Virus record (IMG/VR): IMGVR_UViG_3300045988_117149
Length of the DNA: 64,000 nucleotides
Source of the DNA: a virus
Reading direction: 5' to 3' (one strand)
In this document: positions 1 to 64,000 of the stretch, piece by piece
How the letters are laid out: each line of letters begins with the position of its first letter
Numbering within the stretch: position 1 is the first letter of the stretch
The notes under the pieces: model-generated
Seen by the model: the letters and a program-made list of their open reading frames with translations, nothing else
Told to the model about the DNA's origin: nothing
The model's database searches: none
Translations under genes and position numbers: made by a program

Positions 1-311
1 ATTTTTTTTTCGTTGATGTATACACTATCGAACTGTTTACCATCTATCTGTAGATAAGAAAAGCCGATATTATTAATAAATAGTTCCCTGAGTTCCTCTA
101 ATTGTTGGTATGTACCATCCTCTGAATCTTGACATACTTTGATTATCAGACCTGAGCAGAAGTATAACTGAAAGTAATAAACCGTAGTTTCTACGTTAAA
201 CCGAGTGCTCTTAATATCAGTAATCCATACCAAGTCCCTACAATTGAATACATTAGTGGGATTAGTATTTACTGGCTTAGTAAACCATTTTATTATTCTT
301 TGTAATATCAT
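1..311 (-). CDS. hypothetical protein, N-terminal part only (gene runs off the left edge)
   Basis: The ATG at 311-309 overlaps the TGA of ORF 308-514 (ATGA). The frame stays open for >100 codons to position 1 (MILQRIIKWFTKPVNTNPTNVF...). It is absent from the ORF track because there is no stop inside the window. Confidence 0.45.
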   Translation of the reverse strand, partial: MILQRIIKWFTKPVNTNPTNVFNCRDLVWITDIKSTRFNVETTVYYFQLYFCSGLIIKVCQDSEDGTYQQLEELRELFINNIGFSYLQIDGKQFDSVYINEKK

Positions 312-514
312 AATGAATCTGTTAATGGGTGTTCTGTATGCCCATCCTTTTTGCAATGAGGGCAAATATAATAATCAATGAAGATACCTCGTGAATAATT
401 TCTATTCCACTTCTTTCTATGTGCTCTCTTTTTACAGAAGTCACATTTCCAATAAGTATCAAGGTATATCGAATATCCTATTAGGAGTATTCCTATAATT
501 ATAAAGTATTTCAT
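308..514 (-). CDS. small membrane-anchored zinc-ribbon protein
   Basis: N-terminal hydrophobic helix (FIIIGILLIGYSIYL) followed by CDFC...CPHC cysteine pairs; tightly packed with its neighbours. Confidence 0.55.
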   Translation of the reverse strand: MKYFIIIGILLIGYSIYLDTYWKCDFCKKRAHRKKWNRNYSRGIFIDYYICPHCKKDGHTEHPLTDSL

Positions 515-593
515 ATCTTAATGCCTTATGTCCTTTATTCGTAATATACCTTTCCTCCTACGGAGAAAAAGTATATACTCATAGTACTTCTAG

Positions 594-2081
594 TTAACTG
601 TTAGTAAGGCTATGGTTAGGATGTTTCTTCCATAGCGTATCTAACAATATTACTTTTAGTTCTTGTCTCTGATAATACTGCTTCCTATGTTTACCATGCC
701 TATCTAAGTAATTGCCTGGATAGTGAAGGTCATCGAGATACACTCGAGATTTCGATTCATCGGTTCTTACCAAACGACCAAGGAACTGAATTGATTTTTC
801 CTGGCTATCCATGGATGCAGCATTAAGTAGATACCTAAGCTTAGGAAAGTTTTTACCTCGAGCAATGATTGTAGTTGATACCAAGATATCTATCTTGCCT
901 TCCCTAAAATCTTTCATAATTTGTTGTCTCCTTTTAGTGGGAGTATCAACATGCACATAGGCAATATTATAGGCATCGCCCAGTTTCTTTTTAAAGAATT
1001 TATATAGATTTTCACAGTGTGCAATATGCTTGCAAACTACAAGTGCAGGATATCTGCCATAGGATAAATTCCACTTTAACCGAGATAAAGCCATCTTCCT
1101 TGCTTTCTTATTTTCGGTAATGGTATCATCGTATATTTCCTTATAGGATATACAATCTGATTCCCAATTACCATACCAGGGTTTACCAGGTACCATCTTT
1201 ACGATTGTTTTAGTAGAATAACCTTTTCGAATTGAATCCTTAAGTTTAAACTCAGCAAGTACATTACCAAAGAAACAACGTAGGTTCATATTCTTAACTC
1301 TATCCTTAGCAAGCTTACTCATATAAATCGTACCAGATAAACCGATACGAACTCGAGTATTAAAGAGACGAGTAATTACATTCTGATATTGCTTACTACC
1401 TCCTTGGTCAGCCTCATCAATAAGTACCATATCAATCTGAGATAATTCCTTTTGATAAAATCTCATGTTACGAGAAATAGATTGAACCATACCTATGGTG
1501 AAGTTACTCCAATTTAAAACTTTGCCTTGAACGAATGTGATATTCTCTCCCGGGAGATATTGCTTGAATTCTTCTCTAGCTTGATTCAACCAGTCAGAGT
1601 CATTAGTTATTAGCAAAGTCTTTAACTGCTTCTTATAGGATAGATATAAAGACGACATGATAAGAGTTTTACCTGCATTAACCGTATAATCTAAAACACC
1701 AATCTGAAAAGGTTTACCTCCTATGGTATTACTGATTATTGCCTTGACAGCTTTCTCTTGTTCAGGTCTTAAAATATACTTACCTATCTTCGTAACAACT
1801 TTACTGACTTTAGGTAAGGGTTGTCTCATATCTACAACTTTAGGTTTAATCCCATACTCAATACATTTCTCATATATCAAAGGAAGTAAACCTATTTTAA
1901 ATTGACCAGTCTTGGTAATATAATGTATCTTACCATCCCAGTTCTGCATCCCTCTTTGCCTTGTACGTAAGTAGAAGGCATTGGGATGTCTTATTGCAAA
2001 CTCTTGGTAGAGTTTCTGTGCGAACTTAAGAGGTAAGTCCAGTTCGCACATATTCCCATTCTGAATTATAATCTTACTCAT
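594..2081 (-). CDS. superfamily-2 DEAD/DEAH-box helicase
   Basis: Walker A VNAGKT, motif II LIDEAD, motif III LSGT, and a C-terminal helicase lobe (IIARGKNF). TAATG overlap with the upstream gene. Confidence 0.8.
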   Translation of the reverse strand: MSKIIIQNGNMCELDLPLKFAQKLYQEFAIRHPNAFYLRTRQRGMQNWDGKIHYITKTGQFKIGLLPLIYEKCIEYGIKPKVVDMRQPLPKVSKVVTKIGKYILRPEQEKAVKAIISNTIGGKPFQIGVLDYTVNAGKTLIMSSLYLSYKKQLKTLLITNDSDWLNQAREEFKQYLPGENITFVQGKVLNWSNFTIGMVQSISRNMRFYQKELSQIDMVLIDEADQGGSKQYQNVITRLFNTRVRIGLSGTIYMSKLAKDRVKNMNLRCFFGNVLAEFKLKDSIRKGYSTKTIVKMVPGKPWYGNWESDCISYKEIYDDTITENKKARKMALSRLKWNLSYGRYPALVVCKHIAHCENLYKFFKKKLGDAYNIAYVHVDTPTKRRQQIMKDFREGKIDILVSTTIIARGKNFPKLRYLLNAASMDSQEKSIQFLGRLVRTDESKSRVYLDDLHYPGNYLDRHGKHRKQYYQRQELKVILLDTLWKKHPNHSLTNS

Positions 2082-2665
2082 TACTTAATGATTACCGTTA
2101 CGCCTTTAGATTTCTCTTTACCAGAAACTTCCTTTAGTAATTTTACATGATGTTCTTCATCGGCAATCAGCTTCTCAAGGAAGTAATTCACATCATCATA
2201 ATCTTTACGGTCTTCATACTGTTGGATAGCTTTCTGAATCTTTCGATAGTGAGCTATAGTTTCCATCTCTGAACTTAAAGCAATCTTCATTGCCTCTCCC
2301 CAAGTAGAACCAATCCCAATATTGGGGTTGATACTCATGGTAGAGTAATCTTCATAGGGATCTGCCTTCTGTAGAAAATCTGATATCTTATCGAGATGTC
2401 TCATTTCTACCAAACCAATACCCAACATCAGTTCTGAGATTTCATCAAACCGAGAAGATTGCTGAGTGTACATAATAATTGCACTGAGCTCAGAGAATGT
2501 AGCATTCTTCCAGATTACATAGAACAGGTTAATTATCTCATCAGGCCATGGTTCGATATCCTTAAAATCTGGATAATCCACGGATTGGTCTGAATACTTG
2601 AGGACATCTATAAAAGCATTAGCTGCATCCTCTACTCTGTTTCCGAAAAATTGTAAACCTTTCAT
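2081..2665 (-). CDS. ferritin-like (diiron-carboxylate four-helix-bundle) protein
   Basis: E / ExxH / E / ExxH pattern: SELSAIIMY, LVEMRHL, SSEMETIAHY, ADEEHHVKLL. Confidence 0.6.
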   Translation of the reverse strand: MKGLQFFGNRVEDAANAFIDVLKYSDQSVDYPDFKDIEPWPDEIINLFYVIWKNATFSELSAIIMYTQQSSRFDEISELMLGIGLVEMRHLDKISDFLQKADPYEDYSTMSINPNIGIGSTWGEAMKIALSSEMETIAHYRKIQKAIQQYEDRKDYDDVNYFLEKLIADEEHHVKLLKEVSGKEKSKGVTVIIK

Positions 2666-2666
2666 A

Positions 2667-3488
2667 TCATTTTCTTATTTTATCCCAAAGGGAACCTTCA
2701 ACTTCTGGTTCACCTTCAAGTAGTTGTTTATTCTTATATTTATATAAATACTTATTGTATCTTTCAATTGCTTTATCCGTATACATTTGTGCAATATCTG
2801 GTAACCCATTGCACCATGCAAGAGATTCAAACTGAGCATCGATGAAGGTCTTATAATTCCAGCCCTCCTCTTTTAGGAATTCACCTACCTTTGCAAAGTG
2901 TACATACTTCTCAGGTTGATTTTCATAAGACTCATATATACCAGTTGCCTTAGCAATCTTACCTATGAAATAATCATGTATCTCTTTAGTAAGTTCTAAA
3001 TCTGAATGTTGTAATTCTATCTCAGCATCTATCTGATTAGTAATGTTTTCTTGCATGGATAATAACCTTTGCATAACATTCCGATAATCCTTCATCCTTT
3101 TTAACCCGGTCTCTATGTATTTGATAAAACCTTCTCGGGTATCAAATTTAAAATCCTCACAGAATGTATTACATATCTCGGCAAGCTTTTTACAATTTGC
3201 CCATTCTCGAGAATTACTTTCATTTATTTTACGAACTCCCCTATGCTTTAACTTTATACGGGTTGCATATAAAATATCGGCAACAAGGGCAGCATCCCCC
3301 TTAGATGCTAGTAAAATGTTATTAACTCGCTTAGTATTCTTATTATTAGAAACTAAGACTGCTCTATGATTTATTGCCTCCTTTCGAGCAATAACAAAAA
3401 AAGCCTCAACTGGGAAGTTATCTACCTCTAAGGTATTTAATATTTCCTCAAACTGAGACTTAGTTATATGGATAGATGGTTCACGCAT
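2667..3488 (-). CDS. hypothetical protein of the replication module
   Basis: 273-aa ORF lying 1 nt from the next gene; no motif recognised. Confidence 0.55.
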   Translation of the reverse strand: MREPSIHITKSQFEEILNTLEVDNFPVEAFFVIARKEAINHRAVLVSNNKNTKRVNNILLASKGDAALVADILYATRIKLKHRGVRKINESNSREWANCKKLAEICNTFCEDFKFDTREGFIKYIETGLKRMKDYRNVMQRLLSMQENITNQIDAEIELQHSDLELTKEIHDYFIGKIAKATGIYESYENQPEKYVHFAKVGEFLKEEGWNYKTFIDAQFESLAWCNGLPDIAQMYTDKAIERYNKYLYKYKNKQLLEGEPEVEGSLWDKIRK

Positions 3489-3521
3489 AAATATATTATT
3501 TTATAATATAATAGGAACTCC

Positions 3522-4475
3522 CTATTTCAATGAGTTTCTGATTGATATCAATTCTTGATAACTTTGATACCGAGTAGCATATACTAACTTAAGTGTTTTA
3601 GATTTCCCCAAATCGTTTACATCGAATCCTTCCGGTAAAAACACCACCTTAATCTTTTTATAGGACACAAGTTTGAGCGTCAGATTGATTGCGTATTGCT
3701 TAGCGTCTGGGTCCAAAAGAATAATAAATCTCTCGCATTGGGATTTAAGTAACTCATTGACTTGGAATGCAGATATAGCTTTACCCATTGTGGCAATTGC
3801 TCTATCTCCGAGAGTGAGGGCATTAAGTGCTCCTTCGCAAATGAATACCGACCGATACATTTCCAACGCATCATGATTAAAGATGATAAACTGTTTTCCC
3901 AAACCGGTAATGTCTTTGTCTGGGTTATTATATCTGGGTCCTTTGCCGATAACATTTCGAGCATTGTAATATCTAAGTTGTCCTTGATAATAGAAGGGGA
4001 TGATAAGGTACCCATATGTCGTGCCCATTGTTCCATATCCGATACCACATCTTGAAAACTTCTCGATGTTAAAGCCGCGTTTCTTGACATACCCTCGAAT
4101 GCTTTTTGCAAGTTGGCTATCCCCGAGCGAAATGTTTCTAAATCCCTCAGGGAGATATACTGGCTTACTTTCGGCAAGCTCAATTTTCTCTTCCTTAAAC
4201 TGTAGTTCATCAAATTGGCCATTGTTCAAAAAATTAATTAGTTCATGGTACTCAGTAAATCCTTCTATGTCCATTATTAGTTGAGCAGGAGAAGGATGGG
4301 CATTACATCTAAAACAATTGGTTCTATACATAGAAAGGTTAACTCCCAACTTATGTTCTCTCCCACAATAGGGGCAAGTTGGTATACGCATCCAGCCATG
4401 CCTATAATCATAACCCCCTAATCGTTTAATGAAGTATGTCCTTAGTCTAGATTTAAACTGATTGGTTATTTTCAT
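3522..4475 (-). CDS. DNA primase (zinc finger + TOPRIM)
   Basis: CPYC...CFRC zinc ribbon at the N-terminus. TOPRIM-like acidic motifs FICEGALNALTL and ILLDPDA. Confidence 0.8.
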   Translation of the reverse strand: MKITNQFKSRLRTYFIKRLGGYDYRHGWMRIPTCPYCGREHKLGVNLSMYRTNCFRCNAHPSPAQLIMDIEGFTEYHELINFLNNGQFDELQFKEEKIELAESKPVYLPEGFRNISLGDSQLAKSIRGYVKKRGFNIEKFSRCGIGYGTMGTTYGYLIIPFYYQGQLRYYNARNVIGKGPRYNNPDKDITGLGKQFIIFNHDALEMYRSVFICEGALNALTLGDRAIATMGKAISAFQVNELLKSQCERFIILLDPDAKQYAINLTLKLVSYKKIKVVFLPEGFDVNDLGKSKTLKLVYATRYQSYQELISIRNSLK

Positions 4476-4598
4476 ACCCTCTTATAGCTTTTCTAAATTA
4501 CTTTTCGAAGTTTCTTTAAATCCTCTAAATCTAAATCATTAATAGCAATGATTTGCCAACCATTATGAGATATTTCTAAAGCTATCCCATCAGACCAT

Positions 4599-5180
4599 CT
4601 ATCTTTTACTACCTCTACTCTCTTTGTTTTCATAACTGTTATTTAATATATTACGAATTACCCTATCACCAACTCCAAATCTCTTTCCTAGAACCCTTAA
4701 TAAAGTTTTGTTTACTTTCCATTTAGTAAACCCTAATTGGATTAGTTCAGATAGTAATGTATTATAATAAGCTTTTACTTTAGGTATATCATTTAAGTTT
4801 AATTTACGATGTATATTATCCTTACCCATTACTGAAATCAGATTATTACCATCCCTGATAGATTGGTGTACATTTTCTTTCTGGGTACCCCATTTTAGAT
4901 TCTTATAATAATTATTATAAATATCGTTATCTAAGTGCATTACTACAGGTAAATTATTGGGGTTAGGTACATAAACAGTAGCTACTAATCTGTGAACAAA
5001 AATCTTTGTAGACTTACCATCCCTATAAAGGGATACACTATAGTATTTGGGACGTTTCTTTGGTATTAGTGGGGTAAACTCATTACTTAATTTACCCCTA
5101 CTTCCTCGGACATATCTTGAATATACGCTCCCAGTTTTAGAAACGTAGTATCCCATAAATCCTGGTATATTATCTTTCAT
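4599..5180 (-). CDS. free-standing HNH homing endonuclease (NUMOD4 / HNH_3-like with C-terminal HTH)
   Basis: IPGFMGYYVSKTGSVYS (NUMOD4-like), then VMHLDNDIYNNYYKNLKWGTQKENVHQS (HNH_3-like). TAATG overlap with the helicase stop. Confidence 0.85.
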   Translation of the reverse strand: MKDNIPGFMGYYVSKTGSVYSRYVRGSRGKLSNEFTPLIPKKRPKYYSVSLYRDGKSTKIFVHRLVATVYVPNPNNLPVVMHLDNDIYNNYYKNLKWGTQKENVHQSIRDGNNLISVMGKDNIHRKLNLNDIPKVKAYYNTLLSELIQLGFTKWKVNKTLLRVLGKRFGVGDRVIRNILNNSYENKESRGSKR

Positions 5181-6616
5181 TATATATCTCCTTGCTTTTT
5201 GTTATATTTCTCCATATTAGCATCTGGGTTACTAGAACTTTTTAGAGAATTATCCAGTTGTTCTCCATATACCCTGTCATATTCTTTTCGTTGTTCTCTA
5301 GTAAATTCGGTACACCGTTGAGTTTCTGTAGAGCATTTAAAAAGAGCTCTACCTGATGGTAGACCATCCCTTTGAACCACTATCTCGGCCCTTAATATAT
5401 CATCCCTTTCTTCTTGTTCTGTAGCATTTAACCCCATAATTACTTGAGCATTTCTTACTATGGCTATAGAACCAGATATATCATTTTCATCATATCTGGT
5501 TTTTCTATGTTTTTTACCCTCTCTAGTAATATGATGTGCAGTCCAGATTATATCAAGTTTCATTTCTTCGGCTAAGTTACTCAAGTCTATATATACATTG
5601 GATATTCTTTCGAAATCTTCTCTGTCTCTAGATATTGATGCAAGTTTACCTGCGTAGTCAACCATTAGTACCCTTATATCTATACCCTGGTTACGCAATT
5701 GAATTATCTTTTCCCTGATATATGTGACATCGGTAATCATTGCAGGAACCCTTTCAACTACCAATTCAACTCCGAACCTTGCAAGCTTTCTTAAATGCTT
5801 TGCCTCGAGTTTATCATATTCACCTGAGTATAATTCTTTCTTGGTTTTATTAATACTTGATTGAATGAAACGGTCCATGATTTGGTCCTGACCATTTTCT
5901 GTATCTATGTATAATACTGACTTCTTCATTCTGAGATAACCTCTTGCAAGGTTTACCATGAAAAATGTCTTCTTTGCTTTAGGTTTATCCAATATCACAT
6001 TTACAGAATGTTCTGGGTAACCTCCTGCATTGGTAAGGTCATTCAATTGCCTATATGGGCAAGGTATTACGGATGGTTCAGATTGTCTTTTAAACTGTCT
6101 TTCTGTAACATCTCGTATCATATATAAGGGTTCATCCTCTTTCTTAGGTTTACTTTTCTGAAGTACCTTCTCAATCTTCCTTGAATATTCTTCATATTGT
6201 TCGAAGTTATCCAAGTCGAAGGAATCATTTAGGTTCTTCATTTCAACGTAAGTAGAGAACTGATATATCCTTTCCTTGATATATTCCGAATCAGATAAGG
6301 GAATATGATACAAATTGCTTATCAATTTTTGAATACTTGGCAAGTCATCCTTAGTTACTAAATCGACGTATGCCTTTGATTCTAGCAATTCTTTTATAAC
6401 CTGCTTCAGAATATTTTCTGAAGGCATCTTGCCTTGCTTTTTAAAATACTTTGATATGCCCTCGAATATAAGAGCATGTTCTATGAGAACCAGATAACTT
6501 GATTTAACCCGACGCAGGACTAAACCACCTTCTTTATCCCTTAGAATGAACCGGAGTATCTCTAACTGGAAGTCCGGAGTAAAACTAAATTTAACTGAGT
6601 CTTTAAACTTTTTCAT
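5180..6616 (-). CDS. DnaB-like replicative helicase (RecA-fold ATPase)
   Basis: C-terminal RecA-like core with a degenerate Walker A (DKPKAKKT) and Walker B (VLMVDYAG). The track start at 6685 is a TTG; the first in-frame ATG is at 6616 (MKKFKDS...). Confidence 0.6.
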   Translation of the reverse strand: MKKFKDSVKFSFTPDFQLEILRFILRDKEGGLVLRRVKSSYLVLIEHALIFEGISKYFKKQGKMPSENILKQVIKELLESKAYVDLVTKDDLPSIQKLISNLYHIPLSDSEYIKERIYQFSTYVEMKNLNDSFDLDNFEQYEEYSRKIEKVLQKSKPKKEDEPLYMIRDVTERQFKRQSEPSVIPCPYRQLNDLTNAGGYPEHSVNVILDKPKAKKTFFMVNLARGYLRMKKSVLYIDTENGQDQIMDRFIQSSINKTKKELYSGEYDKLEAKHLRKLARFGVELVVERVPAMITDVTYIREKIIQLRNQGIDIRVLMVDYAGKLASISRDREDFERISNVYIDLSNLAEEMKLDIIWTAHHITREGKKHRKTRYDENDISGSIAIVRNAQVIMGLNATEQEERDDILRAEIVVQRDGLPSGRALFKCSTETQRCTEFTREQRKEYDRVYGEQLDNSLKSSSNPDANMEKYNKKQGDI

Positions 6617-6762
6617 ATCTATATTGCAATATTTATAAACTAATAGATTTTGATAGTACCGAGATAGTTCTGAGCATGTTGACAACTATCTAGAAACATA
6701 CTAATCCACTACCTTAAGCTCAAGTATATTTAATATTATTATTTTATATAAGAAAAAATACT

Positions 6763-6770
6763 TATATTTG
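6763..6770 (+). promoter_or_regulatory. Bacteroidota-type -7 promoter box TATATTTG
   Basis: Matches TAnnTTTG, 23 nt upstream of the ATG at 6793. Shares the context TATATTTGCATAA-GAAT with the box at 47504. Confidence 0.6.
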
Positions 6771-6792
6771 CATAACGAATATTTAAAAGAAC

Positions 6793-7446
6793 ATGGGAAA
6801 AAGTAAAGGAAATAATGGCTCAGAGCTTCATAGATTAAAACCTATGCAGGAATATGATGAAGCTACATTCAACAGACTTTATAAAGTCTGTAAGCCAGTA
6901 ATCAGAAATCTTACCCGACAGATTGATTATAAAAGGTTTAACCTTACACCTGATATCATTCAATCTTATTTCTGGGATAAGATGCTATTTGTTTTCAACA
7001 AATACTATGGTGAATGTACTGAAGAACATCTTAAAGCAAGAATCCTTGCATCACTTAGTACATTCAAAAATAAATTGCTTCGTTCGGCATACGGAGAACA
7101 AGCAGAGTATAATCAAAGTCTCTTTAAGCTTGATGATTTATTCGATAATGATAAAGAGTTAGAGGATGATAGTGAACAAGAGAAAGCTAAATCCGAAATG
7201 CTTGATATGATGTATAAATATATGAAGGATAAACTTTCTCCCGATGCCTATCTCTTATTTGAGGTATTACTAACTCCTCCTCCTTTTATTAAAGAGAGAC
7301 TTGGGGATAGTACTCGAATTACCAACATAATGCTTATAGAGTTTTTTGAAATGCCTAAGACTAATGATTCCATGAGATATATCTCAGAACTTAGACAAGA
7401 TATCCAATACTGGGAAGATAGAGCTAAGGAAGAACTTAAGTATTAA
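6793..7446 (+). CDS. hypothetical protein, possibly a sigma-70-family-like transcription factor
   Basis: The only + strand gene within 47 kb, with its own host-type promoter and terminator. FNRLYKVCKPVIRNLTRQI...IIQSYFWDKMLFVF resembles sigma region 2; the functional call is weak. Confidence 0.5.
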   Translation: MGKSKGNNGSELHRLKPMQEYDEATFNRLYKVCKPVIRNLTRQIDYKRFNLTPDIIQSYFWDKMLFVFNKYYGECTEEHLKARILASLSTFKNKLLRSAYGEQAEYNQSLFKLDDLFDNDKELEDDSEQEKAKSEMLDMMYKYMKDKLSPDAYLLFEVLLTPPPFIKERLGDSTRITNIMLIEFFEMPKTNDSMRYISELRQDIQYWEDRAKEELKY

Positions 7447-7456
7447 CACAAAAGAA

Positions 7457-7480
7457 AAGGGGCGTTTCCCAACGTCCCTT
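7457..7480. terminator. hairpin between convergent genes (bidirectional terminator candidate)
   Basis: AAGGGGCG-tttcccaa-CGTCCCTT, an 8-bp stem with one G:U pair, lying between the stop at 7446 (+) and the stop at 7581 (-). Confidence 0.5.
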
Positions 7481-7580
7481 TCCCAACAGATTTTCAAAAT
7501 CAACTATGCAAACACGATTTGTAAAGTGTCCTAATACTAATAACTAATTCAATCTATATTATGAAGTGGAATGAAGTTAC

Positions 7581-8936
7581 TTATGATGATATCTTTTGGA
7601 TATATCGTAATGTAATAGTCGGTGGTAATTTTTCGATATTCAAAGTCTCTACCGAAGTCTCTTGTAAGAAACTTTCACCAAGCAAATTCCAGCTCACTAC
7701 AATAGCACCATCTTGGATTCCCTTAGTTGGAGTTCCTCTACCAAAGTCACCATTCAAACCTGTCTCTCTATTAAAGAAGGACTGAGGACGAACGTTCTCC
7801 CAGTTGTTAGCATTATCCTGCTTACCTTTAGATACACCAAGAGCATGTCTATGTTTAGGCAAATCATCCCCCTTAATCTGGATAAGAAAATTACCTTGAG
7901 TAGGTGTATAGTAATCACCCACATTCTGTAACATAGTTTCATCACCAATCTGAATACCTCCTGCTTGGTAACCAATAATTATTCTACCAGAAGCCTTGGT
8001 GTATTCTGCCCATCCTTCTGGGATTACATCAGTTTCCCAGAGGATAATAGAACCGATTGGGAGATTAGCAGTACTCAGAGACTCGGCAAATTCTTTTCTG
8101 ATTGCCTCAAGTTGAGCATCAATGTATTGTTTGATGTTCAATGAATTGCCTGCTTCATCTACTACTGGGAACCCAGTATTCATTTCTTCGGTTCTCTTTA
8201 TAGATTCTTTGAATGAACTATAGGTTGCAGTAGTAAAAGGTATCTCTTGGAATTTACCTTGGTAGGGTACGATTGCAAAGTTCTCATTTCGTTTTGTCAT
8301 TGCATCTGTACCCTTACCATAGATACCGATAAGAACAACCGAATTCTTATTATTAGAGTAATAAGGGCAAGCACTCTCTACCATCTCTAGAAGATTGCTA
8401 TAGGTCATATTATAATCGGAATATACATCACTATTGAGTATACTCGGAGTACGATTTGCCTCGGCAATCGGGTAATAGATATCGTTAGCCTTCTTGAATA
8501 AATCATAGAAGCTTTCTGAGGATTCATTCCAATAGGCTACGAAGTCTACTGGGTTATCTACTGGTTCTGAGATAGTAGTATGTACTGCAAAGAGTAATAC
8601 CTCTTCGGTTGAGCCTTGAGTACCTTGAATATTTTCGACAGTAAGAGTTTGCTCATCAGAGATAAATACATATCCATCTCTTGAGATACAACCAAAGTTT
8701 ACATCGGGTAATTCTCCATCTTCTGAAGCCTTTGCCATGTACCTTGCCATGATACGGTCCTTGATTACATTAGCATACTTACTCCCAGATACTCCTTGAG
8801 GAGATACCGTTAACCTACTACCATTTATGGTGGCTGAGCCGAAACCACAGAATGGCCCTAAACCAGAGGGAGCAGCAATTGCCTCTGCTGCTTCCTTTGA
8901 TTTAATGATACCTTCATACTTAAAGTACGTCTTCAT
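7581..8936 (-). CDS. tail fibre protein with C-terminal phage tail-collar domain
   Basis: LPIGSIILWETDVIPEGWAEY...LPKHRHAL matches the tail-collar pattern. Start moved to the ATG at 8936 (MKTYFKYEG). Confidence 0.75.
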   Translation of the reverse strand: MKTYFKYEGIIKSKEAAEAIAAPSGLGPFCGFGSATINGSRLTVSPQGVSGSKYANVIKDRIMARYMAKASEDGELPDVNFGCISRDGYVFISDEQTLTVENIQGTQGSTEEVLLFAVHTTISEPVDNPVDFVAYWNESSESFYDLFKKANDIYYPIAEANRTPSILNSDVYSDYNMTYSNLLEMVESACPYYSNNKNSVVLIGIYGKGTDAMTKRNENFAIVPYQGKFQEIPFTTATYSSFKESIKRTEEMNTGFPVVDEAGNSLNIKQYIDAQLEAIRKEFAESLSTANLPIGSIILWETDVIPEGWAEYTKASGRIIIGYQAGGIQIGDETMLQNVGDYYTPTQGNFLIQIKGDDLPKHRHALGVSKGKQDNANNWENVRPQSFFNRETGLNGDFGRGTPTKGIQDGAIVVSWNLLGESFLQETSVETLNIEKLPPTITLRYIQKISS

Positions 8937-9447
8937 TATTGTTATTTTTAAAGTTATTCTTTTGTTCTGCCATATCCTTAAATGCTTCACCCAAGTCCTT
9001 GAACTTGAAGGTTAACAATTTAAAGAGAATCTTCCATATACTGTACTTCTTTTTGATACCATGTATTTCGCAGATATGCCCATATATACTATCTACTTCG
9101 AAGCAATAGCATAACACCATTACAGTTATGGATACTACGATTGGGTCCATCCCATAAGGTTCACCTATAGCCTTACCAAGTACAGCTCCCAATAAAACAT
9201 AGCAGATATAATCTACTACTTTATTTAGAGTTCTTCTTCCAGCCCTAGATTTTCGAATTTCTATACCTTGAACTCTACTCGCAGATATACCAAACCATAA
9301 GTCGGATAGAATTAGTATTATTGCTAATACTATCATCCATCTCAGGTCATGGAGGATTTGAGTACATTCTCCCAATATGCCCACAGTAAATGTCTTGAAT
9401 AAAGACTGAGTTGTGGTCTCAGTGATTCTATCGATTGTGTTTATCAT
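8920..9447 (-). CDS. multi-pass membrane protein, holin-like
   Basis: 3-4 hydrophobic helices (IVLAIILILSDLWFGI, YICYVLLGAVLG, IVVSITVMVLCYCF). The track start at 9465 is a TTG; the ATG at 9447 forms an ATGA overlap with the upstream stop. Confidence 0.45.
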   Translation of the reverse strand: MINTIDRITETTTQSLFKTFTVGILGECTQILHDLRWMIVLAIILILSDLWFGISASRVQGIEIRKSRAGRRTLNKVVDYICYVLLGAVLGKAIGEPYGMDPIVVSITVMVLCYCFEVDSIYGHICEIHGIKKKYSIWKILFKLLTFKFKDLGEAFKDMAEQKNNFKNNNNEDVL

Positions 9448-11906
9448 TGTTCTATTATTTGCCAAGATTGATTACTGTAGGTTGTAATGGTGAAAGTCTT
9501 TTCCGATAGGTCATCGAAATCCCATTCCAACTTTTGAGGACTAACACTTAAGAGATCTGCATCTACTACTGTGAACTTAGTTCTCTTAGAAGTATCTGCA
9601 ACTGATTCAAAGATATATTCTCCTGCTTGAGCAGTGATGAATTCATAGCCTTGTCCACCAGCATCGTAGGTATTAACCTTACCTACTTCCCTAATTCTAC
9701 TATCGAAATCTGGTTTATTCGAAGTACACTTGATTAGGGTAGATACTTGTTTAACAGTACCCTTTAGTTCGGCATACTCTGGAGTACAAGATATCTCAAT
9801 GATAGTTGGATAATCTTCTAGGATTACTTGGCATCTTAGAGAAGAACCATCATCAGCTACAAAGGTATAGGTACCTGCCTTGGTAAGAGTAATCTCTTCA
9901 CCCAGGTTATAGGTTTCCCCAGTCTCATCACAAGTAGCAGTACCATTTACATTTACCCCATTCTTCATCTCTTCCAGTGAGAACTTACAAGCAGACTTCT
10001 CATCTACCAAAGCATATACTGCATAGGTATCATCAATCTGGTCTTCAGGTAAAGTCCAATCGGGTTCTTGCCAATGTTCATCGGTAGTATCTGAAGGAAC
10101 TATCTTTAACTTATTCTGATATACTGTTGGAGAATTGCTTACAGTCCAGATAGTCCTTGCAGAGGGGTATGCTACGGATTGGAAAGTATAAGTTCCTGAC
10201 CTATTAGTAGTATATACATAACCACTCTTAGCATCAAATACTTCCCCAGTCTCTATCACTCTTACTCTATAATCATCTCCATTACCTGAGATACGTTGAA
10301 TACTTACTGCGGTCTTGGCTGAGCCATTGAACAAAGTAGAGGATGGTGGGTTAATACTAACTCGATAGATTGCAGTCTTACCAGAAGTTACTTCGAAGAT
10401 ACCTACACCTTCTTCAGTTTCTCTTTTATCAAGAGTACACCTAAACTTATAGGTACCATAACTGCTGGCAGTAAACTTATCACCATTCTTAAATAACTTA
10501 GTGTCACCTACCAACCTACAGTATAAGTCCCCGGTAAATGATTCTGGGTAATTGGATTCGATGGTTAGGGTAGTAGTTGCATCCCGTATACTTTGTTTAT
10601 CCCCAACTCGAAACTCAGAGGGAGTACATCTTACCTTATAAGTAATCTCTTGTCTGGTTACTACAAAGGAAGTTTGCTTTACTGGGAACTCTACAATCTC
10701 AAAGTAATAAGTACCTGGTTCTTTAAATTCCCAAGTTGCTCCTGATACCTTTACTTGGTCAGTCCCTGACAGTCGAACATTACAAGTTTTGATTTGTCCC
10801 TTATAAGATACGTTAGCCCTTACTACCGTATATACACTTAGCTTTGATGGAGTTATCTCTGCAGTAACTGGGTCACAGGTAATTGAATATACCCTATTAT
10901 AGGATTCTTGACCTACTGTGATTTGGGTTATCTTAGAGTTATCCCCAACACTTCTGAAATAATAAGTACCAGCCCTTGGTATATTAAATATGGAATCACT
11001 TGGATGTTTTGTGTATCCCCAGTTTATCTTATCACTTGATATCTGAAATCTTAAATCTGCATTAGGCCAATCAGCAGTTACCATTACCCTAACTGGTACT
11101 TCGTATACTTCAGAAGTTATCAGATTTGGTTGGTCTGGGTTTACCAATTCTGCTTTGATTGCATACCCATCGTTTACCGTAAATCCATATTGGATATTGA
11201 AGGATACGTGGTAAGGTATGAATCTTCGGAAGAAACTTTCTACTGCTTCCCTAAATCTCTTGAATGCCTCCGAATTCGAAGTATACCCATGACCTGTAAG
11301 ACTAAAGGTTACCGGTATACATTGAGAACAATCAAATGTATTATCATAGGAATACTTGTCGTCGTACAAGAAGTATTGGTCGAAGTAAGGATGGCCTTTT
11401 ATCCAACCATCGTAAGAATCTGCCTTAGCAGGGTCTGAGACTGTACAGGTTAACCCATATAGCCTCATCATTATTTCGAAGAACTCAGAAGTACCTCGTA
11501 TCTTGAATAGAGATACCGAGTATCTTAGAATGTTTCTTACTTGAGTACTGGTTAAGGTAAAAGGTCCCTCCTTGGGTATTATCCAAAGCTTTGATAATTC
11601 CTGGAGTTTACTGTCTGAGTAGAAACCATTAAAGTACTCTGACCACTTCTGGGCATCTATTGTGTTCCCATAAGCGAAGGGCATTTCTCCGAGGAATTGC
11701 CAAAGAAAGTTGAGATACATGTCTGGAGTTTTATCTATATCAATAATATCCAGAATGTTATCAATGTCCTTAGTAATATAATCTTCAAAATGCTCTCCAC
11801 AAATTTCTAGAAACCTCTCCAGAATGCCCTTACCATTTACCTTATAAGTATCTTGGTCCTTATATTCGAATGGTAAAAAATCGATTAGGTTTTTGAGGTT
11901 TATCAT
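9444..11906 (-). CDS. baseplate / fibre-proximal protein (gpI position) with six Ig-like repeats
   Basis: Follows the J-like gene as in P2/Mu. Six repeats spaced about 85 aa apart, each ending in G(T/E)Y(Y/T/K/I)F...(V/T). Confidence 0.55.
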   Translation of the reverse strand: MINLKNLIDFLPFEYKDQDTYKVNGKGILERFLEICGEHFEDYITKDIDNILDIIDIDKTPDMYLNFLWQFLGEMPFAYGNTIDAQKWSEYFNGFYSDSKLQELSKLWIIPKEGPFTLTSTQVRNILRYSVSLFKIRGTSEFFEIMMRLYGLTCTVSDPAKADSYDGWIKGHPYFDQYFLYDDKYSYDNTFDCSQCIPVTFSLTGHGYTSNSEAFKRFREAVESFFRRFIPYHVSFNIQYGFTVNDGYAIKAELVNPDQPNLITSEVYEVPVRVMVTADWPNADLRFQISSDKINWGYTKHPSDSIFNIPRAGTYYFRSVGDNSKITQITVGQESYNRVYSITCDPVTAEITPSKLSVYTVVRANVSYKGQIKTCNVRLSGTDQVKVSGATWEFKEPGTYYFEIVEFPVKQTSFVVTRQEITYKVRCTPSEFRVGDKQSIRDATTTLTIESNYPESFTGDLYCRLVGDTKLFKNGDKFTASSYGTYKFRCTLDKRETEEGVGIFEVTSGKTAIYRVSINPPSSTLFNGSAKTAVSIQRISGNGDDYRVRVIETGEVFDAKSGYVYTTNRSGTYTFQSVAYPSARTIWTVSNSPTVYQNKLKIVPSDTTDEHWQEPDWTLPEDQIDDTYAVYALVDEKSACKFSLEEMKNGVNVNGTATCDETGETYNLGEEITLTKAGTYTFVADDGSSLRCQVILEDYPTIIEISCTPEYAELKGTVKQVSTLIKCTSNKPDFDSRIREVGKVNTYDAGGQGYEFITAQAGEYIFESVADTSKRTKFTVVDADLLSVSPQKLEWDFDDLSEKTFTITTYSNQSWQIIEQ

Positions 11907-13624
11907 ACTATCTCATTTACGGTTAGTGTTAACTGTGAAGCATTTTCGAATACTGGTAAATTAAAACCAGGGTCTTCATAATCATGGTTGGGTTCTGATA
12001 CTGTAATTGAATAACGGTACCCAGATTGGTAACTGTTGTTCTGTATATCCAGGGAGAAGTCAAAACCATTTGCCTTGTCTACTACCTGAAGTGAACCACC
12101 AACAGAGCCCGTAGCTACATAACCATTCGATACTGAACGTACTGTGAAAGTCGTAGATGAATTGAAGGTTATGAAGTAGGTCATAGACCCAGTAGCCTTA
12201 TTCAATTTGAATTGTCCCAATGCAAGTTCTTTGTTGCCATAGATAGTAGTAGGCCAAGGCTTGATATAGAACTTGGTAAGGTGTAGGTAATCTACAGTAG
12301 ACAAATTATCAATCAGAGCATAGATATCAGATACCCTTACGCTTCCCCCAATCTCTGCTTGTTCTGGAGAGTAGGCATTATACAAAGCAGTAAGGATTTG
12401 AGTCTGTATCTCGGCAGTCTTATATGATTTCTTTCCAGTGACATCCATTTCCAAAATGATTTGAACTTTGCCTGCAGATTTAACCTTGAGCCAAGTAGTC
12501 ATTGGAGCCCTTTGAGATAATAGATTATATACTCTACTGATTAACTCAGAAGAAGCTACTGCTCCACCATCTGGGCTAATATATACCGTAAGTTTTCTAC
12601 CACATTCGTAATCTGCTTTTGCCTTATTAACCCCATCAACTAACATTGCCAGGCTTTCGAAATCCTCTTTGGTAATAGCTACTCCCAGAGTCTTAACACT
12701 CAAAGGTATATGTTCCTTGAGCATAGTGAAGTTCTCATAATTAGAACCGCCTCCGGCATCATAAGCATTACTTACAGTGGCATCTGTAATTGATGAGGAT
12801 ATAACGGAAGGTACTGAGGTAATTGTATTACTCTTTACATTACCCTGAGAACCATTGGTTAAGTAGAATACTACATTGGTTATCTTTGCACCTGCTGCAG
12901 GTTTCTTACCAAAGGTACCATCCCCAAACATAATATAGGGGTTTAGAGACTCATCTACTGACACCATAAAATGTTTATCAGTAGGTTTAGACTTTGCAAA
13001 GGTTTCTACCAGTACCCAAGATTCCCCACCTATTTGTAAAGACATAGAGCCATGTTCATAATACTTACCGTTGGGTAATGTACCAAGATTAAGTTGTACT
13101 CTATCTCCTGTGGGTATTACCATGTTATTGAGAGCACTTGTAGTATACTTCTCGTGTTGAATAATTGGTACCCTGCAGGTAGTTACATTTGAATACCAAG
13201 TAACGTCTCGGGCAGATAACCAGCTATTACCACTCTGGTCTGTAAATAGAGTTCCTTGTGGTATGGTTAACTTTGCACCAATGGAGTTACCAGTAATACT
13301 TCTAGATAAGATTACATCTACCGTAGCGGCAATTGCTGCTCGAGCATGGTAATCTACCAATGCACCATGTTTAACTACCGAATCATATCTACGAGCCGTA
13401 GATAAGAAAGTTTCTCTTGCCATATTGTCTACATAGTAATGCAGTACTTCGGCAATTGCTGCAAACAAGGAGAGAATGATAATAAGGATGTTTCCCTCCG
13501 AATAGTCCGTTATGAGTTTCTGACCATCCTTGTCCTTAAGACCCATAAGGGATTCTACCAGCTTGGCCTTAATTTGTTGGTAAGACCTCTGGTATGGGTT
13601 AAGCCATTTATTTGTGATTCCCAT
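11903..13624 (-). CDS. baseplate J-like wedge protein
   Basis: 573 aa, lying directly after the gp25/W-like gene (W-J-I order). ATGA overlap with the next gene. Confidence 0.65.
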   Translation of the reverse strand: MGITNKWLNPYQRSYQQIKAKLVESLMGLKDKDGQKLITDYSEGNILIIILSLFAAIAEVLHYYVDNMARETFLSTARRYDSVVKHGALVDYHARAAIAATVDVILSRSITGNSIGAKLTIPQGTLFTDQSGNSWLSARDVTWYSNVTTCRVPIIQHEKYTTSALNNMVIPTGDRVQLNLGTLPNGKYYEHGSMSLQIGGESWVLVETFAKSKPTDKHFMVSVDESLNPYIMFGDGTFGKKPAAGAKITNVVFYLTNGSQGNVKSNTITSVPSVISSSITDATVSNAYDAGGGSNYENFTMLKEHIPLSVKTLGVAITKEDFESLAMLVDGVNKAKADYECGRKLTVYISPDGGAVASSELISRVYNLLSQRAPMTTWLKVKSAGKVQIILEMDVTGKKSYKTAEIQTQILTALYNAYSPEQAEIGGSVRVSDIYALIDNLSTVDYLHLTKFYIKPWPTTIYGNKELALGQFKLNKATGSMTYFITFNSSTTFTVRSVSNGYVATGSVGGSLQVVDKANGFDFSLDIQNNSYQSGYRYSITVSEPNHDYEDPGFNLPVFENASQLTLTVNEIV

Positions 13625-13625
13625 A

Positions 13626-14051
13626 TTATTGTGTATTTAATGAATTATCCGAGTGATCATAGGTGATGTCGAGGTACTGACTAGAATTTGTTCCATTTAC
13701 TACATAAGCTACTTCTATATGTATTTTTGCATCAACTCTAGTAACGGTAATGCTTTGGAAGGTTATTCTCTGTTCCCATGCACCTATGGCTTGTTTTAAA
13801 AACTCTTTAATTATAAAACTTAGGGCTTGTGAGTTTGGTTCCTCGATACATTGCCAAAGTTTACTACCAAAGTTTTCTTGTCGAAATCTCTGGCCAATCA
13901 TGTAATATAGGATAGCACTTATATTATCCCGGATAAGTTTGAAATCCCCATTGACTGGGTACCAACCGGTCTCTCCCTTTTCGTTTCGAGTAAGTTGAAT
14001 AGGGAATGTTACACCTATACCAACTATATCTGTGAAGTAATTCTTTTCCAT
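13626..14051 (-). CDS. baseplate wedge protein, gp25 / GPW-like
   Basis: IRDNISAILYYMIGQRFRQENFGSKLW matches the GPW_gp25 pattern. The ATG at 14051 gives a TAATG junction; the track start at 14063 is a TTG. Confidence 0.75.
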   Translation of the reverse strand: MEKNYFTDIVGIGVTFPIQLTRNEKGETGWYPVNGDFKLIRDNISAILYYMIGQRFRQENFGSKLWQCIEEPNSQALSFIIKEFLKQAIGAWEQRITFQSITVTRVDAKIHIEVAYVVNGTNSSQYLDITYDHSDNSLNTQ

Positions 14052-14773
14052 TAGTGTATACAAGATTTATCCTCATAATCATCAATCTGAAATTGTGAGA
14101 ATGGTTTAGTTACTTGAGTTACTGTAGGACCTGAAGAACCAGGTCCAGTAGTTACACCTGAGTGTACATGAGAGTTGAACATACTTCTTAGTTGTTCAAG
14201 TTCCTTAATCGTTTGATTTAGTTTCTCAGTTAACTGTTCGATGTTAATGATTCCCCTATTACTACCCTCATTTAGTACTACAGTATCACCAGAATTAATA
14301 CCAATGCTTTTCTTAGAAGCCACTACCACATCTGATTCTGAGTATACCGATACAGTACCATTGAAGTATAAATTCAGAGTTCCTTCATCATCATTGATAA
14401 CAATCAAATTACCTTCGGGAGTAACCAACCCCATCTTATTGGGACCATTCAATGGCTCAGGAATTTGTTGTAATCCCCACCCATGATATTCCCAAAGAGG
14501 TTTAGTTGGGTCTCCGAACTCGAAGGTAACAAAAACTATATCGCCTATCTTAGGAGCTAAGAACTTGAAACCAGTACTGATTGAACCGTGTTGTCCTTTA
14601 GGTAAAGCCCATGCAAAAGTACCGCCCATTACTTCTGGGATACATACTTTCACCCTATTCATATTCTTCTCAGTATCTTCATTGTCTACGACTATACCTC
14701 GATAAACTGAGTAGTACCTACCAAGACCTTCTAGGCCTTCTTCGGTTATTATCTTTGCAGTTTCGTATCCCAT
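14051..14773 (-). CDS. baseplate spike / assembly protein V-like
   Basis: N-terminal OB-fold-like segment GIVVDNEDTEKNMNRVKVCIPEVMGG...WALP. Position before the W-like gene. Confidence 0.6.
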   Translation of the reverse strand: MGYETAKIITEEGLEGLGRYYSVYRGIVVDNEDTEKNMNRVKVCIPEVMGGTFAWALPKGQHGSISTGFKFLAPKIGDIVFVTFEFGDPTKPLWEYHGWGLQQIPEPLNGPNKMGLVTPEGNLIVINDDEGTLNLYFNGTVSVYSESDVVVASKKSIGINSGDTVVLNEGSNRGIINIEQLTEKLNQTIKELEQLRSMFNSHVHSGVTTGPGSSGPTVTQVTKPFSQFQIDDYEDKSCIH

Positions 14774-14775
14774 AA

Positions 14776-16653
14776 TTATTTTAATTTATTCTTTCTTATG
14801 TACTCTGTGAAATTCTTCTGAGCTACTTTTGAATAATCGAACTTAACCCAATAATCATCTGGTACTTGAACTTCCTTGATGGATATCTTGCCTGGGATAT
14901 ACTTACCTGTAGAAGTAGTAGTATTACCTGAACTAATAACTATACCTTCTGATTTAGCTATTGGGTCTTTAGCAACTACTTCAGTATAATAAGCTTTCTT
15001 ACGAACAAATTCAGAAGCACCTTTTTTATCAACTACCTCACCATTCTTACCCATGAAGTTCTCTACAAAGTATACTACTTCATTATAGGTGAAGTCAAGT
15101 ACTAATTCATTGGTATTACTCAAGGCTTTCTTATCTTTACCCTTATCGGTTTTACTATTCGACTTAGCATCATTAGCCACAATAGTTTGAGTAGATAAAC
15201 CAGATTTCGATGTAACTGAGCCTGACTTACCAGCATTCTTAACCAGCTCTAAGTTAGTTACATAACCTTGACCTGCATCCATGGAATGAGTACATTGCTT
15301 AATGTACCAAGGTCCCGACCAACGTCTACCCACGTTATCAATTATAACAATCTGGGAAGATGCTAGAGAAGGTCTGCCCACTACTTGCATTTTGCATACG
15401 AGCCGTTTTTCGGTATGCTTTAAACCACCATTGGCATTAGCATTAGCTGCCCAAGCATACTTATCTGCCCCACCATATCTACCAAAGAGATTATGATAGA
15501 GTTTATAGATAGGTACTTTAACATTAGATTTCTTCCAATGTTGTACTTTTACCTTCTTACCATATTGACCTTGACCATAATGTTTAGAAGTATCAGTTTC
15601 CATATCACTAAGGACAATGGTATAGGGGTCATTCTTTAGAGCAGCATACCCTCTTTTAGAAGCAGGTAATACTCCCATCTGATAGTTTATACCGGAAGCA
15701 ATTCCAGCACCTGCTTGATTAGAAGCGTAGCCTTCTGGGTCATAATCCATGGGGTCCACATATTCTATGGTCATATAGGTCATCTGGTCATCGCCTTCAA
15801 ATAGGTATCTTTCATTTTTAAGGATGTTGTAAAGATTAGCCTCCAATTCCTTACCATTCTTTGAATTACGTAAAGCTTGTTGTACTGCTCTCTTACGGTC
15901 ACTGGGCAAATTAGAAACTGCTTGATTAATGGTCTCTCTTAATTCATCCATATTCATTTCATCCAGATGTTTCTGCTTCCCCTTTTCATAAGCTTCTGCA
16001 GGATTAGAAGCATTGAATTCCTGAAGTGCTTGCCTATGAGTTAAGTACCTATCGAAGCTTTTATTCTGAGCATCCCATTCTCCAATATGGTTAGTTGTGG
16101 GATGACTTCGATAATCTTCTACATTATCACTACCATAATTAACCACCATTGTATTATCTACTCTGGCTATATATTGGTCATTCTCATTCGAAGTTTTTTC
16201 CTCTTCTGGTTCTTTTATACCAGTAGTGATTACATTTAAGTCCTTAGTTTCTGGACTTACCAAAGGAGATAGAGTTGCCTTAACTCTCTTAGTAATGTTC
16301 TCCATAGTAAATGATACACTGAGTACCTCACCGTTTTCTCCTTGGTAAGTATAAGTATGAACTGGTTCCTCATTGAACTTACGATTGTGTATGTAGATAA
16401 CTCCATCTCTGGAATCTACATACCAAGGCCCATTGGTATAACCTTTCATCTTCTGTTCTAATTGAACCAAGATATTCTTACCCACCAAACCAAAGTCGCT
16501 ATCAATCAGAGCCTTCAAATCCTCAGGCATAGCTACTTGAGCTACTCCACTAAACCGGTTAGCATAAAGCACCTTTCCAGTAGTAGTTCGAGTATTTTCT
16601 GTAGGCACCTGTAGTGACTCGTATACTTTATTACTTATTATCTGTTGTTCCAT
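14776..16653 (-). CDS. baseplate hub protein (gpD / Mu gp44 position)
   Basis: 625 aa, between the tape-measure-proximal genes and the spike; synteny only. Confidence 0.45.
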   Translation of the reverse strand: MEQQIISNKVYESLQVPTENTRTTTGKVLYANRFSGVAQVAMPEDLKALIDSDFGLVGKNILVQLEQKMKGYTNGPWYVDSRDGVIYIHNRKFNEEPVHTYTYQGENGEVLSVSFTMENITKRVKATLSPLVSPETKDLNVITTGIKEPEEEKTSNENDQYIARVDNTMVVNYGSDNVEDYRSHPTTNHIGEWDAQNKSFDRYLTHRQALQEFNASNPAEAYEKGKQKHLDEMNMDELRETINQAVSNLPSDRKRAVQQALRNSKNGKELEANLYNILKNERYLFEGDDQMTYMTIEYVDPMDYDPEGYASNQAGAGIASGINYQMGVLPASKRGYAALKNDPYTIVLSDMETDTSKHYGQGQYGKKVKVQHWKKSNVKVPIYKLYHNLFGRYGGADKYAWAANANANGGLKHTEKRLVCKMQVVGRPSLASSQIVIIDNVGRRWSGPWYIKQCTHSMDAGQGYVTNLELVKNAGKSGSVTSKSGLSTQTIVANDAKSNSKTDKGKDKKALSNTNELVLDFTYNEVVYFVENFMGKNGEVVDKKGASEFVRKKAYYTEVVAKDPIAKSEGIVISSGNTTTSTGKYIPGKISIKEVQVPDDYWVKFDYSKVAQKNFTEYIRKNKLK

Positions 16654-17144
16654 TACTGAAAGATTTCTATGATTACACCAGTAGCATTATCACAACCATT
16701 GTCCAAGAAGGTAGATAACTTATAACCTTCCATATCCGAAAAGTTATAGGCTGGTTGGTACCTTAAATCACCCGTTGAATCAATGCACTTAATAGTTACA
16801 TGAGTACCCGTGGAATCGAAAGTAGCATCGAAGTCTCTCACCTTGATTATCTTAACTGGACCCGATACGAATTGACCGTCTGGATAAATATAACCCCACT
16901 GAAGGCAGATTACCTGACCCTCTTGCAAAGCTTCAATATCTACGGTATCTGGATTACCAGTATCAAAAGTGATAGTAGCTAAATTCTCTTTCTCCTCATC
17001 ATATCTATAAGTCCAGGTACTTATATACGCTCCAAGAGGAATGCCCGTAAGAGGATTCTTAATGGGCATTCCTTGAAAATCGAAAAGGGCCAAGTAGGGT
17101 TGGCCCATTCCATTATATAATATGGGTTTTTGTTTAGCCGGCAT
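16653..17144 (-). CDS. hypothetical tail/baseplate protein
   Basis: 163-aa ORF with TAATG coupling to the downstream gene. Confidence 0.5.
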   Translation of the reverse strand: MPAKQKPILYNGMGQPYLALFDFQGMPIKNPLTGIPLGAYISTWTYRYDEEKENLATITFDTGNPDTVDIEALQEGQVICLQWGYIYPDGQFVSGPVKIIKVRDFDATFDSTGTHVTIKCIDSTGDLRYQPAYNFSDMEGYKLSTFLDNGCDNATGVIIEIFQ

Positions 17145-17424
17145 ACACAGGAATTTTTATAAGGGTTCCACTTTCTAATTCCTTAAAAGGATTGAGGATA
17201 GTATTGGCTTCAGCAATTAGAAACCATTTACCAGAATCCCCATAATACCGATAAGCAATATTCTGCAAAGTCTCACCATCCTTAACTGTATGTTGGATGT
17301 CATCACTTGATGAGGGTACTGATGTACGTACTGCCTCTAAAGAATAATCTCCATCACCATAGTTTAAAACATAGGCTTGGTCATAGGGACTTGCACCTTT
17401 TAAATATTGAGATGTATCAATCAT
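17134..17424 (-). CDS. LysM-domain tail protein (gpX-like)
   Basis: HTVKDGETLQNIAYRYYGDSGKWFLIAEAN...GTLIKIP is a LysM motif. The ATG at 17424 overlaps the upstream stop (ATGATTGA). Confidence 0.75.
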   Translation of the reverse strand: MIDTSQYLKGASPYDQAYVLNYGDGDYSLEAVRTSVPSSSDDIQHTVKDGETLQNIAYRYYGDSGKWFLIAEANTILNPFKELESGTLIKIPVYAG

Positions 17425-18334
17425 ATTTAATGCCCTCCGTCTTCTTAAGTGAATCAGAATTAATAAAATCTCCATAGGATAAGTTATAGGCACTTACTCT
17501 CTTGAAGATTAATTCCTGAGTTGCTGCTGCAGGCAATAATTTACCATTGCCAAATGTAGCAGGTTTACCAGGTACCCTTATCCTATAACCATTCTGAAAG
17601 TTCTTCAGAGTATAGGTTGCAGAGGTAAGGATATAATAATGGTTTTCGAATATACCGGAATCTCCCCACTCTATTTGGATTATAGGAGGTGCTGCTTGGT
17701 AACCATTTGCCTTCGTCCAGGCTTCAAGTAATCTACATTTATTTATCACTTCCTCTGGGTTATCCAAAGTAGTTGAGAACCAAGATACATTGAATTGAAT
17801 GATATCTTCTGCTCCCGTGAAATGATACATAGGTGTATTACGACCCATAGACTTAATGGTTGCCCAAGTAGTTTCCCCTCTAAAATCTAATTCAGGAGGT
17901 CGATTCTGTAAAGTAATATATTGGGTTGGGTTAGCAGACATGTTATAAATCCGTACTTCGTTTTGATACCGGATGTCTGCCTTTACTTCGAAGTTTCTGT
18001 AATTAGTGGTATTCTTATTACCCTTTGCTGGGTCTACTCCTTCCCCTTCCTCTTGACGTGGGAATTGTAATTCCATTCTCCACTTTGCCTGGAGTTGTTT
18101 GTTTAGAGTTGGGTTCTTAGAAGATATCTGAGCTTCTCCGGGTACCCCATTTGGGTCATAGATCTTACCCTTGAGAGCACTATCTTTTGGAAGAGTAGAA
18201 GTAGCTCGGTTAAGTAATATCCGAGCTCTCCAAAGTTTATTCAAAGGGCCAGTAAGAACACCAGCTGTATCTCGAGTAAGGTCATTGTATTTTTCAATAA
18301 CTTTACCAGCTGCCTGTCCTAATATTTTAGCCAT
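17417..18334 (-). CDS. tail protein (Mu gp43 / DNA-circularisation-protein position)
   Basis: 305 aa, directly after the tape measure gene; synteny only. Confidence 0.4.
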   Translation of the reverse strand: MAKILGQAAGKVIEKYNDLTRDTAGVLTGPLNKLWRARILLNRATSTLPKDSALKGKIYDPNGVPGEAQISSKNPTLNKQLQAKWRMELQFPRQEEGEGVDPAKGNKNTTNYRNFEVKADIRYQNEVRIYNMSANPTQYITLQNRPPELDFRGETTWATIKSMGRNTPMYHFTGAEDIIQFNVSWFSTTLDNPEEVINKCRLLEAWTKANGYQAAPPIIQIEWGDSGIFENHYYILTSATYTLKNFQNGYRIRVPGKPATFGNGKLLPAAATQELIFKRVSAYNLSYGDFINSDSLKKTEGIKYD

Positions 18335-18345
18335 AATATTTTAGT

Positions 18346-20289
18346 TTATAATCCTAATACTACTCCAGTATAATCCTGTTGACTACCAAGGGTATAGTCT
18401 CCCACGGATTGCCCATCTATACTAATGCCAATCTTGCCTTCTTTTAAGCCATCCCTAATTGCAGACTTTATAGCATTAACAAATTTCTCTTCATTCTGAG
18501 CCCTAATGGTTAATGGGTCATCTTCTTTGTTATTCTGGGCATCAGTATTCCTATCTACCGAGCTTATCAATCTACTACCCACTTCAATTAATAAGGGTAA
18601 ACCGATAGTAATTGCTAAACCCCAGGGTCCTCCTAAGAATCCCATAAATCTGCCAAGCATACCGGTTAAACCTCTAGTAGCAATCTGACCTGCTGCTCTA
18701 CCACCTGCATTAGCAGCGGCTCCCCCAACGGCACCGCCCATGAGATTACCCGCCATAGTAGTTGCCATTGGTACACCAGGATTTGGTGTCTTAACATACC
18801 TACCGTTTGACATATTGTAGAATCGACCTTTGCTATTCATTCCGATACCACTTGACATCATCTGGAGTTGAACCATAGTTCTCATGAGATTAACCATACT
18901 TACCATGTGAGCTTCCATGATGGCAAATTGGGTATTAGTCTTTATAGCTGCAGCTGACATACCATTGGTTTCAGTAGTAGTTAAGGCCTGAAGATAAGAG
19001 GTCATCCTCATGATACCTCTCAAAGTCCTAAAGCCTGCCACTATAGTACCAACTACTACACCCGTAGCAGCTACTCTTAAGGCAAAGCTACCTCCCCAAG
19101 TTTCTGAAATAGTATTAACTATGTCTACAAACTTAGTTCCGAATTGGAGAACGGGAGTAAATACTCTACCCATTGCAGCACCTGCAGTTACCGTTAAGTT
19201 CTCAAGTGAAGATTCCCATTGGTCAATTACACCGGCATCTGTCTTAAGTCTTTCTTCGTTCATCTGGTTTACTGCACCCATATTCTTATTATAGGTAGCA
19301 AGTATCTGTCCCATCTTATCCCTACCAGAGGCAATATCTCTAAGTACTGGGAGCATACCACGATTACCACGAACACCGAAGATATTGAAGAATGTTGGAG
19401 TTTCAACACGAGAAGGCATATCTACTGCTGCCTTAGCAAACTTTTGATATACAGAATATAAGTCAATAAGATTACCCTGAGCATCGAAGAAGTCATCGGG
19501 ACTTAAGCCCATGTTTGCTAAAGCGTTATAGCCTTTCTTTTTTTGGTTAACAAGAGATAGTTGTAAATAACGTATCATATTTGCCAGAGAGGTACCAGCC
19601 ATAGAACCTTGTATACCCATATCTCCCAATACACCAATGGCCGCAGCAGTTTGCCTAAGATCTACTCCTGCAGTTGCCATATCTGCTCCTGCATAAGATA
19701 TGGACTGGGCTAAGTCCTGCAAAGATATATTTGCATTAGTTACTGCAGTATATAAATCATCAGTTACTCTAGCGGCTTCGGTCATTGGGATTTGGTACAT
19801 TGACATGATATTAGTCATCAAGTCAGCTACACCACCTTTACCTCCCACTGGCATTGTAAAGATTGAAGCCAGCTTAGAAGCCGGCCCAATCATTTCCTTA
19901 ATAGCATCGAATTTATTACCTGCCATAGCCAGGTATCTTTGTCCTGATGCAACATCCGAAGCAGTAAGAGGTGTCATAGCATTGACGTCTTTTGCCAATT
20001 GTAACATCTCCTTCTGTTCTGCAATGGTAGCACCAGCAATCTTCGAAGCAGTCCAAACTTCATTCTGAACACCTGCAGAGTATTTATAGGCCCTGGCCAT
20101 TCCCCCTACGAGCTGCATTCCGAAGTCTAGTGAATTAGAAGCTGACATCTGAATACCTCTGTTCCAGGTATTCATATCATTCATCATAGTTCTAAATGAA
20201 CCAGATATCTTACCAGCTTCTTGAGAGAATCGGTCTCTTAAAACCATGGCAACACCGACCTCTATTACACTCCTACTGGCATTTATCAT
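18346..20289 (-). CDS. tail tape measure protein
   Basis: 647 aa, rich in Ala/Gly/Met and helical, with C-terminal hydrophobic Gly-rich segments. Preceded by a frameshifting chaperone gene. Confidence 0.8.
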   Translation of the reverse strand: MINASRSVIEVGVAMVLRDRFSQEAGKISGSFRTMMNDMNTWNRGIQMSASNSLDFGMQLVGGMARAYKYSAGVQNEVWTASKIAGATIAEQKEMLQLAKDVNAMTPLTASDVASGQRYLAMAGNKFDAIKEMIGPASKLASIFTMPVGGKGGVADLMTNIMSMYQIPMTEAARVTDDLYTAVTNANISLQDLAQSISYAGADMATAGVDLRQTAAAIGVLGDMGIQGSMAGTSLANMIRYLQLSLVNQKKKGYNALANMGLSPDDFFDAQGNLIDLYSVYQKFAKAAVDMPSRVETPTFFNIFGVRGNRGMLPVLRDIASGRDKMGQILATYNKNMGAVNQMNEERLKTDAGVIDQWESSLENLTVTAGAAMGRVFTPVLQFGTKFVDIVNTISETWGGSFALRVAATGVVVGTIVAGFRTLRGIMRMTSYLQALTTTETNGMSAAAIKTNTQFAIMEAHMVSMVNLMRTMVQLQMMSSGIGMNSKGRFYNMSNGRYVKTPNPGVPMATTMAGNLMGGAVGGAAANAGGRAAGQIATRGLTGMLGRFMGFLGGPWGLAITIGLPLLIEVGSRLISSVDRNTDAQNNKEDDPLTIRAQNEEKFVNAIKSAIRDGLKEGKIGISIDGQSVGDYTLGSQQDYTGVVLGL

Positions 20290-21190
20290 TTCGTTTTCTT
20301 TTTAATCTGTTTATAATATTGCTCGGCCATATCCTTGAATATTTTTCTTATTCTGTACGGAAGACGTAAAAAGCCGAAATAATCTAAAGTTATCTCGGCT
20401 CTAGTGATATAAACAAAATCACTTTCTAAACTTACTCTTCCGTCAGGTAGAAAAAATTAGGTGCCCAAGCTATAGGATAGTTTCTTTCCTCTCCAGTCTG
20501 TGGATGGGTGATATGAGAATCCCCTTTGAATACCGGGTCGATAGATAGAATATACTTTCTCATCTCAGCCATATCTTTTGCACTAAAAGGTGTAAAGTTT
20601 GAAACCTTTTCCCAGTTACCATCTACATCTAAGTAAAGGTTACGGCAAAGGAGAGGAGCATTCTTTGTTTGTTTCTCCATAGGCAAAGCCATGAACATCT
20701 GTTCACCCTTACCGGTCATGCAATCGAATTTGATAAGCTTACCTGAAGAGAGAGTGTACTCATGGTCCGTAAGTTTCTTACCTTCCGGATAGAAAGGAAT
20801 GGCATCTGGTTTTTCCTTGAGCTCTTCTTCAGAAGGAACCTGACTGTAATCGAAAAGATACTCGTGAAGATCTTGGCCATACATAACCTTCCCTCCTTCT
20901 TTTCCCCAATCATATTCGAATTCTACTTCGTCTCCCAAAGAGAAAATTCGAGAATTGAAGATAATACAGTACCGGTCATTAACTGGTAAGTTAAGTGCAT
21001 CCTCAATGGTTAACTTCCCACTGGGTGTTGCATCTGTAGTTACTACAATTGCTGCAATGAACTTAGTAAGGTTCATCAAAGTTTTCATGTCTGAAAGGTT
21101 ACTGAGAATATCTTCGTCAGCACCATTCTGTTCTCTAATCTGGTATTTATAACCAGACGGTCCGATAAATCCAAATGTTCTAAATTCCAT
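20286..21190 (-). CDS. tail assembly chaperone, -1 frameshift-extended product
   Basis: After T TTT TTC, the -1 frame is open for 54 codons (LPDGRVSLESDF...KQIKKKTK). Its TGA overlaps the tape measure ATG (AAATGA). Confidence 0.6.
20432..21190 (-). CDS. tail assembly chaperone (short, frame-0 product)
   Basis: Lies between the tube and tape measure genes. Carries a slippery heptamer 6 codons before its stop. Confidence 0.7.
   Translation of the reverse strand: MEFRTFGFIGPSGYKYQIREQNGADEDILSNLSDMKTLMNLTKFIAAIVVTTDATPSGKLTIEDALNLPVNDRYCIIFNSRIFSLGDEVEFEYDWGKEGGKVMYGQDLHEYLFDYSQVPSEEELKEKPDAIPFYPEGKKLTDHEYTLSSGKLIKFDCMTGKGEQMFMALPMEKQTKNAPLLCRNLYLDVDGNWEKVSNFTPFSAKDMAEMRKYILSIDPVFKGDSHITHPQTGEERNYPIAWAPNFFYLTEE
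20450..20456 (-). other. -1 programmed ribosomal frameshift slippery heptamer T_TTT_TTC
   Basis: Frame 0 reads AAT TTT TTC TAC, i.e. the X_XXY_YYZ pattern, in the canonical chaperone position. Confidence 0.6.
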
Positions 21191-21246
21191 ATTAATTACT
21201 TTTTATGTTTACAAATGTTCATAGTATTCCCTATAACAACAAGAAA

Positions 21247-21280
21247 GGGGTGAGACATCCTATCTCAGGAATCCCACCCC
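21247..21280 (-). terminator. hairpin + T-run downstream of the tube gene
   Basis: The - strand reads GGGGTG...(inner TGAGA/TCTCA)...CACCCC followed by TTTCTTGTTGTT, 34 nt after the stop at 21314. Confidence 0.45.
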
Positions 21281-21313
21281 TCCACCGAATCTTAGTGAAA
21301 ATAGACTAAGGAA

Positions 21314-21778
21314 TTAGTATTTATCTGCAGTACCAACTGAGAACTCAATGGACTCAATGGTATTCTCTGAAGCCATTCTGTCCAAGTCTAAGCCAGTAAC
21401 TTTACAGGGCCAAACCTCTTCGAAGATATGGGTGTTAAGAACTGAGACTCCGTCTTCAGCAAGTTCATTTACGATTGCAGTTTCCCATATCTGAGCAGGA
21501 GGTAATCCCCCACCGGCAATCATATCTTGGCAAGCATATAGCCAATCATGAAGCCAGGTATCTGAACCTGCAGTAGTCATAAGTTTCTCTACGATAAGAT
21601 TACCAACTGAAACCCTACCTGGAGTTTTAACGTCTCTATTGACGTCCCCATGAGCAACCTGGTCAATCTCTACATCTGGCAAAGTACAAGTTTGGAACAG
21701 ATAAGTATTGATAGGGTGCTTGGGGAACATGATACTCCACAAGAACTTCTTCCGTGGATTTTTTACTTTTGCTCCCAT
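21314..21778 (-). CDS. tail tube protein
   Basis: 154 aa, directly after the sheath gene and followed by a terminator-like hairpin. Confidence 0.65.
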   Translation of the reverse strand: MGAKVKNPRKKFLWSIMFPKHPINTYLFQTCTLPDVEIDQVAHGDVNRDVKTPGRVSVGNLIVEKLMTTAGSDTWLHDWLYACQDMIAGGGLPPAQIWETAIVNELAEDGVSVLNTHIFEEVWPCKVTGLDLDRMASENTIESIEFSVGTADKY

Positions 21779-21790
21779 CGTTATAATTGT

Positions 21791-23563
21791 TTAAGCGTTA
21801 TTACTTGATTCCACAATTGATACAGACTTGGAAGCTGCATCAATTACAATTTCCATAGTTACCTCTTGCATAGGAACTACGTCCTTATACTTAAGGATAG
21901 CACGGTACTTACCTTGACGAGCATCTGCCTCGTTGTTAACCGAGAGATCATCCCAAGAGGTTGCATCTTGGTCACCCATCCAGGTATATTCGGTCATGGC
22001 ATCTTCATCTACCAAAGAGTCTAGTGTGGGTTTAACCTCCAACCAAATTCTCTTCCAAGTACTCCAAACGTTAGGCTCTTCGATGTACTTGTTAAGTACA
22101 GGACGAAGGAACTTCTTCAAATACAAGTTCAATCTTACGATTGAAAGGAACCGTTCTGAATCCTGTTTTACCTGAGAAGAGAAGCAATGCCAAAGCATTG
22201 TCTGTTTGCCTGCATCAGGAGTATCCTTGATTACCATCTCATTGATGTAATTTTGGGCCAGAGTATTCAATTCTGAATACCGAGAGGGAGAACCATAGTT
22301 CGGGCATACTGGTCCAACGGCATCCCCAATAACTCCTCGGTTCATACCTGCAAAAGATTTCCAAGGTCCATATTGAGTAGCAGAAGCATCACCCAAACCT
22401 GCAATGGTACCCACTACATCGGAATCTTGAAGATTACCGTTTTCATTGTAGTACTTAAGTCCACCACCGAAATAGGCAATATACTTAGAGTTACCCACAG
22501 TACCCAAGCAAGTCTGTACCCAAGTTACCTGAGCTTTGTAATCTCTGGCCTGAGTACCCTGAGTATAATGAGTAAGGTGTTTCGGAACTTCGATATAGAG
22601 TACCCATTCCATCAGTTCCTTTGCCATATCCGCAGCAGCCTTGTATACCTTGAGTACATCTGCATCAGCAGTAAGGTGTTGAGAGATATGAGAAATGAAT
22701 AACTGATAGAAGTCAGTGTAATCCTTTACGAAGTCCAAAGAAGCAATCCATTCATCGGCAGTAGGAGTAGAACCTGCAGAACCGATAGTACCGGTAAACT
22801 TCTTTTCATCTTCTGTAGGAGCAGCACCACCTACAGTTAATGTAACGGCATTCTTTGTACCATCTACACTATCAGTAAGCCATTTGATAAGATTCTCGAA
22901 AGAAGAACCAGCAACTACTACCGGCTTAATATATTCTGAGTTCTTAGCAAATGCACTAAGAGCAAGGTAATCTACCGAAGTATCATTATTTTCATCGGCA
23001 GTTTTGTAAGTGATTACTGGACCTTGTTCAAGTACTTGACCATTGCCAGAATAGATTTTGTAATACAAGGTGTTAGCTTGTTTGTAGAAACCCACCTGGA
23101 AACTATCAGTACTACCGATTGGGTCCCCATAACCTTTAGTTACCAAGCCTAAGCTATAAGTAACTCCACTTGAGGTAATGGTAATGAGTGCTGCAGGTGT
23201 AGCTGGGTCTGGGGCAGCAGAAGCCGGTACTATGCCTTCCTCTTCGGATTTAGCAGCAGCCTTTGTTTTACTTGCTGCAGTTGCAGCCACTGTACCCTGG
23301 GTAGCTCCCTTACCAAGTACTCGAATAACACGAAGCTTAGAACCACCTGTCAAGGCTTTTTCGATATTTGATACAGAACCATCTGGCACAATCTCAGAAC
23401 CATAAATTCTTTGAAACTGAGAGAAAGTAGAGATGATTTCTGAGGGGTCATCGTATGGGCCCTTAGTAGTTCTAGCCAATACACAAGAAACTCCTAACAT
23501 AGGAGTAGTTTGAAGAACATTGTTGTTCTTAAACTTAAAATCTACATGAGGTGAAGTTGGCAT
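21791..23563 (-). CDS. contractile tail sheath protein
   Basis: 590 aa, first gene of the sheath-tube-chaperone-tape-measure series. Confidence 0.7.
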   Translation of the reverse strand: MPTSPHVDFKFKNNNVLQTTPMLGVSCVLARTTKGPYDDPSEIISTFSQFQRIYGSEIVPDGSVSNIEKALTGGSKLRVIRVLGKGATQGTVAATAASKTKAAAKSEEEGIVPASAAPDPATPAALITITSSGVTYSLGLVTKGYGDPIGSTDSFQVGFYKQANTLYYKIYSGNGQVLEQGPVITYKTADENNDTSVDYLALSAFAKNSEYIKPVVVAGSSFENLIKWLTDSVDGTKNAVTLTVGGAAPTEDEKKFTGTIGSAGSTPTADEWIASLDFVKDYTDFYQLFISHISQHLTADADVLKVYKAAADMAKELMEWVLYIEVPKHLTHYTQGTQARDYKAQVTWVQTCLGTVGNSKYIAYFGGGLKYYNENGNLQDSDVVGTIAGLGDASATQYGPWKSFAGMNRGVIGDAVGPVCPNYGSPSRYSELNTLAQNYINEMVIKDTPDAGKQTMLWHCFSSQVKQDSERFLSIVRLNLYLKKFLRPVLNKYIEEPNVWSTWKRIWLEVKPTLDSLVDEDAMTEYTWMGDQDATSWDDLSVNNEADARQGKYRAILKYKDVVPMQEVTMEIVIDAASKSVSIVESSNNA

Positions 23564-23620
23564 AATTCTATTGTGATTAAAGTTAATTACTCGTTTAATT
23601 TATACCCTAGAGTATTGTAC

Positions 23621-24325
23621 CTATTCCTTAGGTATCTTCAACTCTAGCATTTCATTTTCGTTTTGTTCGAACAATCCAATGAGAGCAGTAATATCTTTGA
23701 TAGGTGTAAGTGTACCTTCTTCCAAAAGCTTTTCTGGGAGAATACCATCTTTACATACGTAAGTATATACCTTCTCAAGTATACCATGTTCTACATCTGG
23801 ATGGTCATAATAATTACCAATTTCAATGAATAGGTTTCCGGTTGGGTCAAGCCTGCCCTTGCTCCATTCCTCTAAGTCATTAAAGTATGGTCTTACATAT
23901 CCTCTAGCAGGTAAGCCAGCATATAAGATTGTATGCAATAATCTCATATCGGCTTGTGTTTGAGAAACGAGGTGTATATCAACTGTGATATCTTTAGTCT
24001 CATAGGGAAACTCTGAAGCTTGGTAATTACCGTCTTCTAACTTATCACCAATGATATATTTGTTCACTCCAATATCACCAGCATAATAACCTTGCAGTTC
24101 GATTGTTATTCTGGGGAGAGTCTTGGGTCCTTTTACCTGATTGTTTCCTATACCAAACAAGGGTATAAACTTAGGCATACCCTTGATAGCCTCTGCAAAA
24201 CGTTTTTCGTTTTCTTGAGACAAGGGCAAGAAGTCTTCTGGATTTAAGGTAAGACCCATTTCTAACATGGTGCTGAGGAGACATATATAGAATGTTCTCT
24301 CAACTACTTCTTCTGAATTTACCAT
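23621..24325 (-). CDS. hypothetical virion protein (neck / tail-completion position)
   Basis: 234-aa ORF between the connector genes and the sheath gene. Confidence 0.5.
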   Translation of the reverse strand: MVNSEEVVERTFYICLLSTMLEMGLTLNPEDFLPLSQENEKRFAEAIKGMPKFIPLFGIGNNQVKGPKTLPRITIELQGYYAGDIGVNKYIIGDKLEDGNYQASEFPYETKDITVDIHLVSQTQADMRLLHTILYAGLPARGYVRPYFNDLEEWSKGRLDPTGNLFIEIGNYYDHPDVEHGILEKVYTYVCKDGILPEKLLEEGTLTPIKDITALIGLFEQNENEMLELKIPKE

Positions 24326-24327
24326 AA

Positions 24328-25275
24328 TTAAGCTTGATCAGGAATAACTCTAAGTCCTTCATCAGCATTTACCCAATTTACTGTACCATCTCCTACTTGT
24401 ATTTGAGCCTCTACTACTAAGATATATAAAATTCCAAAAAACCTACAGTCATAATGGATAGTACAGGTTAATTCATCAACACTGGTCGTTGCTGCTGAGG
24501 GGTAATTCGTAAACCATAGTTTCCAAGGAATAGGGTCTCCACTTAGATTTGGGATAGTACCATTAACTGTTTCCCCAATCTTGGGTACTCTGAAGGGTCT
24601 AATAAACGTAGCTACCTCTTCTCCATTGATAGTGTACACTATGTAACCCCTAAAGGTAGCAGTCTTCACAGCAGGATTATTTGCTACAGAGTGACCTAAT
24701 CCTGCTACTGGTCTAATTTCATAAGTAACTACTCTAACACTTGGAGATTGAGTTATATTAATAGCTTTCTCGAATTTTTCACTTTGAATTATCTTGACTA
24801 CTCCAGTTCTTTCAATTGGATTATAGGTACCCGACTGATACTCCCCATTTCTTGATAGAGTTTTAATAATAGCCTTTCCTGGTTTATTACCTTCGCCTAC
24901 CTCTTGGGTTACTTCTAACCAGTCTACGGTAGTTTCGATTTTCCAATCTACAGCTCTATATTCATCCTGAGGTACATTGTTGAGGAACTTTTGTTGATAG
25001 CTGTATACCTCTATCTCTAAAGTCTCACCCTTTTTAGTACCATCAAAGGTATGGGCAGTTACGTCTGGAGAAATACTCCAGTATGTATTCCAGGATTCTG
25101 CAGGGGTAGTGTTAGCTTTCTGAACCAAGGTTACTTCCCTTTCTACTCCCTGTACTACTACCTTGAGGATCTGTTCTTTGATATTATCTCGGTCTTCATT
25201 TATTGCCTTCGGTTTTACACGAATAGTGGCAGTACCTGTTCCGGATAATGCGGATATTTCAAAATCTGCTGCCAT
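24328..25275 (-). CDS. hypothetical structural protein with N-terminal Ig/BACON-like segment
   Basis: FEISALSGTGTATIRVKPK...REVTLVQ resembles the repeat seen in 27433-29274 and in the 48.4-51 kb paralogs. Confidence 0.5.
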   Translation of the reverse strand: MAADFEISALSGTGTATIRVKPKAINEDRDNIKEQILKVVVQGVEREVTLVQKANTTPAESWNTYWSISPDVTAHTFDGTKKGETLEIEVYSYQQKFLNNVPQDEYRAVDWKIETTVDWLEVTQEVGEGNKPGKAIIKTLSRNGEYQSGTYNPIERTGVVKIIQSEKFEKAINITQSPSVRVVTYEIRPVAGLGHSVANNPAVKTATFRGYIVYTINGEEVATFIRPFRVPKIGETVNGTIPNLSGDPIPWKLWFTNYPSAATTSVDELTCTIHYDCRFFGILYILVVEAQIQVGDGTVNWVNADEGLRVIPDQA

Positions 25276-25832
25276 TATTTTACCCTCCTTATTTCTTTTC
25301 TGATTTCATTTCGTATTTCCTTTTGTAAGGCTACCTTTCCACCTGCAGCCTTAAATGCAGGACCCCAGAGAGGACGAGGTGGTAAGTTACCATCTCTGCT
25401 ACCATACTCGAGCATGATAGCAATCTGATTCAAAGTTTTTCTTGAAGTCTTACCTGTGTAGGTAATCTTCCTGATTCCAATTGGTAATCCTACGAAAGTC
25501 CTCTTCTTACCTTTTACTATGGTAACGGACTTTGCATATTGACCAGTAAGGTTTAGCATTGTATGTTCTCCATACTTCTTAATGGTACCTGGAGAATGTT
25601 TTGGCCAAGATACTCCAGAACCCTTTGGAGGTATACCAGTATTTAAACTACGCCTTACTATACGAAGAAGTTGATTGCCAAACTTCTCGGTACCTTTCGC
25701 ATAGCCTTTTGTTAAGATACTTGGAGTCTGAGCAATCAACCTTTCTGCACGAGCTTGTTCTCGTTTATCTACGTATATTTCTAGTGGACCAATTGGAGTC
25801 GATATATTAATATTAACCGACTTACTTGGCAT
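25275..25832 (-). CDS. head-tail connector / virion morphogenesis-like protein
   Basis: Start moved to the ATG at 25832, 1 nt after the upstream stop; the track start at 25868 would overlap by 35 nt. Functional call is from position only. Confidence 0.45.
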   Translation of the reverse strand: MPSKSVNINISTPIGPLEIYVDKREQARAERLIAQTPSILTKGYAKGTEKFGNQLLRIVRRSLNTGIPPKGSGVSWPKHSPGTIKKYGEHTMLNLTGQYAKSVTIVKGKKRTFVGLPIGIRKITYTGKTSRKTLNQIAIMLEYGSRDGNLPPRPLWGPAFKAAGGKVALQKEIRNEIRKEIRRVK

Positions 25833-25833
25833 G

Positions 25834-26355
25834 TTACTTGTCTTTAAATAATCCCAGCTCTTCGGCAATTTTTTCCAGGAGTGCTTCTGACCTATTTAAT
25901 CGGACATCCACATTACCCATGTAGGCTTTAAATTCTTCGAACTCAGGAGCTGGTTTACTGGGTTCTTTGTAATTGATAGAGCCTAAAATTTTATCGCATT
26001 CTGATACAATTGCCTCATACCTTTCCCGGTTATTAAGAATGTTCACTGCATTCTGTCTCTGATTAGAAACTTCACTGATAATGTTGTCCAGATTAGTGGT
26101 ATAATAAATACCATTGTAAATACCTTCCTCTGCCTGAGATGGCAAATAGATTGTGATTTGAGATACTGAATCCTGTATCACAAGTTCAAGGCTATTTACA
26201 AATCCATCCTTAACCATGGATGCCATGGGTTTACTTTCACCTACCTTCAGAATCCTTGCTTGGTCAAAGATAGGATAGAGAGCACGTCGGTCTCTTTCTA
26301 AGGAGAAGATTATATCCCCTTTCTGCAACTTTTGAAAAATCATCTTATCGTCCAT
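25834..26355 (-). CDS. hypothetical head-tail joining module protein
   Basis: 173-aa ORF, tightly packed. Confidence 0.5.
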   Translation of the reverse strand: MDDKMIFQKLQKGDIIFSLERDRRALYPIFDQARILKVGESKPMASMVKDGFVNSLELVIQDSVSQITIYLPSQAEEGIYNGIYYTTNLDNIISEVSNQRQNAVNILNNRERYEAIVSECDKILGSINYKEPSKPAPEFEEFKAYMGNVDVRLNRSEALLEKIAEELGLFKDK

Positions 26356-26356
26356 G

Positions 26357-26557
26357 TTACTTCTTATTTATTAAATTTAAACCAAATGAAACTGCACCTG
26401 GATTCTTCTGCATGAAGTCTACCAGGTTTAAGAATTGATAGTATCCAAATTGATTTATGAGTACCTGAGCTTTGTTTGCTACTTCTTGTGCAATCTCTAT
26501 ATTAGGAGCGGGTAATGCCAATTGTATCTTAAATTCGGTGAGTTGTTCTTGTTCCAT
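26357..26557 (-). CDS. hypothetical small protein
   Basis: 66-aa ORF 1 nt upstream of the next gene; first gene after the terminator at 26584-26618. Confidence 0.45.
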   Translation of the reverse strand: MEQEQLTEFKIQLALPAPNIEIAQEVANKAQVLINQFGYYQFLNLVDFMQKNPGAVSFGLNLINKK

Positions 26558-26583
26558 AATTCCTTAGTTATTGGGTTAAAACG

Positions 26584-26618
26584 AAAAAAGGAGTACACCG
26601 GTTAGATGCACTCCTTTT
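26584..26618 (-). terminator. rho-independent terminator
   Basis: The - strand reads AAAAGGAGUGCA-ucuaaccgg-UGUACUCCUUUUUUCGUUUU: an 8-bp stem with one G:U pair plus a U-tract, 25 nt after the stop at 26643. Confidence 0.75.
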
Positions 26619-26642
26619 CAATCATCTTAGTTTTTGGCAAAT

Positions 26643-27350
26643 TTAAGCCGGTGTAGTAGTGGTGCCTTTCAATGCAGCAACTACCTGGCTAATGATGTTC
26701 TGGTCTCTTTGAGCATCAACTACCCGGTTAAGGCGAGCAATCTCCTGGTCTTTGGCAGTGTTCTCGATGAGGCACTTGATTTCCTGTTGACCATTCTTCA
26801 GATCACAGCAGCAACGTTCCAACTGAAGAGCCAGATCGGATTTCACTTCCTTAATCAAGCCCTTAGTTTCACAGCAACAGTTTTGCTGTTCGTGTTCCAT
26901 GTTGCAGAGACGGTCCATTACACGATTGAAGCCTGCGCCCATTTGGTCACGAGAATCTCTGATATCAGAGTTCGTTTTGTAACCCAAATCACAAAGACCT
27001 CTTTCGGTAGTGAAACGGTTGTTGAGGATTTCTCTTCCAACACCTGCAACGTCTTTTGCTACACCGCTGATTTCCTGAGTTACTCCTCTAGCAGCATCAG
27101 AGATATCCTTGTAGATACCTGCCTTTGCTTCCTGAACAGTAGATTCTACTTTCTGGATGTCAGCCTTGGTGTCATTGATTTTGTCCCATACGGAAACTGC
27201 AGCAGCACCAAAGCCACCACCTACCAATGCACCACCGACTGCACCCCAACCAGAACCCCAGCCTGAGTTGTTACGACCATAGTTGCAATCATTGCAACCT
27301 CTATCCGCGATTACTACGCCATCGCCAGCACCTTTAACTTCGACTCCCAT
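26643..27350 (-). CDS. Cys-triplet, glycine-zipper, coiled-coil protein of unknown function (probably abundant)
   Basis: 235 aa with GWGSGWGAVGGALVGGGFGAAAV, two CCC triplets (QNCCCETKG, ERCCCDLKN) and 11 Cys in total. GC and codon style resemble the capsid genes. It has its own strong terminator. Confidence 0.6.
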   Translation of the reverse strand: MGVEVKGAGDGVVIADRGCNDCNYGRNNSGWGSGWGAVGGALVGGGFGAAAVSVWDKINDTKADIQKVESTVQEAKAGIYKDISDAARGVTQEISGVAKDVAGVGREILNNRFTTERGLCDLGYKTNSDIRDSRDQMGAGFNRVMDRLCNMEHEQQNCCCETKGLIKEVKSDLALQLERCCCDLKNGQQEIKCLIENTAKDQEIARLNRVVDAQRDQNIISQVVAALKGTTTTPA

Positions 27351-27432
27351 AACGGTTTAGTTTTAGAAAGTTAATAAATAAGTTTTTGATTTCTCTAATA
27401 CATTATAAAATACTATACTATGGTGTTGTATT

Positions 27433-29274
27433 TTAAACACTAAAGTAATATTCATAGGTAATCACTGCAGCATTCTGAGTTATGTTGACTGTAAGCTCCC
27501 AACCGTCATCATCGTTTTCTGCTTGCCTTAATTTAATGGTACCTGACCTTGTTGATTCTACGGTATTCTCTGTTAAGGTTAAGGTTAACCCATAGTTTCC
27601 ATTATCACTTGATAACGTTGTAATTGCTACATTTGTAACCCAACTTGGTTTTGAGGTTACAGTTAAAGCTAATGGGTATCTTGTACTTATTTCAGAACCG
27701 TTTATTACCTTAGTCTTAAAAGAATAAGCTACATCAACTATAAAATTATTACCTCCCAAAGCTGATAATCCGGTTCTGGAAGTAGTTCTAGAACCAGTAG
27801 GGGAAGTAAATGCCAAGTAATACTTATAAGATACTGAAGCAGCACTCTGAGTAACTGTGATGGTTTTAGTAGTTGCCCCACTATAGGATGCAGTTACTGT
27901 ACAACTTCTACTTGAAGTACCCGTGTTCTCTGTAGCAGTAAGTACCGTCTTAGCTGAATTCAAACTAAATCCAGTACCACTTGCACTAACCGTAGGTGTA
28001 GCACTCTTCGAAGAACCTGCACTTGTTGACCCTGAACTCCAATGGTTGGTAGTAGGTATACTTACACTGGCATAAATATTAACACTACCTCCTGAATTAG
28101 AGATAGAGTATGAATTTGCCGATAAACTTATTACTGGTGTACCATCGGTAGTACTGGTAATTGAATTCGCTGCCTGATATACATCAAGGGTTATAGATTT
28201 CGATTTACCATTCAGAGATACTGTACAAGTAAGGGAGCCTACTCTTGTTCTAGCCTTAGATGTAGTTCCCAAAGAACTTGCACTAACGGCAGTACCATAA
28301 GAAATACTAGCACCAGATGTAATCGTACCTCCTCCCGTAGTAGAACCATTCCATCCCCAAGTCTGTGAATAACTTGGAGCTGTTGTAAATGAACTCCTTG
28401 TTCCTCCTGATGCTGGGATATCTGATACTGCTCCACCACTTACTGTGATTTCACTATAGGTTCTATAACCTGCAGATTGAGAACAACTAATGGTTAACTT
28501 CTTATTGGTTTCTGCTTGAGTTAATACTACACTACCAGACTTTGCCGAAGTAGAAGTATTATTGGCCATAGTTACCGAAGTACCAGTACCAGTAACTCCT
28601 GTATTAGCCCGGGTATAACTTAAAGAAACCTGACTACCATAAGTATGCCCATTTCTGTACTCTTGTTTGTAAGAAGTTACAGTAAATGTTTTCGTTCCTC
28701 CAGTTGCCCCAAATGACATAGATGTTGGATTCACTGAGAAAGTCTGAGTCCAACTTTGAGATGCTGCTGCCTGAGACCAACCGATAGCAAAAGTTTTACC
28801 AGAGCCCTGTTGGAGTATTACTCCATCAGTCTTGGACCTTGCAGTTAAATCTAAGTTCTCTTGAGCAACCCAACCTCCGGCATCGGACCAAGATATCCAA
28901 GAAGGTAATCCAGAAGTAGAGTAATTTACATCCTCTTTAATACCAGTAGCTACACCATCTAAGTACTTTTCCCGATTAGAGGTTCCTCCAAAGCCTTTAT
29001 CTGCATTGGTAGGAGACCCACCTAAAGCAGTAAAGTTTAGAGTAGTATTAGCAAGGGTAAAAGTATACTTATAGGTTACCTTATGAATATCTTCGAGTTT
29101 AACACCCTCGTTATTTCCATAGGAACTAGCATTGGAGATTTCCAAGCCAACGTAATTTTCCCCCGTTCCTGTAGGGGTGAGTGCTAACAATTCAGCCTTG
29201 GTAGGGCAGTCGTTACCTGTCTTACCAAGGCCTACTTTAGTTTTGACAGCACTCCATGTTGCTATCTCTCCCAT
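27433..29274 (-). CDS. Ser/Thr-rich protein built of BACON/Ig-like repeats (fibre- or capsid-associated)
   Basis: At least four repeats ending in R/K-S-G/C-(S/T)-(I/V)...(I/L)T(V/I)xQ, e.g. TRSGTIKLRQ...NITQ and SRSCTVTASY...ITVTQ. Confidence 0.55.
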   Translation of the reverse strand: MGEIATWSAVKTKVGLGKTGNDCPTKAELLALTPTGTGENYVGLEISNASSYGNNEGVKLEDIHKVTYKYTFTLANTTLNFTALGGSPTNADKGFGGTSNREKYLDGVATGIKEDVNYSTSGLPSWISWSDAGGWVAQENLDLTARSKTDGVILQQGSGKTFAIGWSQAAASQSWTQTFSVNPTSMSFGATGGTKTFTVTSYKQEYRNGHTYGSQVSLSYTRANTGVTGTGTSVTMANNTSTSAKSGSVVLTQAETNKKLTISCSQSAGYRTYSEITVSGGAVSDIPASGGTRSSFTTAPSYSQTWGWNGSTTGGGTITSGASISYGTAVSASSLGTTSKARTRVGSLTCTVSLNGKSKSITLDVYQAANSITSTTDGTPVISLSANSYSISNSGGSVNIYASVSIPTTNHWSSGSTSAGSSKSATPTVSASGTGFSLNSAKTVLTATENTGTSSRSCTVTASYSGATTKTITVTQSAASVSYKYYLAFTSPTGSRTTSRTGLSALGGNNFIVDVAYSFKTKVINGSEISTRYPLALTVTSKPSWVTNVAITTLSSDNGNYGLTLTLTENTVESTRSGTIKLRQAENDDDGWELTVNITQNAAVITYEYYFSV

Positions 29275-29275
29275 A

Positions 29276-32200
29276 TTAATCTACATCTTTAAGATTTCTG
29301 AGTTCTGAGATTTCAGCCTTCAAAGCCTTAATCTCATCGTAAAGAAGTTTGATACCTTCGATTGCCAGAGTAGACATCTTATGGTACTTAACTTGTTTTA
29401 CCAATACGTATTCTTCACCGTCGATAACAACTGTTTCGAATTCCTCAGGATTAGGAACTGAATCCTTAGTTCTTGGGTCTTCTTCTACGTAGTTATTAAA
29501 CCCAGCTGCTTCCAAACCTTGTGCAATGGTACCTTCATCTTCCTTACCATCCATGATAAAGGATTCTGTAGGTATACTGCAAATTTGTTCCAGAGTATGG
29601 GTTAACGGTTTGATGTTAGATTTCAATCTTTCATCGGAAGACTCTTTCCAGAAACCAGAAGGAGCAGTAGTCTTAGCAAATACTACCTGGTCGGTAGTTG
29701 CCAATCCCAACTGGGTTCTAGTTACTGAATGAGGATTATCCTTTCTACCTGCATGGTTACTGATAGAAGTCTGAGCAGCAGTACCAGCAGCCTTAGCATC
29801 GGCAATGGCAGAAGCTTGAGCGGTAGATACTGGTTTGTTAGCATCCGAGGTATTATCGGCATTACCTAAACCTACCTGAGCCTTGGTTACTCCATGAGGA
29901 TTGCTCTTATTGGCAATATGCTGATTTACCTTGGTTTCCAATGCCGTTAAATCGGTATCAGTATTACCTACTGCTTCATCGATGTAAGTTTTCAATTCTG
30001 TTCTAAGAGAATTGATAGCATTGGTTCTGTTAGTAATTTCATTTGCCAACCCAGTAACTGTGTTATCCAGGTTCTTCTTGTCGGCTGCAGTCATTACACC
30101 GGCTACGGTTTGTGTAGCTGCAGGAATATCGAAAGTATGTTGAGTTTCGTTTACCTGGAAACTACCATCCTCTTTCCTTTCTGTCCACCAATAACCTATG
30201 GTTAATTTAGTAGCAGAAGTAATCAGATTAATTAAATTACCTGAGTTCTCCAAATCTCTACCAAGGATATGGTCAGGGAAACTGTTAATCTTAGCCGTAA
30301 TTGCATTATCGGCATTAGTACGATTGGTAGTTTCGGTAGCTATCTGATTAGGTAGGGTAGTGTCAAGCTTAACCTTATCAGCAGCAGTCATTACACCAGC
30401 CTGAGAAGCTGTAGCAGCAGTAATCTGAGAATAATGATCTTGAATATTACCATTACCAAACCAACATTTGAAATTCAGTCGTACTGTACTTGCTTGGTAA
30501 GTGTTATTATTAAAATGAGATGCACCATTAGCTTTCAGAGAAGCTACCTGGTCTTCCAATTCTTTACCTCTACCACCATCGAAAGCAGTACCTGTAATTT
30601 GTCCAAGGATAAGTACCTGAGCATCTGCCCTTGCAAAGATAGTACCTGTCCAACGGAATTGGTAAGGAGGTTCACCATTGGTAATATTGATATAAATCTT
30701 ACCTGCCTCTCCAGTGATAGCATTCTGATGAGCAGCATCCGAATACAATTTGATATTCGTAAGTTCTCCCGTAGCAGATTTATCATAAGTAGCATATACA
30801 TCAATGATGTCATCTACGTATGATGGCAATTGGTTAGCCGGTACCGTACCATTAGCATCAAGAGAAGCAAAGCCATTAGCTTTACCTTTCGTAGCAACAA
30901 AGGCATCATGCTTAGCTTCTAGAGCATCAATATTTGCCTGCAATTTATTATCAAGTGCGGTATCTGCTGCGGTTCTATCGGATATCTCTTTGTCGATTCT
31001 TGCACCCAATGCAGTATCAGCATCCGTACGGGCTTTTGCTTCATCGGCTACTGCTTTAGTGAACTTAGTATCAAGGGCTGTATCGGCATCTTTACGGTCT
31101 TGGATTTCCTTGTTTAGAGCAGCTGTAGAGGAATTAGTCAAAGCCTCGATTGCATCTTTACGGTCTTGAACCTCTTGAGCAATAGCATCTGGTAATGTCT
31201 CATCAAGATTTACCTTATCTGCTGCAGTCATTACACCCGCAAGAGTTTCAGTAGCAGCGGGTATATAAGTAGTCTTAAAATCTCCAGCTTCACTGGTATA
31301 AATACCACTCTCTTTTTTAGAAGAGAACTTATGAGTTAAAGTAACATGGCTACTCTGTTGAACTACCTCAACTGGTTTATCACCAGATAGGATGATGACC
31401 TTATCTGGTATAGAATCGAACAACTTCTTATCAGCTGCTGATTGTACACCAGCCTTTTCGGGAGTAGATGAAGGCAGAGTAATGGGATTCTGAACTGTAG
31501 TACCATCTTCAACATTAGTCTTAGTAGCAGCAATTCCTACAGTAGTTTCATTAGGAGTAACTGCACCCAAAGCAAAGTTAGCGGTATTGATTCTGTCCAA
31601 TTCTACTTTATCTTTCGCAGTCATAGTACCAGCCTTATCTGCTGATACTACCGGTAAATCGAAAGTATCCGTAGTGTCATCATTCAAGCCATTATCCTTA
31701 GTTACTGTAACTGTAACCTTATCAGCATCAGAAGCTGCTGAGATTTCGGTAATAGCATTGGGGTCTAAGCCATCAAGTTTAACCTTGTCTGCAGCAGACA
31801 TAACTCCGGCAAGAGTTTGAGTAACTGGCAAAAGGTTCTTAGTTGCCTCTACCTCATCACCATACTGATTATTCTCTTGGTCTTTAGTAGAAGTTTTTAC
31901 CTTGAATGTAAGTTGAGTAGCGTTACGAGTTACAGCACTTACATCTGTAACCATGGTACCAGGCAAAGCATCAGAAGTACCTTCCTCAGCTACCAATCTT
32001 TCCTCATGGTCATTGGTAATTGCAGTGAATTTATTATCCAATGCAGTATCGGCATCGGTTCTGTCTTGGATTTCTTTATCGATACGAGCATTGATTTTCT
32101 TATCTTCTGCAATACGAGCAGCTTCCTCTGCATCGATATTATCCTGGAGAACTTTATCGGCAGCAATTCTTTCTTCTCTTTCTGTATTGAGGTCAGAAGT

Positions 32201-35200
32201 ATTCTGGTCGATTTTTGCCTCCAATCGGATATCTTCGGATTTACGAGTAGCAATTTCACTTTCCAACAAATCCTTGATGGCAGTGTAATTACCATTAACG
32301 TTATCTTGAATACCCTGGATTAGTTCCAAGTTACGTTGGATATTTGCCGAATTCTGATTTACCAAAGCATTGGTAGCATTCAGAGAAGTTAACAACTCTG
32401 TACGAGTTTCACTAACGAAAGTTCTCAAATCATTTACCGTTGTGGTAAGAGTAGTACTCAGGTTAGTGAAAGATTGTTGCAGGTTATCGTCTCCTTGTTC
32501 ACGCAAGTTCTTTTCAGCAGTAAGCTTATTTTCTAATTCAGTAAGCTTAGCAGTCATAGTTGCAGCGAAATTTGGGTCATCCCCTAATGCCTTAGCAATC
32601 TCTGCTAGAGTATCAAGTACTTCAGGTGCAGAACCAATAATCTTTTGGATAGCTGCCTCTACTTGTTCTGCATTCTGGAAATCAGAATCATTGAGTAATT
32701 CTGATACCTTCGTAATGTAGTTAGCATGTTCTTCGATGCCATCAAGTTTAGCATACAGAAGGTCGGTAAAATCATTTGCAGAAAGACCCTTGCCATCTAC
32801 TTTGTCTACCTTCTTATTATCCATTGCCTGGTCTGCAGCAGTACGGTCTGCCTTTTCCTGAGCAATAGCATTATTAATAAGGGTATCTTGATTAGCACGT
32901 TCTGTGGCCTCCTTATCGATATTGGTTTGCAACAGAGTATCACCTGCCAAACGTTCGTTCTTCTCAGTAAGGATATCCTGGTTGATAGCAGCCATGTCAT
33001 CCTTGTGATTCTGAAGATTGGTATCAATCTTTGCCTCAAGAGAAGTTTCCTTGGCAATTGCCCGGTCTTTCTCTGTATTGATTGCAGTGGTATTATTCTT
33101 AACCTGCTCTTTGAGGTCATTCATAGCAGTCGTATTGCCTGCCTCTAGAGTATCAATACGAGCTCCCAATGCAGTATCAGCCGCAGCTCTGTCCGTTTTT
33201 TCTTGGTCAATCTTGGTATTCAATTTACCTACCTCTGATTCCAAAGCTTGTTTGGTATTATCCAACTTAGCAGTGAATTCTGTAGACAAGGCTTTATCTG
33301 CAGCAGTACGGTCTGCTACTTCTTTATCGAGATTTACCTGAAGAACTTGGTCTGCAGCTGTTCTCTCAACACGTTCAGTGTTAAGGTCGATATTTACATT
33401 ATCAATACGAGAACTCAAACCACTGTCAGCATTAGTACGGTCAACGATTTCCTCGTTAATCATATCCTTAACCTCCTTGTAGTTATCACCTACTGTCTTG
33501 GTTAAGTTAGTGATGGCTTCTGAGTTTCTTTCGATATCGTGCTGATTAGTAGCGATAGCAGTAGTATTCGCATTAACCTGTTCCGTAAGTTCATTACGAA
33601 GAGTGTTAATAGAATCCTGAATGCTCAAAGCCAATTCTGAAACACGTTTGTTTACGTTATTCAAACTTACAGTGTAAGCCTCATCAGCAGTCTTTCTGTC
33701 GGCAATTTCCTTATCCAAGCTTGCCTGGATTGCGGCATCTGCATCTTTACGGTCTTGGATTTCTTTGTTCAAGTTATCCTTAACTACATTAAGAGCAGTA
33801 TCACCAGCAGTGGATTTATTGTCGATATATTCTTTCAGTTTAGTTTCAAGAGCAGTATCTGCAGCAATTCGGTCTGCCTTTTCTGTAGCTACCTCTGCAC
33901 TGTTTGCAGCATCACCAGCAATACGGTCTTCCTTCTCTTGGTTAATCTCCTCGGTTAAGGCAGCTAACTTCTTGGTGATAGTTGTTGCAAAGTTGGGGTC
34001 ATTACCAAGAGCATCGGCAATTTCCTTCAAGGTATCAAGTACCTCGGGAGCAGAACCTACAATTTTCTGAATAGCAGCATTAACTTGCTCTTCATTTTGG
34101 AAGTCCATATCATTAATCAACTCAGAGAGCTTGGTAATGTAATTGGCTTTCTCTTCAATACCGTCAAGCTTAGCTTTGAGAATATCCGTAAAGTCATTCT
34201 TAGTCAATGAATAACCTTCACGTTTATCTACCTTCTTATTATCAAGAGCAGTATCTGCATCTTTACGAGCCTGAGTTTCAGTAGCAATAGCTTCTAACAG
34301 TTGAGTCTTATCTGCTTGACCTTGGAGTTTTACATCCTCAATCTTATGATCCAAAACCAAATCCTGAGCAGCACGAGCAGTAGCTTCGGAATCAATATTA
34401 TTCTGAAGTACCTGGTCTGCAGAGGTACGAGCTTGAGCCTCTTGGTCAATTTTACCTTGCAAAGCATTATCTGCATTAGTACGGTCAGCTACCTCTTTAG
34501 AAATTTCATTATGAAGAACTTGGTCCTCAGAATGACGGTCTACTGCTTCCTGGTCAATCTTACTCTGCAATGCTTGAGTATCTGATTGGCGATTAGTGAT
34601 TTCCTCATTAATCTTAGAATCCAGAATAGTATCTGCATTCGTACGATTAGATACCTCTTCAGCAATCTTGGCTTCAAGAGCAGCCTTGTCATTGATGTGA
34701 AGAGTTTTGAGTTCATTTACACTTTCCTTGATTTCGTTATCGGCAGCGATACGTTCGTCCTTTTCTTGTTGGATGAGGCTCTTAAGTTCATCCTTAATCT
34801 CATCGCTCTTATCGTTTACCTTATCATTGAGATCCTTAATGTCTTCGGCATTTTTATCTGCCTTAGCTTCTACCCGAGCAATATCAGCTTTCAAGTCTGC
34901 CTTAACAGTATCAATTTTGTTGATTAACTGTTCAGCAGCATATTTCAAGTTATCATCTACCGCAGCAATAGCAGCACCCAATGCAGCTTCTGCTTCCTTA
35001 GCACGACTTACTTCCTCGCTAAGAGAAGTACGAAGCTCGGTAAGTTTATTTGTGATAGTTGTTGCAAAGTTGGGGTCATTGCCCAAGGCTTCTGCCAACT
35101 CCTTAAGAGTATCAAGAGCATCATCAGCACCATCAACCAGGTCACTGATTGCCTTCTTAACATCCTCTTCAGTTTGGAACTTGAGATCATTTTCAAGCTC

Positions 35201-35446
35201 TGAAACTTTAGTGATGTAGTTTGCTTTCTCCTCGATTCCATCCAACTTAGCCTTAAGCTCGTCGGTAAAATCGTTTTTAGATAAGCCATAACCTTCTTTC
35301 TTATCTACCTTATCCTTGATAGAAAGTACGAAGGCCCAGAACTCATTAATAGTTCCGGCAAAGCCAGCACGAACAAAGTCATCATAGTAACCTTGTAACA
35401 ACCGCTGGTCAATTTCTTCGCAGGTATAATACTTACTTACATACAT
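29276..35446 (-). CDS. giant tail fibre (2056 aa) with triplicated module, coiled coils, GVM(S/T)AADK repeats and a C-terminal S74 intramolecular chaperone
   Basis: LDTLKE(L/I)A(E/D/K)ALG(N/D)DPNFA occurs three times. At least five (T/Q)xAGVM(S/T)AADK(V/K)xLD repeats. SDERLKSNIKPL lies near the C-terminus. Confidence 0.85.
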   Translation of the reverse strand: MYVSKYYTCEEIDQRLLQGYYDDFVRAGFAGTINEFWAFVLSIKDKVDKKEGYGLSKNDFTDELKAKLDGIEEKANYITKVSELENDLKFQTEEDVKKAISDLVDGADDALDTLKELAEALGNDPNFATTITNKLTELRTSLSEEVSRAKEAEAALGAAIAAVDDNLKYAAEQLINKIDTVKADLKADIARVEAKADKNAEDIKDLNDKVNDKSDEIKDELKSLIQQEKDERIAADNEIKESVNELKTLHINDKAALEAKIAEEVSNRTNADTILDSKINEEITNRQSDTQALQSKIDQEAVDRHSEDQVLHNEISKEVADRTNADNALQGKIDQEAQARTSADQVLQNNIDSEATARAAQDLVLDHKIEDVKLQGQADKTQLLEAIATETQARKDADTALDNKKVDKREGYSLTKNDFTDILKAKLDGIEEKANYITKLSELINDMDFQNEEQVNAAIQKIVGSAPEVLDTLKEIADALGNDPNFATTITKKLAALTEEINQEKEDRIAGDAANSAEVATEKADRIAADTALETKLKEYIDNKSTAGDTALNVVKDNLNKEIQDRKDADAAIQASLDKEIADRKTADEAYTVSLNNVNKRVSELALSIQDSINTLRNELTEQVNANTTAIATNQHDIERNSEAITNLTKTVGDNYKEVKDMINEEIVDRTNADSGLSSRIDNVNIDLNTERVERTAADQVLQVNLDKEVADRTAADKALSTEFTAKLDNTKQALESEVGKLNTKIDQEKTDRAAADTALGARIDTLEAGNTTAMNDLKEQVKNNTTAINTEKDRAIAKETSLEAKIDTNLQNHKDDMAAINQDILTEKNERLAGDTLLQTNIDKEATERANQDTLINNAIAQEKADRTAADQAMDNKKVDKVDGKGLSANDFTDLLYAKLDGIEEHANYITKVSELLNDSDFQNAEQVEAAIQKIIGSAPEVLDTLAEIAKALGDDPNFAATMTAKLTELENKLTAEKNLREQGDDNLQQSFTNLSTTLTTTVNDLRTFVSETRTELLTSLNATNALVNQNSANIQRNLELIQGIQDNVNGNYTAIKDLLESEIATRKSEDIRLEAKIDQNTSDLNTEREERIAADKVLQDNIDAEEAARIAEDKKINARIDKEIQDRTDADTALDNKFTAITNDHEERLVAEEGTSDALPGTMVTDVSAVTRNATQLTFKVKTSTKDQENNQYGDEVEATKNLLPVTQTLAGVMSAADKVKLDGLDPNAITEISAASDADKVTVTVTKDNGLNDDTTDTFDLPVVSADKAGTMTAKDKVELDRINTANFALGAVTPNETTVGIAATKTNVEDGTTVQNPITLPSSTPEKAGVQSAADKKLFDSIPDKVIILSGDKPVEVVQQSSHVTLTHKFSSKKESGIYTSEAGDFKTTYIPAATETLAGVMTAADKVNLDETLPDAIAQEVQDRKDAIEALTNSSTAALNKEIQDRKDADTALDTKFTKAVADEAKARTDADTALGARIDKEISDRTAADTALDNKLQANIDALEAKHDAFVATKGKANGFASLDANGTVPANQLPSYVDDIIDVYATYDKSATGELTNIKLYSDAAHQNAITGEAGKIYINITNGEPPYQFRWTGTIFARADAQVLILGQITGTAFDGGRGKELEDQVASLKANGASHFNNNTYQASTVRLNFKCWFGNGNIQDHYSQITAATASQAGVMTAADKVKLDTTLPNQIATETTNRTNADNAITAKINSFPDHILGRDLENSGNLINLITSATKLTIGYWWTERKEDGSFQVNETQHTFDIPAATQTVAGVMTAADKKNLDNTVTGLANEITNRTNAINSLRTELKTYIDEAVGNTDTDLTALETKVNQHIANKSNPHGVTKAQVGLGNADNTSDANKPVSTAQASAIADAKAAGTAAQTSISNHAGRKDNPHSVTRTQLGLATTDQVVFAKTTAPSGFWKESSDERLKSNIKPLTHTLEQICSIPTESFIMDGKEDEGTIAQGLEAAGFNNYVEEDPRTKDSVPNPEEFETVVIDGEEYVLVKQVKYHKMSTLAIEGIKLLYDEIKALKAEISELRNLKDVD
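32530..32810 (-). repeat. fibre module copy 3 (VDKVDGKGLSANDFT...DPNFAATMTAKL)
   Basis: More diverged at the DNA level; collinear at the protein level. Confidence 0.7.
33955..34232 (-). repeat. fibre module copy 2 (VDKREGYSLTKNDFT...DPNFATTITKKL)
   Basis: The 29-nt core gtgatagttgttgcaaagttggggtcatt at 33975-34003 is identical to 35052-35080. Confidence 0.8.
35035..35310 (-). repeat. fibre module copy 1 (about 92 aa: VDKKEGYGLSKNDFT...DPNFATTITNKL)
   Basis: Shares a 29-nt identical core (35052-35080) with copy 2. Confidence 0.8.
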
Positions 35447-35458
35447 ATTTTTAAAAAT

Positions 35459-35884
35459 TTAAGGATTAATTACTGCACGTTGACGACCCAGTAAGAATTC
35501 AGAGTCGATATCTCTGAAAGGTTCTTCTTCTGAACCACAGAAAGCATTTTGTGGTACATCTGGATTTTCTAGGTCTACATCTCCACCGTCCTCAATATCT
35601 CCCCGTATGCAAGCATAATCAGGAAGCCTATTTACCCGGAACTTAATTACCTGGCCAATACCAGGATGAGGTATTATCTTATCCCAAATATCCCCGAAGT
35701 AATCTTGAAAGCAGGTGACAAATTTGTTTCCGGTCATCGATTGAAATGCCGTTACATCATTGCCATTACCTTTCATTTCAATATGAACTCCAGAGGTACC
35801 GTTAAGGATAACCAAGTTACTATCAAACCAAATTCCATTGTTGGTAGTAATTGGTGTCCACCTCAGTACTAACATCTTTGCCAT
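35459..35884 (-). CDS. hypothetical structural-module protein
   Basis: 141-aa ORF directly upstream of the giant fibre gene. Confidence 0.5.
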   Translation of the reverse strand: MAKMLVLRWTPITTNNGIWFDSNLVILNGTSGVHIEMKGNGNDVTAFQSMTGNKFVTCFQDYFGDIWDKIIPHPGIGQVIKFRVNRLPDYACIRGDIEDGGDVDLENPDVPQNAFCGSEEEPFRDIDSEFLLGRQRAVINP

Positions 35885-35895
35885 ATACTTTATTT

Positions 35896-36372
35896 TTATT
35901 CTACAAATTCTACTTTTGTATCTCGGTCTCTCTTTAGGATAACCATGAAAACCAAAGCCTCATCCTTAGCTTGAGCCGTTTGAGTATCACCTGATGGCTT
36001 ATAAACTATACCGTTGATTACAAACCTATCTTGTTCCCAATTAAAATCCCAATAACCTTCCGGTGTAAGATAACCGATTTGTTCTATATAAGATTTAGAA
36101 ATTAGTATTGATAAGTTTTCGTCATCCAATTCCCCAGTGATAGTTGCCTTGTTGATAGGCCAGTTTCTGAAAGCATTGTAGTAACATAATGCTTCGATTT
36201 GGATGTTATAATATTTAGGTATACTATCCTCAGCATGGCTGAGAAGTTGGTTAACGTTTTTTGCCCAAGTGATTGTTTGTCTACCGGCATCCCAATCTAA
36301 GAAGTCAGTGATAATTTTCTTGTACCTATCCCAAGAGCGGTTCTTTACCATTCTCCAGGGTTCTTTTGTCAT
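35896..36372 (-). CDS. hypothetical structural-module protein
   Basis: 158-aa ORF with ATGA overlap with the upstream gene. Confidence 0.5.
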   Translation of the reverse strand: MTKEPWRMVKNRSWDRYKKIITDFLDWDAGRQTITWAKNVNQLLSHAEDSIPKYYNIQIEALCYYNAFRNWPINKATITGELDDENLSILISKSYIEQIGYLTPEGYWDFNWEQDRFVINGIVYKPSGDTQTAQAKDEALVFMVILKRDRDTKVEFVE

Positions 36373-37265
36373 AACTCAGTAAGGATTGATTTATTACCAC
36401 CTTTCACAGGAGTACTTGGATTAGGTCCATCCAATACACCCGGTTGCCTTCGGTTAACTACTCGAGGAACTACGGTTCGTGATACAGAATCACAGAACGG
36501 CAGGTATATTTCTAATCTTGAAGCTAACATACAAAGGTTCTTTCTTAATTCATCTATTAAGCCACCTGGTTGCATTGCTTGAGAAAGTGTTTTCCATAAT
36601 GAGCTTGCAGCTTCTGCCAGAGTGTCATAATATTGAACTTCAGTGGGCCCAGTAGTGATTTGTTTAATCCTATCACCTCGGGCAAGTTCAGGTTTAGAAG
36701 TACCATCACCAGTTTGCTCTTTGGTAGATGTAATTTGACTTAGGTATTCGGAAGTACTTGTCAATAGATTAAGTATCTTCACATTAAGAAAGTCCCATGC
36801 TGCCAATTCCATTATTAATTGGTTTTCTAGTGCTTCATACCATAATTCATCAGTATATTTATCTGGTGCTATTGCATGGTTTACTAGCGGTCCAATATAA
36901 TATTGCCATTTAGTGATGTATATAGATTTCTCTTCCCTGGTCATACCATCGGATATTTCTGAAGGTATGTAGTAATCGATTAAGTTATATATTGTATCGG
37001 CTAATGCCGTATGCCCATAATCACAAACTACCAGAGTCTTATCTACGGTAAGGTCTAAACCGGCAGAGTTAGTTACGTGTAGGGTAACTGTATAAAAACC
37101 GGGAGTTTCATAAGAATAGGAAACATGTCTTCCACCATTGAAAACCTCTCCCTTATCATCGCCAAAGTCCCAGTCAAAAATAGATTTGGCCGGGACTTTG
37201 GATATGACTCTGAATGAAACTTCCAGACCTGACGTAACGTACAAAAAGTCTAGATTGTCTTTCAT
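36369..37265 (-). CDS. structural protein with N-terminal PKD/Ig-like domain
   Basis: FDWDFGDDKGEVFNGGRHVSYSYETPGFYTVTLHVTNSAG matches the PKD-domain pattern. Confidence 0.6.
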   Translation of the reverse strand: MKDNLDFLYVTSGLEVSFRVISKVPAKSIFDWDFGDDKGEVFNGGRHVSYSYETPGFYTVTLHVTNSAGLDLTVDKTLVVCDYGHTALADTIYNLIDYYIPSEISDGMTREEKSIYITKWQYYIGPLVNHAIAPDKYTDELWYEALENQLIMELAAWDFLNVKILNLLTSTSEYLSQITSTKEQTGDGTSKPELARGDRIKQITTGPTEVQYYDTLAEAASSLWKTLSQAMQPGGLIDELRKNLCMLASRLEIYLPFCDSVSRTVVPRVVNRRQPGVLDGPNPSTPVKGGNKSILTEL

Positions 37266-37294
37266 ATTAGTCTGTCTTATGTAATTTTCATAGA

Positions 37295-37696
37295 CTACCC
37301 TTTAGAAGAGGATTCAAAATCTTCCAGCAAAGCCTGCAACAGAGTCTCTACTGTATCGTTCGGTTCTGCTTCGATTTCGTGGAGTTTTGCAACCAACTTC
37401 AGTTCCTCAAGTGAGTAAGCCTTGGCAATTTTTTCCAAAGTCATACCTTTCTTGAACTGAGCAGTCAATCTCTTGTCCATCTTTTCGATGTCGGCTTCCG
37501 AATACTTTTCGATATCGGTTTTGTCGGCAACGATAATCAAATGACCTGCAGCGATAGCCTTTTGGATTTTCGGTGATCTCCATTGACGGCGGCTGAGTTC
37601 TTTGTCTTCTCCTTTACATACGGTAATCCCCGTTGATTGGTCATGAAAACTGTAAGCTCTTGGTCCCACAGTTACGGTATATTTTTCTTTAGCCAT
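37295..37696 (-). CDS. hypothetical protein, first gene after the capsid terminator
   Basis: 133-aa ORF with GC and codon style like the capsid genes. Confidence 0.55.
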   Translation of the reverse strand: MAKEKYTVTVGPRAYSFHDQSTGITVCKGEDKELSRRQWRSPKIQKAIAAGHLIIVADKTDIEKYSEADIEKMDKRLTAQFKKGMTLEKIAKAYSLEELKLVAKLHEIEAEPNDTVETLLQALLEDFESSSKG

Positions 37697-37723
37697 ATTT
37701 TCTAAGATTTAAAAAGTGATAAA

Positions 37724-37755
37724 GAGAGGATAGGCTTTTTAGTTCCTACCCTCCC
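37724..37755 (-). terminator. rho-independent terminator after the capsid gene
   Basis: The - strand reads GGGAGGGUAGG-aacuaaaaag-CCUAUCCUCUC (11 bp, two G:U pairs) followed by UUUAUCACUUUUU, 33 nt after the stop at 37788. Confidence 0.65.
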
Positions 37756-37787
37756 TTGGGAATTTATATAGATAAAACCGGACTACC

Positions 37788-38906
37788 TTATTCAAGGTTT
37801 ACCATCAAGTAAGGGTCAACGTTCATGAATTCGGGGAATCCATTTTCGCTGAATCTCTTGTCGGCAGCCAGCAACAGAGTTGCATCCTGGTACATCTTAG
37901 AGAAACCAGTAGTCAAGCTAGCGTAGATAGCCTGAGTTTGGTTAGAAACGATTCTCTCTGATTCCAGCATCAACTGACGAGCAGTCAGCTTAATCAAAGC
38001 GGCAGATGTATCAATCAACAGCAACTGTTGGTCTGGAGTACCCGGATGGATGTAGAAGTCGGCATTCTTGGGAACCGGAGACTTCACATTCAGTGTAGCT
38101 TCAGTTGTACCAGAGTGGCGGTCTTTGAATTCCGGCAAGTTCAACATTTCGATTGCTTGGTCTTCACCACCAATCATTGTCTGGAAGTTGCGTCCCATAC
38201 GAGCAGCACGTACCCAGATATGCAAAAGGTCTTTGTAAGTGATACCGTTGGTTGTTTCGTATACACCGATTACCGGGGCAGACTCAGAGCCATCAGGGTT
38301 GTTACCATTGATAGCCACGTCCATAGCCAGAGTATCCAGAGCATAACCCAACTGAACACCAAAGTCACGAAGATAGATTCCCAAGACATCGAGTGAAACG
38401 TAGTTGCGAACTTCGTCAGTAAGTTTGAAACCTTTTCCGATTTTGAAGAGGCTAACTGATTTCTGTCCGAAGCTAACATCACCCAATGGGATAGTTTCTG
38501 CCTCGTTAACCTTTGCAGGTGCAGCATCCGACATGTTAACCATCGGCATGATTGCTTGCAAACCATTGATAGGTTGGTCTGATGCAATGATGTTCGGATA
38601 GAACGGTGCCTGGCGCATACCCAGAGTGATAGCCGAGCGAATGATTTCCGGAACAATCCAACGGACATTCTGCTGAGGCATAGTGAAGATATTCTGCATG
38701 GTATCAACTTTCGGATTGATTCCCATCTTTTCAAACAATTCATCTTCGGAAATACCCCATTTACCGGTAACCAACTCTCCCAAGGTAATTTCTACAGGCT
38801 TCTTTTCCTGTGAACCGGAACGTACAGCTTCCAAGCTTCTTACCATTTCCGGCAGCTCATTCATAAAATCCTGAGCCTTCATTTTTGTAATATCAATTTG
38901 TCCCAT
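37788..38906 (-). CDS. major capsid protein
   Basis: 372 aa, last gene of the portal / scaffold-protease / decoration / capsid series. Raised GC, followed by a strong terminator. Confidence 0.65.
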   Translation of the reverse strand: MGQIDITKMKAQDFMNELPEMVRSLEAVRSGSQEKKPVEITLGELVTGKWGISEDELFEKMGINPKVDTMQNIFTMPQQNVRWIVPEIIRSAITLGMRQAPFYPNIIASDQPINGLQAIMPMVNMSDAAPAKVNEAETIPLGDVSFGQKSVSLFKIGKGFKLTDEVRNYVSLDVLGIYLRDFGVQLGYALDTLAMDVAINGNNPDGSESAPVIGVYETTNGITYKDLLHIWVRAARMGRNFQTMIGGEDQAIEMLNLPEFKDRHSGTTEATLNVKSPVPKNADFYIHPGTPDQQLLLIDTSAALIKLTARQLMLESERIVSNQTQAIYASLTTGFSKMYQDATLLLAADKRFSENGFPEFMNVDPYLMVNLE

Positions 38907-38920
38907 AATTTCTTTTTGGT

Positions 38921-39394
38921 TTAACGGATGAGTACTTGAATTACATCATTTGCCTCATCTGCGGGAGTGATGGCAATGAACTGTGATTCATCTGTAGCGG
39001 CTTCAGCGATTGTGAAACGGTCATGCAAGAGGTCTGCAGTTGGGTTAATATAACCACAATCTAGAGCTTCTTTTGCAACCCAATTCAAAATCATATAACC
39101 TTGAACTGCTACGGTTACTTCTACTGGGAAGTTACGTTGAGGTTGGTAAGCAGGATTGACATTGTCAGTTACTGCTATACCCAGATATACCTGGCTACCA
39201 GCACCACCCGGGATAAACGGTTCAATCAAACCGTCAGTACCCAAAGCAACTGCCATGCCCTGTACAATCTTTGTGTCAGCCTTTACATTGAAGGCTTGAT
39301 GCAATTTGTGTGATTCACTCTTGTAAATCACCGCTCTCGGAGTTCTTTCTCCAAAGAGAGTCATTTGCTGAGGATCGTTTACGATTTTAGTCAT
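38921..39394 (-). CDS. head decoration / DUF2190-like protein
   Basis: 157 aa directly before the capsid gene. Pattern VQGMAVALGTDGLIEP...YLGIAV...VTVAVQGYM. Confidence 0.5.
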   Translation of the reverse strand: MTKIVNDPQQMTLFGERTPRAVIYKSESHKLHQAFNVKADTKIVQGMAVALGTDGLIEPFIPGGAGSQVYLGIAVTDNVNPAYQPQRNFPVEVTVAVQGYMILNWVAKEALDCGYINPTADLLHDRFTIAEAATDESQFIAITPADEANDVIQVLIR

Positions 39395-39418
39395 AACTCT
39401 AAATATTTATATGATAAC

Positions 39419-40939
39419 TTACTTGATTTTCTTCTTGTACAGACTGTCGAGTACGCTGCCGGTTGAAGAAGGTTCTTGGTTCTGGGTAGTGTCTTCGGTT
39501 CCAGTCTTACCCTGAGTGTCATCTTCACTTACAGAAGAAGCACGGTTAACGTCCTTAGAACCGCATTTTGCACAAGTGAGAGGGAACTTCTCTTCCAAGC
39601 GAGCTTGGTAATCCTTAGTCAAGGAAATAAGAGTAGTGATGCCAGTAGTTTCTGCATTGAGCATCGTAACGATTGTCTCATCTGCATTTTCACCCATCAA
39701 CTTCTTGTAGGTTCCTACGGCATTCTCACGGAGAGAAGCAATGTGATTTTTACCTACTGTTGCCATTTCTGTCAAGTTTGCAACCTGAGCATTCAGATTA
39801 GTAACCTGTTCCGTAAGAGAATTTTTCTCTGTAGTAAGGTTATCAACAGAAGTTTGCAATTCGTTTCTGGATGATACCAAATTCTGAATCAAGGATACCG
39901 CAGCTTCCTGGGACATCTCTTGACCTTCTCCCAAGGTAAGCATATCCTTACCAAACAGAGATTCGAGAAATTCTTGTAATTCTTTGTTCATATTTTCTTT
40001 ATTATTGGTTTTTGATTTCTCATCACCTTCTTGGTTATCATTAAAAGAACCTTGAGTATCGTCCTTTTCCTGGAAGGATGAAAAGTCTGATTTGTAATCA
40101 GTGAAGAAGTATTGCTTGGATTTATCATCCCGGTATTCTTCGTAGGATGACCAAGTCCTTTTGGCAAATGTAGGATTGATAATTTTACCATCAGAACCAA
40201 TCTTCTGGGCAAATGAATCAGCACCGTGTGATACCAGAGAAGTTTCCATATACCGAACCACTTCGGTAACAATTCTTCGTACCATTTCACCCTTTGAATC
40301 ATAGGTACCGAGTTTTTGATAGAATTCACTCTCTTCCATACTTGGGTGAGATTTATCCCACTTAAATTGTACGGTAACCGAATTACTATGAATTGAAGGA
40401 GGTTCCATAAGGATGCCTCTAGCAATTCTTGGGTTTGCCTTACCATCAATCTTCAGAATACCGTTGATACCTCCAGGGATAGTGAAGCTACCATCCTTAT
40501 AAGCCTCTTGCCACATCACTTGAGATACAGCACCGATTGCATTACCAATGTTAGTTTCATGGTCGCAATTTACTGTTTGCCCAAGTAACATTTTCATAGA
40601 AGCCTTGAGTACTCCATTCTGACCGAAGTCTGTCGGATTCCAGTTCTTAGATACAATCGTTTCTGAGAGTAATCTGAACATCGGTTCGATAAATTCTTCG
40701 TCCTTGGGAGTAAGTTCCGATTTATCCAGGTTAGGATAATAGGTATTATAATCTATATCCCCTCCCCAAAATCCAAATTGAGCAATGGTGTCCGGTGTAG
40801 GATTCTTCCATTTGTAATAATTCTCTGAGAAAGTCTGAGCCCCAACTGCTTCTGGGATATACCCAGCCATGATTGTATGGCCCTGACCTATCGTCATTGA
40901 ATCAAGATGCTCTTTGTTTTTCTTTGTAAATTTACTCAT
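39419..40939 (-). CDS. putative prohead protease / scaffolding protein
   Basis: 506 aa between the portal and decoration genes. The C-terminal third is coiled coil (NELQTSVDNLTTEKNSLTEQVTNLNAQVANL). Confidence 0.4.
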   Translation of the reverse strand: MSKFTKKNKEHLDSMTIGQGHTIMAGYIPEAVGAQTFSENYYKWKNPTPDTIAQFGFWGGDIDYNTYYPNLDKSELTPKDEEFIEPMFRLLSETIVSKNWNPTDFGQNGVLKASMKMLLGQTVNCDHETNIGNAIGAVSQVMWQEAYKDGSFTIPGGINGILKIDGKANPRIARGILMEPPSIHSNSVTVQFKWDKSHPSMEESEFYQKLGTYDSKGEMVRRIVTEVVRYMETSLVSHGADSFAQKIGSDGKIINPTFAKRTWSSYEEYRDDKSKQYFFTDYKSDFSSFQEKDDTQGSFNDNQEGDEKSKTNNKENMNKELQEFLESLFGKDMLTLGEGQEMSQEAAVSLIQNLVSSRNELQTSVDNLTTEKNSLTEQVTNLNAQVANLTEMATVGKNHIASLRENAVGTYKKLMGENADETIVTMLNAETTGITTLISLTKDYQARLEEKFPLTCAKCGSKDVNRASSVSEDDTQGKTGTEDTTQNQEPSSTGSVLDSLYKKKIK

Positions 40940-42423
40940 CTTGGTTTAGTATTTTGGTCCCCTCGAGAAGGAGCCGGGTTATTCTTATCTCTTGACCTAC
41001 GAGCAGATTGGTTTTTATCATTCTGCCTTTGTTTCTTCTTGGTACCTTCTTGTGGGTCACCTCCACCCTTAGAGAATTGGTCCTCAAGTGAAACTCTTGG
41101 TTCATCCTCATCAGGAGAATCGTATCCCATTTCCCAAGCATATTGCTCCTGGCTAATGATACCAGCTTTGTACAACAAATCAAGGTTCTGTATCTTATAC
41201 TGACGACCTTGTTGGATTTTGACTTCATCAGAAACTGTAGAAGTTCCCCAATCAATCTTCATCCCCTTATTATTAAAGCCTGCCAGACGGAGTTCTAGAG
41301 AATAAAGTCTTTCCAATACATAAGCAACAAGCATTTGTATATTTTTTAACTGGCTAATCATCTTAGACAGCATTATGCCCGTTGCACCTTCACCAGTAGT
41401 GGCAGATACCCCAATGATAGAACCGTTAACTCCAAGGCCATTAGCAACTGATTGTTGATTCATATTCCAAGGCTTCTCTATATTACCCATTTCTTTGGTG
41501 GTAGAGTTGAGCTTGAATTCATGGTCATCAATGTAACCAGCTACTACTCCATCTTTCATACTATCCCGAATATTACGTTTAAGTAAATTAAGTTCTCGGT
41601 TCAATCTAGCTTCATAGGCTTGAATACTTTCATTGGGTCTTTGGTTAGATTTTTGCATCTTAGCTTCAACAAAACCAACCATACCACAAAGCTCCATGAT
41701 ATGTTTGAAGTTAATCTTCATATCATTTTGACCTTTTAAAGAATCCAATGCAGGCATGAAAGGTGGAACTCCATAAGGTTCATCGGTATCATTGAACATA
41801 CCAACATAGAAGTAAGTTTCTGGGTTCAGCTTAATGTAATCTTGTTGCTTCATCCAGAAATTATTGTTCTTCTGGTAAGGAGAATACACTCCATTTAGTT
41901 CACGTTTAAACTTGATATATTCTGGCTTAAGGAATAATACTGTTGCCAAACCATCAAGCTTATCATTTGGAACTCCCTCTACTGATATTGCCCCACTTAC
42001 AAGAAGTTGAACAATCATTTTGTTAACCAGACCATCTATACCTGCCGTATACCGAGTCCAACCTTTAGTAGCTTCTTTAAGATGTTCTCTCATCTTAGAG
42101 GCTTCGGCATCGGTATTATTAGGGAAAGTTACAGTATGACCGGTGTTAGCTAACTTAAACATATCCTGCAATGCAATTCCCATATCAGGATTTACCTTGT
42201 ATAAATCTCTGATTAAAGGTATTACATCAACACGAAAAGAGGGTTCAACTATTTTAGTTAACCCTTGTAATGATGTTATTAAGTTATCGCTATCATCGTC
42301 AACTGAGACTCTACCAGGTGAGATAGTAGTAGATGGCTTTGCTTCCTTATTCTGGGAAGAATCATTCTTGGGAGGGTCCTTTTTACGGCCCCAACCCCAA
42401 TTAAAATTGAAGTACTTTTTCAT
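40936..42423 (-). CDS. portal protein
   Basis: 495 aa immediately after TerL, with ATGA overlaps on both sides and a basic C-terminal tail. Confidence 0.7.
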   Translation of the reverse strand: MKKYFNFNWGWGRKKDPPKNDSSQNKEAKPSTTISPGRVSVDDDSDNLITSLQGLTKIVEPSFRVDVIPLIRDLYKVNPDMGIALQDMFKLANTGHTVTFPNNTDAEASKMREHLKEATKGWTRYTAGIDGLVNKMIVQLLVSGAISVEGVPNDKLDGLATVLFLKPEYIKFKRELNGVYSPYQKNNNFWMKQQDYIKLNPETYFYVGMFNDTDEPYGVPPFMPALDSLKGQNDMKINFKHIMELCGMVGFVEAKMQKSNQRPNESIQAYEARLNRELNLLKRNIRDSMKDGVVAGYIDDHEFKLNSTTKEMGNIEKPWNMNQQSVANGLGVNGSIIGVSATTGEGATGIMLSKMISQLKNIQMLVAYVLERLYSLELRLAGFNNKGMKIDWGTSTVSDEVKIQQGRQYKIQNLDLLYKAGIISQEQYAWEMGYDSPDEDEPRVSLEDQFSKGGGDPQEGTKKKQRQNDKNQSARRSRDKNNPAPSRGDQNTKPR

Positions 42424-43922
42424 CTTGGTTGTACGATTACGTTAGTTTTTCCTTTCCTTATGTGATTAGTGATTGCTTTCCCAAAGATGTCATCATCGGA
42501 ATATACATCACCTTCTAAGTCTACATCCACTGCAGAGTTATTTGCTCTGTGTTTACCCATTGCAACAGGTCTACCAATACCATCATATATGAAGGTATAA
42601 GCTTCTTGAACGAAGAATGGGTCTTTGATAATTACATTATCATTTCGGATATCCTCTTCTAGGTTCTCTATTATCACTGAACGATTCTTGGTGGTGGTTA
42701 ACCAACCTGGAGACTTATCCATCTCTGGTCGGCTTTTGCCCTTTTTCTTGAGCATCTTTTGGTAGTAATACAAATTCGGATAACCTTCATCCTGGAGTTT
42801 AGAAGTTACTGCTAAACCAACGTCATTGGATTCTGGAGCTATCAATGCTTGATTAAATAACATCCCAGTATCACCAAGTAACTTAGCATAAGTACCCACT
42901 GCCATTCTTCCCTTGTATATACATTGTTCTTCTCCTTGCTTATCCATGCAGGTAAATGAAGAGTAGTCAGTAGCTCTACCTGTTGAAACGTCTGCACCAA
43001 TGAAATATTCCTTGTCATCCTCTGGTTCACAGAACTGCCTATACTGACCATTGAATCTTCTCTTTATCACTGGGTAATCACTAAGGCAGTCCTCGATAGC
43101 TTTTATGTCAGCTAAGTCGAAGACTGTGTTACCTGATGATAAGAAGTCACCATCAATCTCTTGGGCAGTTCGTTTAGCTCCCAGGGCAGAAGACATCTGG
43201 TTATACCAATTGATATCTCGTTCTGGGTGCATTTGCCAGTATAATCGGATTGGGTTAAATGGGTTTCCTCCAGCGATAGCATCTACCCAAGTTGAGTGAT
43301 AGAAGTTACCTACACCGTAAGGAGTTGAATTGACGATAGCAGCACCACCGGTGGATAGAGTTGGGAATGCGGCTGCCCAAATCTGAGCTGCCCACCGAAC
43401 TACTGCTGCTTCGTCAATTACCAGGAGTGAAAGTGATTCAGAACGACCGGCTTCTGATGAGGTCGGAATCGATTCAATGAAAGAACCATTATCGAATTCT
43501 ATCATTGAAGCAGAACCATATTCTCCAGTTCTACCATTTATGATTGGTGTTTGTAAGTACCATGGCAAGTTCTTGTACATGAATTTTATTTTCTTCAGTA
43601 CCTTCTTTGCTGTGGTGTCCTTAATAGAGATGATGTTAATCTTCTTGTTAGGATGATACATAGCCAACCATAGGCAGTACATTGAAATAAGCTCTGTAAT
43701 ACCAGCCTGACGAAATTTCAGGATGATGTTAAATCTTTCGGCAATGAAATTATACAGAACTGATTTCTGGAATGGGTATAGGTCAAATCTTACCTTTCCC
43801 AATACTGGGTGTATCACATTACAGAAAAGGCTAAAATAGAAAACATCTACTGAAACCCTTGAGAGGTTTGCAAGCTCTTCTCGAGTTAAAGTATTTCGAA
43901 TTTCTGAGATAGTCTTTGCCAT
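42420..43922 (-). CDS. terminase large subunit
   Basis: 500 aa. N-terminal ATPase with LKFRQAGITE (degenerate Walker A region) and LLVIDEAA (Walker B), plus a C-terminal nuclease-sized domain. Followed by the portal gene. Confidence 0.8.
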   Translation of the reverse strand: MAKTISEIRNTLTREELANLSRVSVDVFYFSLFCNVIHPVLGKVRFDLYPFQKSVLYNFIAERFNIILKFRQAGITELISMYCLWLAMYHPNKKINIISIKDTTAKKVLKKIKFMYKNLPWYLQTPIINGRTGEYGSASMIEFDNGSFIESIPTSSEAGRSESLSLLVIDEAAVVRWAAQIWAAAFPTLSTGGAAIVNSTPYGVGNFYHSTWVDAIAGGNPFNPIRLYWQMHPERDINWYNQMSSALGAKRTAQEIDGDFLSSGNTVFDLADIKAIEDCLSDYPVIKRRFNGQYRQFCEPEDDKEYFIGADVSTGRATDYSSFTCMDKQGEEQCIYKGRMAVGTYAKLLGDTGMLFNQALIAPESNDVGLAVTSKLQDEGYPNLYYYQKMLKKKGKSRPEMDKSPGWLTTTKNRSVIIENLEEDIRNDNVIIKDPFFVQEAYTFIYDGIGRPVAMGKHRANNSAVDVDLEGDVYSDDDIFGKAITNHIRKGKTNVIVQPR

Positions 43923-43924
43923 AT

Positions 43925-44536
43925 CTAAAAGTTATACGTTATTTGAAATTCGATGTCAGTACCTATCCCAGATTTTATCTTCGGATAGTAAAATGTATTG
44001 ACCCCGAGTTTGTAATTAAATCTCTTAGTCTTGATTGAAAGACCAGCTCCCATATCGAAGAGATTATTGAAAGGTCTGTATTTGCCATAGACGTATGGAC
44101 TAAGTGATAGCCTTGCAACTTTCTTTCGAGTTAATTGACCCTCATACCAGTTGTAGTTGTACTTATCCAAATCGATATTGAATAGTCTAGTTGAATAAGT
44201 TCCTAATTGTTGATTCAGGAAACTTAAGTTCAACTGATTCTTCTTTAAGACAACTTGAACCAGGGAATCTTGTTTACTGATAACTGGCTGTCTTATGGAA
44301 TCAGGAAAGAGAGTTGACTGCTTCTTGTTATCGTAAACTAAGATTTTACCTGGTTGAGTTTCTTCAGAGTACTTCTTCTCTGGTTTGAAGGGTTTGTCTG
44401 AGTAGACTGTATCTGGGATTTCATTGACCGCTTGATTCAGAGAATAAACTTCTCGAGTCAGTTTGTAATTCCTGAAGCAAAGGTAAATAGTAAATCCTAG
44501 AAGTACAATGAACAAGGCCCATTTTAATTTCTTCAT
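43925..44536 (-). CDS. secreted/anchored beta-rich protein with OMP-like C-terminal signature
   Basis: N-terminal MKKLKWALFIVLLGFTIYLCF. C-terminal alternating-hydrophobic strands ending ...DIEFQITYNF (terminal Phe). Confidence 0.5.
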   Translation of the reverse strand: MKKLKWALFIVLLGFTIYLCFRNYKLTREVYSLNQAVNEIPDTVYSDKPFKPEKKYSEETQPGKILVYDNKKQSTLFPDSIRQPVISKQDSLVQVVLKKNQLNLSFLNQQLGTYSTRLFNIDLDKYNYNWYEGQLTRKKVARLSLSPYVYGKYRPFNNLFDMGAGLSIKTKRFNYKLGVNTFYYPKIKSGIGTDIEFQITYNF

Positions 44537-44583
44537 GGTTCAAAATTTTAGGAAGTTCGCGATTAATAACATACTATCTAATC

Positions 44584-44604
44584 GGTAATCGCTAAGCGAT
44601 TACC
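44584..44604. repeat. perfect 10+1+10 palindrome GGTAATCGCT-A-AGCGATTACC
   Basis: Read directly, 48 nt upstream of the ATG at 44536, at the head of the packaging/head gene block. Confidence 0.8.
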
Positions 44605-44776
44605 TTTATCGAACGTAGTGAGATAATATCCCAATATACTACTACTGATATAGATGATATGATAGCTATATATACGCAGATAAATATATAGATATATATA
44701 CGTAGTATATTATATATCTATATATTTCAAGGCAGTGTTTGGACTTATATAGAATACTTTCTATATAAAGCTAAAA

Positions 44777-45826
44777 CTAGTGATTCCGTTTAAGGCATTT
44801 CTTAAACCAAATCCCCACCTCATAAACCGAACCCTTGGCAATTGTGTACCTTGCCTTGTTTAACCAATAATGGTGATTTTTAAAATCCCCTTCATAGGTA
44901 TCACCTCTGGTAGTTTTGTAGAGGTAAATTTTAAATTTCTCTGGGAATCCCATGATTGCCTTGAAATCCTCAACTCCCAATGGGTACCCATCTGGTCTAA
45001 ATTGCCTATCTGCAGGTCTCAAGGTTAATGGAGGTTTATCATCTTCCAATCGATATACTCCCGGGAGAGTACTCATCTTAGTTGTCTTGATAGGCCACTT
45101 CTTTTCCTTGTTGAAGTCTCTAACCCAGAGTCTATGTATCTTTGCTACTGTAAGATTCTTTTTCTCTGGTAGCTTTCGATAGTCATACATTGCCAGGGTT
45201 TTTGCCATAAATGGAATTTGGTTAGTATCAATTTCAGAGCTAAACGTTAGCGGCTTAAGCAACTCTCTAGTTGTCTTTAGTTCATTAACTTTAAATACTT
45301 CATCAAAAGCATTTAAGTATTTCTTACCGGTCTTCTTATGAACTCCAATGATGAGTAATCTCTTCCTTGACACTTGAGAGTTCCCATAGTCAGAAACTGA
45401 CCTTTCATGAAAAACTAATTTATAGTCTTTCAGTGTTTCCTCAAAGAAATCCTTGGGTAGCAAGGATAGTAGTCTTGGTAGATTTTCTATAAGAAATACC
45501 TTAGGTTTATACTCTAATATTGCAGCAATTACTAGATTAAGACTACGATTATCCTGGGGATTGCCCAACTCCTTTACTTTTGATAACCTCATAACTGAGG
45601 ATGCACCACAGTCTGGGGATGAAATTATGATATCTACTTTCTCATCAAATTCTTGTAAACAGAAACCCTTGTAGAATGGTATATCCCCAAAGTTGAGTTT
45701 CCATTGTTCTTCGCCCGGTGTATGGAATACTCCTCTAATCTCTATATTCCCTAACAAATTTTTCTTAAAAGGGAACAGGAGTGCACCCTGTCCAGCGCAC
45801 ACTCCCAATACCTTTAGATTCTTCAT
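44777..45826 (-). CDS. DNA (cytosine-5)-methyltransferase
   Basis: Motif I VCAGQGA, motif IV SPDCG, motif VI IENLPRLL, motif VIII QVSRKRLLIIGV. Confidence 0.8.
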   Translation of the reverse strand: MKNLKVLGVCAGQGALLFPFKKNLLGNIEIRGVFHTPGEEQWKLNFGDIPFYKGFCLQEFDEKVDIIISSPDCGASSVMRLSKVKELGNPQDNRSLNLVIAAILEYKPKVFLIENLPRLLSLLPKDFFEETLKDYKLVFHERSVSDYGNSQVSRKRLLIIGVHKKTGKKYLNAFDEVFKVNELKTTRELLKPLTFSSEIDTNQIPFMAKTLAMYDYRKLPEKKNLTVAKIHRLWVRDFNKEKKWPIKTTKMSTLPGVYRLEDDKPPLTLRPADRQFRPDGYPLGVEDFKAIMGFPEKFKIYLYKTTRGDTYEGDFKNHHYWLNKARYTIAKGSVYEVGIWFKKCLKRNH

Positions 45827-46263
45827 TTCTTATAACTTCTCAATTTTACGTACTTAAGCCATGCAAATGGTTTACGATTCTCCAAGTAGTATGGGTCTTT
45901 ATCATTATTGTGAGCTTCCTCTTCGAAACTTACATCATGATACCTCTCATTCTGTTTGTTCCAACCGGCAAAGCACATGATAATAAGATATTCGATTCCA
46001 TACCAAATGTAAAAGAATCCCAAACCAAGGATAGGAATCCACCAGAAGGATAGACCCAATGAGCAGAGAATGATTCCTAGAATCAGACCCACAATTGTAC
46101 ACTCAATCTGTTGTACTTGGTGAGTACGTTCGTGATCAATATCCTCTTGCAATAAATCCTCTTCTTTATCCTTGAAGAAGGAGTTATAGAGGAAGGTAAT
46201 TGCCTTGTAACTGGGGAAAAGGAATACTTTTGCTACCCAGCTGTTAAAATGACATCTTTTCAT
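45823..46263 (-). CDS. membrane protein with HExxH motif (holin or mini-metalloprotease candidate)
   Basis: DHERTHQ followed by two hydrophobic helices (IVGLILGIILCSLGLSFWWIPILGLGFFYIWY). ATGA overlaps with both neighbours. Confidence 0.5.
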   Translation of the reverse strand: MKRCHFNSWVAKVFLFPSYKAITFLYNSFFKDKEEDLLQEDIDHERTHQVQQIECTIVGLILGIILCSLGLSFWWIPILGLGFFYIWYGIEYLIIMCFAGWNKQNERYHDVSFEEEAHNNDKDPYYLENRKPFAWLKYVKLRSYKK

Positions 46264-46856
46264 ATCTTATCTTTGAAGTTTTCGTAAGAATTTCTTAGCT
46301 TTTGGTCGTAAGCATTTTGTGCATATCCAGGACCATTGTACTTTCTTGCAAAGCCTGCCCAGTCCTTTTCCTTGAGATTCTTCAAACAACCAGAGGTATT
46401 CATGAAGTAGTACATCAATTCTAGTTGTTTTTCGTGAGATTCTGACATCTTATGAACGAATTCATAGACATCTTTACAGCTACAAAGATTGTGATTGAAG
46501 CCCATGATCTGGAACATTCCCCAACTTGCAGACTTTAAAGCACATTCTTCGTCAATTTCTTTGGCTAATTCGAGTCTTTTGTACTCATGAACACCTCCGA
46601 GATACTTCGATTTATCCCATTTAGGGAAAAATACTGTAGGATACTTCTTGCAAAGATAACCTAAATCTCTGTCAGGGAACTTTTTATGAAATTCCTTGTA
46701 CATGATGTGACCTTCGAAGAGGATTTGAGGTCTACCGTCAGCCAAAAATCCATCTCTACCAGCTGCTTCTACTACTTGAACAGCTTTGAGTAGAGCTGGT
46801 TCTAGACCCAAGCGATTAGCAAGGTCTCTAATCATCTCATTTGTTAATTTATCCAT
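46260..46856 (-). CDS. endolysin, N-acetylmuramidase family (DUF3380/PF11860-like)
   Basis: SWGMFQIMGFNH and FARKYNGPGYAQNAYDQKL motifs. Confidence 0.75.
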   Translation of the reverse strand: MDKLTNEMIRDLANRLGLEPALLKAVQVVEAAGRDGFLADGRPQILFEGHIMYKEFHKKFPDRDLGYLCKKYPTVFFPKWDKSKYLGGVHEYKRLELAKEIDEECALKSASWGMFQIMGFNHNLCSCKDVYEFVHKMSESHEKQLELMYYFMNTSGCLKNLKEKDWAGFARKYNGPGYAQNAYDQKLRNSYENFKDKI

Positions 46857-46967
46857 AACTTATCAGTTTTAATGGTTCAATTTTAGTAACGAAAGTATTG
46901 CTTATAACCCATTTTCGGGATGTTAGTTGGTTCTATTATCCTATATAATTCTAAAATATAATGCAAT

Positions 46968-47492
46968 ATGGAGAAGATTAAGAATGAAAATCGGTGCAAA
47001 CTATGTAAAGAACCAATCAACCTGGATGATTTTGAATCCTCATTTGAGATACCCCAGTTGATGGCAAAGAAACACGTTTGCTTTAGTTGTGGTTTTTGGA
47101 TAAAGAGGAAAGAATATGATGAGAAATTATGGAAAGAGTACTTCAATAGTGGTACTACCAACAGCTCAAGAATCCCGGTAGTTACTCCTAATTGGGAACA
47201 TTGGATAGTAAAACCCTTTCAAAATCTACTAATTGAAACGGGTACTTTCTCAAGAGTAAAATTGGAAGCTACTCGTTATTATATGGCCGTAATAACCGAT
47301 GCTTACCCCAACAAAGTTTGGTTTATTGATAACAATAACATGTCTCACCAGGGCACTATTCCAGAGCATCTAAGACATTTATATACTCCAAATGGTATAT
47401 ACCTTTCTCCCATGGAATGGAAACTCTTCCAGGACCGCAAAACAGTTACCTCGGATGAGATAAAAAATATGATTAATAATGCAATAATATAA
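46968..47492 (+). CDS. zinc-ribbon protein, function unknown
   Basis: CKLC...CFSC pairs near the N-terminus; first gene of the + strand cassette. Confidence 0.55.
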   Translation: MEKIKNENRCKLCKEPINLDDFESSFEIPQLMAKKHVCFSCGFWIKRKEYDEKLWKEYFNSGTTNSSRIPVVTPNWEHWIVKPFQNLLIETGTFSRVKLEATRYYMAVITDAYPNKVWFIDNNNMSHQGTIPEHLRHLYTPNGIYLSPMEWKLFQDRKTVTSDEIKNMINNAII

Positions 47493-47503
47493 AATAAATT
47501 TCG

Positions 47504-47511
47504 TATATTTG
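47504..47511 (+). promoter_or_regulatory. Bacteroidota-type -7 promoter box TATATTTG
   Basis: TCGTATATTTGCATAAAGAAT lies 28 nt upstream of the ATG at 47539. Confidence 0.6.
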
Positions 47512-47538
47512 CATAAAGAATTAATTAACTAATTAGAT

Positions 47539-47940
47539 ATGAAAAAAGAAAAGAAAGAAATCAAAAAGCTCCGTGAAGGTGATGAACTACTCTTCCAACT
47601 TGGAGAAAGACAAATCGTAGAGAAGGTGAAAGTAGAATCCATTGATAAGAAAGGTGGGTTTGCAATCTTAAGCAATCGAGTAAAAGTTGCTAGAAGTTTG
47701 GGTCCTGATGATATCTATGCAAGGTTGGATGGGAAAGATGGAAAGGTATTACCTCTTACCGAGGAAAACGAGAAATACTTTCAGGCATTCAAGGCATATT
47801 TCTCAATTAAGAGAAATTCCGAGATACTGGATAAGGGTCTCAGAAATATGAGTAAGGAAGAACAAGTAGAAGTACTTATCGAATTCGATAAGAAGTTTAC
47901 CAAGATTGTTAACAAATACTTCAACAAAGAGGAACAATGA
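47539..47940 (+). CDS. hypothetical protein
   Basis: 133-aa ORF behind its own promoter; ATGA overlap with the next gene. Confidence 0.55.
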   Translation: MKKEKKEIKKLREGDELLFQLGERQIVEKVKVESIDKKGGFAILSNRVKVARSLGPDDIYARLDGKDGKVLPLTEENEKYFQAFKAYFSIKRNSEILDKGLRNMSKEEQVEVLIEFDKKFTKIVNKYFNKEEQ

Positions 47941-48128
47941 CTACAGTAATATTGACAATTTACCTGGTATGCTTACCGTTCACAGTATTCTTTGTAAAAG
48001 CAACATTAGAATACTTGCCTCAATCACATAAGGTGCATTCACTGGTATTATTCTTATCGGTCTGGTTTTTGCTACCTTTATTTCCGATTTACCTATTATT
48101 GAAATTCATAAAACATAAACTGGTATGA
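47937..48128 (+). CDS. small two-helix membrane protein
   Basis: 63 aa, almost entirely hydrophobic; ATGA overlaps on both sides. Confidence 0.5.
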   Translation: MTTVILTIYLVCLPFTVFFVKATLEYLPQSHKVHSLVLFLSVWFLLPLFPIYLLLKFIKHKLV

Positions 48129-48424
48129 GATACTTTTTTGATAGAGATGGTAATTATGCTGGGTCATCAATGCAAGGGTGGGAGGTAATACTCCTACTCT
48201 GCCTCCCAGTTCTTATTGTATTATTCTTTGTATTCCTTCCCTTAATTATATTGCATAAATATGCCTCTAGAGAAGAAGATAAGAAATTCGAAGAAGAACA
48301 TCCGCAAATATTAAAAGTAGATTCTTATATTACCGGCTGGTACCCTTGGCATAGATATTCCCTTGCATATACCATCTCCCTTGTATGTTGGGTAATTGCA
48401 ATGCTAATGGCTTTGACTAATTAA
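48125..48424 (+). CDS. small membrane protein (two helices)
   Basis: WEVILLLCLPVLIVLFFVFLPLIIL and SLVCWVIAMLMAL. Its stop overlaps the convergent stop of ORF 48417-49175. Confidence 0.5.
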   Translation: MRYFFDRDGNYAGSSMQGWEVILLLCLPVLIVLFFVFLPLIILHKYASREEDKKFEEEHPQILKVDSYITGWYPWHRYSLAYTISLVCWVIAMLMALTN

Positions 48425-49175
48425 TCTTGATTCTAAGCATAACCCTTTTAACATATCCGTTTATCTTATTGCCCAGTATAAGTTCTATAAGTATACCTCC
48501 GGAGAAATCTGAAGGAGAAAGGTTTCCTTTTTTAACGGTAATAGAACCATGACTATAGGAACCAGAGGGAGTCCAATCGGATGGGTCTACTGTATCTATC
48601 TTATAATTAATGGCTTGAGAATATTCTCTATCACAACCATAAAATAAACCTTGAGCATCATAGAGACTCATATTAAAATAGAAATCAGAATAAGGTACCA
48701 ATTGACTACCTTTTAAGTAGAGCTCGAATATAGCAGTGGGTTCTGTATATGAACCATTATCAGACCAAGGGACCTTAGTTACAGGTATAAGTAAATATTC
48801 ATCTTGAGATGCAGGTAAGGTACCTGAAGTTACATATTGACCATTATAGTTTAAGATATAGGGTAAGTCTTTATATGTAGTTAGAGAGTTCTTATCATAC
48901 CTACCCCATATTTCTACATACATTGGGATATCTACTGCCTTCTGAGTGATTGTGATAGTGATAACTTTACCAGTAGTGGCTTGGGTAAGAGTGATAGTGG
49001 CTGCTCTACTTGAAGAACCTGAGTTTGCAGAAATGTCTACTTCTAAATTGTAAGATACTGCATCATTTGATGTCTTCTTAGTAAAAACCCAAGCATTACT
49101 TGATGAGATTGGTGGGTCATATGTGATACTTGTAGTAAAGTCAATAATATCTGACTTAGATACTTTACCATTCAC
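48417..49175 (-). CDS. BACON/Ig-like protein, paralog C. The true gene is probably 48417-49300, but its ATG is out of frame at the G9 tract.
   Basis: The track start is only a GTG. The frame is open upstream through the tract, and the ATG at 49300 joins it if the tract is 10 or 7 nt long. Motif SSRAATITLTQ...ITITITQ. Confidence 0.6.
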   Translation of the reverse strand: MNGKVSKSDIIDFTTSITYDPPISSSNAWVFTKKTSNDAVSYNLEVDISANSGSSSRAATITLTQATTGKVITITITQKAVDIPMYVEIWGRYDKNSLTTYKDLPYILNYNGQYVTSGTLPASQDEYLLIPVTKVPWSDNGSYTEPTAIFELYLKGSQLVPYSDFYFNMSLYDAQGLFYGCDREYSQAINYKIDTVDPSDWTPSGSYSHGSITVKKGNLSPSDFSGGILIELILGNKINGYVKRVMLRIKIN

Positions 49176-49276
49176 TACAGTATCTCTATATGAGTGAATG
49201 GTAAAGGTCTTTTTGGTTGCATCTGAAGGTACTGTTATTTCCTGAGATGCGGCTCTGGTACTAAATACCAGATTTA

Positions 49277-49285
49277 GGGGGGGGG
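49277..49285. repeat. G9 homopolymer (C9 on the coding strand)
   Basis: Counted directly: gatttaGGGGGGGGGattta. Confidence 0.95.
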
Positions 49286-49309
49286 ATTTAAATTTTCCAT
49301 ATCTTTCTT

Positions 49310-49933
49310 TTAATATTGATACATGTCAATTCTGTTACTAGCTATAATGTCCCCATAACTAAATCGTATATAAAACCATCCAAAATAAGTTCCGGAACTT
49401 CCTCCCTTAGTAGAGATTACCATAGAATCAGTACCTTGAGTTTGGTCTGAAGCTATGGAGAAACCACCATTAAAGGGACTTTGTTGAGATATCTCAAAGG
49501 TATCAGTAGTTCCCATTCCTTCAGTTTCGATAGTACCATCAGAATAGATATCTGATTTGAAAACCTCGAAAATCATTCTGGATATAGTTGAATCTACATG
49601 GGTTTCATAAGTTTCTGTGTTGGCATCATAGATATAGTTTCCATTATCCGGATTACCTACACAGAAATATTTAGTTGAGATTATATATCTCTGAGGAACC
49701 TGAGAGTAATTAAGGGTAATCCTCTTACCGGATGCAGGTTGGAGAAGTACTATCTTACCACTTCGAGTGGAAGAGGTATTATTAGCTGGTACTGTAATGG
49801 TTAATTGGGAAGGAACCTCAGAAGTCTTAATAGTACTACCTGAGGGTAAATTCTGAGATTCCACTTTCCAATTAGCAGCATATTCTTGAGCTAAGTTACC
49901 ATTGATGTACTTATAGGTAATAGATTCAACCAT
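49310..49933 (-). CDS. BACON/Ig-like protein, paralog B. The true gene is probably 49310-50024, but its ATG is out of frame at the C7 tract.
   Basis: The frame is open upstream to 50005. The ATG at 50024 joins it if the tract is 6 or 9 nt long. Motif SSTRSGKIVLLQ...ITLNYSQ. Confidence 0.6.
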   Translation of the reverse strand: MVESITYKYINGNLAQEYAANWKVESQNLPSGSTIKTSEVPSQLTITVPANNTSSTRSGKIVLLQPASGKRITLNYSQVPQRYIISTKYFCVGNPDNGNYIYDANTETYETHVDSTISRMIFEVFKSDIYSDGTIETEGMGTTDTFEISQQSPFNGGFSIASDQTQGTDSMVISTKGGSSGTYFGWFYIRFSYGDIIASNRIDMYQY

Positions 49934-49986
49934 TACTACGGTAGTTTCTCCTGCCCCTGCAAAACTTAAATCAAGGGTGGTGACCT

Positions 49987-49993
49987 CCCCCCC
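49987..49993. repeat. C7 homopolymer (G7 on the coding strand)
   Basis: Counted directly: gacctCCCCCCCtacgg. Confidence 0.95.
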
Positions 49994-50035
49994 TACGGAA
50001 TGATACTACATTTTTCTTTTCCATATCCTTGAAAT

Positions 50036-51007
50036 TTATAAAGTGATTATTTGGTCTGATGAAGGCAATAGGAAAGTAGACCTTAATTGCCAAGTTTGAT
50101 TAGTAAATCTATAAGCTGATATACGATCACCTGGGTAAGCCATTTCAGTACTACCATTTTGTAAATTTACTCTTACACCCTCAGATTTTTTATACTTATG
50201 GACTGAGGTATCATCTAATACAGCGAAATTAAAATAAGCTGTACCAGTACTACCAGTTTGAGGTGTTTGCCCCTCTTTGAAGAAAGCTCCTGAAAAAGTG
50301 TTCAGAGGCCAATTGATTGTAAGGGTGATATCCTGTTCCGCAGCTTTCTGCCATATAGTCACTTCTCTACGTTGGTCACCACAGGTTACTAAGAGTGTTC
50401 CGGACCTTTCTGAAGAACCCGAGTTTGCTGCAGTTGCTTTAACTATAATTTGGTACCAATTAGGTGCACCTGCCATAATAGACCCATCTTTAACTGTAAC
50501 CTTAGTTGCCCAAGAAGGAGTTACTCCTACGGATGGTTGTTTGGCCATTACCTCTCCATCACTTCGAGTCATATAAGATTGAACCATAATCGTAGTAGTA
50601 TTACCTATATTAGCTCCTATGGTAGCACTTACATTCAATACACCTAAGAAGTAGGTATAAGTGAAGTTGGGTTCTTGACTTATAGGGAAAGATATAGTTT
50701 GACCAGATTCTCTCTGCTTAAATACAAGAGTATGGGTTCTGGCAGAGGAACCTGTATTCTCTTGCAGGGTGGTAAAAGTTACTTTGCAATCATTGCCCTC
50801 AAAAGCATATTTCACGCTTACCCAAGAGGGGATGCTGGATTCCATATCCCAATCTACATTAGTCTTCTGCCCAGTACTCTTGCCATTAATGTACTTGGTC
50901 TTATAGGAGTAGATATAGGTAGTCTTGGTATCCCCAACATTCTGACCTATCTCAAAGACCGATGCCCTGGGTGCAGCATTGGCTACTCTAAAGTTAAATT
51001 CGTTCAT
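50036..51007 (-). CDS. BACON/Ig-like protein, paralog A (two domains, intact)
   Basis: SSARTHTLVFKQ...ISFPISQ and SSERSGTLLVTC...EVTIWQ motifs. Uninterrupted ATG-to-stop ORF. Confidence 0.65.
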   Translation of the reverse strand: MNEFNFRVANAAPRASVFEIGQNVGDTKTTYIYSYKTKYINGKSTGQKTNVDWDMESSIPSWVSVKYAFEGNDCKVTFTTLQENTGSSARTHTLVFKQRESGQTISFPISQEPNFTYTYFLGVLNVSATIGANIGNTTTIMVQSYMTRSDGEVMAKQPSVGVTPSWATKVTVKDGSIMAGAPNWYQIIVKATAANSGSSERSGTLLVTCGDQRREVTIWQKAAEQDITLTINWPLNTFSGAFFKEGQTPQTGSTGTAYFNFAVLDDTSVHKYKKSEGVRVNLQNGSTEMAYPGDRISAYRFTNQTWQLRSTFLLPSSDQIITL

Positions 51008-51107
51008 AATCTAATAAGTTTTATTGGTTTATAATTATTGCTCTCTTGATATTGTAGTCCTCTACCCATGGGATGCCATGAGTTCTATATATTTATATAA
51101 ATGCTAA

Positions 51108-51575
51108 ATGAATATGAGAAGTACAGATTACATAAGTAAGGGAACTGCAGTAGCAAGGCTATATAAGGCAAGGGAATACCTATTAATGGATAAAGATTGT
51201 AGGAAGGGCTTATGCTTTTACCTAAGGTCAGTAGATATCCTGGATTACCTCGAAGAGATTGGGATATGGAATTTAGATACCTTCAGTATAGAAGTTCTAT
51301 GGGCCTATGAGGATTTTATAAATAGAAGTTGTATAGTGGCTATGGGAAATGTGAAAGTAGTGGAGAGAAAGTTGAATACCATGTATAGTTGGAAGGATAG
51401 CTTTGATGCTAGGAGTTCATCCAAAGAGATATGGGGAATAGCAAGGGATTCTATCCCTGAGATTTCTCAAAAGAATTTCTATTGGTGGGACCCAAATGAT
51501 AGAGAGGTAAGGGTGAAGGCAATCGATTTATTAATTAATAAGGTAATGAAGTATGGTGAAGGAAAAGAAGATTAG
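51108..51575 (+). CDS. hypothetical Trp-rich protein, member 1 of a + strand tandem set
   Basis: 155 aa. Ends ...KYGEGKED, with the next gene's ATGGTGAAGG embedded in it. Confidence 0.55.
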   Translation: MNMRSTDYISKGTAVARLYKAREYLLMDKDCRKGLCFYLRSVDILDYLEEIGIWNLDTFSIEVLWAYEDFINRSCIVAMGNVKVVERKLNTMYSWKDSFDARSSSKEIWGIARDSIPEISQKNFYWWDPNDREVRVKAIDLLINKVMKYGEGKED

Positions 51576-51918
51576 GAAAGTGTTCGAAGAAATATACCAA
51601 GAGCAGTTAGCTAAACATAGGAGAGGAGGAACAATACAGAATCTTTGTAGGGTAATTAAAACCCATTGTGTTTTGAATGGGTATTCAACTTTATGGATAG
51701 AGATTCAGCAATGGTTTAAACCTGAAAGATATGGTTTAACGGAGTTATATTATACGATAGATGTTAATACCCCTACCCCGATTGAGATGATTCCTTATGA
51801 GGATAGAGATAGGTATTATTGGTTTCCTGTACATCAGGTATATAATTTGAAGAGATTGGAGATTCTTGAAATGGAGATAGATAATCAATTAAAGGAGGAA
51901 GGTTATGGTGAAGGTTGA
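51553..51918 (+). CDS. hypothetical Trp-rich protein, member 2
   Basis: 121 aa. YYWFP...RLEIL parallels FYWWDP...AIDLL in member 1. Ends ...GYGEG. Confidence 0.55.
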   Translation: MVKEKKIRKVFEEIYQEQLAKHRRGGTIQNLCRVIKTHCVLNGYSTLWIEIQQWFKPERYGLTELYYTIDVNTPTPIEMIPYEDRDRYYWFPVHQVYNLKRLEILEMEIDNQLKEEGYGEG

Positions 51919-52168
51919 GACTTTGAAGGAAGATGGGTTTGTTAGAATCCTAAGATGTAGGGAAGGTAATAGGATTTGGTATCAGATGTGGCTTACCGAT
52001 TTGGAGAAGGGTTGCATTGATAGATATTTCCTTGATATGGAAGTTAAGGCTTGGTGGTTGATTAATCTTCAGAGATGGTATGTTTTCTTTTATGAGAAGA
52101 ATGGTAGGAGAGTTAGGGGAGTATTGGGGAAAGATAGGACTAAGGATTTACTTAGGAGTATTTTGTAG
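51905..52168 (+). CDS. hypothetical Trp-rich protein, member 3
   Basis: 87 aa; starts with the same ATGGTGAAGG as member 2. Confidence 0.5.
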   Translation: MVKVETLKEDGFVRILRCREGNRIWYQMWLTDLEKGCIDRYFLDMEVKAWWLINLQRWYVFFYEKNGRRVRGVLGKDRTKDLLRSIL

Positions 52169-52323
52169 GTATAGGCCCGGGATGGTTAATCTGTTCTGGG
52201 CTTCTTTGTGTGAGCATGTGTGGTGTGTGGATGTGGGGTACCCCTTAATACGAGGTGTCAAAATCATGGCCTACTAAAACGAGCGTACGGTTACGTTAAA
52301 TTTAACATTTAAAAATAAAAAGT

Positions 52324-52351
52324 AAGGGACAAACATTTTTATGTGTCCCTT
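52324..52351. terminator. bidirectional terminator between convergent units
   Basis: AAGGGACA-aacatttttatg-TGTCCCTT, a perfect 8-bp stem, T-rich on both sides (TGTTTTCT on +, ACTTTTTATTTTT on -). Confidence 0.65.
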
Positions 52352-52357
52352 TGTTTT

Positions 52358-52654
52358 CTAATTATCTACTAAATGATTATTTAAATTTTCTTTAAATTGT
52401 TCATTTAAACAATAACATAAGTATAGTAAAAAAGTTTTAAAAGAAAATTTTTTATAAATTGTATATTCAACTTCTTTTAAATAGTTCATGCTTATTTGTT
52501 CAATCAATAGAAATTGCTCTGCATTAATTAATTGAAAAGTTTGCACGTCAATAATAGTAGATATTATTCTATGATTTGACTTTAAAAGAATATAAACTAC
52601 ATATAAAGCACTAACAAAAACAGCTAATAAGATAACAAACAAGATTAATAACAT
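52358..52654 (-). CDS. hypothetical membrane-anchored protein (AT-rich island)
   Basis: 98 aa with N-terminal helix LLILFVILLAVFVSALYVVYILL. Confidence 0.5.
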   Translation of the reverse strand: MLLILFVILLAVFVSALYVVYILLKSNHRIISTIIDVQTFQLINAEQFLLIEQISMNYLKEVEYTIYKKFSFKTFLLYLCYCLNEQFKENLNNHLVDN

Positions 52655-52661
52655 AATAATT

Positions 52662-52689
52662 TTATTTTTATGATAGGGAGTAAAATTTT
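52662..52689. repeat. perfect 28-bp palindrome GATAGGGAGTAAAA/TTTTACTCCCTATC (attenuator, terminator or operator)
   Basis: Read directly. Lies between the stop at 52711 and the ATG at 52654, 8 nt from the latter. Confidence 0.8.
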
Positions 52690-52710
52690 ACTCCCTATCT
52701 GATTTTTGTT

Positions 52711-53121
52711 TTACTTCATTGATTTTTTCACGATTTCGAGACCTTTTATTAATATCGCTTTCTTTTCTTCTTTTGTATTCTCACTTGCAATTGAATTAAA
52801 TGAAAAATCATTTAATGTATAGACTTGTTTATAAAAGTCTATAAAGCCCTCAATTAGTTTTTTATCTGCATTGTTTGCAATCGTTGAAAGAAAATTGAAA
52901 GTTACGTTTCTGAACTTTTTACGTAACGATTTGATTTGCTTTTCGTTTGCACCCTCAAAAAGTTCTTTTTTGTAAATTTCTGTTTTTGTCCCTAAAGAAG
53001 TTTTGAAAAGACCAGCATTTTTTTCTTTAACGCTTTTCAATACGTCTAAAGCAATTAAACTATTTGCTTTTGCGTTTGCACTTGCTTTTTCTACATTTAC
53101 ATTATTAATTTGCTTTTTCAT
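52711..53121 (-). CDS. hypothetical Lys-rich protein (AT-rich island)
   Basis: 136-aa ORF behind two tandem promoters. Confidence 0.6.
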   Translation of the reverse strand: MKKQINNVNVEKASANAKANSLIALDVLKSVKEKNAGLFKTSLGTKTEIYKKELFEGANEKQIKSLRKKFRNVTFNFLSTIANNADKKLIEGFIDFYKQVYTLNDFSFNSIASENTKEEKKAILIKGLEIVKKSMK

Positions 53122-53233
53122 AATAAAATGCTTGAAAGTTTTATTATTAATTATTTTTATTACCTTTTCAAATAGACCCTCAAGACTTTTTAAACTATTC
53201 TAATAAGGTAGTATTTATTTCATTTCTGTATTG

Positions 53234-53241
53234 CAAATATA
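53234..53241 (-). promoter_or_regulatory. promoter: -7 box TATATTTG with -33 TTTG (53261-53264) at 19-nt spacing
   Basis: The reverse complement of caaatata and of caaa; a full two-element match. Confidence 0.7.
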
Positions 53242-53339
53242 AGAACTATTTTTTAATCTACAAAATTTTTAGAGAATTATTTTCTTAAAAAGTTTTAATT
53301 AAAAATTTATTCAAATATCTTTTTGTTTTTCTCACATTG

Positions 53340-53347
53340 CAAAGATA
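53340..53347 (-). promoter_or_regulatory. second tandem promoter: -7 box TATCTTTG with -33 TTTG (53367-53370) at 19-nt spacing
   Basis: About 106 bp upstream of the first copy. The flanks are homologous (attgcaaaGATAcggactttattttaatctacaaa versus attgcaaaTATAagaactattttttaatctacaaa). Confidence 0.65.
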
Positions 53348-53612
53348 CGGACTTTATTTTAATCTACAAACATTTTCAAGAAAATTTTTTGAGAAAATGA
53401 ATATTTTTATTTTCAAAATTATTTTCGTGAAAAATTCATAAAATAGAAAATATTGTGCACCCTAAAAGGACTTAATATTTGCACTTAATTTTGGAGGTTC
53501 ACAAGGGAAATCTTCACACGCCTTGTAGTGGGCATATATGATATGTATATAGGTAATCCTATATAGCTTATGCCTGTCCTCTTGAGAGTGTATTATATAC
53601 CTGTATATTGAA

Positions 53613-53624
53613 GGCCATTAATGG
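53613..53624. repeat. palindromic motif GGCCATTAATGG, copy 1
   Basis: Exact; the core CCATTAATGG is its own reverse complement. Confidence 0.9.
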
Positions 53625-53782
53625 ACTAAGGTGATAAAGAATTAAGGCCAATTAGCTATATCCATATTATTGCCATCTATAAACCTATTAGGTCCTAATT
53701 CAATAAGGCCATATAGGGACTATGGTAAGCCTATAGAGATTAGGATAGCCTATAAGGGCTTACTAAGTTAGCGTAAGTAAAA

Positions 53783-53807
53783 ACCCAGTACTTAGGTAAG
53801 CCTGGGT
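53783..53807 (-). terminator. terminator after ORF 53819-54205
   Basis: The - strand reads ACCCAG-13 nt-CUGGGU followed by UUUUU, 12 nt after the stop. Confidence 0.55.
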
Positions 53808-53818
53808 CAAAGTTAGGA

Positions 53819-54205
53819 TTAGAGAGTATAGGGATGGGTAACGATATATGTATTATTGATATAGGTTACTGTAGGGGCAAGAGGTGAAGCCTCATAATCG
53901 AGAGGGAATGCTTTGTGTAATTCGTAGGAGCAAAGCTGTTCTTGTCTAGTATTCAGTTCGTTATCTGAATAGAATATTAGTGTATGTAAGCCATCGCCTT
54001 CTTCTTCGTTCTCTGTTGAGGTAATTGAGATTAGGTGAAAGCCTTGTTTGAGAAATTCTGAGTCTTTGTCAAGAGAACCGAGATAGCAATTGAGGTATTC
54101 GGTATAGCCCTGTACTGAAGGATTAGAAGCATTAGAGATTACTAAGGCATTATTAGTAAGTTCTGATTCAGTGTTGAGAACGAGGTACTTAATATTATTT
54201 TTCAT
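53819..54205 (-). CDS. hypothetical early protein
   Basis: 128-aa ORF with its own promoter and terminator, embedded in repeat-rich non-coding DNA. Confidence 0.6.
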   Translation of the reverse strand: MKNNIKYLVLNTESELTNNALVISNASNPSVQGYTEYLNCYLGSLDKDSEFLKQGFHLISITSTENEEEGDGLHTLIFYSDNELNTRQEQLCSYELHKAFPLDYEASPLAPTVTYINNTYIVTHPYTL

Positions 54206-54247
54206 AATGTTTAAAAATTAAATTGTTAGTATTTCTTTTTCTTTCTA

Positions 54248-54255
54248 CAAAGATA
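54248..54255 (-). promoter_or_regulatory. promoter -7 box TATCTTTG
   Basis: The reverse complement of caaagata, 43 nt upstream of the ATG at 54205. TTGC lies 19 nt further upstream. Confidence 0.6.
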
Positions 54256-54327
54256 CAAATAATAAATAATATATGCAATATGCCCCATTTGCCTTCGTAG
54301 GTTATTGATGGCCTTATAAATCCCCTG

Positions 54328-54339
54328 GGCCATTAATGG
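54328..54339. repeat. palindromic motif GGCCATTAATGG, copy 2
   Basis: Exact; followed after 1 nt by GATTGCCTT (54341-54349), an inverted copy of AAGGCAATC. Confidence 0.9.
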
Positions 54340-54408
54340 AGATTGCCTTAATCCTAATTTGCCCAGTACCTACTAATATATAATACTATATAAACTAACC
54401 TGAGGCAA

Positions 54409-54426
54409 AAGGCAATCAAGGCAATC
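54409..54426. repeat. two directly abutting copies of AAGGCAATC
   Basis: aaggcaatcaaggcaatc. Further copies at 54640-54648 and 54800-54808, and inverted copies at 54341-54349 and 54872-54880. Confidence 0.9.
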
Positions 54427-54663
54427 GAAATCACCAAATTGTCCTAGAGTTCTGCAAATAATGCTAATATAAATACTAAGCCAATTACTTACATAGTTAC
54501 TAGGAATATTGCCTAAATATTACCTATAAAAGCCCTAATTCCTATTTACCATTTAGCCTTAAAACCCTAATCCTATTTGCCTAATCACAAATCCTAACTC
54601 CAATACTTATTATATAATACCTAATATAATAACTTGGTGAAGGCAATCAAGGTAAATTGTGAT

Positions 54664-54675
54664 GGCCATTAATCG
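54664..54675. repeat. palindromic motif, copy 3 (GGCCATTAATCG, 10 of 12)
   Basis: Lies 15 nt after AAGGCAATC at 54640. Confidence 0.7.
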
Positions 54676-54807
54676 ACGATGTACTAAAGCTATACTACCC
54701 ACATACATAGAAGCTACATAACATACCTGTATTATATAATCCCCTACCTTCGAATTACCTTGAATGCAATCTATAATATAATACATATAAAGGGTACTCA
54801 AGGCAAT

Positions 54808-54827
54808 CGGATTTAGACGGATTTAGA
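54808..54827. repeat. tandem CGGATTTAGA x2 (partial third copy at 54841-54847)
   Basis: cggatttagacggatttaga abuts the palindrome at 54828. Confidence 0.85.
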
Positions 54828-54839
54828 GGCCATTAATGG
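54828..54839. repeat. palindromic motif GGCCATTAATGG, copy 4
   Basis: Exact. Flanked by AAGGCAATC (54800) and its inverted copy (54872). Confidence 0.9.
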
Positions 54840-55152
54840 TCGGATTTTGTGTACCTTTTAGGCCTTTTTGTGATTGCCTTTAAAGTGTGTAGTAGAGCTA
54901 TATGGTATAGTGGCTATATAGTGAGTTGAGTGGCTTTGTATAGTAGTAGGTAGGTACCTAGATCTCATTCTCAATTTTTCCCACCCCCGGCGAGGTACCC
55001 CAAGGGAAGGAAGGTAAGTATGTATTATGATTAGTATATGTTATATTGATGGTATATAGGATAGGTGTATTAGTTATATGTGTACCTTAGTTAGCGCTAT
55101 TAAGATTTTGATTATTTGTTTTGTTTGGTGGGTAGTATGTGGATGGGTAGTA

Positions 55153-55353
55153 TTATAGGATTACCTTGAATAGGTATTCGATTAGGATATTGTATAGTAA
55201 TAGGTATATTAGGTACTTGGTTATTATGTAGGCTTTGGGATATTTTATTTGGTTTTCTTTGTGTTGGGAGTAGGTCTTCTCTACGTCTAGGATCCTTAGT
55301 AGGAAGTAGAGCCCTACTAAGGATTTGGATAATATGTATAGGATTTGTATCAT
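55153..55353 (-). CDS. small hydrophobic early protein
   Basis: 66 aa; ATGA overlap with the upstream gene. Confidence 0.45.
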   Translation of the reverse strand: MIQILYILSKSLVGLYFLLRILDVEKTYSQHKENQIKYPKAYIITKYLIYLLLYNILIEYLFKVIL

Positions 55354-55610
55354 AATTCTGGTATTCCTTGTTTCTGTATTACGGTTCCTCCTCGATTAAA
55401 GGATATCTCTTGGCATTCTAAGTGTATTGTCTCGAAGTATTCCTGGATGCCCTGAAGACTGAAGAAGGTTAATTTCTCGTTACCGTATATGTTATTTACC
55501 TGGTCTATGATTTCTTGTTTGGCTTTGGTAGGGTCCTCATTGAGGGAATGTATTATATCCTGTACTTCGTTATCTTCGATAATTACTAAGGTAGTGATTG
55601 TTATTTTCAT
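55350..55610 (-). CDS. hypothetical early protein
   Basis: 86-aa ORF, 3 nt after the upstream stop. Confidence 0.55.
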   Translation of the reverse strand: MKITITTLVIIEDNEVQDIIHSLNEDPTKAKQEIIDQVNNIYGNEKLTFFSLQGIQEYFETIHLECQEISFNRGGTVIQKQGIPEL

Positions 55611-55613
55611 GTT

Positions 55614-55892
55614 CTAGTCGATATATAGGTTATACTTAATGTTTTCTAGTGTGAAGGATATGAAGGGTTTTTCCTCTGTTTCTTCCTTGGGATAGGCATT
55701 GAGGATTAGGTCATCCGTATTTAGGATTAGGTTTACTTCCTGTCCTCCATTAGTTGTGATGATGGTGATATCTTCCTCAAGGTCTCTGTCTTTCTCATCG
55801 CCCAGTGAATTAAGGAGGATAGCCGACCATGGATAATCTTGGACCTGTGATATAAGGATGATAAGCAGTTGGTTAAAAGCTCTTGTTGTCAT
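55614..55892 (-). CDS. hypothetical acidic early protein
   Basis: 92-aa ORF behind the promoter at 55955. Confidence 0.55.
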   Translation of the reverse strand: MTTRAFNQLLIILISQVQDYPWSAILLNSLGDEKDRDLEEDITIITTNGGQEVNLILNTDDLILNAYPKEETEEKPFISFTLENIKYNLYID

Positions 55893-55954
55893 AATGTTAA
55901 TGTGTTAGTGACCCGTTCGAGGTCGGTTAATATTATATTTTTATTTCTCTATTG

Positions 55955-55962
55955 CAAATATA
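55955..55962 (-). promoter_or_regulatory. promoter -7 box TATATTTG
   Basis: Reverse complement of caaatata, in the context TCGTATATTTGCAAT. TTGC lies 19 nt upstream. Confidence 0.65.
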
Positions 55963-56007
55963 CGAAATAAATATAATACGTGCAAATTAATATAATAATA
56001 TATGGGG

Positions 56008-56241
56008 TTAACTGGGTACCCTAATGAAGTCCAGTATTTCGATATCATAATAGGGCATTCCCATTAGTTCTCGGATTACCTGTTTGGTAAAATATACATG
56101 TAGGTGATTAGGATTTAATGTTTGCCTTGGATATCTGAGATATGGGTTTAATTCTTCAGTACGATATGTAACAAGGAAAGGCTCGCAAAAGCCTTCTCCT
56201 TGAATATTAAATGATACCAGGAATGTGTCTTTAGTTATCAT
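56008..56241 (-). CDS. hypothetical early protein
   Basis: 77-aa ORF; no clear promoter of its own. Confidence 0.5.
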   Translation of the reverse strand: MITKDTFLVSFNIQGEGFCEPFLVTYRTEELNPYLRYPRQTLNPNHLHVYFTKQVIRELMGMPYYDIEILDFIRVPS

Positions 56242-56302
56242 ATCAGTATGGGTATTAGTTGTGTATTTTCGATTGTTAAAACCGTATCTTTTGTTAAAGG
56301 TC

Positions 56303-56337
56303 GGGAACCGATACCGAATATAGTGATAGCGGTTCCC
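56303..56337 (-). terminator. hairpin after ORF 56385-56675
   Basis: GGGAACCG-19 nt-CGGTTCCC, a perfect 8-bp stem 48 nt after the stop; the T-run is weak. Confidence 0.45.
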
Positions 56338-56384
56338 TGAGGTAGTCTAATCATTAATAGGAAGATGATGTAGTCTTTCATTTG

Positions 56385-56675
56385 TTACCCGAAATAGAAT
56401 TTGCATAAGTCTTCTATGAAAGTCTCTTCTTCGTCCATGATTGTATCGGATTGTATGTATTCAAATTTGAATTGAGAATAGAATGGTCCGAATATCAGTA
56501 TCATTATGTTATCTTGCAGGTCGCATAATGATTGTTCCTCCTCTTCAGAGAGAGTAGATTGGTCCTTGTTAATGATATCAGAATAATTCTTAAGCAGAGC
56601 CTTGAGATTCTGAATACCTTCTGGGTTATTGGTTTCTATATCCAGCAATGTGGATTTCATTTCTTCTGTAATCAT
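56385..56675 (-). CDS. hypothetical acidic early protein
   Basis: 96 aa, rich in Asp/Glu (SEEEEQS, MDEEETFIED). Confidence 0.55.
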   Translation of the reverse strand: MITEEMKSTLLDIETNNPEGIQNLKALLKNYSDIINKDQSTLSEEEEQSLCDLQDNIMILIFGPFYSQFKFEYIQSDTIMDEEETFIEDLCKFYFG

Positions 56676-57061
56676 GATTGTATAGTTTTATAGGGTTTAG
56701 CAATTACTGATATGAACCCTTGTGGATATTGGGTATATAACAGTTGGAATGATACACCTTCTACGTTTGGTAAAAATACCCGTATGATATTTGCGAGCAA
56801 TGGGTAGATTTTCCATTGGTTCTCGTCCAGGAATTGTTGCCATTCAGCATGTTCATCCTCGTCATAGTTACCTGTTAGTTGGATATGGTATCCCTCTGGT
56901 GGAGGTGTAGGAAGAAATAAGTTGGTTACAACTTCGATTTCGTTGGTTTCCTTTTTGTATTGAGAGATAGGATACCAGATACCTTCGGTTTTCCATTTGT
57001 CTAATTGGAACAGGGTCATTCCCTGTTCCAGTGCGTTAAGCAGTTTGTATAAGTTTACCAT
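56672..57061 (-). CDS. hypothetical early protein
   Basis: 129-aa ORF; ATGA overlap with the downstream gene. Confidence 0.55.
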   Translation of the reverse strand: MVNLYKLLNALEQGMTLFQLDKWKTEGIWYPISQYKKETNEIEVVTNLFLPTPPPEGYHIQLTGNYDEDEHAEWQQFLDENQWKIYPLLANIIRVFLPNVEGVSFQLLYTQYPQGFISVIAKPYKTIQS

Positions 57062-57067
57062 AGTTGA

Positions 57068-57574
57068 TTAGAGTTTATTGATTGTTTCTGAAATGTAAAG
57101 CCCAGAGAATAATTCCGTTTCTCTGTGATCTGATTCGTATTTTTCGAGTGATTCAAGAGTATCGGAATATTGAGATATCATGTCTTCGTCATTTTCCTCG
57201 TTAGCAATGAAGTTTCTTAAATGGGTTTTGAGACCTTCGATTGTATAATCTTGGTGTTCAAGAGTTAATTGAGGAATAGCATAAATGATAGCCTCTACCT
57301 GTGAAGGAGAATAATCGTAGTATTGGTCATCGGCACCCTCTTCTAAGTCCATTGATTTGATATTTGATTTGATATCATTGAAGAGAATATCTTCGTTGGG
57401 ATAGATGCAAAGAGTAGCAGATGCACCTTGGTAATCGTCGGTTTCCTCGATGTCAATTTCAAAGATTTCGATACCGTCTGAAACTGAAAGACCTTCTGTG
57501 TAATCGAAAGTATGAAACTTGTTAGCATCGATTATCGATTTGAGTTCGGGGAGGGTTTTAATAATTTTTTCCAT
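57068..57574 (-). CDS. strongly acidic early protein
   Basis: Start moved to the ATG at 57574 (MEKIIKTLPELK), because the track start at 57613 lies inside the promoter. Many D/E runs (DIEETDDY, EEGADDQYYDY, NEENDEDM). Confidence 0.6.
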   Translation of the reverse strand: MEKIIKTLPELKSIIDANKFHTFDYTEGLSVSDGIEIFEIDIEETDDYQGASATLCIYPNEDILFNDIKSNIKSMDLEEGADDQYYDYSPSQVEAIIYAIPQLTLEHQDYTIEGLKTHLRNFIANEENDEDMISQYSDTLESLEKYESDHRETELFSGLYISETINKL

Positions 57575-57615
57575 TTTGTCTATATTAAAAATTGTTTGAG
57601 AAATATTTCTCACTG

Positions 57616-57623
57616 CAAATATA
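57616..57623 (-). promoter_or_regulatory. promoter -7 box TATATTTG
   Basis: Reverse complement of caaatata, 42 nt upstream of the ATG at 57574. Confidence 0.6.
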
Positions 57624-57674
57624 CAAAATTATTTTATAACTTGTATCACTATATAATATTATTTTTAAAAATAG

Positions 57675-57711
57675 AGAGGTACTCAGTTTTGGTTATGTAC
57701 TGAGCACCTCT
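57675..57711 (-). terminator. rho-independent terminator
   Basis: 13-bp stem (AGAGGUGCUCAGU / ACUGAGUACCUCU, one G:U pair) followed by CUAUUUUUAAAAA, 19 nt after the stop at 57730. Confidence 0.75.
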
Positions 57712-57729
57712 GAGGATATATAGAACTGG

Positions 57730-58296
57730 TTAGGGAATTATTGGTAGGCCATTATCTTCATTGAAATATCTTAATTTCCTTCGAGTTATTCGGCCTTCCT
57801 TTTCCTTTAATCCGTCTACCCACTTGGGATAGGATTTTATGGTAGTTTCGGTTTTATTACCATGATTATCTTTAATGATTACAAAAGAATCTTCTATGGT
57901 GATCTTATAAGTACTTCGATAGGTAGTAATGGTTTCTGGTATGCAGATGATTCCCTCTGATTTACGCATGCCTGCGTTTGTAGCCTTAGGATAATCTGTA
58001 TATTTAATAATACCGTTCTCAGTAGTAGCATAATGTAACCTTCTTCGGGTTATTCTTTTACCGTATGAAAGTTTCAGCTTGCTATACCAGGTTTGGTATT
58101 CCTCTAGAGAATTAAGCATAATAATTTGACTTGTTCCTTTAGCAGGAGTCTTAGATTTACTTATGGCTTGCTGAATAAGGATTTTATCAGGTTGCATAGT
58201 TAGCGAATATACAACCCGTTTGTAATTAAAGCTGAATACTGAACCAGAGGAGCATTCTATTTCCTCTGGTACGATAATAGGTTTTTGTTCATTCAT
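57730..58296 (-). CDS. hypothetical early protein with internal duplication
   Basis: Two halves each end in G(K/R)RITRR(R/K)L(H/R)Y...(E/D)NG. Confidence 0.6.
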   Translation of the reverse strand: MNEQKPIIVPEEIECSSGSVFSFNYKRVVYSLTMQPDKILIQQAISKSKTPAKGTSQIIMLNSLEEYQTWYSKLKLSYGKRITRRRLHYATTENGIIKYTDYPKATNAGMRKSEGIICIPETITTYRSTYKITIEDSFVIIKDNHGNKTETTIKSYPKWVDGLKEKEGRITRRKLRYFNEDNGLPIIP

Positions 58297-58469
58297 AATG
58301 TATACTCCTTTCTGATATCATCAAATTGTAGTAATGTCTTAAGTATCTTAGTTTTAGACCAAGTAGGTTCAAAGCCTATGCAAGGTATATATTCGTTATG
58401 AGGTACGAATAAAGTCATCCGACCTTGTTTTTGTAGGTCGGATTTTAGTTTCTTGTAATTAGTAGCCAT
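58293..58469 (-). CDS. hypothetical 58-aa protein (not in ORF track, below its size cut-off)
   Basis: MATNYKKLKSDLQKQGRMTLFVPHNEYIPCIGFEPTWSKTKILKTLLQFDDIRKEYTL. The ATG lies 2 nt after the upstream stop, and its TGA overlaps the next ATG (ATGA). Confidence 0.55.
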   Translation of the reverse strand: MATNYKKLKSDLQKQGRMTLFVPHNEYIPCIGFEPTWSKTKILKTLLQFDDIRKEYTL

Positions 58470-58471
58470 AG

Positions 58472-58855
58472 TTATGATATTCTGAAGTTAAGTTGATAAA
58501 TCCAATTATTGGAATCCATCTTAGTGAACGAGATGAATATACCATCGTTATCCGTGAACTTTTGCATGAATTTCAGAGCAGCATCAGCAGCTTGATTCTT
58601 TTTCTCGGTAGTATCAAGAGTTACCATACTCTCTAAGATGAAAGTGTAATAGGTAGTCTCATATTGACTGAAACAATTGATGTCTATCACCTGGAGATTG
58701 TGTAGTTCTGATAACTGGTATAGTTCAGTCATTAATAGGTTGTAGAGATTCTTTTTCTCATCTCGATCTAAATCAAAGTCGGATTTGTTCTTTATGAACT
58801 TAGTTACTACTTGAGCAAGTTGTTCATCCTGATTGTAAGTTACTGGGCTTCTCAT
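58472..58855 (-). CDS. hypothetical early protein
   Basis: Start moved to the ATG at 58855 (MRSPVTYNQ); the track start at 58885 lies inside the promoter box. Confidence 0.55.
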   Translation of the reverse strand: MRSPVTYNQDEQLAQVVTKFIKNKSDFDLDRDEKKNLYNLLMTELYQLSELHNLQVIDINCFSQYETTYYTFILESMVTLDTTEKKNQAADAALKFMQKFTDNDGIFISFTKMDSNNWIYQLNFRIS

Positions 58856-58882
58856 ATTTTTGTCTATTTTAAATTTGATATG

Positions 58883-58890
58883 CAAATATA
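58883..58890 (-). promoter_or_regulatory. promoter: -7 box TATATTTG with -33 TTTG (58910-58913) at 19-nt spacing
   Basis: Full two-element match. The leader is near-identical to the one at 61187-61213. Confidence 0.7.
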
Positions 58891-58964
58891 ATCATTTTTA
58901 TTTATATTACAAAATAATACTCTTTTATTTTAAAATGAGCTGAGGATGTGTATACACACTAAAG

Positions 58965-58987
58965 AAGGCAGTGGATTAGACTGCCTT
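58965..58987 (-). terminator. hairpin after ORF 58994-59479
   Basis: AAGGCAGT-7 nt-ACTGCCTT, a perfect 8-bp stem 7 nt after the stop. Confidence 0.5.
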
Positions 58988-58993
58988 TCGAAT

Positions 58994-59479
58994 TTAGACC
59001 TTATTGATTACAGTGTATAAGGCTGACCTAATTATTGATTCTCTGGTAGAGTTATCAAGCTTTTTCTCTACTTCATTTCTGAAGCATTCTTTTACGATAT
59101 GACTCAATTCCTCTTTCAGTCTGGAAGCTATTTCATCTGTAAACTTTTGTACCTTGAATGCTTTAGTTAATTCCTCTTTAGCACCCTCTAAAGGCTTATT
59201 TTCTACTAATTGAATGGTCTCATTAAGATATACTTCAAAGGTTTCATAACCTATCCATTCTATATCATTTAACCAATTTTCAAATTCCTCGTATACCAAG
59301 AAGGTATCTGGTTCATGCCCAGTGCAGGCATCAAATATGGGCATGATATTTCTGAGGAGCTCAGTGCCCACTAACTGTGTTGGACTTACTTCGGTATGTA
59401 TCTTATATAAACCGTGTTCATTCTTTAGACCCACTATCAAGTGAGTCACTAATGGGTTTTTCCTCTTGTTTATTAACAT
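58994..59479 (-). CDS. hypothetical early protein
   Basis: 161-aa ORF; overlaps the upstream ORF by 62 nt. Confidence 0.55.
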   Translation of the reverse strand: MLINKRKNPLVTHLIVGLKNEHGLYKIHTEVSPTQLVGTELLRNIMPIFDACTGHEPDTFLVYEEFENWLNDIEWIGYETFEVYLNETIQLVENKPLEGAKEELTKAFKVQKFTDEIASRLKEELSHIVKECFRNEVEKKLDNSTRESIIRSALYTVINKV

Positions 59480-59795
59480 AACTAAGTTTTTGTATTATGA
59501 GTTGAACGTAGGTATTTTTCTCTTTGTATATGAACATTACCGATAAAAGTATATCATGTTTCGGTAATATCATCTGTATGAAATTGCCTGGAGCAATTAC
59601 CGTAGCAACTACTGGAGAATCCTTTTGTGAGAAATTCTCCAGTATCATTTCTGTTCTTCTAATATGTTCAGGCTTTGTTGGGTCCAAAGTTAGGATGGGA
59701 GCAGTTAAACATTCTTTGATACCATTGGTTAAGGCATTGTATAACCATTCATCATTCTTTAAATCCTCAGCCTGGAGAGTCTTCATTATAATCAT
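59418..59795 (-). CDS. hypothetical early protein
   Basis: 125-aa ORF; ATGA overlap with the upstream stop. Confidence 0.5.
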   Translation of the reverse strand: MIIMKTLQAEDLKNDEWLYNALTNGIKECLTAPILTLDPTKPEHIRRTEMILENFSQKDSPVVATVIAPGNFIQMILPKHDILLSVMFIYKEKNTYVQLIIQKLSYVNKQEEKPISDSLDSGSKE

Positions 59796-60103
59796 ATCCG
59801 GAACCTATTTAGTATGGTATTATTGTTATCAATCTCGAATAACCATAATTCATGGTCCCGATAGGAGTTTGTTATCTTACTAAATTTGGATATCTGAAAG
59901 ATAACATGAGTTGTTGTTCTTGAAAGCATACTTGCATGGCAAGTAACATTGTCCGAAGATAGTTTGTTCTTGAAAGCTTTTAGCAAGTCTTCATCACTTT
60001 TATTAGCATTGTCTTCTAAAGTTTTGATAAACTCTATTTCGACATTTTCTGTCATACTTACCTTTCGGAAAGCGAATTTCTCTTTATTTTCCATGTTCTT
60101 CAT
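59792..60103 (-). CDS. hypothetical early protein
   Basis: The track start at 60139 is a TTG. The first in-frame ATG is at 60103 (alternative at 60094). Confidence 0.45.
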   Translation of the reverse strand: MKNMENKEKFAFRKVSMTENVEIEFIKTLEDNANKSDEDLLKAFKNKLSSDNVTCHASMLSRTTTHVIFQISKFSKITNSYRDHELWLFEIDNNNTILNRFRI

Positions 60104-60713
60104 TGTTTTTACCGATAGTCTCTTCTGTAATTTCTTCAAGAGTCCTTTCGATGATGTTTTTAACTATGGTTTGATTCTCTACTTTAGCATAACTATAGAT
60201 TAGGTCCAGCTGACTGCTTATGTAAGCATCTACCATTGATAAGTCCTTGAATAGTTCCCATTCTTTTAGGAAATTGAGCCTAATCATATTAGTAAACATA
60301 TTCTCATCATAAGGAATTTCAATGTAAGCACCTACCCTATTGAAGATATGTATTAAATGTTCTTCGATATACTTGGGTAATTCAAAGCAAGATGGTATTT
60401 TAGAATAAGTAATCCTACTCGGTATTAAATACTCGAAGGTAAAACGTTTAGAGAATGTTATTCCTGGGAAACGTTTACCAAATATCAAGGGTATCTTATA
60501 CTGTAATAACTGAGGAGTAGTATCATATATTACATAATGTTTAAGATATTCATTGTACATATCAAAGTATAACCGTTCGTCAAATTTACCAGACTCTATC
60601 ATGCAGAGTTCAAGAATCCGGTAAATAGATTTCACTGGCCCTTTGAATACCAGGTTACCCTTATCAAGGTAGATAAGGTTTTTAGAGCATTTCTTTCGTT
60701 TAAATAGGTTCAT
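60084..60713 (-). CDS. hypothetical early protein
   Basis: 209-aa ORF. Confidence 0.55.
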   Translation of the reverse strand: MNLFKRKKCSKNLIYLDKGNLVFKGPVKSIYRILELCMIESGKFDERLYFDMYNEYLKHYVIYDTTPQLLQYKIPLIFGKRFPGITFSKRFTFEYLIPSRITYSKIPSCFELPKYIEEHLIHIFNRVGAYIEIPYDENMFTNMIRLNFLKEWELFKDLSMVDAYISSQLDLIYSYAKVENQTIVKNIIERTLEEITEETIGKNNEEHGK

Positions 60714-60717
60714 GTGC

Positions 60718-60930
60718 TTAGAATGTAAAATTTATGTATATTTCTCTGTTTCCCTTGAGGAATTTCTCATGATTAGTATCTTCGTACTTATAGCAAGAAT
60801 AAGTCTTAGAGGCTTTGTCATATTCGCCCCTTACCCATACCGGAGCAGTTTCTGTTGGTCTGAGTTTAAAATAAGTCCCTTGATTAACCTTGTTAACTTG
60901 GGTTTTCTTGTATTCTAAATTGATATCCAT
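60718..60930 (-). CDS. hypothetical early protein
   Basis: 70-aa ORF, 1 nt after the upstream stop. Confidence 0.5.
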   Translation of the reverse strand: MDINLEYKKTQVNKVNQGTYFKLRPTETAPVWVRGEYDKASKTYSCYKYEDTNHEKFLKGNREIYINFTF

Positions 60931-60931
60931 A

Positions 60932-61186
60932 TCAGTATACGATTAAACCTGGGAACCCAAGTTGATTTGTTTCTAAGTTTATGGGTGTTTTGTATACCTT
61001 AACACTGCCATAGTAATTCCTAAGGTCATCATAGGAATGATGTTCATAGATGTCTGAATAAAGATCATCCTCTCCCTCCTGATATAGGTCGATTAAACGT
61101 TTCTCGGCTTGTTCATCGGATGTTTCCATTACTTGGAATAGGAAGTCTCCGGTAATAAGCGTGTAGATGTAACAATCTGTTTTCAT
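60932..61186 (-). CDS. hypothetical acidic early protein
   Basis: Start moved to the ATG at 61186 (MKTDCYIYT); the track start at 61216 lies inside the promoter box. Confidence 0.55.
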   Translation of the reverse strand: MKTDCYIYTLITGDFLFQVMETSDEQAEKRLIDLYQEGEDDLYSDIYEHHSYDDLRNYYGSVKVYKTPINLETNQLGFPGLIVY

Positions 61187-61213
61187 ATTTTTGTCTATTT
61201 TAAAATTGATATG

Positions 61214-61221
61214 CAAATATA
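61214..61221 (-). promoter_or_regulatory. promoter -7 box TATATTTG
   Basis: Reverse complement of caaatata. TTGC lies 19 nt upstream. Confidence 0.65.
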
Positions 61222-61260
61222 TAAATTTTCAATATAATATGCAATGAACCTATTTAACTA

Positions 61261-62172
61261 CTAGAGCCTCTTACTACGTAAGAATTGAGATGCAAAGGAG
61301 CCCATATCTTCCTCCTCTGGTACTTCCTCATATTGATACAATTCTGGGTCCTCCCCATCTGGGTCAATACGCATTTCTATTTCTCTACGTATCTCATGAT
61401 GTTCATCAGGGAATAACTCCATAGCTCCCTTATAATCATCGGTAATCTGGGCTAACTCTGCCTTGTTAAGGTTAAGACCTTCCTTACTGGTATCTACTCC
61501 CTCTTGCTTAGTAGCAACTACCTCAGGTAATGAAGCTATATCATATCTTTCCTCTAATAGTTTAGCCTCTTCAGTCTTATCCAGTATCTTTTGAGATTCT
61601 AATACTATTTGACGTGCCTCGTCGATTGAAATAGTGTTCTGAGGTTGATTTACATTGTTCTGATTGAACTGAGCAAATATATTGGTAGTACTTCCTCCAG
61701 TAATATTACGTACGATAGATTGAAGAGATGTAGAGGATTCCAACTTTAACTTTAAAGCCTTACCCAGCTCCGCAGATATAAATGGCATATACTTACCTCC
61801 CTGGGATTCTCTCAATACGTTTACCTGATGGGCTATCTCCATACGGTCTTCTAGTACCCAAGCAAGTTGTTCTCCCATTAATGCTTGCAGTAAATCTTCT
61901 GATTTTTCTTTGTCCCAGATTCTTGAGCTTAATAGCCTATCTCTCATAAAGATACGTATGTAATTGATATCTATACCCATACGGTATGAGAAGGTATTAA
62001 TATCATACGTAATACCACATAATACACCATTACCCATTAACCATTGATTGATAAGGTAGTTGTGTATATTTACCAGAAGTGTATCATTTGGGTTCTTCTG
62101 ATATTCTAAAGCCATTGCCGTAACTCCCATAGGTCTTGGGAACCTTACGATTTTATTTCTTTTTTCTAACAT
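61261..62172 (-). CDS. hypothetical protein (303 aa, acidic C-terminus)
   Basis: Largest ORF of the early block; no motif recognised. Confidence 0.55.
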   Translation of the reverse strand: MLEKRNKIVRFPRPMGVTAMALEYQKNPNDTLLVNIHNYLINQWLMGNGVLCGITYDINTFSYRMGIDINYIRIFMRDRLLSSRIWDKEKSEDLLQALMGEQLAWVLEDRMEIAHQVNVLRESQGGKYMPFISAELGKALKLKLESSTSLQSIVRNITGGSTTNIFAQFNQNNVNQPQNTISIDEARQIVLESQKILDKTEEAKLLEERYDIASLPEVVATKQEGVDTSKEGLNLNKAELAQITDDYKGAMELFPDEHHEIRREIEMRIDPDGEDPELYQYEEVPEEEDMGSFASQFLRSKRL

Positions 62173-62431
62173 ACAAATGAGATTTTCTTATGTCCGAACT
62201 TTCATCATATCCCACATACTCTAAATCGTACCTTACATACAGATTCAAAGATAGGTTGTAGAAATACCCTAAATACCTATCCCTTATTACCGATAAATTA
62301 AAAGCTTCACCAGAGATTAGGTCCCTGGTGAATACTAAATTACCTTTCCCAGTAATAGGGATTTCAAGGCAAAGTTTATAATCTCCTACCTTGAATTTAT
62401 TCCCATGAAGGTCTGTGATTTCCCTTGCCAT
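62153..62431 (-). CDS. hypothetical early protein
   Basis: 92-aa ORF; 20-nt overlap with the downstream gene. Confidence 0.5.
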   Translation of the reverse strand: MAREITDLHGNKFKVGDYKLCLEIPITGKGNLVFTRDLISGEAFNLSVIRDRYLGYFYNLSLNLYVRYDLEYVGYDESSDIRKSHLYVRKKK

Positions 62432-62834
62432 AATTTACCTTTTTACGGTTCGTAGGTTTTTTGTCTTGTTTACTACGGTTATATTCTGCCCTTGCCCTAA
62501 AATTGGGCAATTCCTCAATCATCTTTTGAATATCGGGGAATAATTGGGTCCTTAGAGGAACTACCTGGGTAGCGAAAAAGGCATTCCATAACTTCTGGGT
62601 AAAGGGTTCTCCTAACTTTAACTTGGAGATTGCCCAGAATTTGGTTTCGAAATTCTTAACTATTTCCTTAAACCGATAGTAGTATAGTTTATGGGTCTTA
62701 GGATTAATGCCAATGGTAGTAGTTTGGCAATAATCTAGAAATTCGTTACCTAATTCGGATATAAACTCTTTCCTTTTAAAATCATAGTTCTCTTGGTCGA
62801 GCTTAAATAATTTAACGTAATCGATTGCTTCCAT
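62397..62834 (-). CDS. hypothetical early protein with basic C-terminus
   Basis: 145-aa ORF. Confidence 0.55.
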   Translation of the reverse strand: MEAIDYVKLFKLDQENYDFKRKEFISELGNEFLDYCQTTTIGINPKTHKLYYYRFKEIVKNFETKFWAISKLKLGEPFTQKLWNAFFATQVVPLRTQLFPDIQKMIEELPNFRARAEYNRSKQDKKPTNRKKVNYGKGNHRPSWE

Positions 62835-62835
62835 G

Positions 62836-63186
62836 TTATTGTTTAATTATGAGTTTAGGGTATCCATCCGTAACCTGGAATAGATATCCCCTTATATCAT
62901 CTTCATAGTATGAAGACCAAATTGTTTTCTCTAATCGAAAATTATCTAAGATTGCCCCTTTCGGAATACCAGTAACATATATCTGATGTTTGGGCATTAT
63001 TGGGGTTATCCCGAATTTACCCTCTTTGTAATTACCATATGTACCATAATCCGGCATATTGCCTGTGAACCCAGTGGGTTGTAATACATCACTTACCAAG
63101 GTAGTTGGTTGTAACTCCCTTTTATTACAGAAGAACCGTAATTTCGATTTGCCTATATATAGGTCTTTAACTATTGCCCCAAACAT
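62836..63186 (-). CDS. hypothetical early protein
   Basis: 116-aa ORF. Confidence 0.5.
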   Translation of the reverse strand: MFGAIVKDLYIGKSKLRFFCNKRELQPTTLVSDVLQPTGFTGNMPDYGTYGNYKEGKFGITPIMPKHQIYVTGIPKGAILDNFRLEKTIWSSYYEDDIRGYLFQVTDGYPKLIIKQ

Positions 63187-63470
63187 TTGTATATGATTAT
63201 ATGGGTTATACCTTCTTTCTTGAAATAGAATTGGTTCTGTGAACGTTCTTCTAGTTTCTTCAATTCTCTTCGAGATTCAGTACAGATTCTGTCAGATTTT
63301 CTTAGAATATCCGAGATGCTATCCCAGATGGGTGCCATTTCCTTTACAGGCCCAGCATAGACAATTTTATGTTTAGCCTCAATTTGGGGATACTTTGATT
63401 TATACTGGTATTTACCTTTGAGGTAAAGTACATTATACTTTTCTGTTCCGTTTCTTCTTTCGTTTTCCAT
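63171..63470 (-). CDS. hypothetical early protein
   Basis: 99-aa ORF. Confidence 0.5.
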   Translation of the reverse strand: MENERRNGTEKYNVLYLKGKYQYKSKYPQIEAKHKIVYAGPVKEMAPIWDSISDILRKSDRICTESRRELKKLEERSQNQFYFKKEGITHIIIYKCLGQ

Positions 63471-63735
63471 TCTTAGTATTATTATCTATGTAATCTGAAA
63501 TATCATCAAGCTGCCCTAAAAGCAATGCTTGAATAAAGATGTGTATAGGCCTGAAAAAGAAATTCCTTACGTTATGTGGATTGATATACCAATCGTAAAC
63601 TATAAAGAACTTCTTTATCTTAGAATGCTTAAGTGAATGCTGAACAAGCCAAGATTTACAACATCGTTTATGTAATTCGACAAGTTCTTTATCTTGTTTA
63701 AGCATCTCCTTATCAGAGAAGATAGTGTAATCCAT
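63433..63735 (-). CDS. hypothetical early protein
   Basis: 100-aa ORF. Confidence 0.5.
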   Translation of the reverse strand: MDYTIFSDKEMLKQDKELVELHKRCCKSWLVQHSLKHSKIKKFFIVYDWYINPHNVRNFFFRPIHIFIQALLLGQLDDISDYIDNNTKNGKRKKKRNRKV

Positions 63736-63750
63736 TATGATTCTTTATAA

Positions 63751-63780
63751 AAGTTCCCAGACTGATTAGCCCGGGAACTT
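63751..63780 (-). terminator. hairpin after the partial right-edge gene
   Basis: AAGTTCCC...GGGAACTT, an 8-bp stem, with a following TTTTAT on the - strand, 15 nt after the stop at 63795. Confidence 0.5.
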
Positions 63781-63794
63781 AGGTTAATAAAGGG

Positions 63795-64000
63795 TTATGC
63801 AACTTGTTCGGGTTTGAGAACCTTTTTACGAAAGTCCTCATATGCCTTAGCAGCAGCCTTGAACTCTTTGGAGTTTTGGTCTTTGATACGAGCCATGGCA
63901 AGTTCCAATCGATGAAGTTCGTTTCGAGTTTGTTGTCTCCATTTCTTCCGAGCAAGAGTGTCAACTACATCCTCGGGATATACGTATTTTACTTCCCGAT
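63795..64000 (-). CDS. hypothetical protein, C-terminal part only (gene enters from the right edge)
   Basis: Open from the window edge to the TAA at 63797-63795: ...REVKYVYPEDVVDTLARKKWRQQTRNELHRLELAMARIKDQNSKEFKAAAKAYEDFRKKVLKPEQVA. More protein-like than the track ORF 63779-63964 in another frame. Confidence 0.5.
   Translation of the reverse strand, partial: REVKYVYPEDVVDTLARKKWRQQTRNELHRLELAMARIKDQNSKEFKAAAKAYEDFRKKVLKPEQVA

Follow-up and report, generated by a model that had tools for sequence, protein, structure and literature searches.

We found that two of three neighboring genes in an uncultured phage genome carry, close to the start codon, a G or C homopolymer whose length decides whether the full-length protein can be read. 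The best explanation, to which we give a probability of roughly 70%, is that two accessory Ig-like virion proteins of a 'Flandersviridae'-like myovirus are subject to slipped-strand phase variation. This reading builds on the anatomy of the tracts and their effect on the reading frame, on polymorphism specific to the tracts between otherwise identical genomes, on the conservation of the tracts in divergent relatives, and on the Ig-like folds of the products. The interpretation given in an earlier note on this DNA, a tandem array with one constitutive and two switchable members, is supported as a whole.

Layout of the Array

The analyzed window is a 64-kb stretch of viral DNA, and the three genes, here called A, B, and C, lie side by side on its minus strand with intergenic gaps of 9-11 nt. 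The coordinates and gene structures that had been proposed for them were reproduced. Gene A (50036-51007) is an intact 323-aa ORF that runs cleanly from ATG to stop and has no tract, as claimed before; it contains two BACON/Ig-like repeats and a distinct C-terminal domain (about 50039-50335). Gene B (49310-50024) begins with an ATG at 50024-50022. A leader of 10 codons precedes its G tract, after which come a BACON-like domain (about 49694-49951) and, further downstream, an additional Ig-like domain (about 49313-49693). In gene C (48417-49300; ATG at 49300-49298), the leader before the C tract is 5 codons long; past the tract lie a BACON domain (about 48939-49256) and an all-beta C-terminal domain (48420-48929) that is lineage-specific.

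The earlier note had seen a start context common to B and C directly after the preceding stop, and we recovered it as GATATGGAAAA, with each ATG placed 9-11 nt past that stop. It had also read this context as a sign that a gene and its switch were duplicated as one. That reading holds only loosely: the context is common to both genes, but the tracts themselves differ (G in codons 11-13 versus C in codons 6-8) and the paralogs are old, with about 30% identity. Judging from the gene layout, the promoter of the A-B-C unit presumably lies in the divergent intergenic region 5' of A (51008-51107), and A is probably made constitutively. Our scan for promoters and terminators in 47900-51300 gave nothing exceeding the shuffle expectation, and this includes a weak sigma-70-like match upstream of A (51079-51051, minus strand).

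Tract Length and Reading Frame

The first candidate switch is a run of seven Gs on the coding strand of B (plus-strand C7; 49987-49993, minus strand), occupying codons 11-13. With this length, translation from B's ATG reaches a premature TGA at 49971-49973 (minus strand) and the product has 17 residues, so gene B is OFF in this window. Past the tract, the frame of the gene body has no stop before the one at 49310, and 6, 9, or 12 Gs would restore it. Where the leader is of the standard form (-AGGTCACC after the tract), full-length B is obtained with G6, G9, and G12 but not with G7, G8, G10, or G11; the ON alleles read RRGEV, RRGGEV, or RRGGGEV. In an AlphaFold2 (AF2) model of B, residues 3-10 and 16-22 form paired strands and the Gly tract falls in the loop connecting them.

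The second candidate switch consists of nine Cs on the coding strand of C (plus-strand G9; 49277-49285, minus strand), spanning codons 6-8. A premature TAA at 49274-49276 (minus strand) abuts the tract and limits the OFF product to eight residues; gene C is likewise OFF in this window. The body frame is open to 48417 and would be restored by 7 or 10 Cs. C7 and C10 lead to the full-length protein, with ON alleles reading NPPL or NPPPL, while C8, C9, and C11 lead to stops. In the exceptions to the standard relationship between tract and frame (L004, L012, L014/L023, and L025/L067), the leader is altered or an indel compensates.

The two tracts are the sole G or C runs of at least 6 nt in the window, the longest elsewhere being C5 and G4. 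Dinucleotide-preserving shuffles nevertheless matched the observed run counts: the window contains four G7/C7 matches against 3.95 expected, and a run of nine arises in 16 of 100 shuffles. The mere presence of the runs is therefore not significant, and we dropped the argument that the window holds more runs than chance would give. Beyond chance are the position of the tracts (codons 6-13 in two adjacent paralogs), their effect on the frame, the variation of their length among relatives, and their conservation. Only 9.8% of the Gly codons in the genome are GGG and 15% of the Pro codons are CCC, making repeats of either an unusual coding choice.

Tract Length in Related Phages

We compared the array with related contigs, about 50 in number, that stem from independent assemblies of human-gut samples (IMG/VR, ENA, Logan, and JGI), all of them consensus assemblies in which long G/C runs are error-prone. 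Both tracts were present in relatives and varied in length, the G run from 6 to 12 and the C run from 7 to 11, and the variable 5' homopolymers that the earlier note proposed to look for in related arrays came as both ON and OFF alleles. Already the first 14 IMG/VR loci had G6-10 and C8-10, some alleles being ON and others OFF. Among 49 distinct B-type leader contexts, with pure G runs of 6-12 and a mode of G10, 11 were ON and 38 OFF; among 31 distinct C-type contexts, with pure C runs of 7-11, the numbers were 13 and 14, or 5 and 10 when counting the loci not selected via C. The resulting ON fraction is 22-33%, in comparison with about one third expected for a free-running tract length. All four combinations of ON and OFF at B and C occur among the relatives, as read from the frame, in line with the proposed maximum of four display states. 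In a few relatives (P0005, P0016, and P0364), the tract is interrupted (locked) or the 5' end lacks one.

The variation was specific to the tracts. In high-scoring segment pairs (HSPs) of at least 92% identity, the G/C tracts differed in 8 of 11 comparisons, whereas control A/T runs of 5-7 nt differed in 3 of 252. L034/L038 (G12, ON) and L041 (G11, OFF) have no mismatches and no other indel over 2,635 flanking nucleotides. Over the same flank, L045 (G8) and L048 (G10) differ by three mismatches, and the window (G7, C9) and L048 (G10, C10) by six. At the other end of the divergence scale, tracts were retained at 40-59% protein identity in L012 (G10, C8) and L053 (G9). Three of the features by which phase-variable loci are recognized are present in the array: the 5' coding region holds a G/C homopolymer at least about 7 nt long (G7 in B and C9 in C), the tract length sets the frame with three-periodic ON lengths, and this length is polymorphic between near-identical genomes, in contrast to control repeats.

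Domains and Database Relatives

The sequence signature noticed earlier across the three proteins turned out to be the C-terminal half of the Pfam BACON domain (PF13004; gathering threshold 25 bits). A scores 42.5 bits, clearly above the threshold (two stretches, the best at aa 56-112), and C marginally so with 25.6 bits. B stays below with 20.6 bits, and we call it BACON-like rather than a formal Pfam member, despite its homology to A and an Ig-like model. The same signature had been reported for the repeat protein at 27433-29274 and, more loosely, for 24328-25275; neither reached the threshold (BACON with 21 bits and BACON_2 with E 0.06, respectively).

In BLASTP comparisons, A aligns over the whole N-terminal domain both with B (31% identity, E 1e-6, from residue 25 of B, which is upstream of the internal ATG at 49933) and with C (31% identity, E 9e-6, from residue 16 of C, upstream of the internal GTG at 49175). 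B and C match each other over a 35-residue segment only (40% identity, E 9e-5). The C-terminal halves of the three proteins have no sequence relationship, so the paralogy is limited to the N-terminal domain. The description of the array as three paralogs is correct for this shared BACON domain but not for the C-terminal domains, which differ and are swapped between strains.

The AF2 models of the B and C types are all-beta and tandem Ig-like, that of B being a tandem of two Ig-like sandwiches (pLDDT 79.8) and the C-type model having a pLDDT of 63. The fold expected from the letters is accordingly borne out by Pfam in A and C, by BLASTP homology of the N-terminal domains, and by the Ig-like model of B, just under the Pfam threshold. 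Foldseek searches of PDB and BFVD with the B-type and C-type models yielded generic matches only, to tandem-Ig, BACON, or 'cellulase'-annotated proteins of gut phages with TM-scores of at most 0.4, and no specific lectin or tail-fiber tip fold. The three proteins have no recognizable anchor domain, and their genes lie outside the tail module, adjoining a muramidase gene.

Gene A has more than 1400 database homologs, one cluster alone comprising 2297 members; all 120 matches listed were over 93% identical, making them unusable for a deep alignment. Neither the protein nor the 5.5 kb of DNA at 47000-52500 had a match among GenBank phages, and A had no relative in the GTDB representative genomes and hence gave no host or prophage clue. 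In PHROGs, A belongs to phrog_4757, of unknown function, and B and C had no match. Proteins of B type were found in two clusters (238 aa, 228 members; 207 aa, 991 members), and those of C type in a full-length cluster (294 aa, 957 members) and in one of truncated calls (252 aa, 426 members). A HMMER search of 1.84 billion representatives with the C-terminal domain of C found 18 relatives, all from this phage group, and no functional lead.

The Phage

The phage is a myovirus, with a tail sheath, a tape measure protein, a baseplate, a DnaB helicase, and a primase; the scan also found a Toprim domain. The related contigs are 86-88 kb long and come from the human gut. These characters agree with those described for 'Flandersviridae' (Benler et al. 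2021; PMC8008677), human-gut phages that measure 85-95 kb, have a contractile tail, and encode BACON proteins and a DnaB/DnaG replication module. The nearest cultured TerL, that of a Flavobacterium phage, is 35% identical. We provisionally place the phage as an uncultured 'Flandersviridae'-like human-gut myovirus of about 87 kb, with Bacteroidota as the presumed hosts. The earlier note had stated that the window holds no diversity-generating retroelement (DGR) or invertase. We found no reverse transcriptase, template repeat, or invertase among the scanned ORFs, and as the scan covered a part of the window's ORFs, the statement holds for that part.

Alternative Explanations

Long G/C homopolymers are difficult for sequencers and assemblers, and the tracts could in reality have one fixed in-frame length, with all differences being errors in the consensus. 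In L035, L037, and L042, a scaffold gap of 100 N coincides exactly with the leader, and the single-base difference between G12 and G11 in otherwise identical contigs would fit such errors as well. We nevertheless consider this very unlikely. The lengths range over 6-12 and 7-11 in data from many independent studies and assemblers, G10 and C9, both of them OFF, are the commonest alleles and recur, and A/T runs of 5-7 nt are stable. Furthermore, miscalled lengths cannot account for variants with an interrupted tract (GGGGGAGGG and CCCTCCCCCC, for example), and in L004 the frame is restored by a compensating extra A in the leader. Another reading is that the true starts lie past the tract (ATG 49933, GTG 49175, or, in some relatives, a TTG) and the run belongs to a short upstream ORF or 5' UTR, at most tuning translation. 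Gene callers do choose such starts, creating clusters of 207, 252, and 284 aa, and a TTG codon directly follows the tract in a second C type. However, the homology to the BACON domain of A and the predicted beta-strands begin before the internal starts, the open body frame reaches back as far as the tract, and MEKKNVVSFRRG and MENLNPP, the two leader peptides, are conserved, with the ATG 9-11 nt past the previous stop, all of which makes a downstream start hardly credible.

The length variation could, on the other hand, be real but incidental, if RNA polymerase slippage or ribosomal frameshifting yielded full-length B and C constitutively and in a set ratio from any DNA length. Runs of 7-9 identical bases are able to cause transcriptional slippage, C_CCC_CCC could permit re-pairing of tRNA-Pro, and with most B alleles being OFF, the OFF state might not be truly off. 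We regard such recoding as unlikely. In this window, B and C would need opposite corrections, –1 nt and +1 nt, and the tract length is not conserved (6-12 and 7-11), unlike that of a recoding site, while in-frame alleles appear at about the random frequency of one third. Programmed frameshift and slippage sites have a conserved length with the same direction of shift and a downstream stimulatory structure, and the tracts have neither: RNA folding around them gave z-scores of –0.86 and +0.32 and Rfam gave no match, for which reason we rejected a structured frameshift signal. G/C runs are, moreover, the classic motif of phase variation at the DNA level, whereas the known bacterial sites of transcriptional slippage are A/T runs. 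Finally, B and C could be dispensable genes eroding at mutational hot spots, pseudogenes in progress with no adaptive switching. About 70-80% of the alleles are out of frame, and the array is often deleted or rearranged, as seen in A-only remnants (L029-L032), A+C arrays, and chimeras. Some of the out-of-frame alleles are also interrupted, and those of L009/L010 (CCCCCTCCC) and L027/L028 (GGGGGGAGGG) look like locked-OFF or decaying copies. Yet the downstream frames are intact, with no other stops or indels over 2.6 kb in the compared arrays, and the tracts are kept at 40-59% identity though rare codons are easily lost. The ON alleles of B, too, have three different lengths, and the ON fraction fits free switching, not one-way decay; general erosion of the genes is in our view quite improbable.

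Proposed Mechanism and Significance

Under slipped-strand phase variation, the A-B-C array would be a compact unit for small accessory proteins, each of which combines a BACON/Ig-like domain at the N-terminus with a downstream beta-sandwich domain that differs from protein to protein. The replicating DNA polymerase would slip on the poly-G of B or the poly-C of C near the start codon, and bases would be gained or lost, probably at high and reversible rates within the population, as the sequence comparisons suggest. With an in-frame length (G6/9/12 and C7/10), the whole protein would be made and a loop near its N-terminus would hold 1-3 Gly or 2-3 Pro; an out-of-frame length would give a peptide of 8-20 residues. 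As the switches of B and C would be independent and A would always be made, the phage population should be a mixture of up to four protein repertoires. Recombination between the paralogs forms a second, slower layer of variation, deleting B or B and C, swapping C-terminal domains, and making chimeras. The three proteins are probably displayed on the virion, and varying them may diversify adherence to mucus, the glycocalyx, or the bacterial surface. More speculatively, and in our judgment doubtfully, the switches could be contingency loci facing the mammalian gut side, hedging mucus and epithelial adherence or evading mucosal antibody raised to an immunogenic decoration protein; a virus of bacteria would then have antigenic and adhesive phase variation acting on top of recombinational shuffling of these modules.

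Phase variation encoded by a phage has been documented essentially once before, and the same device would be found here, independently, in an uncultured myovirus lineage that is very common in the human gut and found in thousands of human-gut assemblies. The switches sit in a class of BACON/Ig-like proteins implicated in the adherence of phages to mucus and epithelium (PMC13370021). If phase variation is confirmed, gut-phage populations would be mixed in surface phenotype even where their genomes look clonal, and the measured adherence or host-range phenotypes of such phages would depend on the tract state. Gene callers would also systematically misannotate B and C as truncated, hundreds of such 207-aa and 252-aa 'proteins' being public. 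Tract length in existing metagenome reads could provide a handle on the bet-hedging of gut phages over time within individuals.

Comparison with Known Systems

Stochastic diversification of virion surface proteins within a phage population is also the logic of DGRs (BPP-1 and Hankyphage) and of invertible tail-fiber segments (Mu Gin and P1 Cin), although the mechanism proposed here is entirely different. Poly-G/C tracts in 5' coding regions are well known from bacterial contingency loci, such as the pilC and lgt genes of Neisseria and the capsule genes of Campylobacter. These loci have been reviewed (PMC8355987 and PMC2831843), and the array resembles them in anatomy: the tracts, of 7-12 nt, lie close to the start codon, the ON lengths are three-periodic, and near-identical genomes differ in tract length. 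The surface exposure of the products is a further likeness, with display being putative for the A/B/C array, whereas the locus described here is carried by a virus.

Regarding the proteins, the array shares with T4 Hoc and the BAM model a construction from Ig-like domains, as judged by Pfam BACON and the AF2 models, with capsid attachment and glycan binding being putative for A, B, and C. A closer likeness is to the BACON/Ig 'modular adhesins' of crAss-like and Flandersviridae-related phages, which are small BACON/Ig-domain proteins of prevalent gut Bacteroidota phages, have a modular domain make-up, and exchange domains between strains. Displayed on phage K1F, BACON/Ig proteins of such gut phages conferred epithelial and mucus adherence (PMC13370021); homopolymers and phase variation have no occurrences in that article.

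The nearest parallel in mechanism is found in the Fletchervirus phages of Campylobacter, with their hypermutable polyG tracts (Sorensen et al. 2021, Cell Rep 35:109214; cited in PMC10877375 and PMC11959909). A 2025 review calls these tracts 'an exceptional case' (PMC11959909). In these phages, G/C homopolymers in coding sequence are reported to switch surface-protein genes by frame and create phenotypic subpopulations, as comparative data suggest for the array, and several tracts per genome allow combinatorial states. The phage lineage and host phylum are unrelated, the one here being a human-gut myovirus with presumed Bacteroidota hosts, and there is no sequence similarity (neither the 5.5-kb DNA nor gene A had a match among GenBank phages), making the resemblance one of analogy and not of membership. 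The targets here are small BACON/Ig-like accessory proteins encoded outside the tail module rather than demonstrated receptor-binding proteins, and the tracts, one poly-G and one poly-C on the coding strand, both lie within the first 13 codons.

Results

The array consists of three tightly spaced BACON/Ig-like genes on the minus strand, A (50036-51007), B (49310-50024) and C (48417-49300). The earlier note had described A as a clean ORF without a homopolymer tract and B and C as sharing a start context after the preceding stop, and both descriptions held: A is uninterrupted over 323 codons, and the start ATGs of B (50024-50022) and C (49300-49298) lie 11 and nine bases past the stops of A and B, each within a copy of the motif GATATGGAA (50019-50027 and 49295-49303). 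The motif has a third site in the window, within A at 50845-50853 (codons D53-M54-E55). Ten codons after its ATG, B carries a tract of seven Gs on the coding strand (plus-strand C7, 49987-49993), with which the frame shuts after 17 codons from the ATG; five codons after its own ATG, C carries nine Cs (plus-strand G9, 49277-49285), immediately followed by TAA. The body frames are open from the tracts to the stop at 49310 in B and to 48417 in C, and are linked to the ATG by 6, 9 or 12 Gs and by 7 or 10 Cs, respectively. With G7 and C9, both genes are thus out of frame (OFF) in the window.

An ORF finder would start B at an internal ATG (49933) and C at an internal GTG (49175). BLASTP alignments of A with B and C already begin before these codons, at residues 25 and 14-16, which places the true starts at the ATGs that precede the tracts. 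The same searches bore out part of the proposed paralogy. The N-terminal domain of A is homologous to those of B (31% identity, E 1e-6) and C (31% identity, E 9e-6), while B and C align with each other over a 35-residue segment alone (40% identity, E 9e-5), and the C-terminal halves of the three proteins have no sequence relation. Against the Pfam BACON cut-off of 25 bits, A scored 42.5 bits in two stretches, C was at the cut-off (25.6 bits) and B just under it (20.6 bits). An AlphaFold model of a B-type protein (pLDDT 79.8) shows two Ig-like sandwiches in tandem, with residues 3-10 and 16-22 as paired strands and the Gly tract in the connecting loop; the C-type model is weaker (pLDDT 63) and all-beta. 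Foldseek matched generic tandem-Ig structures and gut-phage proteins annotated as BACON or "cellulase," nothing more specific, and a search of 1.84 billion representative proteins found relatives of the C-terminal domain of C within this phage group alone. Reading the sequences of A, B and C revealed no signal peptide-like N terminus.

The two tracts are the only G/C runs of at least 6 nt in the 64 kb, the longest others being C5 and G4. Dinucleotide-preserving shuffles yield as many runs, however (4 observed G7/C7 matches vs. a mean of 3.95 expected; 16 of 100 shuffles contain a 9-run), and their number is no evidence. In this genome, 9.8% of Gly codons are GGG and 15% of Pro codons are CCC. 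What argues for the proposed switching is where the tracts lie, what they do to the frame, and how they vary and are conserved. The longest A/T homopolymer is a T9 at 2-10, its context cut off by the window edge.

We compared the tracts in 14 related IMG/VR loci and then enlarged the set with independent human-gut assemblies from ENA, Logan and JGI. In the first 14 loci the two sites held G6-10 and C8-10, and alleles both in and out of frame were present. As anticipated in the earlier note, the 5' homopolymers of homologous arrays vary in length, ranging over G6-12 and C7-11 across related contigs. B-type leaders occurred in 49 distinct contexts, 11 in frame (ON) and 38 out of frame; pure runs were G6 (1 case), G7 (9), G8 (7), G9 (8), G10 (13), G11 (2) and G12 (1), with interrupted variants besides. 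Of the 31 distinct C-type contexts (C7-C11), 13 were ON, 14 were OFF and 4 were truncated at a contig end; the subset unselected for the state of C had 5 in frame and 10 out. At 22-33%, the share of ON alleles is close to what freely drifting tract lengths would give (one third). Three-gene arrays displayed all four ON/OFF combinations. The in-frame proteins read RRGEV, RRGGEV or RRGGGEV in B and NPPL or NPPPL in C, as three-periodic tract lengths predict.

The same variation has left its mark on public databases. C is represented by a full-length cluster (294 aa, 957 members) and a truncated call (252 aa, 426 members), and B by clusters of 238 aa (228 members) and, truncated, 207 aa (991 members). 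Hundreds of B/C entries, including the clusters P0007 and P0295, are N-terminally truncated to 207, 252 or 284 aa because gene callers take as start the first ATG, GTG or TTG past an out-of-frame tract, a systematic annotation artefact of the family.

In alignments of at least 92% identity, the two G/C tracts differed in length in 8 of 11 comparisons, and A/T runs of 5-7 nt in 3 of 252. We then considered pairs of complete arrays whose three inter-tract flank segments (2,635 nt) were equal in length and hence free of other indels. Two contigs with G12 (L034/L038, ON) had no mismatches in the flanks to one with G11 (L041, OFF), L045 (G8) had three to L048 (G10), and the window (G7, C9) had six to L048 (G10, C10). 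Tract length therefore outpaces point substitution. Interrupted tracts, found both in frame (GGGGGAGGG, CCCTCCCCCC) and out of frame (CCCCCTCCC, GGGGGGAGGG), look like locked alleles, and in L004 a C9 is offset by an extra A in the leader. The tracts persist across deep divergence: a locus with A at 59% identity (L012) keeps G10 and C8, and a B-type gene at 40% identity (L053) keeps G9 behind a diverged leader. A few relatives (P0005, P0016, P0364) have tract-free 5' ends. Three ENA scaffolds have 100-N gaps exactly over a B/C leader and tract (L035:3007-3106, L037:2317-2416, L042:1445-1544), which suggests that assemblers break there, as expected with reads heterogeneous at the tract or in array structure.

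Comparison of the loci also shows the array to be a rearrangement hot spot, recombination adding a second layer of variation. Several strains have unrelated sequence in place of the C-terminal domain of B. B is cleanly deleted in L047, and in L005-L007 and L033 it is deleted with its leader fused to the body of C; the leaders of L005 and L006 have a G-rich tract (G6 and an interrupted GGGTGG, respectively) followed by a C run. Arrays from four samples (L029-L032) retain A only, B and most of C having been lost at a 9-nt microhomology, TCTATTACC; the junction (e.g., L029:2835-3060) joins the first 32 codons of B to the last 45 of C and holds a G10 remnant. Chimeras combine the BACON modules of A with C-terminal domains of B or C (P0017, P0081, P0093, P0305, L046) or residues 1-54 of A with the whole of B, joined at the shared GATATGGAA so that the G tract lies inside a longer ORF (P0284, P0285). 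Some of these forms could be assembly chimeras, but several recur across independent samples. In L001:4230-5260 (IMGVR_UViG_3300045988_075450), the frame of A is broken by 62 inserted nucleotides around codon 225, in an array whose B (G9) and C (C10) are ON; the supposedly constitutive gene can thus also be lost, although the insertion could be an assembly artefact.

The window encodes a terminase, portal, protease, major capsid protein, tail sheath, tape measure and baseplate wedge, as well as a DnaB helicase, a Toprim primase-like protein and an N-acetylmuramidase (46260-46856, minus strand; Pfam E 3e-63). Two small hydrophobic ORFs (47937-48128 and 48125-48424) lie on the plus strand, opposite to the array, the latter overlapping the 3' end of C by 8 nt; together with the muramidase, they may form a lysis module adjoining the array, with a putative holin. 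Among several further Ig-like surface proteins, none with a homopolymer, are a 2056-residue Ig-repeat fibre-like ORF (29276-35446, minus strand) and, next to it, a 613-residue ORF (27433-29274, minus strand) with BACON matches below threshold. The former has many tail-fibre/Ig-repeat PHROG matches, including phrog_4757, the sole PHROG match of A.

Related contigs measure 86-88 kb and were assembled from human-gut metagenomes. The closest GenBank records are "Bacteriophage sp." sequences from human faeces that carry no annotation; among cultured phages, a Flavobacterium phage has the nearest terminase (35% identity). The phage agrees with what has been published on the candidate family "Flandersviridae" (PMC8008677), whose members are phages of 85-95 kb with contractile tails and BACON proteins that infect Bacteroides or Parabacteroides, and it can be placed there provisionally. 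Homologs of gene A in the databases number over 1400, one of them a 90%-identity cluster that holds 2297 sequences; the lineage is very prevalent. A "Caudoviricetes sp." fragment from Rattus norvegicus (ON840059) matches the large terminase (42420-43922, minus strand) at 87.8% identity, so the lineage may extend beyond humans.

Discussion

The simplest reading is that slipped-strand mispairing during replication of the phage DNA changes tract length, such that B and C would switch ON and OFF independently, heritably and reversibly while A would always be expressed. Programmed ribosomal or transcriptional slippage could also yield full-length protein from an out-of-frame tract and may still contribute leaky expression, but it is an unlikely main mechanism: the tracts are not conserved in length, B and C in the window need opposite corrections, and no RNA structure or Rfam family was found around the tracts.

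That the length differences arose in sequencing is very improbable, as such errors fail to explain the range of 6-12, the interrupted and compensated alleles and the stability of other homopolymers. One-way decay of B and C, which would account for OFF alleles, is contradicted by the intact downstream frames, the three kinds of ON length and the conservation of the tracts across deep divergence.

The switched products would be exposed on the virion. A, B and C are built of Ig-like domains that vary between strains by domain exchange, as is typical of exposed virion proteins, and BACON/Ig proteins of related gut phages, among the most prevalent in the gut, make phage K1F adhere to epithelium and mucus when it displays them (PMC13370021, which makes no mention of homopolymers or phase variation). 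From these we infer that B and C serve as optional adhesins, or as decoration proteins, on the virion surface; the data would fit a part in adsorbing to phase-variable Bacteroidota capsules just as well. Switching is directly testable with existing metagenomic reads.

The mechanism itself is not new but of a known, rare kind. The nearest known system is that of Campylobacter Fletchervirus, whose receptor-binding protein genes carry hypermutable polyG tracts (Sorensen et al. 2021, as cited in PMC10877375). Judged by sequence comparison, the present locus would work alike, and like bacterial contingency loci, but it is unrelated to the Fletchervirus system in sequence, lineage, host phylum and protein class, and would be an independent, very widespread example, in proteins that have come to be connected with interactions between phages and mammals.

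Follow-up and report, generated by a model that had tools for sequence, protein, structure and literature searches.

Two adjacent genes of a gut phage, both encoding small BACON/Ig-like two-domain proteins, are interrupted a few codons past their start codons by G:C homopolymers whose lengths differ between nearly clonal relatives. Some of these lengths join the 5' leader of the gene to its body and others put the two out of frame, and full-length and truncated products are both abundant in public assemblies. Slippage at the DNA level, switching the two genes (paralogs B and C) ON and OFF, is the likely explanation for the tracts. This reading draws on the anatomy of the tracts and their frame logic, on length polymorphism in near-clonal genomes, on purifying selection on the gene bodies, and on the position of the tract in a tail modeled as disordered. 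Throughout, the window is the whole stretch of DNA analyzed, 64 kb of the IMG/VR virus record IMGVR_UViG_3300045988_117149.

Frame logic of two homopolymeric tracts in a three-gene operon

Three paralogous genes, A, B, and C, lie head to tail on the minus strand (51007-48417) and look like one operon because the gaps between A and B and between B and C are only 11 and 9 nt. Their features, in the order of transcription, are as follows.

50036..51007, minus strand: paralog A, an intact 323-aa BACON protein, the first of the three operon genes, without a G/C run of at least 6
49994..50024, minus strand: paralog B leader, ATG at 50024-50022, then MEKKNVVSFR(R)
49987..49993, minus strand: candidate switch 2, G7 on the coding strand (C7 on the plus strand), out of frame in the window; G6 or G9 joins the leader to the B body
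49971..49973, minus strand: TGA, the OFF-state stop of the B leader, closing a 17-codon frame, MEKKNVVSFRRGGGHHP*
49310..49986, minus strand: paralog B body, entered in the ORF list as 49310-49933 with an internal ATG as its start; alignable with A and C
49286..49300, minus strand: paralog C leader, ATG at 49300-49298, then MENLN
49277..49285, minus strand: candidate switch 1, C9 on the coding strand (G9 on the plus strand), out of frame in the window; C10 or C7 joins the leader to the C body
49274..49276, minus strand: TAA, the OFF-state stop of the C leader, closing an 8-codon frame, MENLNPPP*
48417..49276, minus strand: paralog C body, a BACON domain and a second, beta-rich C-terminal domain

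At paralog C, direct reading of the minus strand gives AAGAAAGAT ATG GAA AAT TTA AAT CCC CCC CCC TAA; an earlier, sequence-only reading of this DNA had described exactly this arrangement of a start codon, nine C, and an immediate stop. The ORF at 48417-49175 is listed from a GTG at 49175, and upstream of this codon it stays open (in the -1 frame) through the tract as far as 49325, so that the GTG is preceded by residues 9 to 42 of the ON protein. The same reading proposed that 10 or 7 C would connect the ATG to this ORF. Our in silico edits agree: adding one C or removing two at switch 1 yields a protein of 294 or 293 aa, respectively, beginning MENLNPPPLNLVFSTRAAS. It was mistaken on one detail, the four prolines of the C10 product, which is MENLNPPPLNLVF and has three. 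Among relatives, the third codon of the C leader is AAT or AAC, a synonymous difference.

A twin switch, absent from that reading, is found at paralog B, whose leader is broken by the G7 tract at 49987-49993. This leader reads ATG GAA AAG AAA AAT GTA GTA TCA TTC CGT AGG GGG GGA GGT CAC CAC CCT TGA and is kept in relatives with conservative substitutions; the body of B is open in the +1 frame up to 50005. With G6 or G9, leader and body fuse to read MEKKNVVSFRRG(G)EVTTLDLSF..., and the in silico product is 237 to 238 aa long. The C9 tract lies 5 codons into C and the G7 tract 11 codons into B. The N termini of the three paralogs align (FNFRVAN in A, VSFRRGE in B, and LNLVFST in C, followed in each by ...SY...NGK). 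Paralog A is presumed to be always ON. A scan of the operon for sigma-70 promoters and terminators returned no more than shuffled sequence did, with a model that is not informative for a Bacteroidota phage.

Placement of the tracts

Only two G/C runs longer than 5 occur in the 64 kb, the G9 at 49277-49285 and the C7 at 49987-49993 (plus strand); elsewhere in the window, no G run exceeds 4 and no C run exceeds 5. Both outliers lie at most 40 nt from the start codons of adjacent paralogs. Significance from composition alone was considered and rejected: a G9 run appeared in 16 of 100 dinucleotide-preserving shuffles, and G7 was matched about four times per shuffle. Since runs of these lengths are thus not improbable, the argument for nonrandomness is built on where the runs lie and how they are conserved. 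Related loci totaling 356 kb contain 53 G/C runs of at least 7; of these, 52 are found no more than 45 nt past a leader ATG, and the remaining run occupies the same leader site, with the ATG mutated.

Tract length varies among close relatives

To follow the tracts among relatives, we used a comparison set of about 55 related gut-metagenome contigs from IMG/VR, ENA, and Logan, each represented by the consensus sequence of its own sample. Uninterrupted C tracts of 7, 8, 9, 10, and 11 are present, 7 and 10 being the in-frame lengths; uninterrupted G tracts range from G6 to G10, with 6 and 9 in frame. Interrupted forms exist for both. At the C tract, CCCTCCCCCC is ON and CCCCCTCCC and CCCTCCCCC are OFF, and at the G tract, GGGGGAGGG is ON and GGGTGGG and GGGGGTGG are OFF. 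Natural alleles with in-frame tract lengths encode full-length B or C. All four ON/OFF combinations were found: both genes ON in L001 (G9/C10), C alone in L002 (G7/C10), B alone in L073 (G9/C9), and neither in the window (G7/C9).

Several of these differences are seen on constant backgrounds. The window and L001 are 98.4% identical over 3.3 kb, and the sole small indels between them are +2 G and +1 C, both at the tracts. The C bodies of the window and L026 are identical (dN = dS = 0 over 279 codons), yet the tract is C9 in one and C8 in the other. An identical 277-aa OFF product of C is encoded by 10 contigs; the C leader could be read in nine of them and carries C8 in five and C9 in four, while in L078, from the same set, neither leader pattern was matched. 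The B tracts of this set are G7, G8, G10, or GGGTGGG. Five of its contigs differ in tract length and have sample names that resemble a dated series, suggesting that these five come from one site. Likewise, 10 contigs share an identical 294-aa ON product of C, and their B tract is G8, G9, G10, or GGGGGTGG, or B is absent.

A repeat of at least 7 within an ORF, toggling of the reading frame, and length polymorphism between close relatives well above background mutation, three of the marks of a contingency locus based on a simple sequence repeat (SSR), are found here. The sequence-only reading had proposed a slipped-strand ON/OFF switch at the C tract and had suggested tract length in related contigs as a check. 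The check favors the switch: the C tract spans 7 to 11 between near-identical genomes, and in-frame and out-of-frame lengths are both common.

Counted over distinct sequence contexts and on consensus sequences, the ON state is found in 8 of 17 cases for C and in 8 of 28 for B. Since an ON fraction near one third is expected for random lengths, the sequences do not indicate that selection favors one state over the other.

Sequencing is known to be error-prone at homopolymers, and it could be argued that the true tracts are always in frame, that B and C are ordinary genes, and that the OFF alleles are sequencing or assembly miscalls. One call in our set invites such caution, the in-frame C7 of L035, which comes from a contig covered only 1.09x that has an additional G at another place in the body; we set it aside, and C7 as an ON length is backed by L057, L058, and P0024. 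However, out-of-frame lengths recur in many independent Illumina assemblies, including those of L026 (UOJV01004308) at 764x and L074 (ERZ1304860) at 122x. Two alleles carry second-site compensation: in L004, a C9 tract is accompanied by an extra A ten bases upstream, and in L014, a G7 tract is accompanied by an AG insertion just downstream, and both genes are ON. Compensating indels of this kind make sense only if the out-of-frame tracts are real. Moreover, out-of-frame tracts interrupted by a substitution (C to T; G to A or T) are not explicable as length miscalls, and all other A7, T7, and C5 runs in the window, among them the A7 and T7 runs at 3396, 19538, and 53018, lie inside intact ORFs. 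We regard miscalling as an extremely improbable account of the tracts.

Recoding and gene decay as alternatives to switching

A real out-of-frame tract could also serve expression directly. Runs of at least nine identical bases promote slippage of RNA polymerase, and CCC codons beside a stop codon are shift-prone. Programmed recoding, either transcriptional slippage or ribosomal frameshifting (by tRNA-Pro on C CCC CCC next to the TAA), would then set the ratio of full-length product in place of DNA length. The bodies of OFF-state genes are under purifying selection (see below), as continuous low-level expression would also bring about. Yet recoding needs a conserved out-of-frame layout, and in-frame alleles are common among the contexts counted above, both for C (8 of 17) and for B (8 of 28). 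The shift that would be needed also varies, from -1 for C9 to +1 for C8 and C11, and is +1 or -1 across the G lengths; in addition, some in-frame leaders are tract free or interrupted (MEKELIPINFNL, NPSPL, and GGGGGAGGG). For these reasons, we think it unlikely that recoding explains the tracts, although some leakiness through transcriptional or ribosomal slippage at C9 or G7 may add to a DNA switch.

Alternatively, B and C could be decaying accessory genes in which the homopolymers are chance sites of inactivating frameshifts and have no role in switching. A consensus ON fraction of about one third is compatible with decay, and so are the locked-OFF interrupted alleles seen in several samples (CCCCCTCCC in L009, L010, and L033; GGGGGTGG in L088, L093, and L094), the deletion or further truncation of B in L004, L005 to L007, L028, L054, and L055, and the missing C start codon in L029. 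Among these losses of B is a clean deletion of ∼698 bp that joins the B leader to the C body. Locked-OFF alleles in multiple samples, together with the B deletions, suggest that gene loss is tolerated. Judging from these sequences, B and C are dispensable accessory genes, B is sometimes lost, and B may be drifting toward loss in some lineages.

Decay as the explanation for the tracts themselves is nevertheless very unlikely. All 21 of the 21 C bodies examined are uninterrupted, and dN/dS is 0.22 to 0.38 for diverged OFF-OFF pairs, which is similar to that of ON-ON pairs (∼0.27). The tract is retained across cassettes and bodies in a genome with no further G/C run longer than 5, and tracts on identical protein backgrounds go back and forth between in-frame and out-of-frame lengths, which argues for repeated length change rather than one-way loss.

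The tract lies in a predicted disordered tail ahead of a BACON domain

With the Pfam BACON model (PF13004; gathering threshold, 25 bits), paralog A scores 42.5 bits, C scores 25.6 bits, and B scores 20.6 bits; B, which is below the cutoff, is assigned to the family by paralogy alone. PHROGs returned no informative family for A, B, or C. We modeled P0001, an ON homolog 98% identical to C, with AlphaFold2 from a 20-sequence alignment. The mean pLDDT of the model is 64, with values of ∼80 over the all-beta BACON domain (residues 19 to 120); residues 1 to 16, among them the prolines that the tract encodes, are disordered (pLDDT, 28). Leaders encoding PP and PPP are both natural, and in the model, the tract sits in a tail that appears to be tolerant of length.

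The beta-strands at residues 19 to 24, 30 to 36, and 40 to 43 all precede V43 of the P0001 model, which corresponds to the GTG of the truncated ORF, so that an OFF product restarted at the GTG would be predicted to miss three strands of the BACON sandwich. The segment recovered by frame restoration had been taken for genuine coding sequence, and this holds: it aligns with paralog A and contributes these three strands to the modeled domain. The C-terminal domain of C is modeled with low confidence (pLDDT, 40 to 70), and fold matches that span both domains have high root mean square deviations. Among viral proteins, the fold search placed highest those of gut phages and crAssphage annotated as "Binding domain, N-terminal" or BACON; matches in the PDB are generic tandem Ig-like domains and B. 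thetaiotaomicron 2mw1.

The operon is located outside the tail module. Its domain family, taken together with a 2026 study of BACON proteins (PMC13370021), suggests that A, B, and C may be virion-displayed adhesins or accessory receptor binders. In that study, BACON proteins of crAss-like and Flandersviridae-like myoviruses, displayed on another phage, conferred epithelial and mucus adherence. These adhesins resemble the present proteins in that they belong to the BACON family, are found in an 84- to 88-kb gut myovirus (with sheath, baseplate, and DnaB), and are modular, combining a BACON domain at the N terminus with C-terminal domains that vary. Peptide and DNA motifs of A, B, and C were not found in the supplements of the study, and the adhesins tested there remain unmatched to A, B, or C.

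The phage and its relatives

The window encodes TerL, portal, protease, major head protein, tail sheath, tape measure, and baseplate wedge proteins, which identify the phage as a myovirus, as well as a 2056-aa fiber with an S74 chaperone domain, DnaB, a C5 methylase, and a muramidase. No tRNA genes were found in the window, and no reverse transcriptase or invertase was seen near the operon. The relatives are human-gut metagenome contigs of 84 to 88 kb, and the nearest cultured relatives by TerL are Flavobacterium phages, with 35% identity. GenBank phage DNA was searched in distant mode with the operon and in near mode with 24 kb of the window; the outcome was no match or only a 1.5-kb terminase fragment from rat gut, and so no annotated relative. 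The conserved motif that follows the tract had zero matches in 185,579 bacterial and archaeal genomes, and thus gives neither a sign of a prophage nor a basis for assigning a host. Compared by description, the phage agrees in genome size, modules, and habitat with the proposed family Flandersviridae (Benler 2021; PMC8008677), phages of 85 to 90 kb with a contractile tail, DnaB/DnaG/PolA, and a Bacteroides/Parabacteroides host in the gut.

A model for independent switching of B and C

We envisage that a hypermutable G:C homopolymer a few codons past the start gates each of B and C. During replication of phage DNA, slipped-strand mispairing would add or remove G:C pairs. Whenever the C tract has 3n+1 residues (7 or 10) or the G tract has 3n residues (6 or 9), the leader would be joined to the body and a full-length protein made; at other lengths, translation would end after 8 codons (C) or 17 codons (B), and any protein restarted farther down would be without the three initial beta-strands of the BACON domain. 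Each switch would act independently of the other, so that one burst could release up to four genotypes (B+/-, C+/-) on a constant A, a form of bet-hedging over which Ig-like carbohydrate-binding modules the phage carries. The window would represent the state in which both switches are OFF (G7, C9). In this model, polymerase slippage would proceed at a high rate within a population, switching would be reversible, and mutability itself would be under selection.

More tentatively, the paired tracts could provide a combinatorial, heritable, yet reversible display of BACON modules that bind mucus, epithelium, or capsule, with the leader and tract forming a portable cassette moved by recombination from one adhesin body to another and among diverged phages; we regard this extended scheme as possible rather than probable. 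If it is true, each burst would seed subpopulations with A only, A+B, A+C, or A+B+C, and the operon would be the first contingency locus to govern the positioning of a phage in the mammalian gut or the tracking of phase-variable Bacteroides capsules instead of a classical receptor-binding tail protein.

The leader and tract recur on different gene bodies

Homologs differ in the residues that their leaders encode (PPP, PP, NPSPL, ALPPL, and the tract-free MEKELIPINFNL), and BACON N termini of the A type are seen fused to C-terminal domains of the C type. The leader-tract unit is also found on other bodies, where it again occurs in both states: C9 (OFF) in L059 and C10 (ON, 336 aa) in L060, and G8 (ON) in L064 and L068 versus G10 (OFF) in L026, with further examples in L052, L071, and L072. 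In L071, a single leader contains G7-AT-C9. Eight other matches to the B-type leader pattern (L061 to L063, L065 to L067, L069, and L070) were discarded as chance hits on unrelated contigs.

Cassettes that share as little as ∼50% amino acid identity keep the tract at the same site, and different bodies do so as well. The window and L026 have an identical C cassette, though their A and B regions are only ∼72% identical, and the junction is at the tract; the tracts thus also mark recombination junctions. The fused allele of L005 reads G6-TGACCT-C6. An RNA hairpin between G and C runs, an idea that came from fused alleles such as this one, was set aside, the tracts in the window being ∼700 nt apart.

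Relation to known contingency loci

Homopolymers and other SSRs drive phase variation of surface genes at bacterial contingency loci in Haemophilus, Neisseria, and Campylobacter. The loci described here resemble these in having the repeat near the 5' end of the ORF, in comprising several independent loci, and in showing interrupted, "locked" alleles in natural populations. Unlike them, they are borne by a virus and are probably replicated by the phage's own machinery, DnaB being encoded in the window; switching would therefore act per burst rather than per cell lineage. A PolA has been reported for Flandersviridae (PMC8008677).

The sequence-only reading knew of no such switch for a phage virion or for adsorption, but there are precedents in Fletchervirus polyG tracts (2021) and in the contingency loci of T2 and T4 (2025). 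In Fletchervirus, as described by Sorensen et al. (Cell Rep 2021, as reported in PMC11959909 and 10.1101/2025.10.21.683753), polyG tracts of 7 to 11 are present in genes for receptor-binding proteins. Going by these accounts, the two systems share G:C homopolymers in phage coding sequence (7 to 11 bp there, 6 to 11 here), several paralogous genes per genome that serve, or here may serve, host interaction, and frameshifts that give rise to ON/OFF subpopulations and bet-hedging, which here would follow from our model. The present phage differs in belonging to an unrelated lineage with hosts of another phylum, as a gut Bacteroidota myovirus of ∼87 kb; in carrying the tracts in small BACON/Ig-like two-domain proteins outside the tail module; and in placing them in a short exchangeable leader, 5 to 11 codons from the start. 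Its candidate switch is known from sequence alone. The GenBank phage DNA search revealed no homology to Fletchervirus receptor-binding proteins or to that lineage, and the TerL relatives are Flavobacterium phages. Thus, the present system resembles that of Fletchervirus in mechanism and is not homologous to it.

Contingency loci have been demonstrated in T2 and T4 (agt and rIIA) and in other coliphages (Gomez, Barrick and Waters, bioRxiv 10.1101/2025.10.21.683753), and polyG tracts also occur in BPP-1 and PB1-like phages (10.1101/2025.10.21.683753). Like the tracts described here, those of T2 and T4 are homopolymeric SSRs in phage ORFs; their frameshifts are reversible, driven by slippage, and produce population heterogeneity. 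The T2 and T4 loci are mostly runs of at least 6 spread over all gene classes in AT-rich genomes, whereas here two exceptional, position-conserved G:C runs are confined to one paralog family in a genome otherwise without such runs.

Phages also diversify host-interaction proteins by other routes, namely, reverse-transcriptase mutagenesis in the diversity-generating retroelement (DGR) of BPP-1 and site-specific inversion of the Mu G segment by Gin. These systems resemble the candidate switch described here as phage-encoded programmed variation of host-interaction proteins. They differ from it in mechanism and in altering specificity rather than presence or absence.

We found no literature linking BACON genes or Flandersviridae to homopolymer switching, and the study of BACON adhesins (PMC13370021) makes no mention of homopolymers, of frameshifting of BACON genes, or of phase variation. 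Until now, the demonstrated contingency loci of phages were confined to the Fletcherviruses of Campylobacter and, very recently, to T-even and a few other cultured phages; the same logic now appears in an uncultured and highly prevalent group of Bacteroidota phages of the human gut. The gene class concerned, BACON Ig-like proteins, is the one that the 2026 study tied experimentally to epithelial and mucus adherence and to gut retention. If the switch works as we propose, these phages would have no fixed adhesin repertoire and would hedge between adherent and nonadherent states or between states specific for capsule types, which bears on the bacteriophage-adherence-to-mucus (BAM) model and on arms races with phase-variable Bacteroides capsules. 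Regulation of adherence by gut phages becomes directly testable in this paired, portable switch, for which natural ON and OFF alleles on identical backgrounds are ready experimental controls. There is also a consequence for annotation: gene callers split or truncate genes of this kind, as with the 252-aa and 294-aa products. The peptides that span the tracts are MENLNPPPLNLVF and MEKKNVVSFRRGEVTT.

Exchange, deletion, and suppression at the tracts

The window, with its paralogous BACON genes A, B, and C, was compared with related gut-metagenome contigs. The C body (window 48417-49276) is nucleotide identical in its coding part to that of contig L026 (UOJV01004308, 764x), with dN = dS = 0 over 279 codons; the A and B regions of the two phages are only ∼72% identical, and the break in similarity falls at the tract. 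Together, these observations indicate that the C cassette was exchanged recently between the two diverged phages.

In several relatives (L005, L007, L031, and L055), a clean deletion of ∼698 bp relative to window 49286-49984 has removed the entire B body. The B leader, G tract included, now runs straight into the C body (junction CACCACCC|TAAATCTGG), an arrangement that places C under the control of the G tract in these phages. The L005 junction, G6-TGACCT-C6, resembles an inverted repeat and is in frame.

Frame is also restored by changes next to tracts of the wrong length. L004 (IMG/VR 078616) carries an additional A in GGAAAAAC, upstream of an out-of-frame C9, and in L014 (IMG/VR 075452), AG is inserted after an out-of-frame G7 (GAGAGATC). 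Both changes are second-site frameshift suppressors adjoining the out-of-frame tracts.

Both tracts adjoin in a single B-type leader of L071 (IMGVR_UViG_3300030123_000033; minus strand, ∼5078), which reads …CGTAGT G7 AT C9 AAG…. BLAST showed no similarity between the 238-aa body behind this double tract and any of A, B, and C. Within the window, the sole A/T run longer than 7 is a T9 run at 2-10; as this run reaches the edge of the window, at its very start, it could not be interpreted.

Gene calls in public databases

Proteins of three clusters (P0001, the in-frame [ON] homolog of C; P0007; and P0024) have been called either as 294/286-aa ON products or, from an alternative start, as 252/253/277/284-aa out-of-frame (OFF) products. 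The C gene is split in this way in hundreds of public assemblies; thus, many BACON proteins of this phage group are artificially N-truncated in protein databases.

Other genes

Four further genes of the window were noted:

29276-35446, 2056-aa protein bearing an intramolecular chaperone domain (Peptidase_S74) at its C terminus
44777-45826, C-5 cytosine DNA methylase (PF00145)
46260-46856, N-acetylmuramidase (PF11860)
48125-48424, plus strand, 99-aa hydrophobic ORF

The Peptidase_S74 protein, likely the main tail fiber, is encoded apart from the BACON operon. The methylase and muramidase genes lie between the terminase and the operon; one speculation is that phage-encoded C5 methylation might change how G:C tracts slip or undergo mismatch repair. 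The 99-aa ORF is convergent with C (48417-49175, minus strand), with an 8-nt overlap at the C stop codon, and is kept beside C in all relatives listed.

Follow-up and report, generated by a model that had tools for sequence, protein, structure and literature searches.

Two adjacent genes in a phage genome, termed B and C here, probably act as two independent homopolymer contingency loci, in which slipped-strand mispairing would switch accessory BACON-domain proteins of a Flandersviridae-like myovirus on and off. The window that we analysed, i.e., the whole stretch of 64,000 nucleotides of viral DNA, carries both genes in an out-of-frame (OFF) state, each with a run of G or C shortly after its start codon. 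Among relatives, these runs occupy the same place and vary in length, while the gene bodies behind them remain intact under purifying selection, even between two OFF alleles.

Homopolymer runs interrupt two adjacent genes shortly after their start codons

Genes A, B and C form a cluster (Table 1) that adjoins the lysis genes and lies outside the tail module. In gene B, the tract falls on codons 11–13, and lengths of G6, G9 or G12 keep the start codon in frame with the body; the leader MEKKNVVSFR preceding it was identical across all relatives in a sequence comparison. With the G7 run of the window, the gene reads ATG GAA AAG AAA AAT GTA GTA TCA TTC CGT AGG GGG GGA GGT CAC CAC CCT TGA. Upstream, the frame of the body stays open as far as 50005; gene callers begin it at 49933 and list a 207-aa ORF (49310–49933), and repaired translation with G6 or G9 gives a protein of 237 or 238 aa, respectively. 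In gene C, the tract falls on codons 6–8 and the in-frame lengths are C7 and C10, for which repaired translation gives 293 and 294 aa. In the window, gene C reads MENLNPPP followed by a stop, through the C9 run, and gene callers report a 252-aa ORF with a GTG start (48417–49175). Gene callers systematically shorten both proteins N-terminally, to 207 and 252 aa. In the off frames of both genes, a stop codon follows 2–5 codons past the tract.

Table 1. Features of the A-B-C cluster in the 64-kb window.
Feature	Position	Strand	Description
Gene A	50036..51007	-	Intact, 323 aa, BACON-domain protein; heads the three-gene cluster; without homopolymer tract; TAA stop (ORF list)
Gene B start codon and leader MEKKNVVSFR	49994..50024	-	ATG at 50024, 11 nt past the gene A stop
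Gene B hypermutable tract	49987..49993	-	G7 on the coding strand (C7 on the plus strand); OFF in the window
Gene B OFF-state mini-ORF	49971..50024	-	17 codons, MEKKNVVSFRRGGGHHP followed by a stop; interval of the finding
Gene B body	49310..49986	-	BACON-like beta-sandwich and C-terminal beta-rich domain; open in the G6/G9 frame
Gene C start codon and leader MENLN	49286..49300	-	ATG at 49300, 9 nt past the gene B stop
Gene C hypermutable tract	49277..49285	-	C9 on the coding strand (G9 on the plus strand); OFF in the window
Gene C body	48417..49276	-	BACON domain and a C-terminal domain unlike that of gene B; repaired translation

The two tracts, C7 and G9 on the plus strand, are the sole G/C runs of at least 6 in the window (GC 37.6%), in which base composition predicts 0.6 C runs of at least 7 and about 0.01 G runs of at least 9. 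GGG makes up 9.8% of the Gly codons and CCC 16% of the Pro codons of the window, and no GGG-GGG or CCC-CCC codon pair occurred in the 15,824 other codons. In the ~40 kb of relatives that span the rest of the ~87-kb genome, there was likewise no other G/C run of at least 6, except for the B tract in relative L052. A rough estimate, which assumes ~100 genes in 64 kb, puts at about 1e-4 the chance that the two runs would land in adjacent genes and within the first 45 nt of each.

These results agree with what had been described from the letters of this DNA alone. The sequence-only reading had placed the two longest G/C runs within the first 14 codons of adjacent genes, and both runs are indeed there; it had also described the mini-ORF of gene B, its 11-nt spacing from gene A, the frame open to 50005 and the joining of the two by G6 or G9, each of which we confirmed from the sequence. 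Its claim that both genes are OFF and need different corrections was also correct, as B requires G6 or G9 and C requires C10 or C7.

A conserved short isoform of B, produced by re-initiation at Met31 (49933), was considered and rejected because relatives replace this residue by I, G, R or K. A scan for sigma-70 promoters and terminators, which does not cover Bacteroidota promoters, gave counts below the shuffled expectation, and a Pfam search with the small genes neighbouring the cluster gave no match.

Genes A, B and C share an N-terminal BACON domain

Searches against the Pfam BACON family PF13004 (gathering threshold of 25 bits) gave matches above threshold for gene A (E 6.7e-11, 42.5 bits) and gene C (E 1.3e-5, 25.6 bits); gene B alone scored below threshold (E 4.4e-4, 20.6 bits), and some of its homologues have precomputed PF13004 matches. 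Within the N-terminal domain, A and B share 31% identity over 90 aa (E 1e-6), and B and C share 40% identity over 35 aa (E 9e-5). The three genes are related in this BACON domain only, so that their earlier description as paralogs holds for the N-terminal part and fails for the C-terminal domains, which differ from one another. Across homologues, the BACON module is fused to at least 3–4 distinct C-terminal modules.

In an AF2 model of the gene C homologue P0204, the N-terminal beta-sandwich was predicted with a pLDDT of ~88, and residues 1–16, which include the tract-encoded prolines, were disordered (pLDDT 32 for residues 1–10). Foldseek matched this N-terminal domain to the BACON-type structures 2mqc (TM 0.63) and 2mw1 (TM 0.58), and the same model to crAssphage orf00074 (E 2.8e-8) and many phage proteins labelled ‘Binding domain, N-terminal’; for the C-terminal domain of gene C, Foldseek returned no confident structural match. 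The AF2 model of the gene B homologue P0003 was poor (pLDDT 62) and its Foldseek matches were generically Ig/cadherin-like, and we therefore make no claim on the C-terminal domain of gene B. Sequence searches of the PDB gave nothing significant, and recognisable relatives of the C-terminal domains of B and C were found neither in PHROGs nor by PDB sequence searches or Foldseek. PHROGs contained no family for B and placed A and C only in families of unknown function. Peptides of A, B and C had no match in the supplements of PMC13370021. Based on these searches and models, B and C are predicted to adopt a BACON/Ig-like fold typical of phage surface adhesins, and we infer that they are virion-exposed glycan-binding adhesins or receptor-binding accessories.

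The window belongs to a prevalent group of Flandersviridae-like myoviruses

The window encodes a tail sheath, a tape-measure protein, a major capsid protein, a protease, a portal protein, TerL and an endolysin, as well as baseplate J, DnaB, Toprim and a helicase. Its relatives are 85–88 kb contigs from human gut and sewage; genes for PolA, gp32 and a RecA-like protein occur in L049/L050, and ThyA and a dUTPase are also encoded among the relatives. The candidate family Flandersviridae (Benler et al. 2021) comprises human-gut genomes of ~85–91 kb with BACON genes, in which the replication module (DnaB, primase, PolA) comes after a contractile-tail structural block (PMC8008677). The window phage resembles this description in size, contractile tail, gene order, BACON genes and habitat, and is therefore referred to here as a Flandersviridae-like myovirus. 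When the locus and 24 kb of the structural block were compared with 50,697 phage records by megablast, no close relative emerged. The closest TerL matches among isolates are those of Flavobacterium phages (35%). The host probably belongs to the Bacteroidota.

This phage is very common, an identical copy of a 99-aa neighbour gene being present in 4,658 blocks of a public assembly index, 654 of them with contigs of 50–200 kb. Relatives of this phage group have been reported among the most prevalent human-gut phages, and the same 2026 study reported that BACON or Ig-like proteins of Flandersviridae-like myoviruses confer epithelial adherence (PMC13370021).

Tract length varies among relatives in all three frame classes

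Through pattern searches, protein-guided locus retrieval and exact-protein look-ups in IMG/VR, ENA and Logan, we assembled a census set of ~35 distinct contigs from gut and sewage. Both tracts were at a constant place in these relatives and variable in length. As compared between consensus sequences of different samples, some of which come from contigs at 1–6x with possible homopolymer errors, the B tract measured G7 (n = 12), G8 (n = 6), G9 (n = 8), G10 (n = 6) or G11 (n = 2), and the C tract C6 (n = 1), C7 (n = 3), C8 (n = 8), C9 (n = 11), C10 (n = 6) or C11 (n = 1). Interrupted forms also occurred, namely GGGGGAGGG and GGGGGGAGGGG for B, and CCCTCCCCCC and CCCCCTCCC for C. Protein databases additionally contain the B forms RRGEVTT, RRGGEVTT and RRGGGEVTT, corresponding to inferred lengths of G6, G9 and G12, and the C forms PPL and PPPL, corresponding to C7 and C10.

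For both genes, the in-frame class and both out-of-frame classes are common (G7/G10 vs G8/G11 for B; C9 vs C8/C11 for C). The relatives include each of the four possible ON/OFF states of the B/C pair, from which we conclude that the two tracts behave independently. In a script-based count, B was ON in 9/25 cases and C in 7/21, or 9/21 once L010 and L021 were reclassified as in frame at the tract. These fractions are close to those of random tract lengths and therefore give no direct sign of selection on the frame. Among protein clusters, those headed by the short forms have 991 members (207-aa B) and 426 members (252-aa C), and those with in-frame representatives have 228 members for B and 957 + 324 for C, sizes that are rough guides given the mixed membership of the listed B clusters. 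The idea that the C allele group with ‘TAACTTTGG’ is always out of frame was rejected, as in-frame C7/C10 proteins of this group exist (P0227, with 324 members, and P0224-6).

Gene bodies are conserved in ON and OFF alleles

Comparison of the B body between the window (G7, OFF) and L015 (G8, OFF) gave a dS of 0.40 and a dN of 0.041 (dN/dS 0.10). For the C body, dN/dS was 0.11 between L015 and L017, both OFF, and 0.26–0.30 across the two main allele groups. With gene-body dN/dS values from 0.10 to about 0.3, over dS of up to 0.9, the bodies of B and C are intact and under purifying selection, including those of OFF alleles; pseudogene decay was rejected on these grounds. The B tract itself is kept when its flanks change, as in CGTA-Gn-AGGTCACC and CGTA-Gn-AGAGATCACC, and is found in diverged alleles such as P0024 (GTAGGA-G9-CAGGCC, 59% identity) and P0054 (AGTAA-G9-AGATCACC, 40% identity). 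A minority of alleles carry tract-less leaders, either MEKELIPINFNL or the A-type RVANAAPRAS.

Several relatives (L006, L042, L044 and L052) lack gene B entirely, and L017/L018 carry an interrupted, out-of-frame C tract (CCCCCTCCC) yet retain an intact 277-codon body, which indicates that the genes are dispensable at least for a time. Together with the abundance of chimeras, the presence of interrupted OFF variants and an ON fraction close to random, such deletions would also fit neutral hotspots, i.e., runs that arose by chance or drift in dispensable accessory genes heading for loss, with no adaptive switching involved. We consider this unlikely. Genes on their way to loss do not readily account for a dN/dS of 0.10–0.29 over dS of up to 0.9, nor for a tract that holds its codon positions in alleles of 40–60% identity whose flanking codons differ, and does so in both genes. 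Moreover, the tracts are the sole long G/C runs in a ~87-kb AT-rich genome without other GGG-GGG or CCC-CCC pairs, and interrupting substitutions would be expected to erase a run under neutrality, whereas most alleles keep pure runs.

Recoding in a single direction would not rescue both out-of-frame classes

The same combination of a near-random ON fraction (about 1/3) and strong purifying selection, even between two OFF alleles, could be reconciled if the runs were slippery sites at which RNA polymerase (by reiterative transcription) or the ribosome (by P-site slippage beside an early stop) restores the frame. Some B and C protein would then be produced at any DNA length, and variation in that length would be largely neutral. 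The interrupted out-of-frame C allele of L017/L018 with its intact body would also be understandable under such recoding. Furthermore, the C9 state has a TAA directly after the run, and a homopolymer run directly before a stop codon is a context prone to P-site slippage. Nevertheless, we regard recoding as quite improbable. Programmed frameshifting or slippage is recognised by a conserved out-of-frame arrangement and one fixed direction, and neither is seen here, where all three length classes are common in both genes; since both out-of-frame classes are populated, recoding in a single direction would not rescue them. Programmed recoding sites are also normally conserved in length, unlike these tracts. 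In addition, G/C runs are classic DNA-slippage tracts, while most documented cases of efficient transcriptional slippage involve A/T runs, and no stimulatory element was identified. Even under a DNA-based switch, RNA polymerase slippage on runs of 9–11 could blur the ON and OFF states.

Tract length differs between nearly identical genomes

Where the flanks of two contigs (~1600 nt) are separated by 1–4 substitutions, 8 of 12 pairs differed in B tract length and 9 of 12 in C tract length (tally of the listed pairs). For example, L027 and L032 are separated by one substitution and differ in both tracts (7 vs 10 for B and 9 vs 8 for C). The three pairs with 0 differences had identical tracts, and A/T runs of 6 in the same contigs were invariant (25–32 of 25–32). 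Judged from these comparisons, tract length changes far faster than bases are substituted.

It is highly improbable that the tracts in reality have a constant, in-frame length and that short-read assemblers simply misjudged them, even though runs of 9–11 are error-prone and some contigs are at 1–6x, given that the spread from 6 to 12 is too broad for consensus error, that separate assemblies of one and the same strain agree in length (L008/L019, L017/L018, L048/window, and G9/C11 in L034-36, three samples of another strain at ~44x), that OFF states occur even in assemblies at 120–125x (L040, L046, L052), that the nearby A/T runs of 6 do not vary, and that the interrupted tracts and the extra A in the leader of L022, which restores the frame of its C9 tract, are real sequence changes.

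The sequence-only reading had held that real frame switches, rather than coincidence or random error, lie behind the two runs; this is supported by the tract lengths of G6–G12 and C6–C11 in relatives and by the differences between near-identical genomes. It had named an absence of length heterogeneity combined with lost purifying selection in relatives as an outcome that would speak against switching. What we found in the relatives was the opposite, with heterogeneous lengths and a dN/dS of 0.10–0.29, OFF alleles included.

A model for switching of B and C by replication slippage

Each gene starts with a short leader, and the homopolymer run after it codes for flexible Gly or Pro residues in front of the BACON domain. 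In the model that we favour, slipped-strand mispairing would, as the phage DNA is replicated, add or remove single G:C pairs at a rate far exceeding that of base substitution. The ATG stays in frame with a third of the length classes (G6/9/12 in B, C7/10 in C), and with the remaining two classes translation would end 2–5 codons past the tract. In-frame changes in length should be tolerated, as the Gly or Pro residues concerned belong to a disordered leader. The phage population would consequently be a mix of A+B+C+, A+B+C-, A+B-C+ and A+B-C- genotypes, with A being constitutive. The observed tract variation is thus best interpreted as arising from replication slippage within populations, in a manner that is probably reversible.

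Capsules and other surface polysaccharides of Bacteroides are phase-variable. This phase variation, the BACON fold of the proteins and the epithelial adherence reported for BACON or Ig-like proteins of Flandersviridae-like myoviruses (PMC13370021) together suggest that switching may serve bet-hedging of virion adhesion or receptor binding.

A wider reading, which we offer tentatively, is that in a prevalent group of gut phages two independent homopolymers head tandem adhesin genes, that each burst is released as a combinatorial mix of surfaces, and that the runs and leaders additionally serve as recombination joints by which cassettes are deleted, fused or inverted. If true, the phage could hedge between host capsule variants, or between mucosal or epithelial retention and free diffusion, and the locus would represent a combined site of SSR and recombination-based variation in a phage.

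Relation to known contingency loci and phage diversification systems

Phase variation through intragenic polyG/C tracts is textbook knowledge for Campylobacter, Neisseria (pilC and others), Haemophilus and Helicobacter, and falls under Moxon's concept of contingency loci. The B/C locus resembles these bacterial loci in that an SSR sits close to the 5' end of the ORF, the frame has three possible states, translation stops early in the off frames, the genes stay intact under selection, and several independent loci give rise to combinatorial diversity. The products of bacterial contingency loci act at the surface or in glycan interactions, and those of B and C may be of this kind. They differ in that the replicon here is a lytic-type phage genome, with only two loci per genome; switching would accordingly take place during the burst and not across cell generations.

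The closest phage counterparts are the hypermutable polyG tracts of Campylobacter jejuni phages of the genus Fletchervirus (Sorensen et al. 2021, Cell Rep 35:109214), as cited in PMC12823448 and PMC10877375. According to these citations, a length-variable G/C run lies inside a phage coding gene in both cases. Surface glycans of the host vary in phase in Campylobacter, the host of Fletchervirus, and likewise in the form of Bacteroides capsules. For Fletchervirus, tract variation is reported to create phenotypically different subpopulations, which are putative in the window phage. The phage family, the host phylum (probably Bacteroidota here) and the gene class differ as well, with two adjacent BACON-domain genes being affected in our case, and one polyG and one polyC tract lying on the same strand, both within the first 14 codons.

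Contingency loci have also been described for the coliphages T2/T4, where SSRs undergo reversible polymerase slippage and bet-hedging was proposed (Gomez, Barrick and Waters 2025 preprint; PMC12633550). Those loci are mostly A runs of 6–9; the AT-rich genome has over 100 of them, distributed across every class of gene, with per-site frequencies of ~1e-4 to 1e-3 (PMC12633550). By contrast, the window phage has two exceptional G/C runs, whose position is conserved across a family and which are polymorphic at the consensus level between natural populations.

Other devices by which phages diversify are diversity-generating retroelements (DGRs; BPP-1 Mtd and ‘Quimbyviridae’) and invertible tail-fibre segments (Mu Gin, P1 Cin). 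Like these, the B/C locus would provide stochastic diversification of phage surface or binding proteins. Unlike DGRs, it has no reverse transcriptase and template repeat, and unlike Gin/Cin systems no invertase and inverted-repeat cassette. The outcome would also differ, as the B/C switch is one between ON and OFF, while DGRs diversify sequence and invertible segments provide alternative C-termini.

Further related systems are the modular BACON/Ig-like adhesins of crAss-like and Flandersviridae-like gut phages (PMC13370021; de Jonge 2019, PMC6949934) and T4 Hoc (BAM model). B and C resemble the modular adhesins in combining an N-terminal BACON beta-sandwich with interchangeable C-terminal modules, in their occurrence in abundant Bacteroidota gut phages and in the large extent of domain shuffling. 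Term searches in PMC13370021 brought up neither phase variation nor indels nor truncation, and full-text literature searches returned no report of homopolymer phase variation for gut phages, Bacteroidota phages, Flandersviridae or phages with BACON genes. The mechanism is hence known from bacteria and a few phages, and its proposed occurrence in gut phages is new as far as these searches show. If B and C are indeed switched stochastically, mucus retention or host range would be properties of a phage population and not fixed traits, and contingency loci, so far described for Campylobacter phages and T-even phages, would also be a feature of uncultivated phages of Bacteroidota. Stochastic switching of this kind is directly testable in existing deep metagenomes.

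Recombination at the locus

The locus is also a recombination hotspot. Chimeras combine the B leader with the C body, the A leader with the C body, the N-terminus of A with B, or B with C, and whole-B deletions occur as well. In L042, the B tract region recurs directly beside the C tract as an exact inverted copy of 37 nt. With polyG in one gene and polyC in the other, read on one strand, the two runs are inverted repeats of each other, and an inversion between them would be expected to leave a footprint like the copy in L042.

Recombination between the paralogous genes

Several homologous proteins combine parts of the neighboring BACON-domain genes A, B and C, namely three A-B chimeras (P0001, P0002 and P0009), one A-C chimera (P0282) and one B-C chimera (P0019), and in P0023 the BACON domain of A is followed by the C-terminus of B. 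The joints between paralogs fall at short motifs common to both partners, for example GGATATGGAA, which lies within A (window 50840-50850) and is repeated at the start of B (50020-50030). Chimeras joined in this way indicate that, in addition to tract switching, the modules are reshuffled by recombination.

In another rearrangement gene B is missing, and its leader and G tract are joined straight onto the body of gene C (related contigs L006 and L052; proteins P0235, P0237, P0238 and P0276). One such junction, assembled at 125x, reads ...CGTA G9 AGGTCACCACCCCC TAAATCTGG. From the reading frame, the hybrid is predicted to remain under control of the G tract, with G9 being OFF (leader ATG out of frame with the gene body) and G10 being ON.

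On one strand, the homopolymer of B (a G run) and that of C (a C run) are mutual inverted repeats, and the two tracts could also pair in the polycistronic RNA or in single-stranded DNA. In the related contig L042, the sequence 'G9 AGGTCACCTCCCTTGATTTAAATC' is present in exact reverse-complemented form as a 37-nt segment, with the opening 15 nt of the B leader on one side of it and the C body on the other. An inversion between the two tracts, with a subsequent deletion at the palindrome GATTTAAATC, would be expected to leave such a footprint.

Secondary changes were also found around the C tract. One additional A in the A-run of the leader puts the C9 tract in frame again in L022 (4554-4580), and the tract of L012 (4634-4660), CCCTCCCCCC, is interrupted and in frame and looks 'locked ON'. 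In L017 and L018 (~4560) the tract, CCCCCTCCC, is likewise interrupted and is out of frame, with the 277-codon body intact.

Annotation and distribution

Gene callers annotate the OFF alleles of the window as N-terminally truncated proteins of 207 aa (49310-49933) and 252 aa (48417-49175). In the protein collection, these truncated forms head clusters of 991 (P0012) and 426 (P0210) member sequences; the truncated annotation is a systematic artefact across the phage group. Among metagenomes from gut and sewage, the lineage has an extremely wide distribution: the identical sequence of the 99-aa protein encoded next to gene C occurred in 4,658 index blocks of a public assembly collection, 654 of which held contigs of 50-200 kb.

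Features of the window and of related contigs
Feature	Location	Strand	Remark
37-nt inverted copy	L042 (ena:ERZ27261167:k119_37931) ~2103-2150	-	
B-leader/C-body fusion	L006 (IMGVR_UViG_3300045988_120779) ~1593-1680	-	
B-leader/C-body fusion	L052 17098-17160		
99-aa membrane-like protein gene	window 48125-48424	+	convergent with gene C
613-aa ORF, structural block	window 27433-29274	-	C-terminal BACON match, weak (E 3.2e-4)
2,056-aa ORF	window 29276-35446	-	structural region, head genes on one side, tail genes on the other
194-aa ORF	window 2081-2665	-	orthologue in L049 9417-10001
T9 run	window 2-10		longest A/T homopolymer; extreme start of window

Other features of the window

Counting the weak match in the 613-aa ORF, which is without a homopolymer tract, the genome has at least four BACON-like modules. 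The T9 run had the same length in both of the two relatives covering that site. Weak Rubrerythrin/Ferritin Pfam matches were obtained on the orthologue of the 194-aa ORF in relatives (in L049), in keeping with PMC8008677, where phages of gut Bacteroidota are reported to code for proteins of the oxidative-stress response and of iron sequestration.
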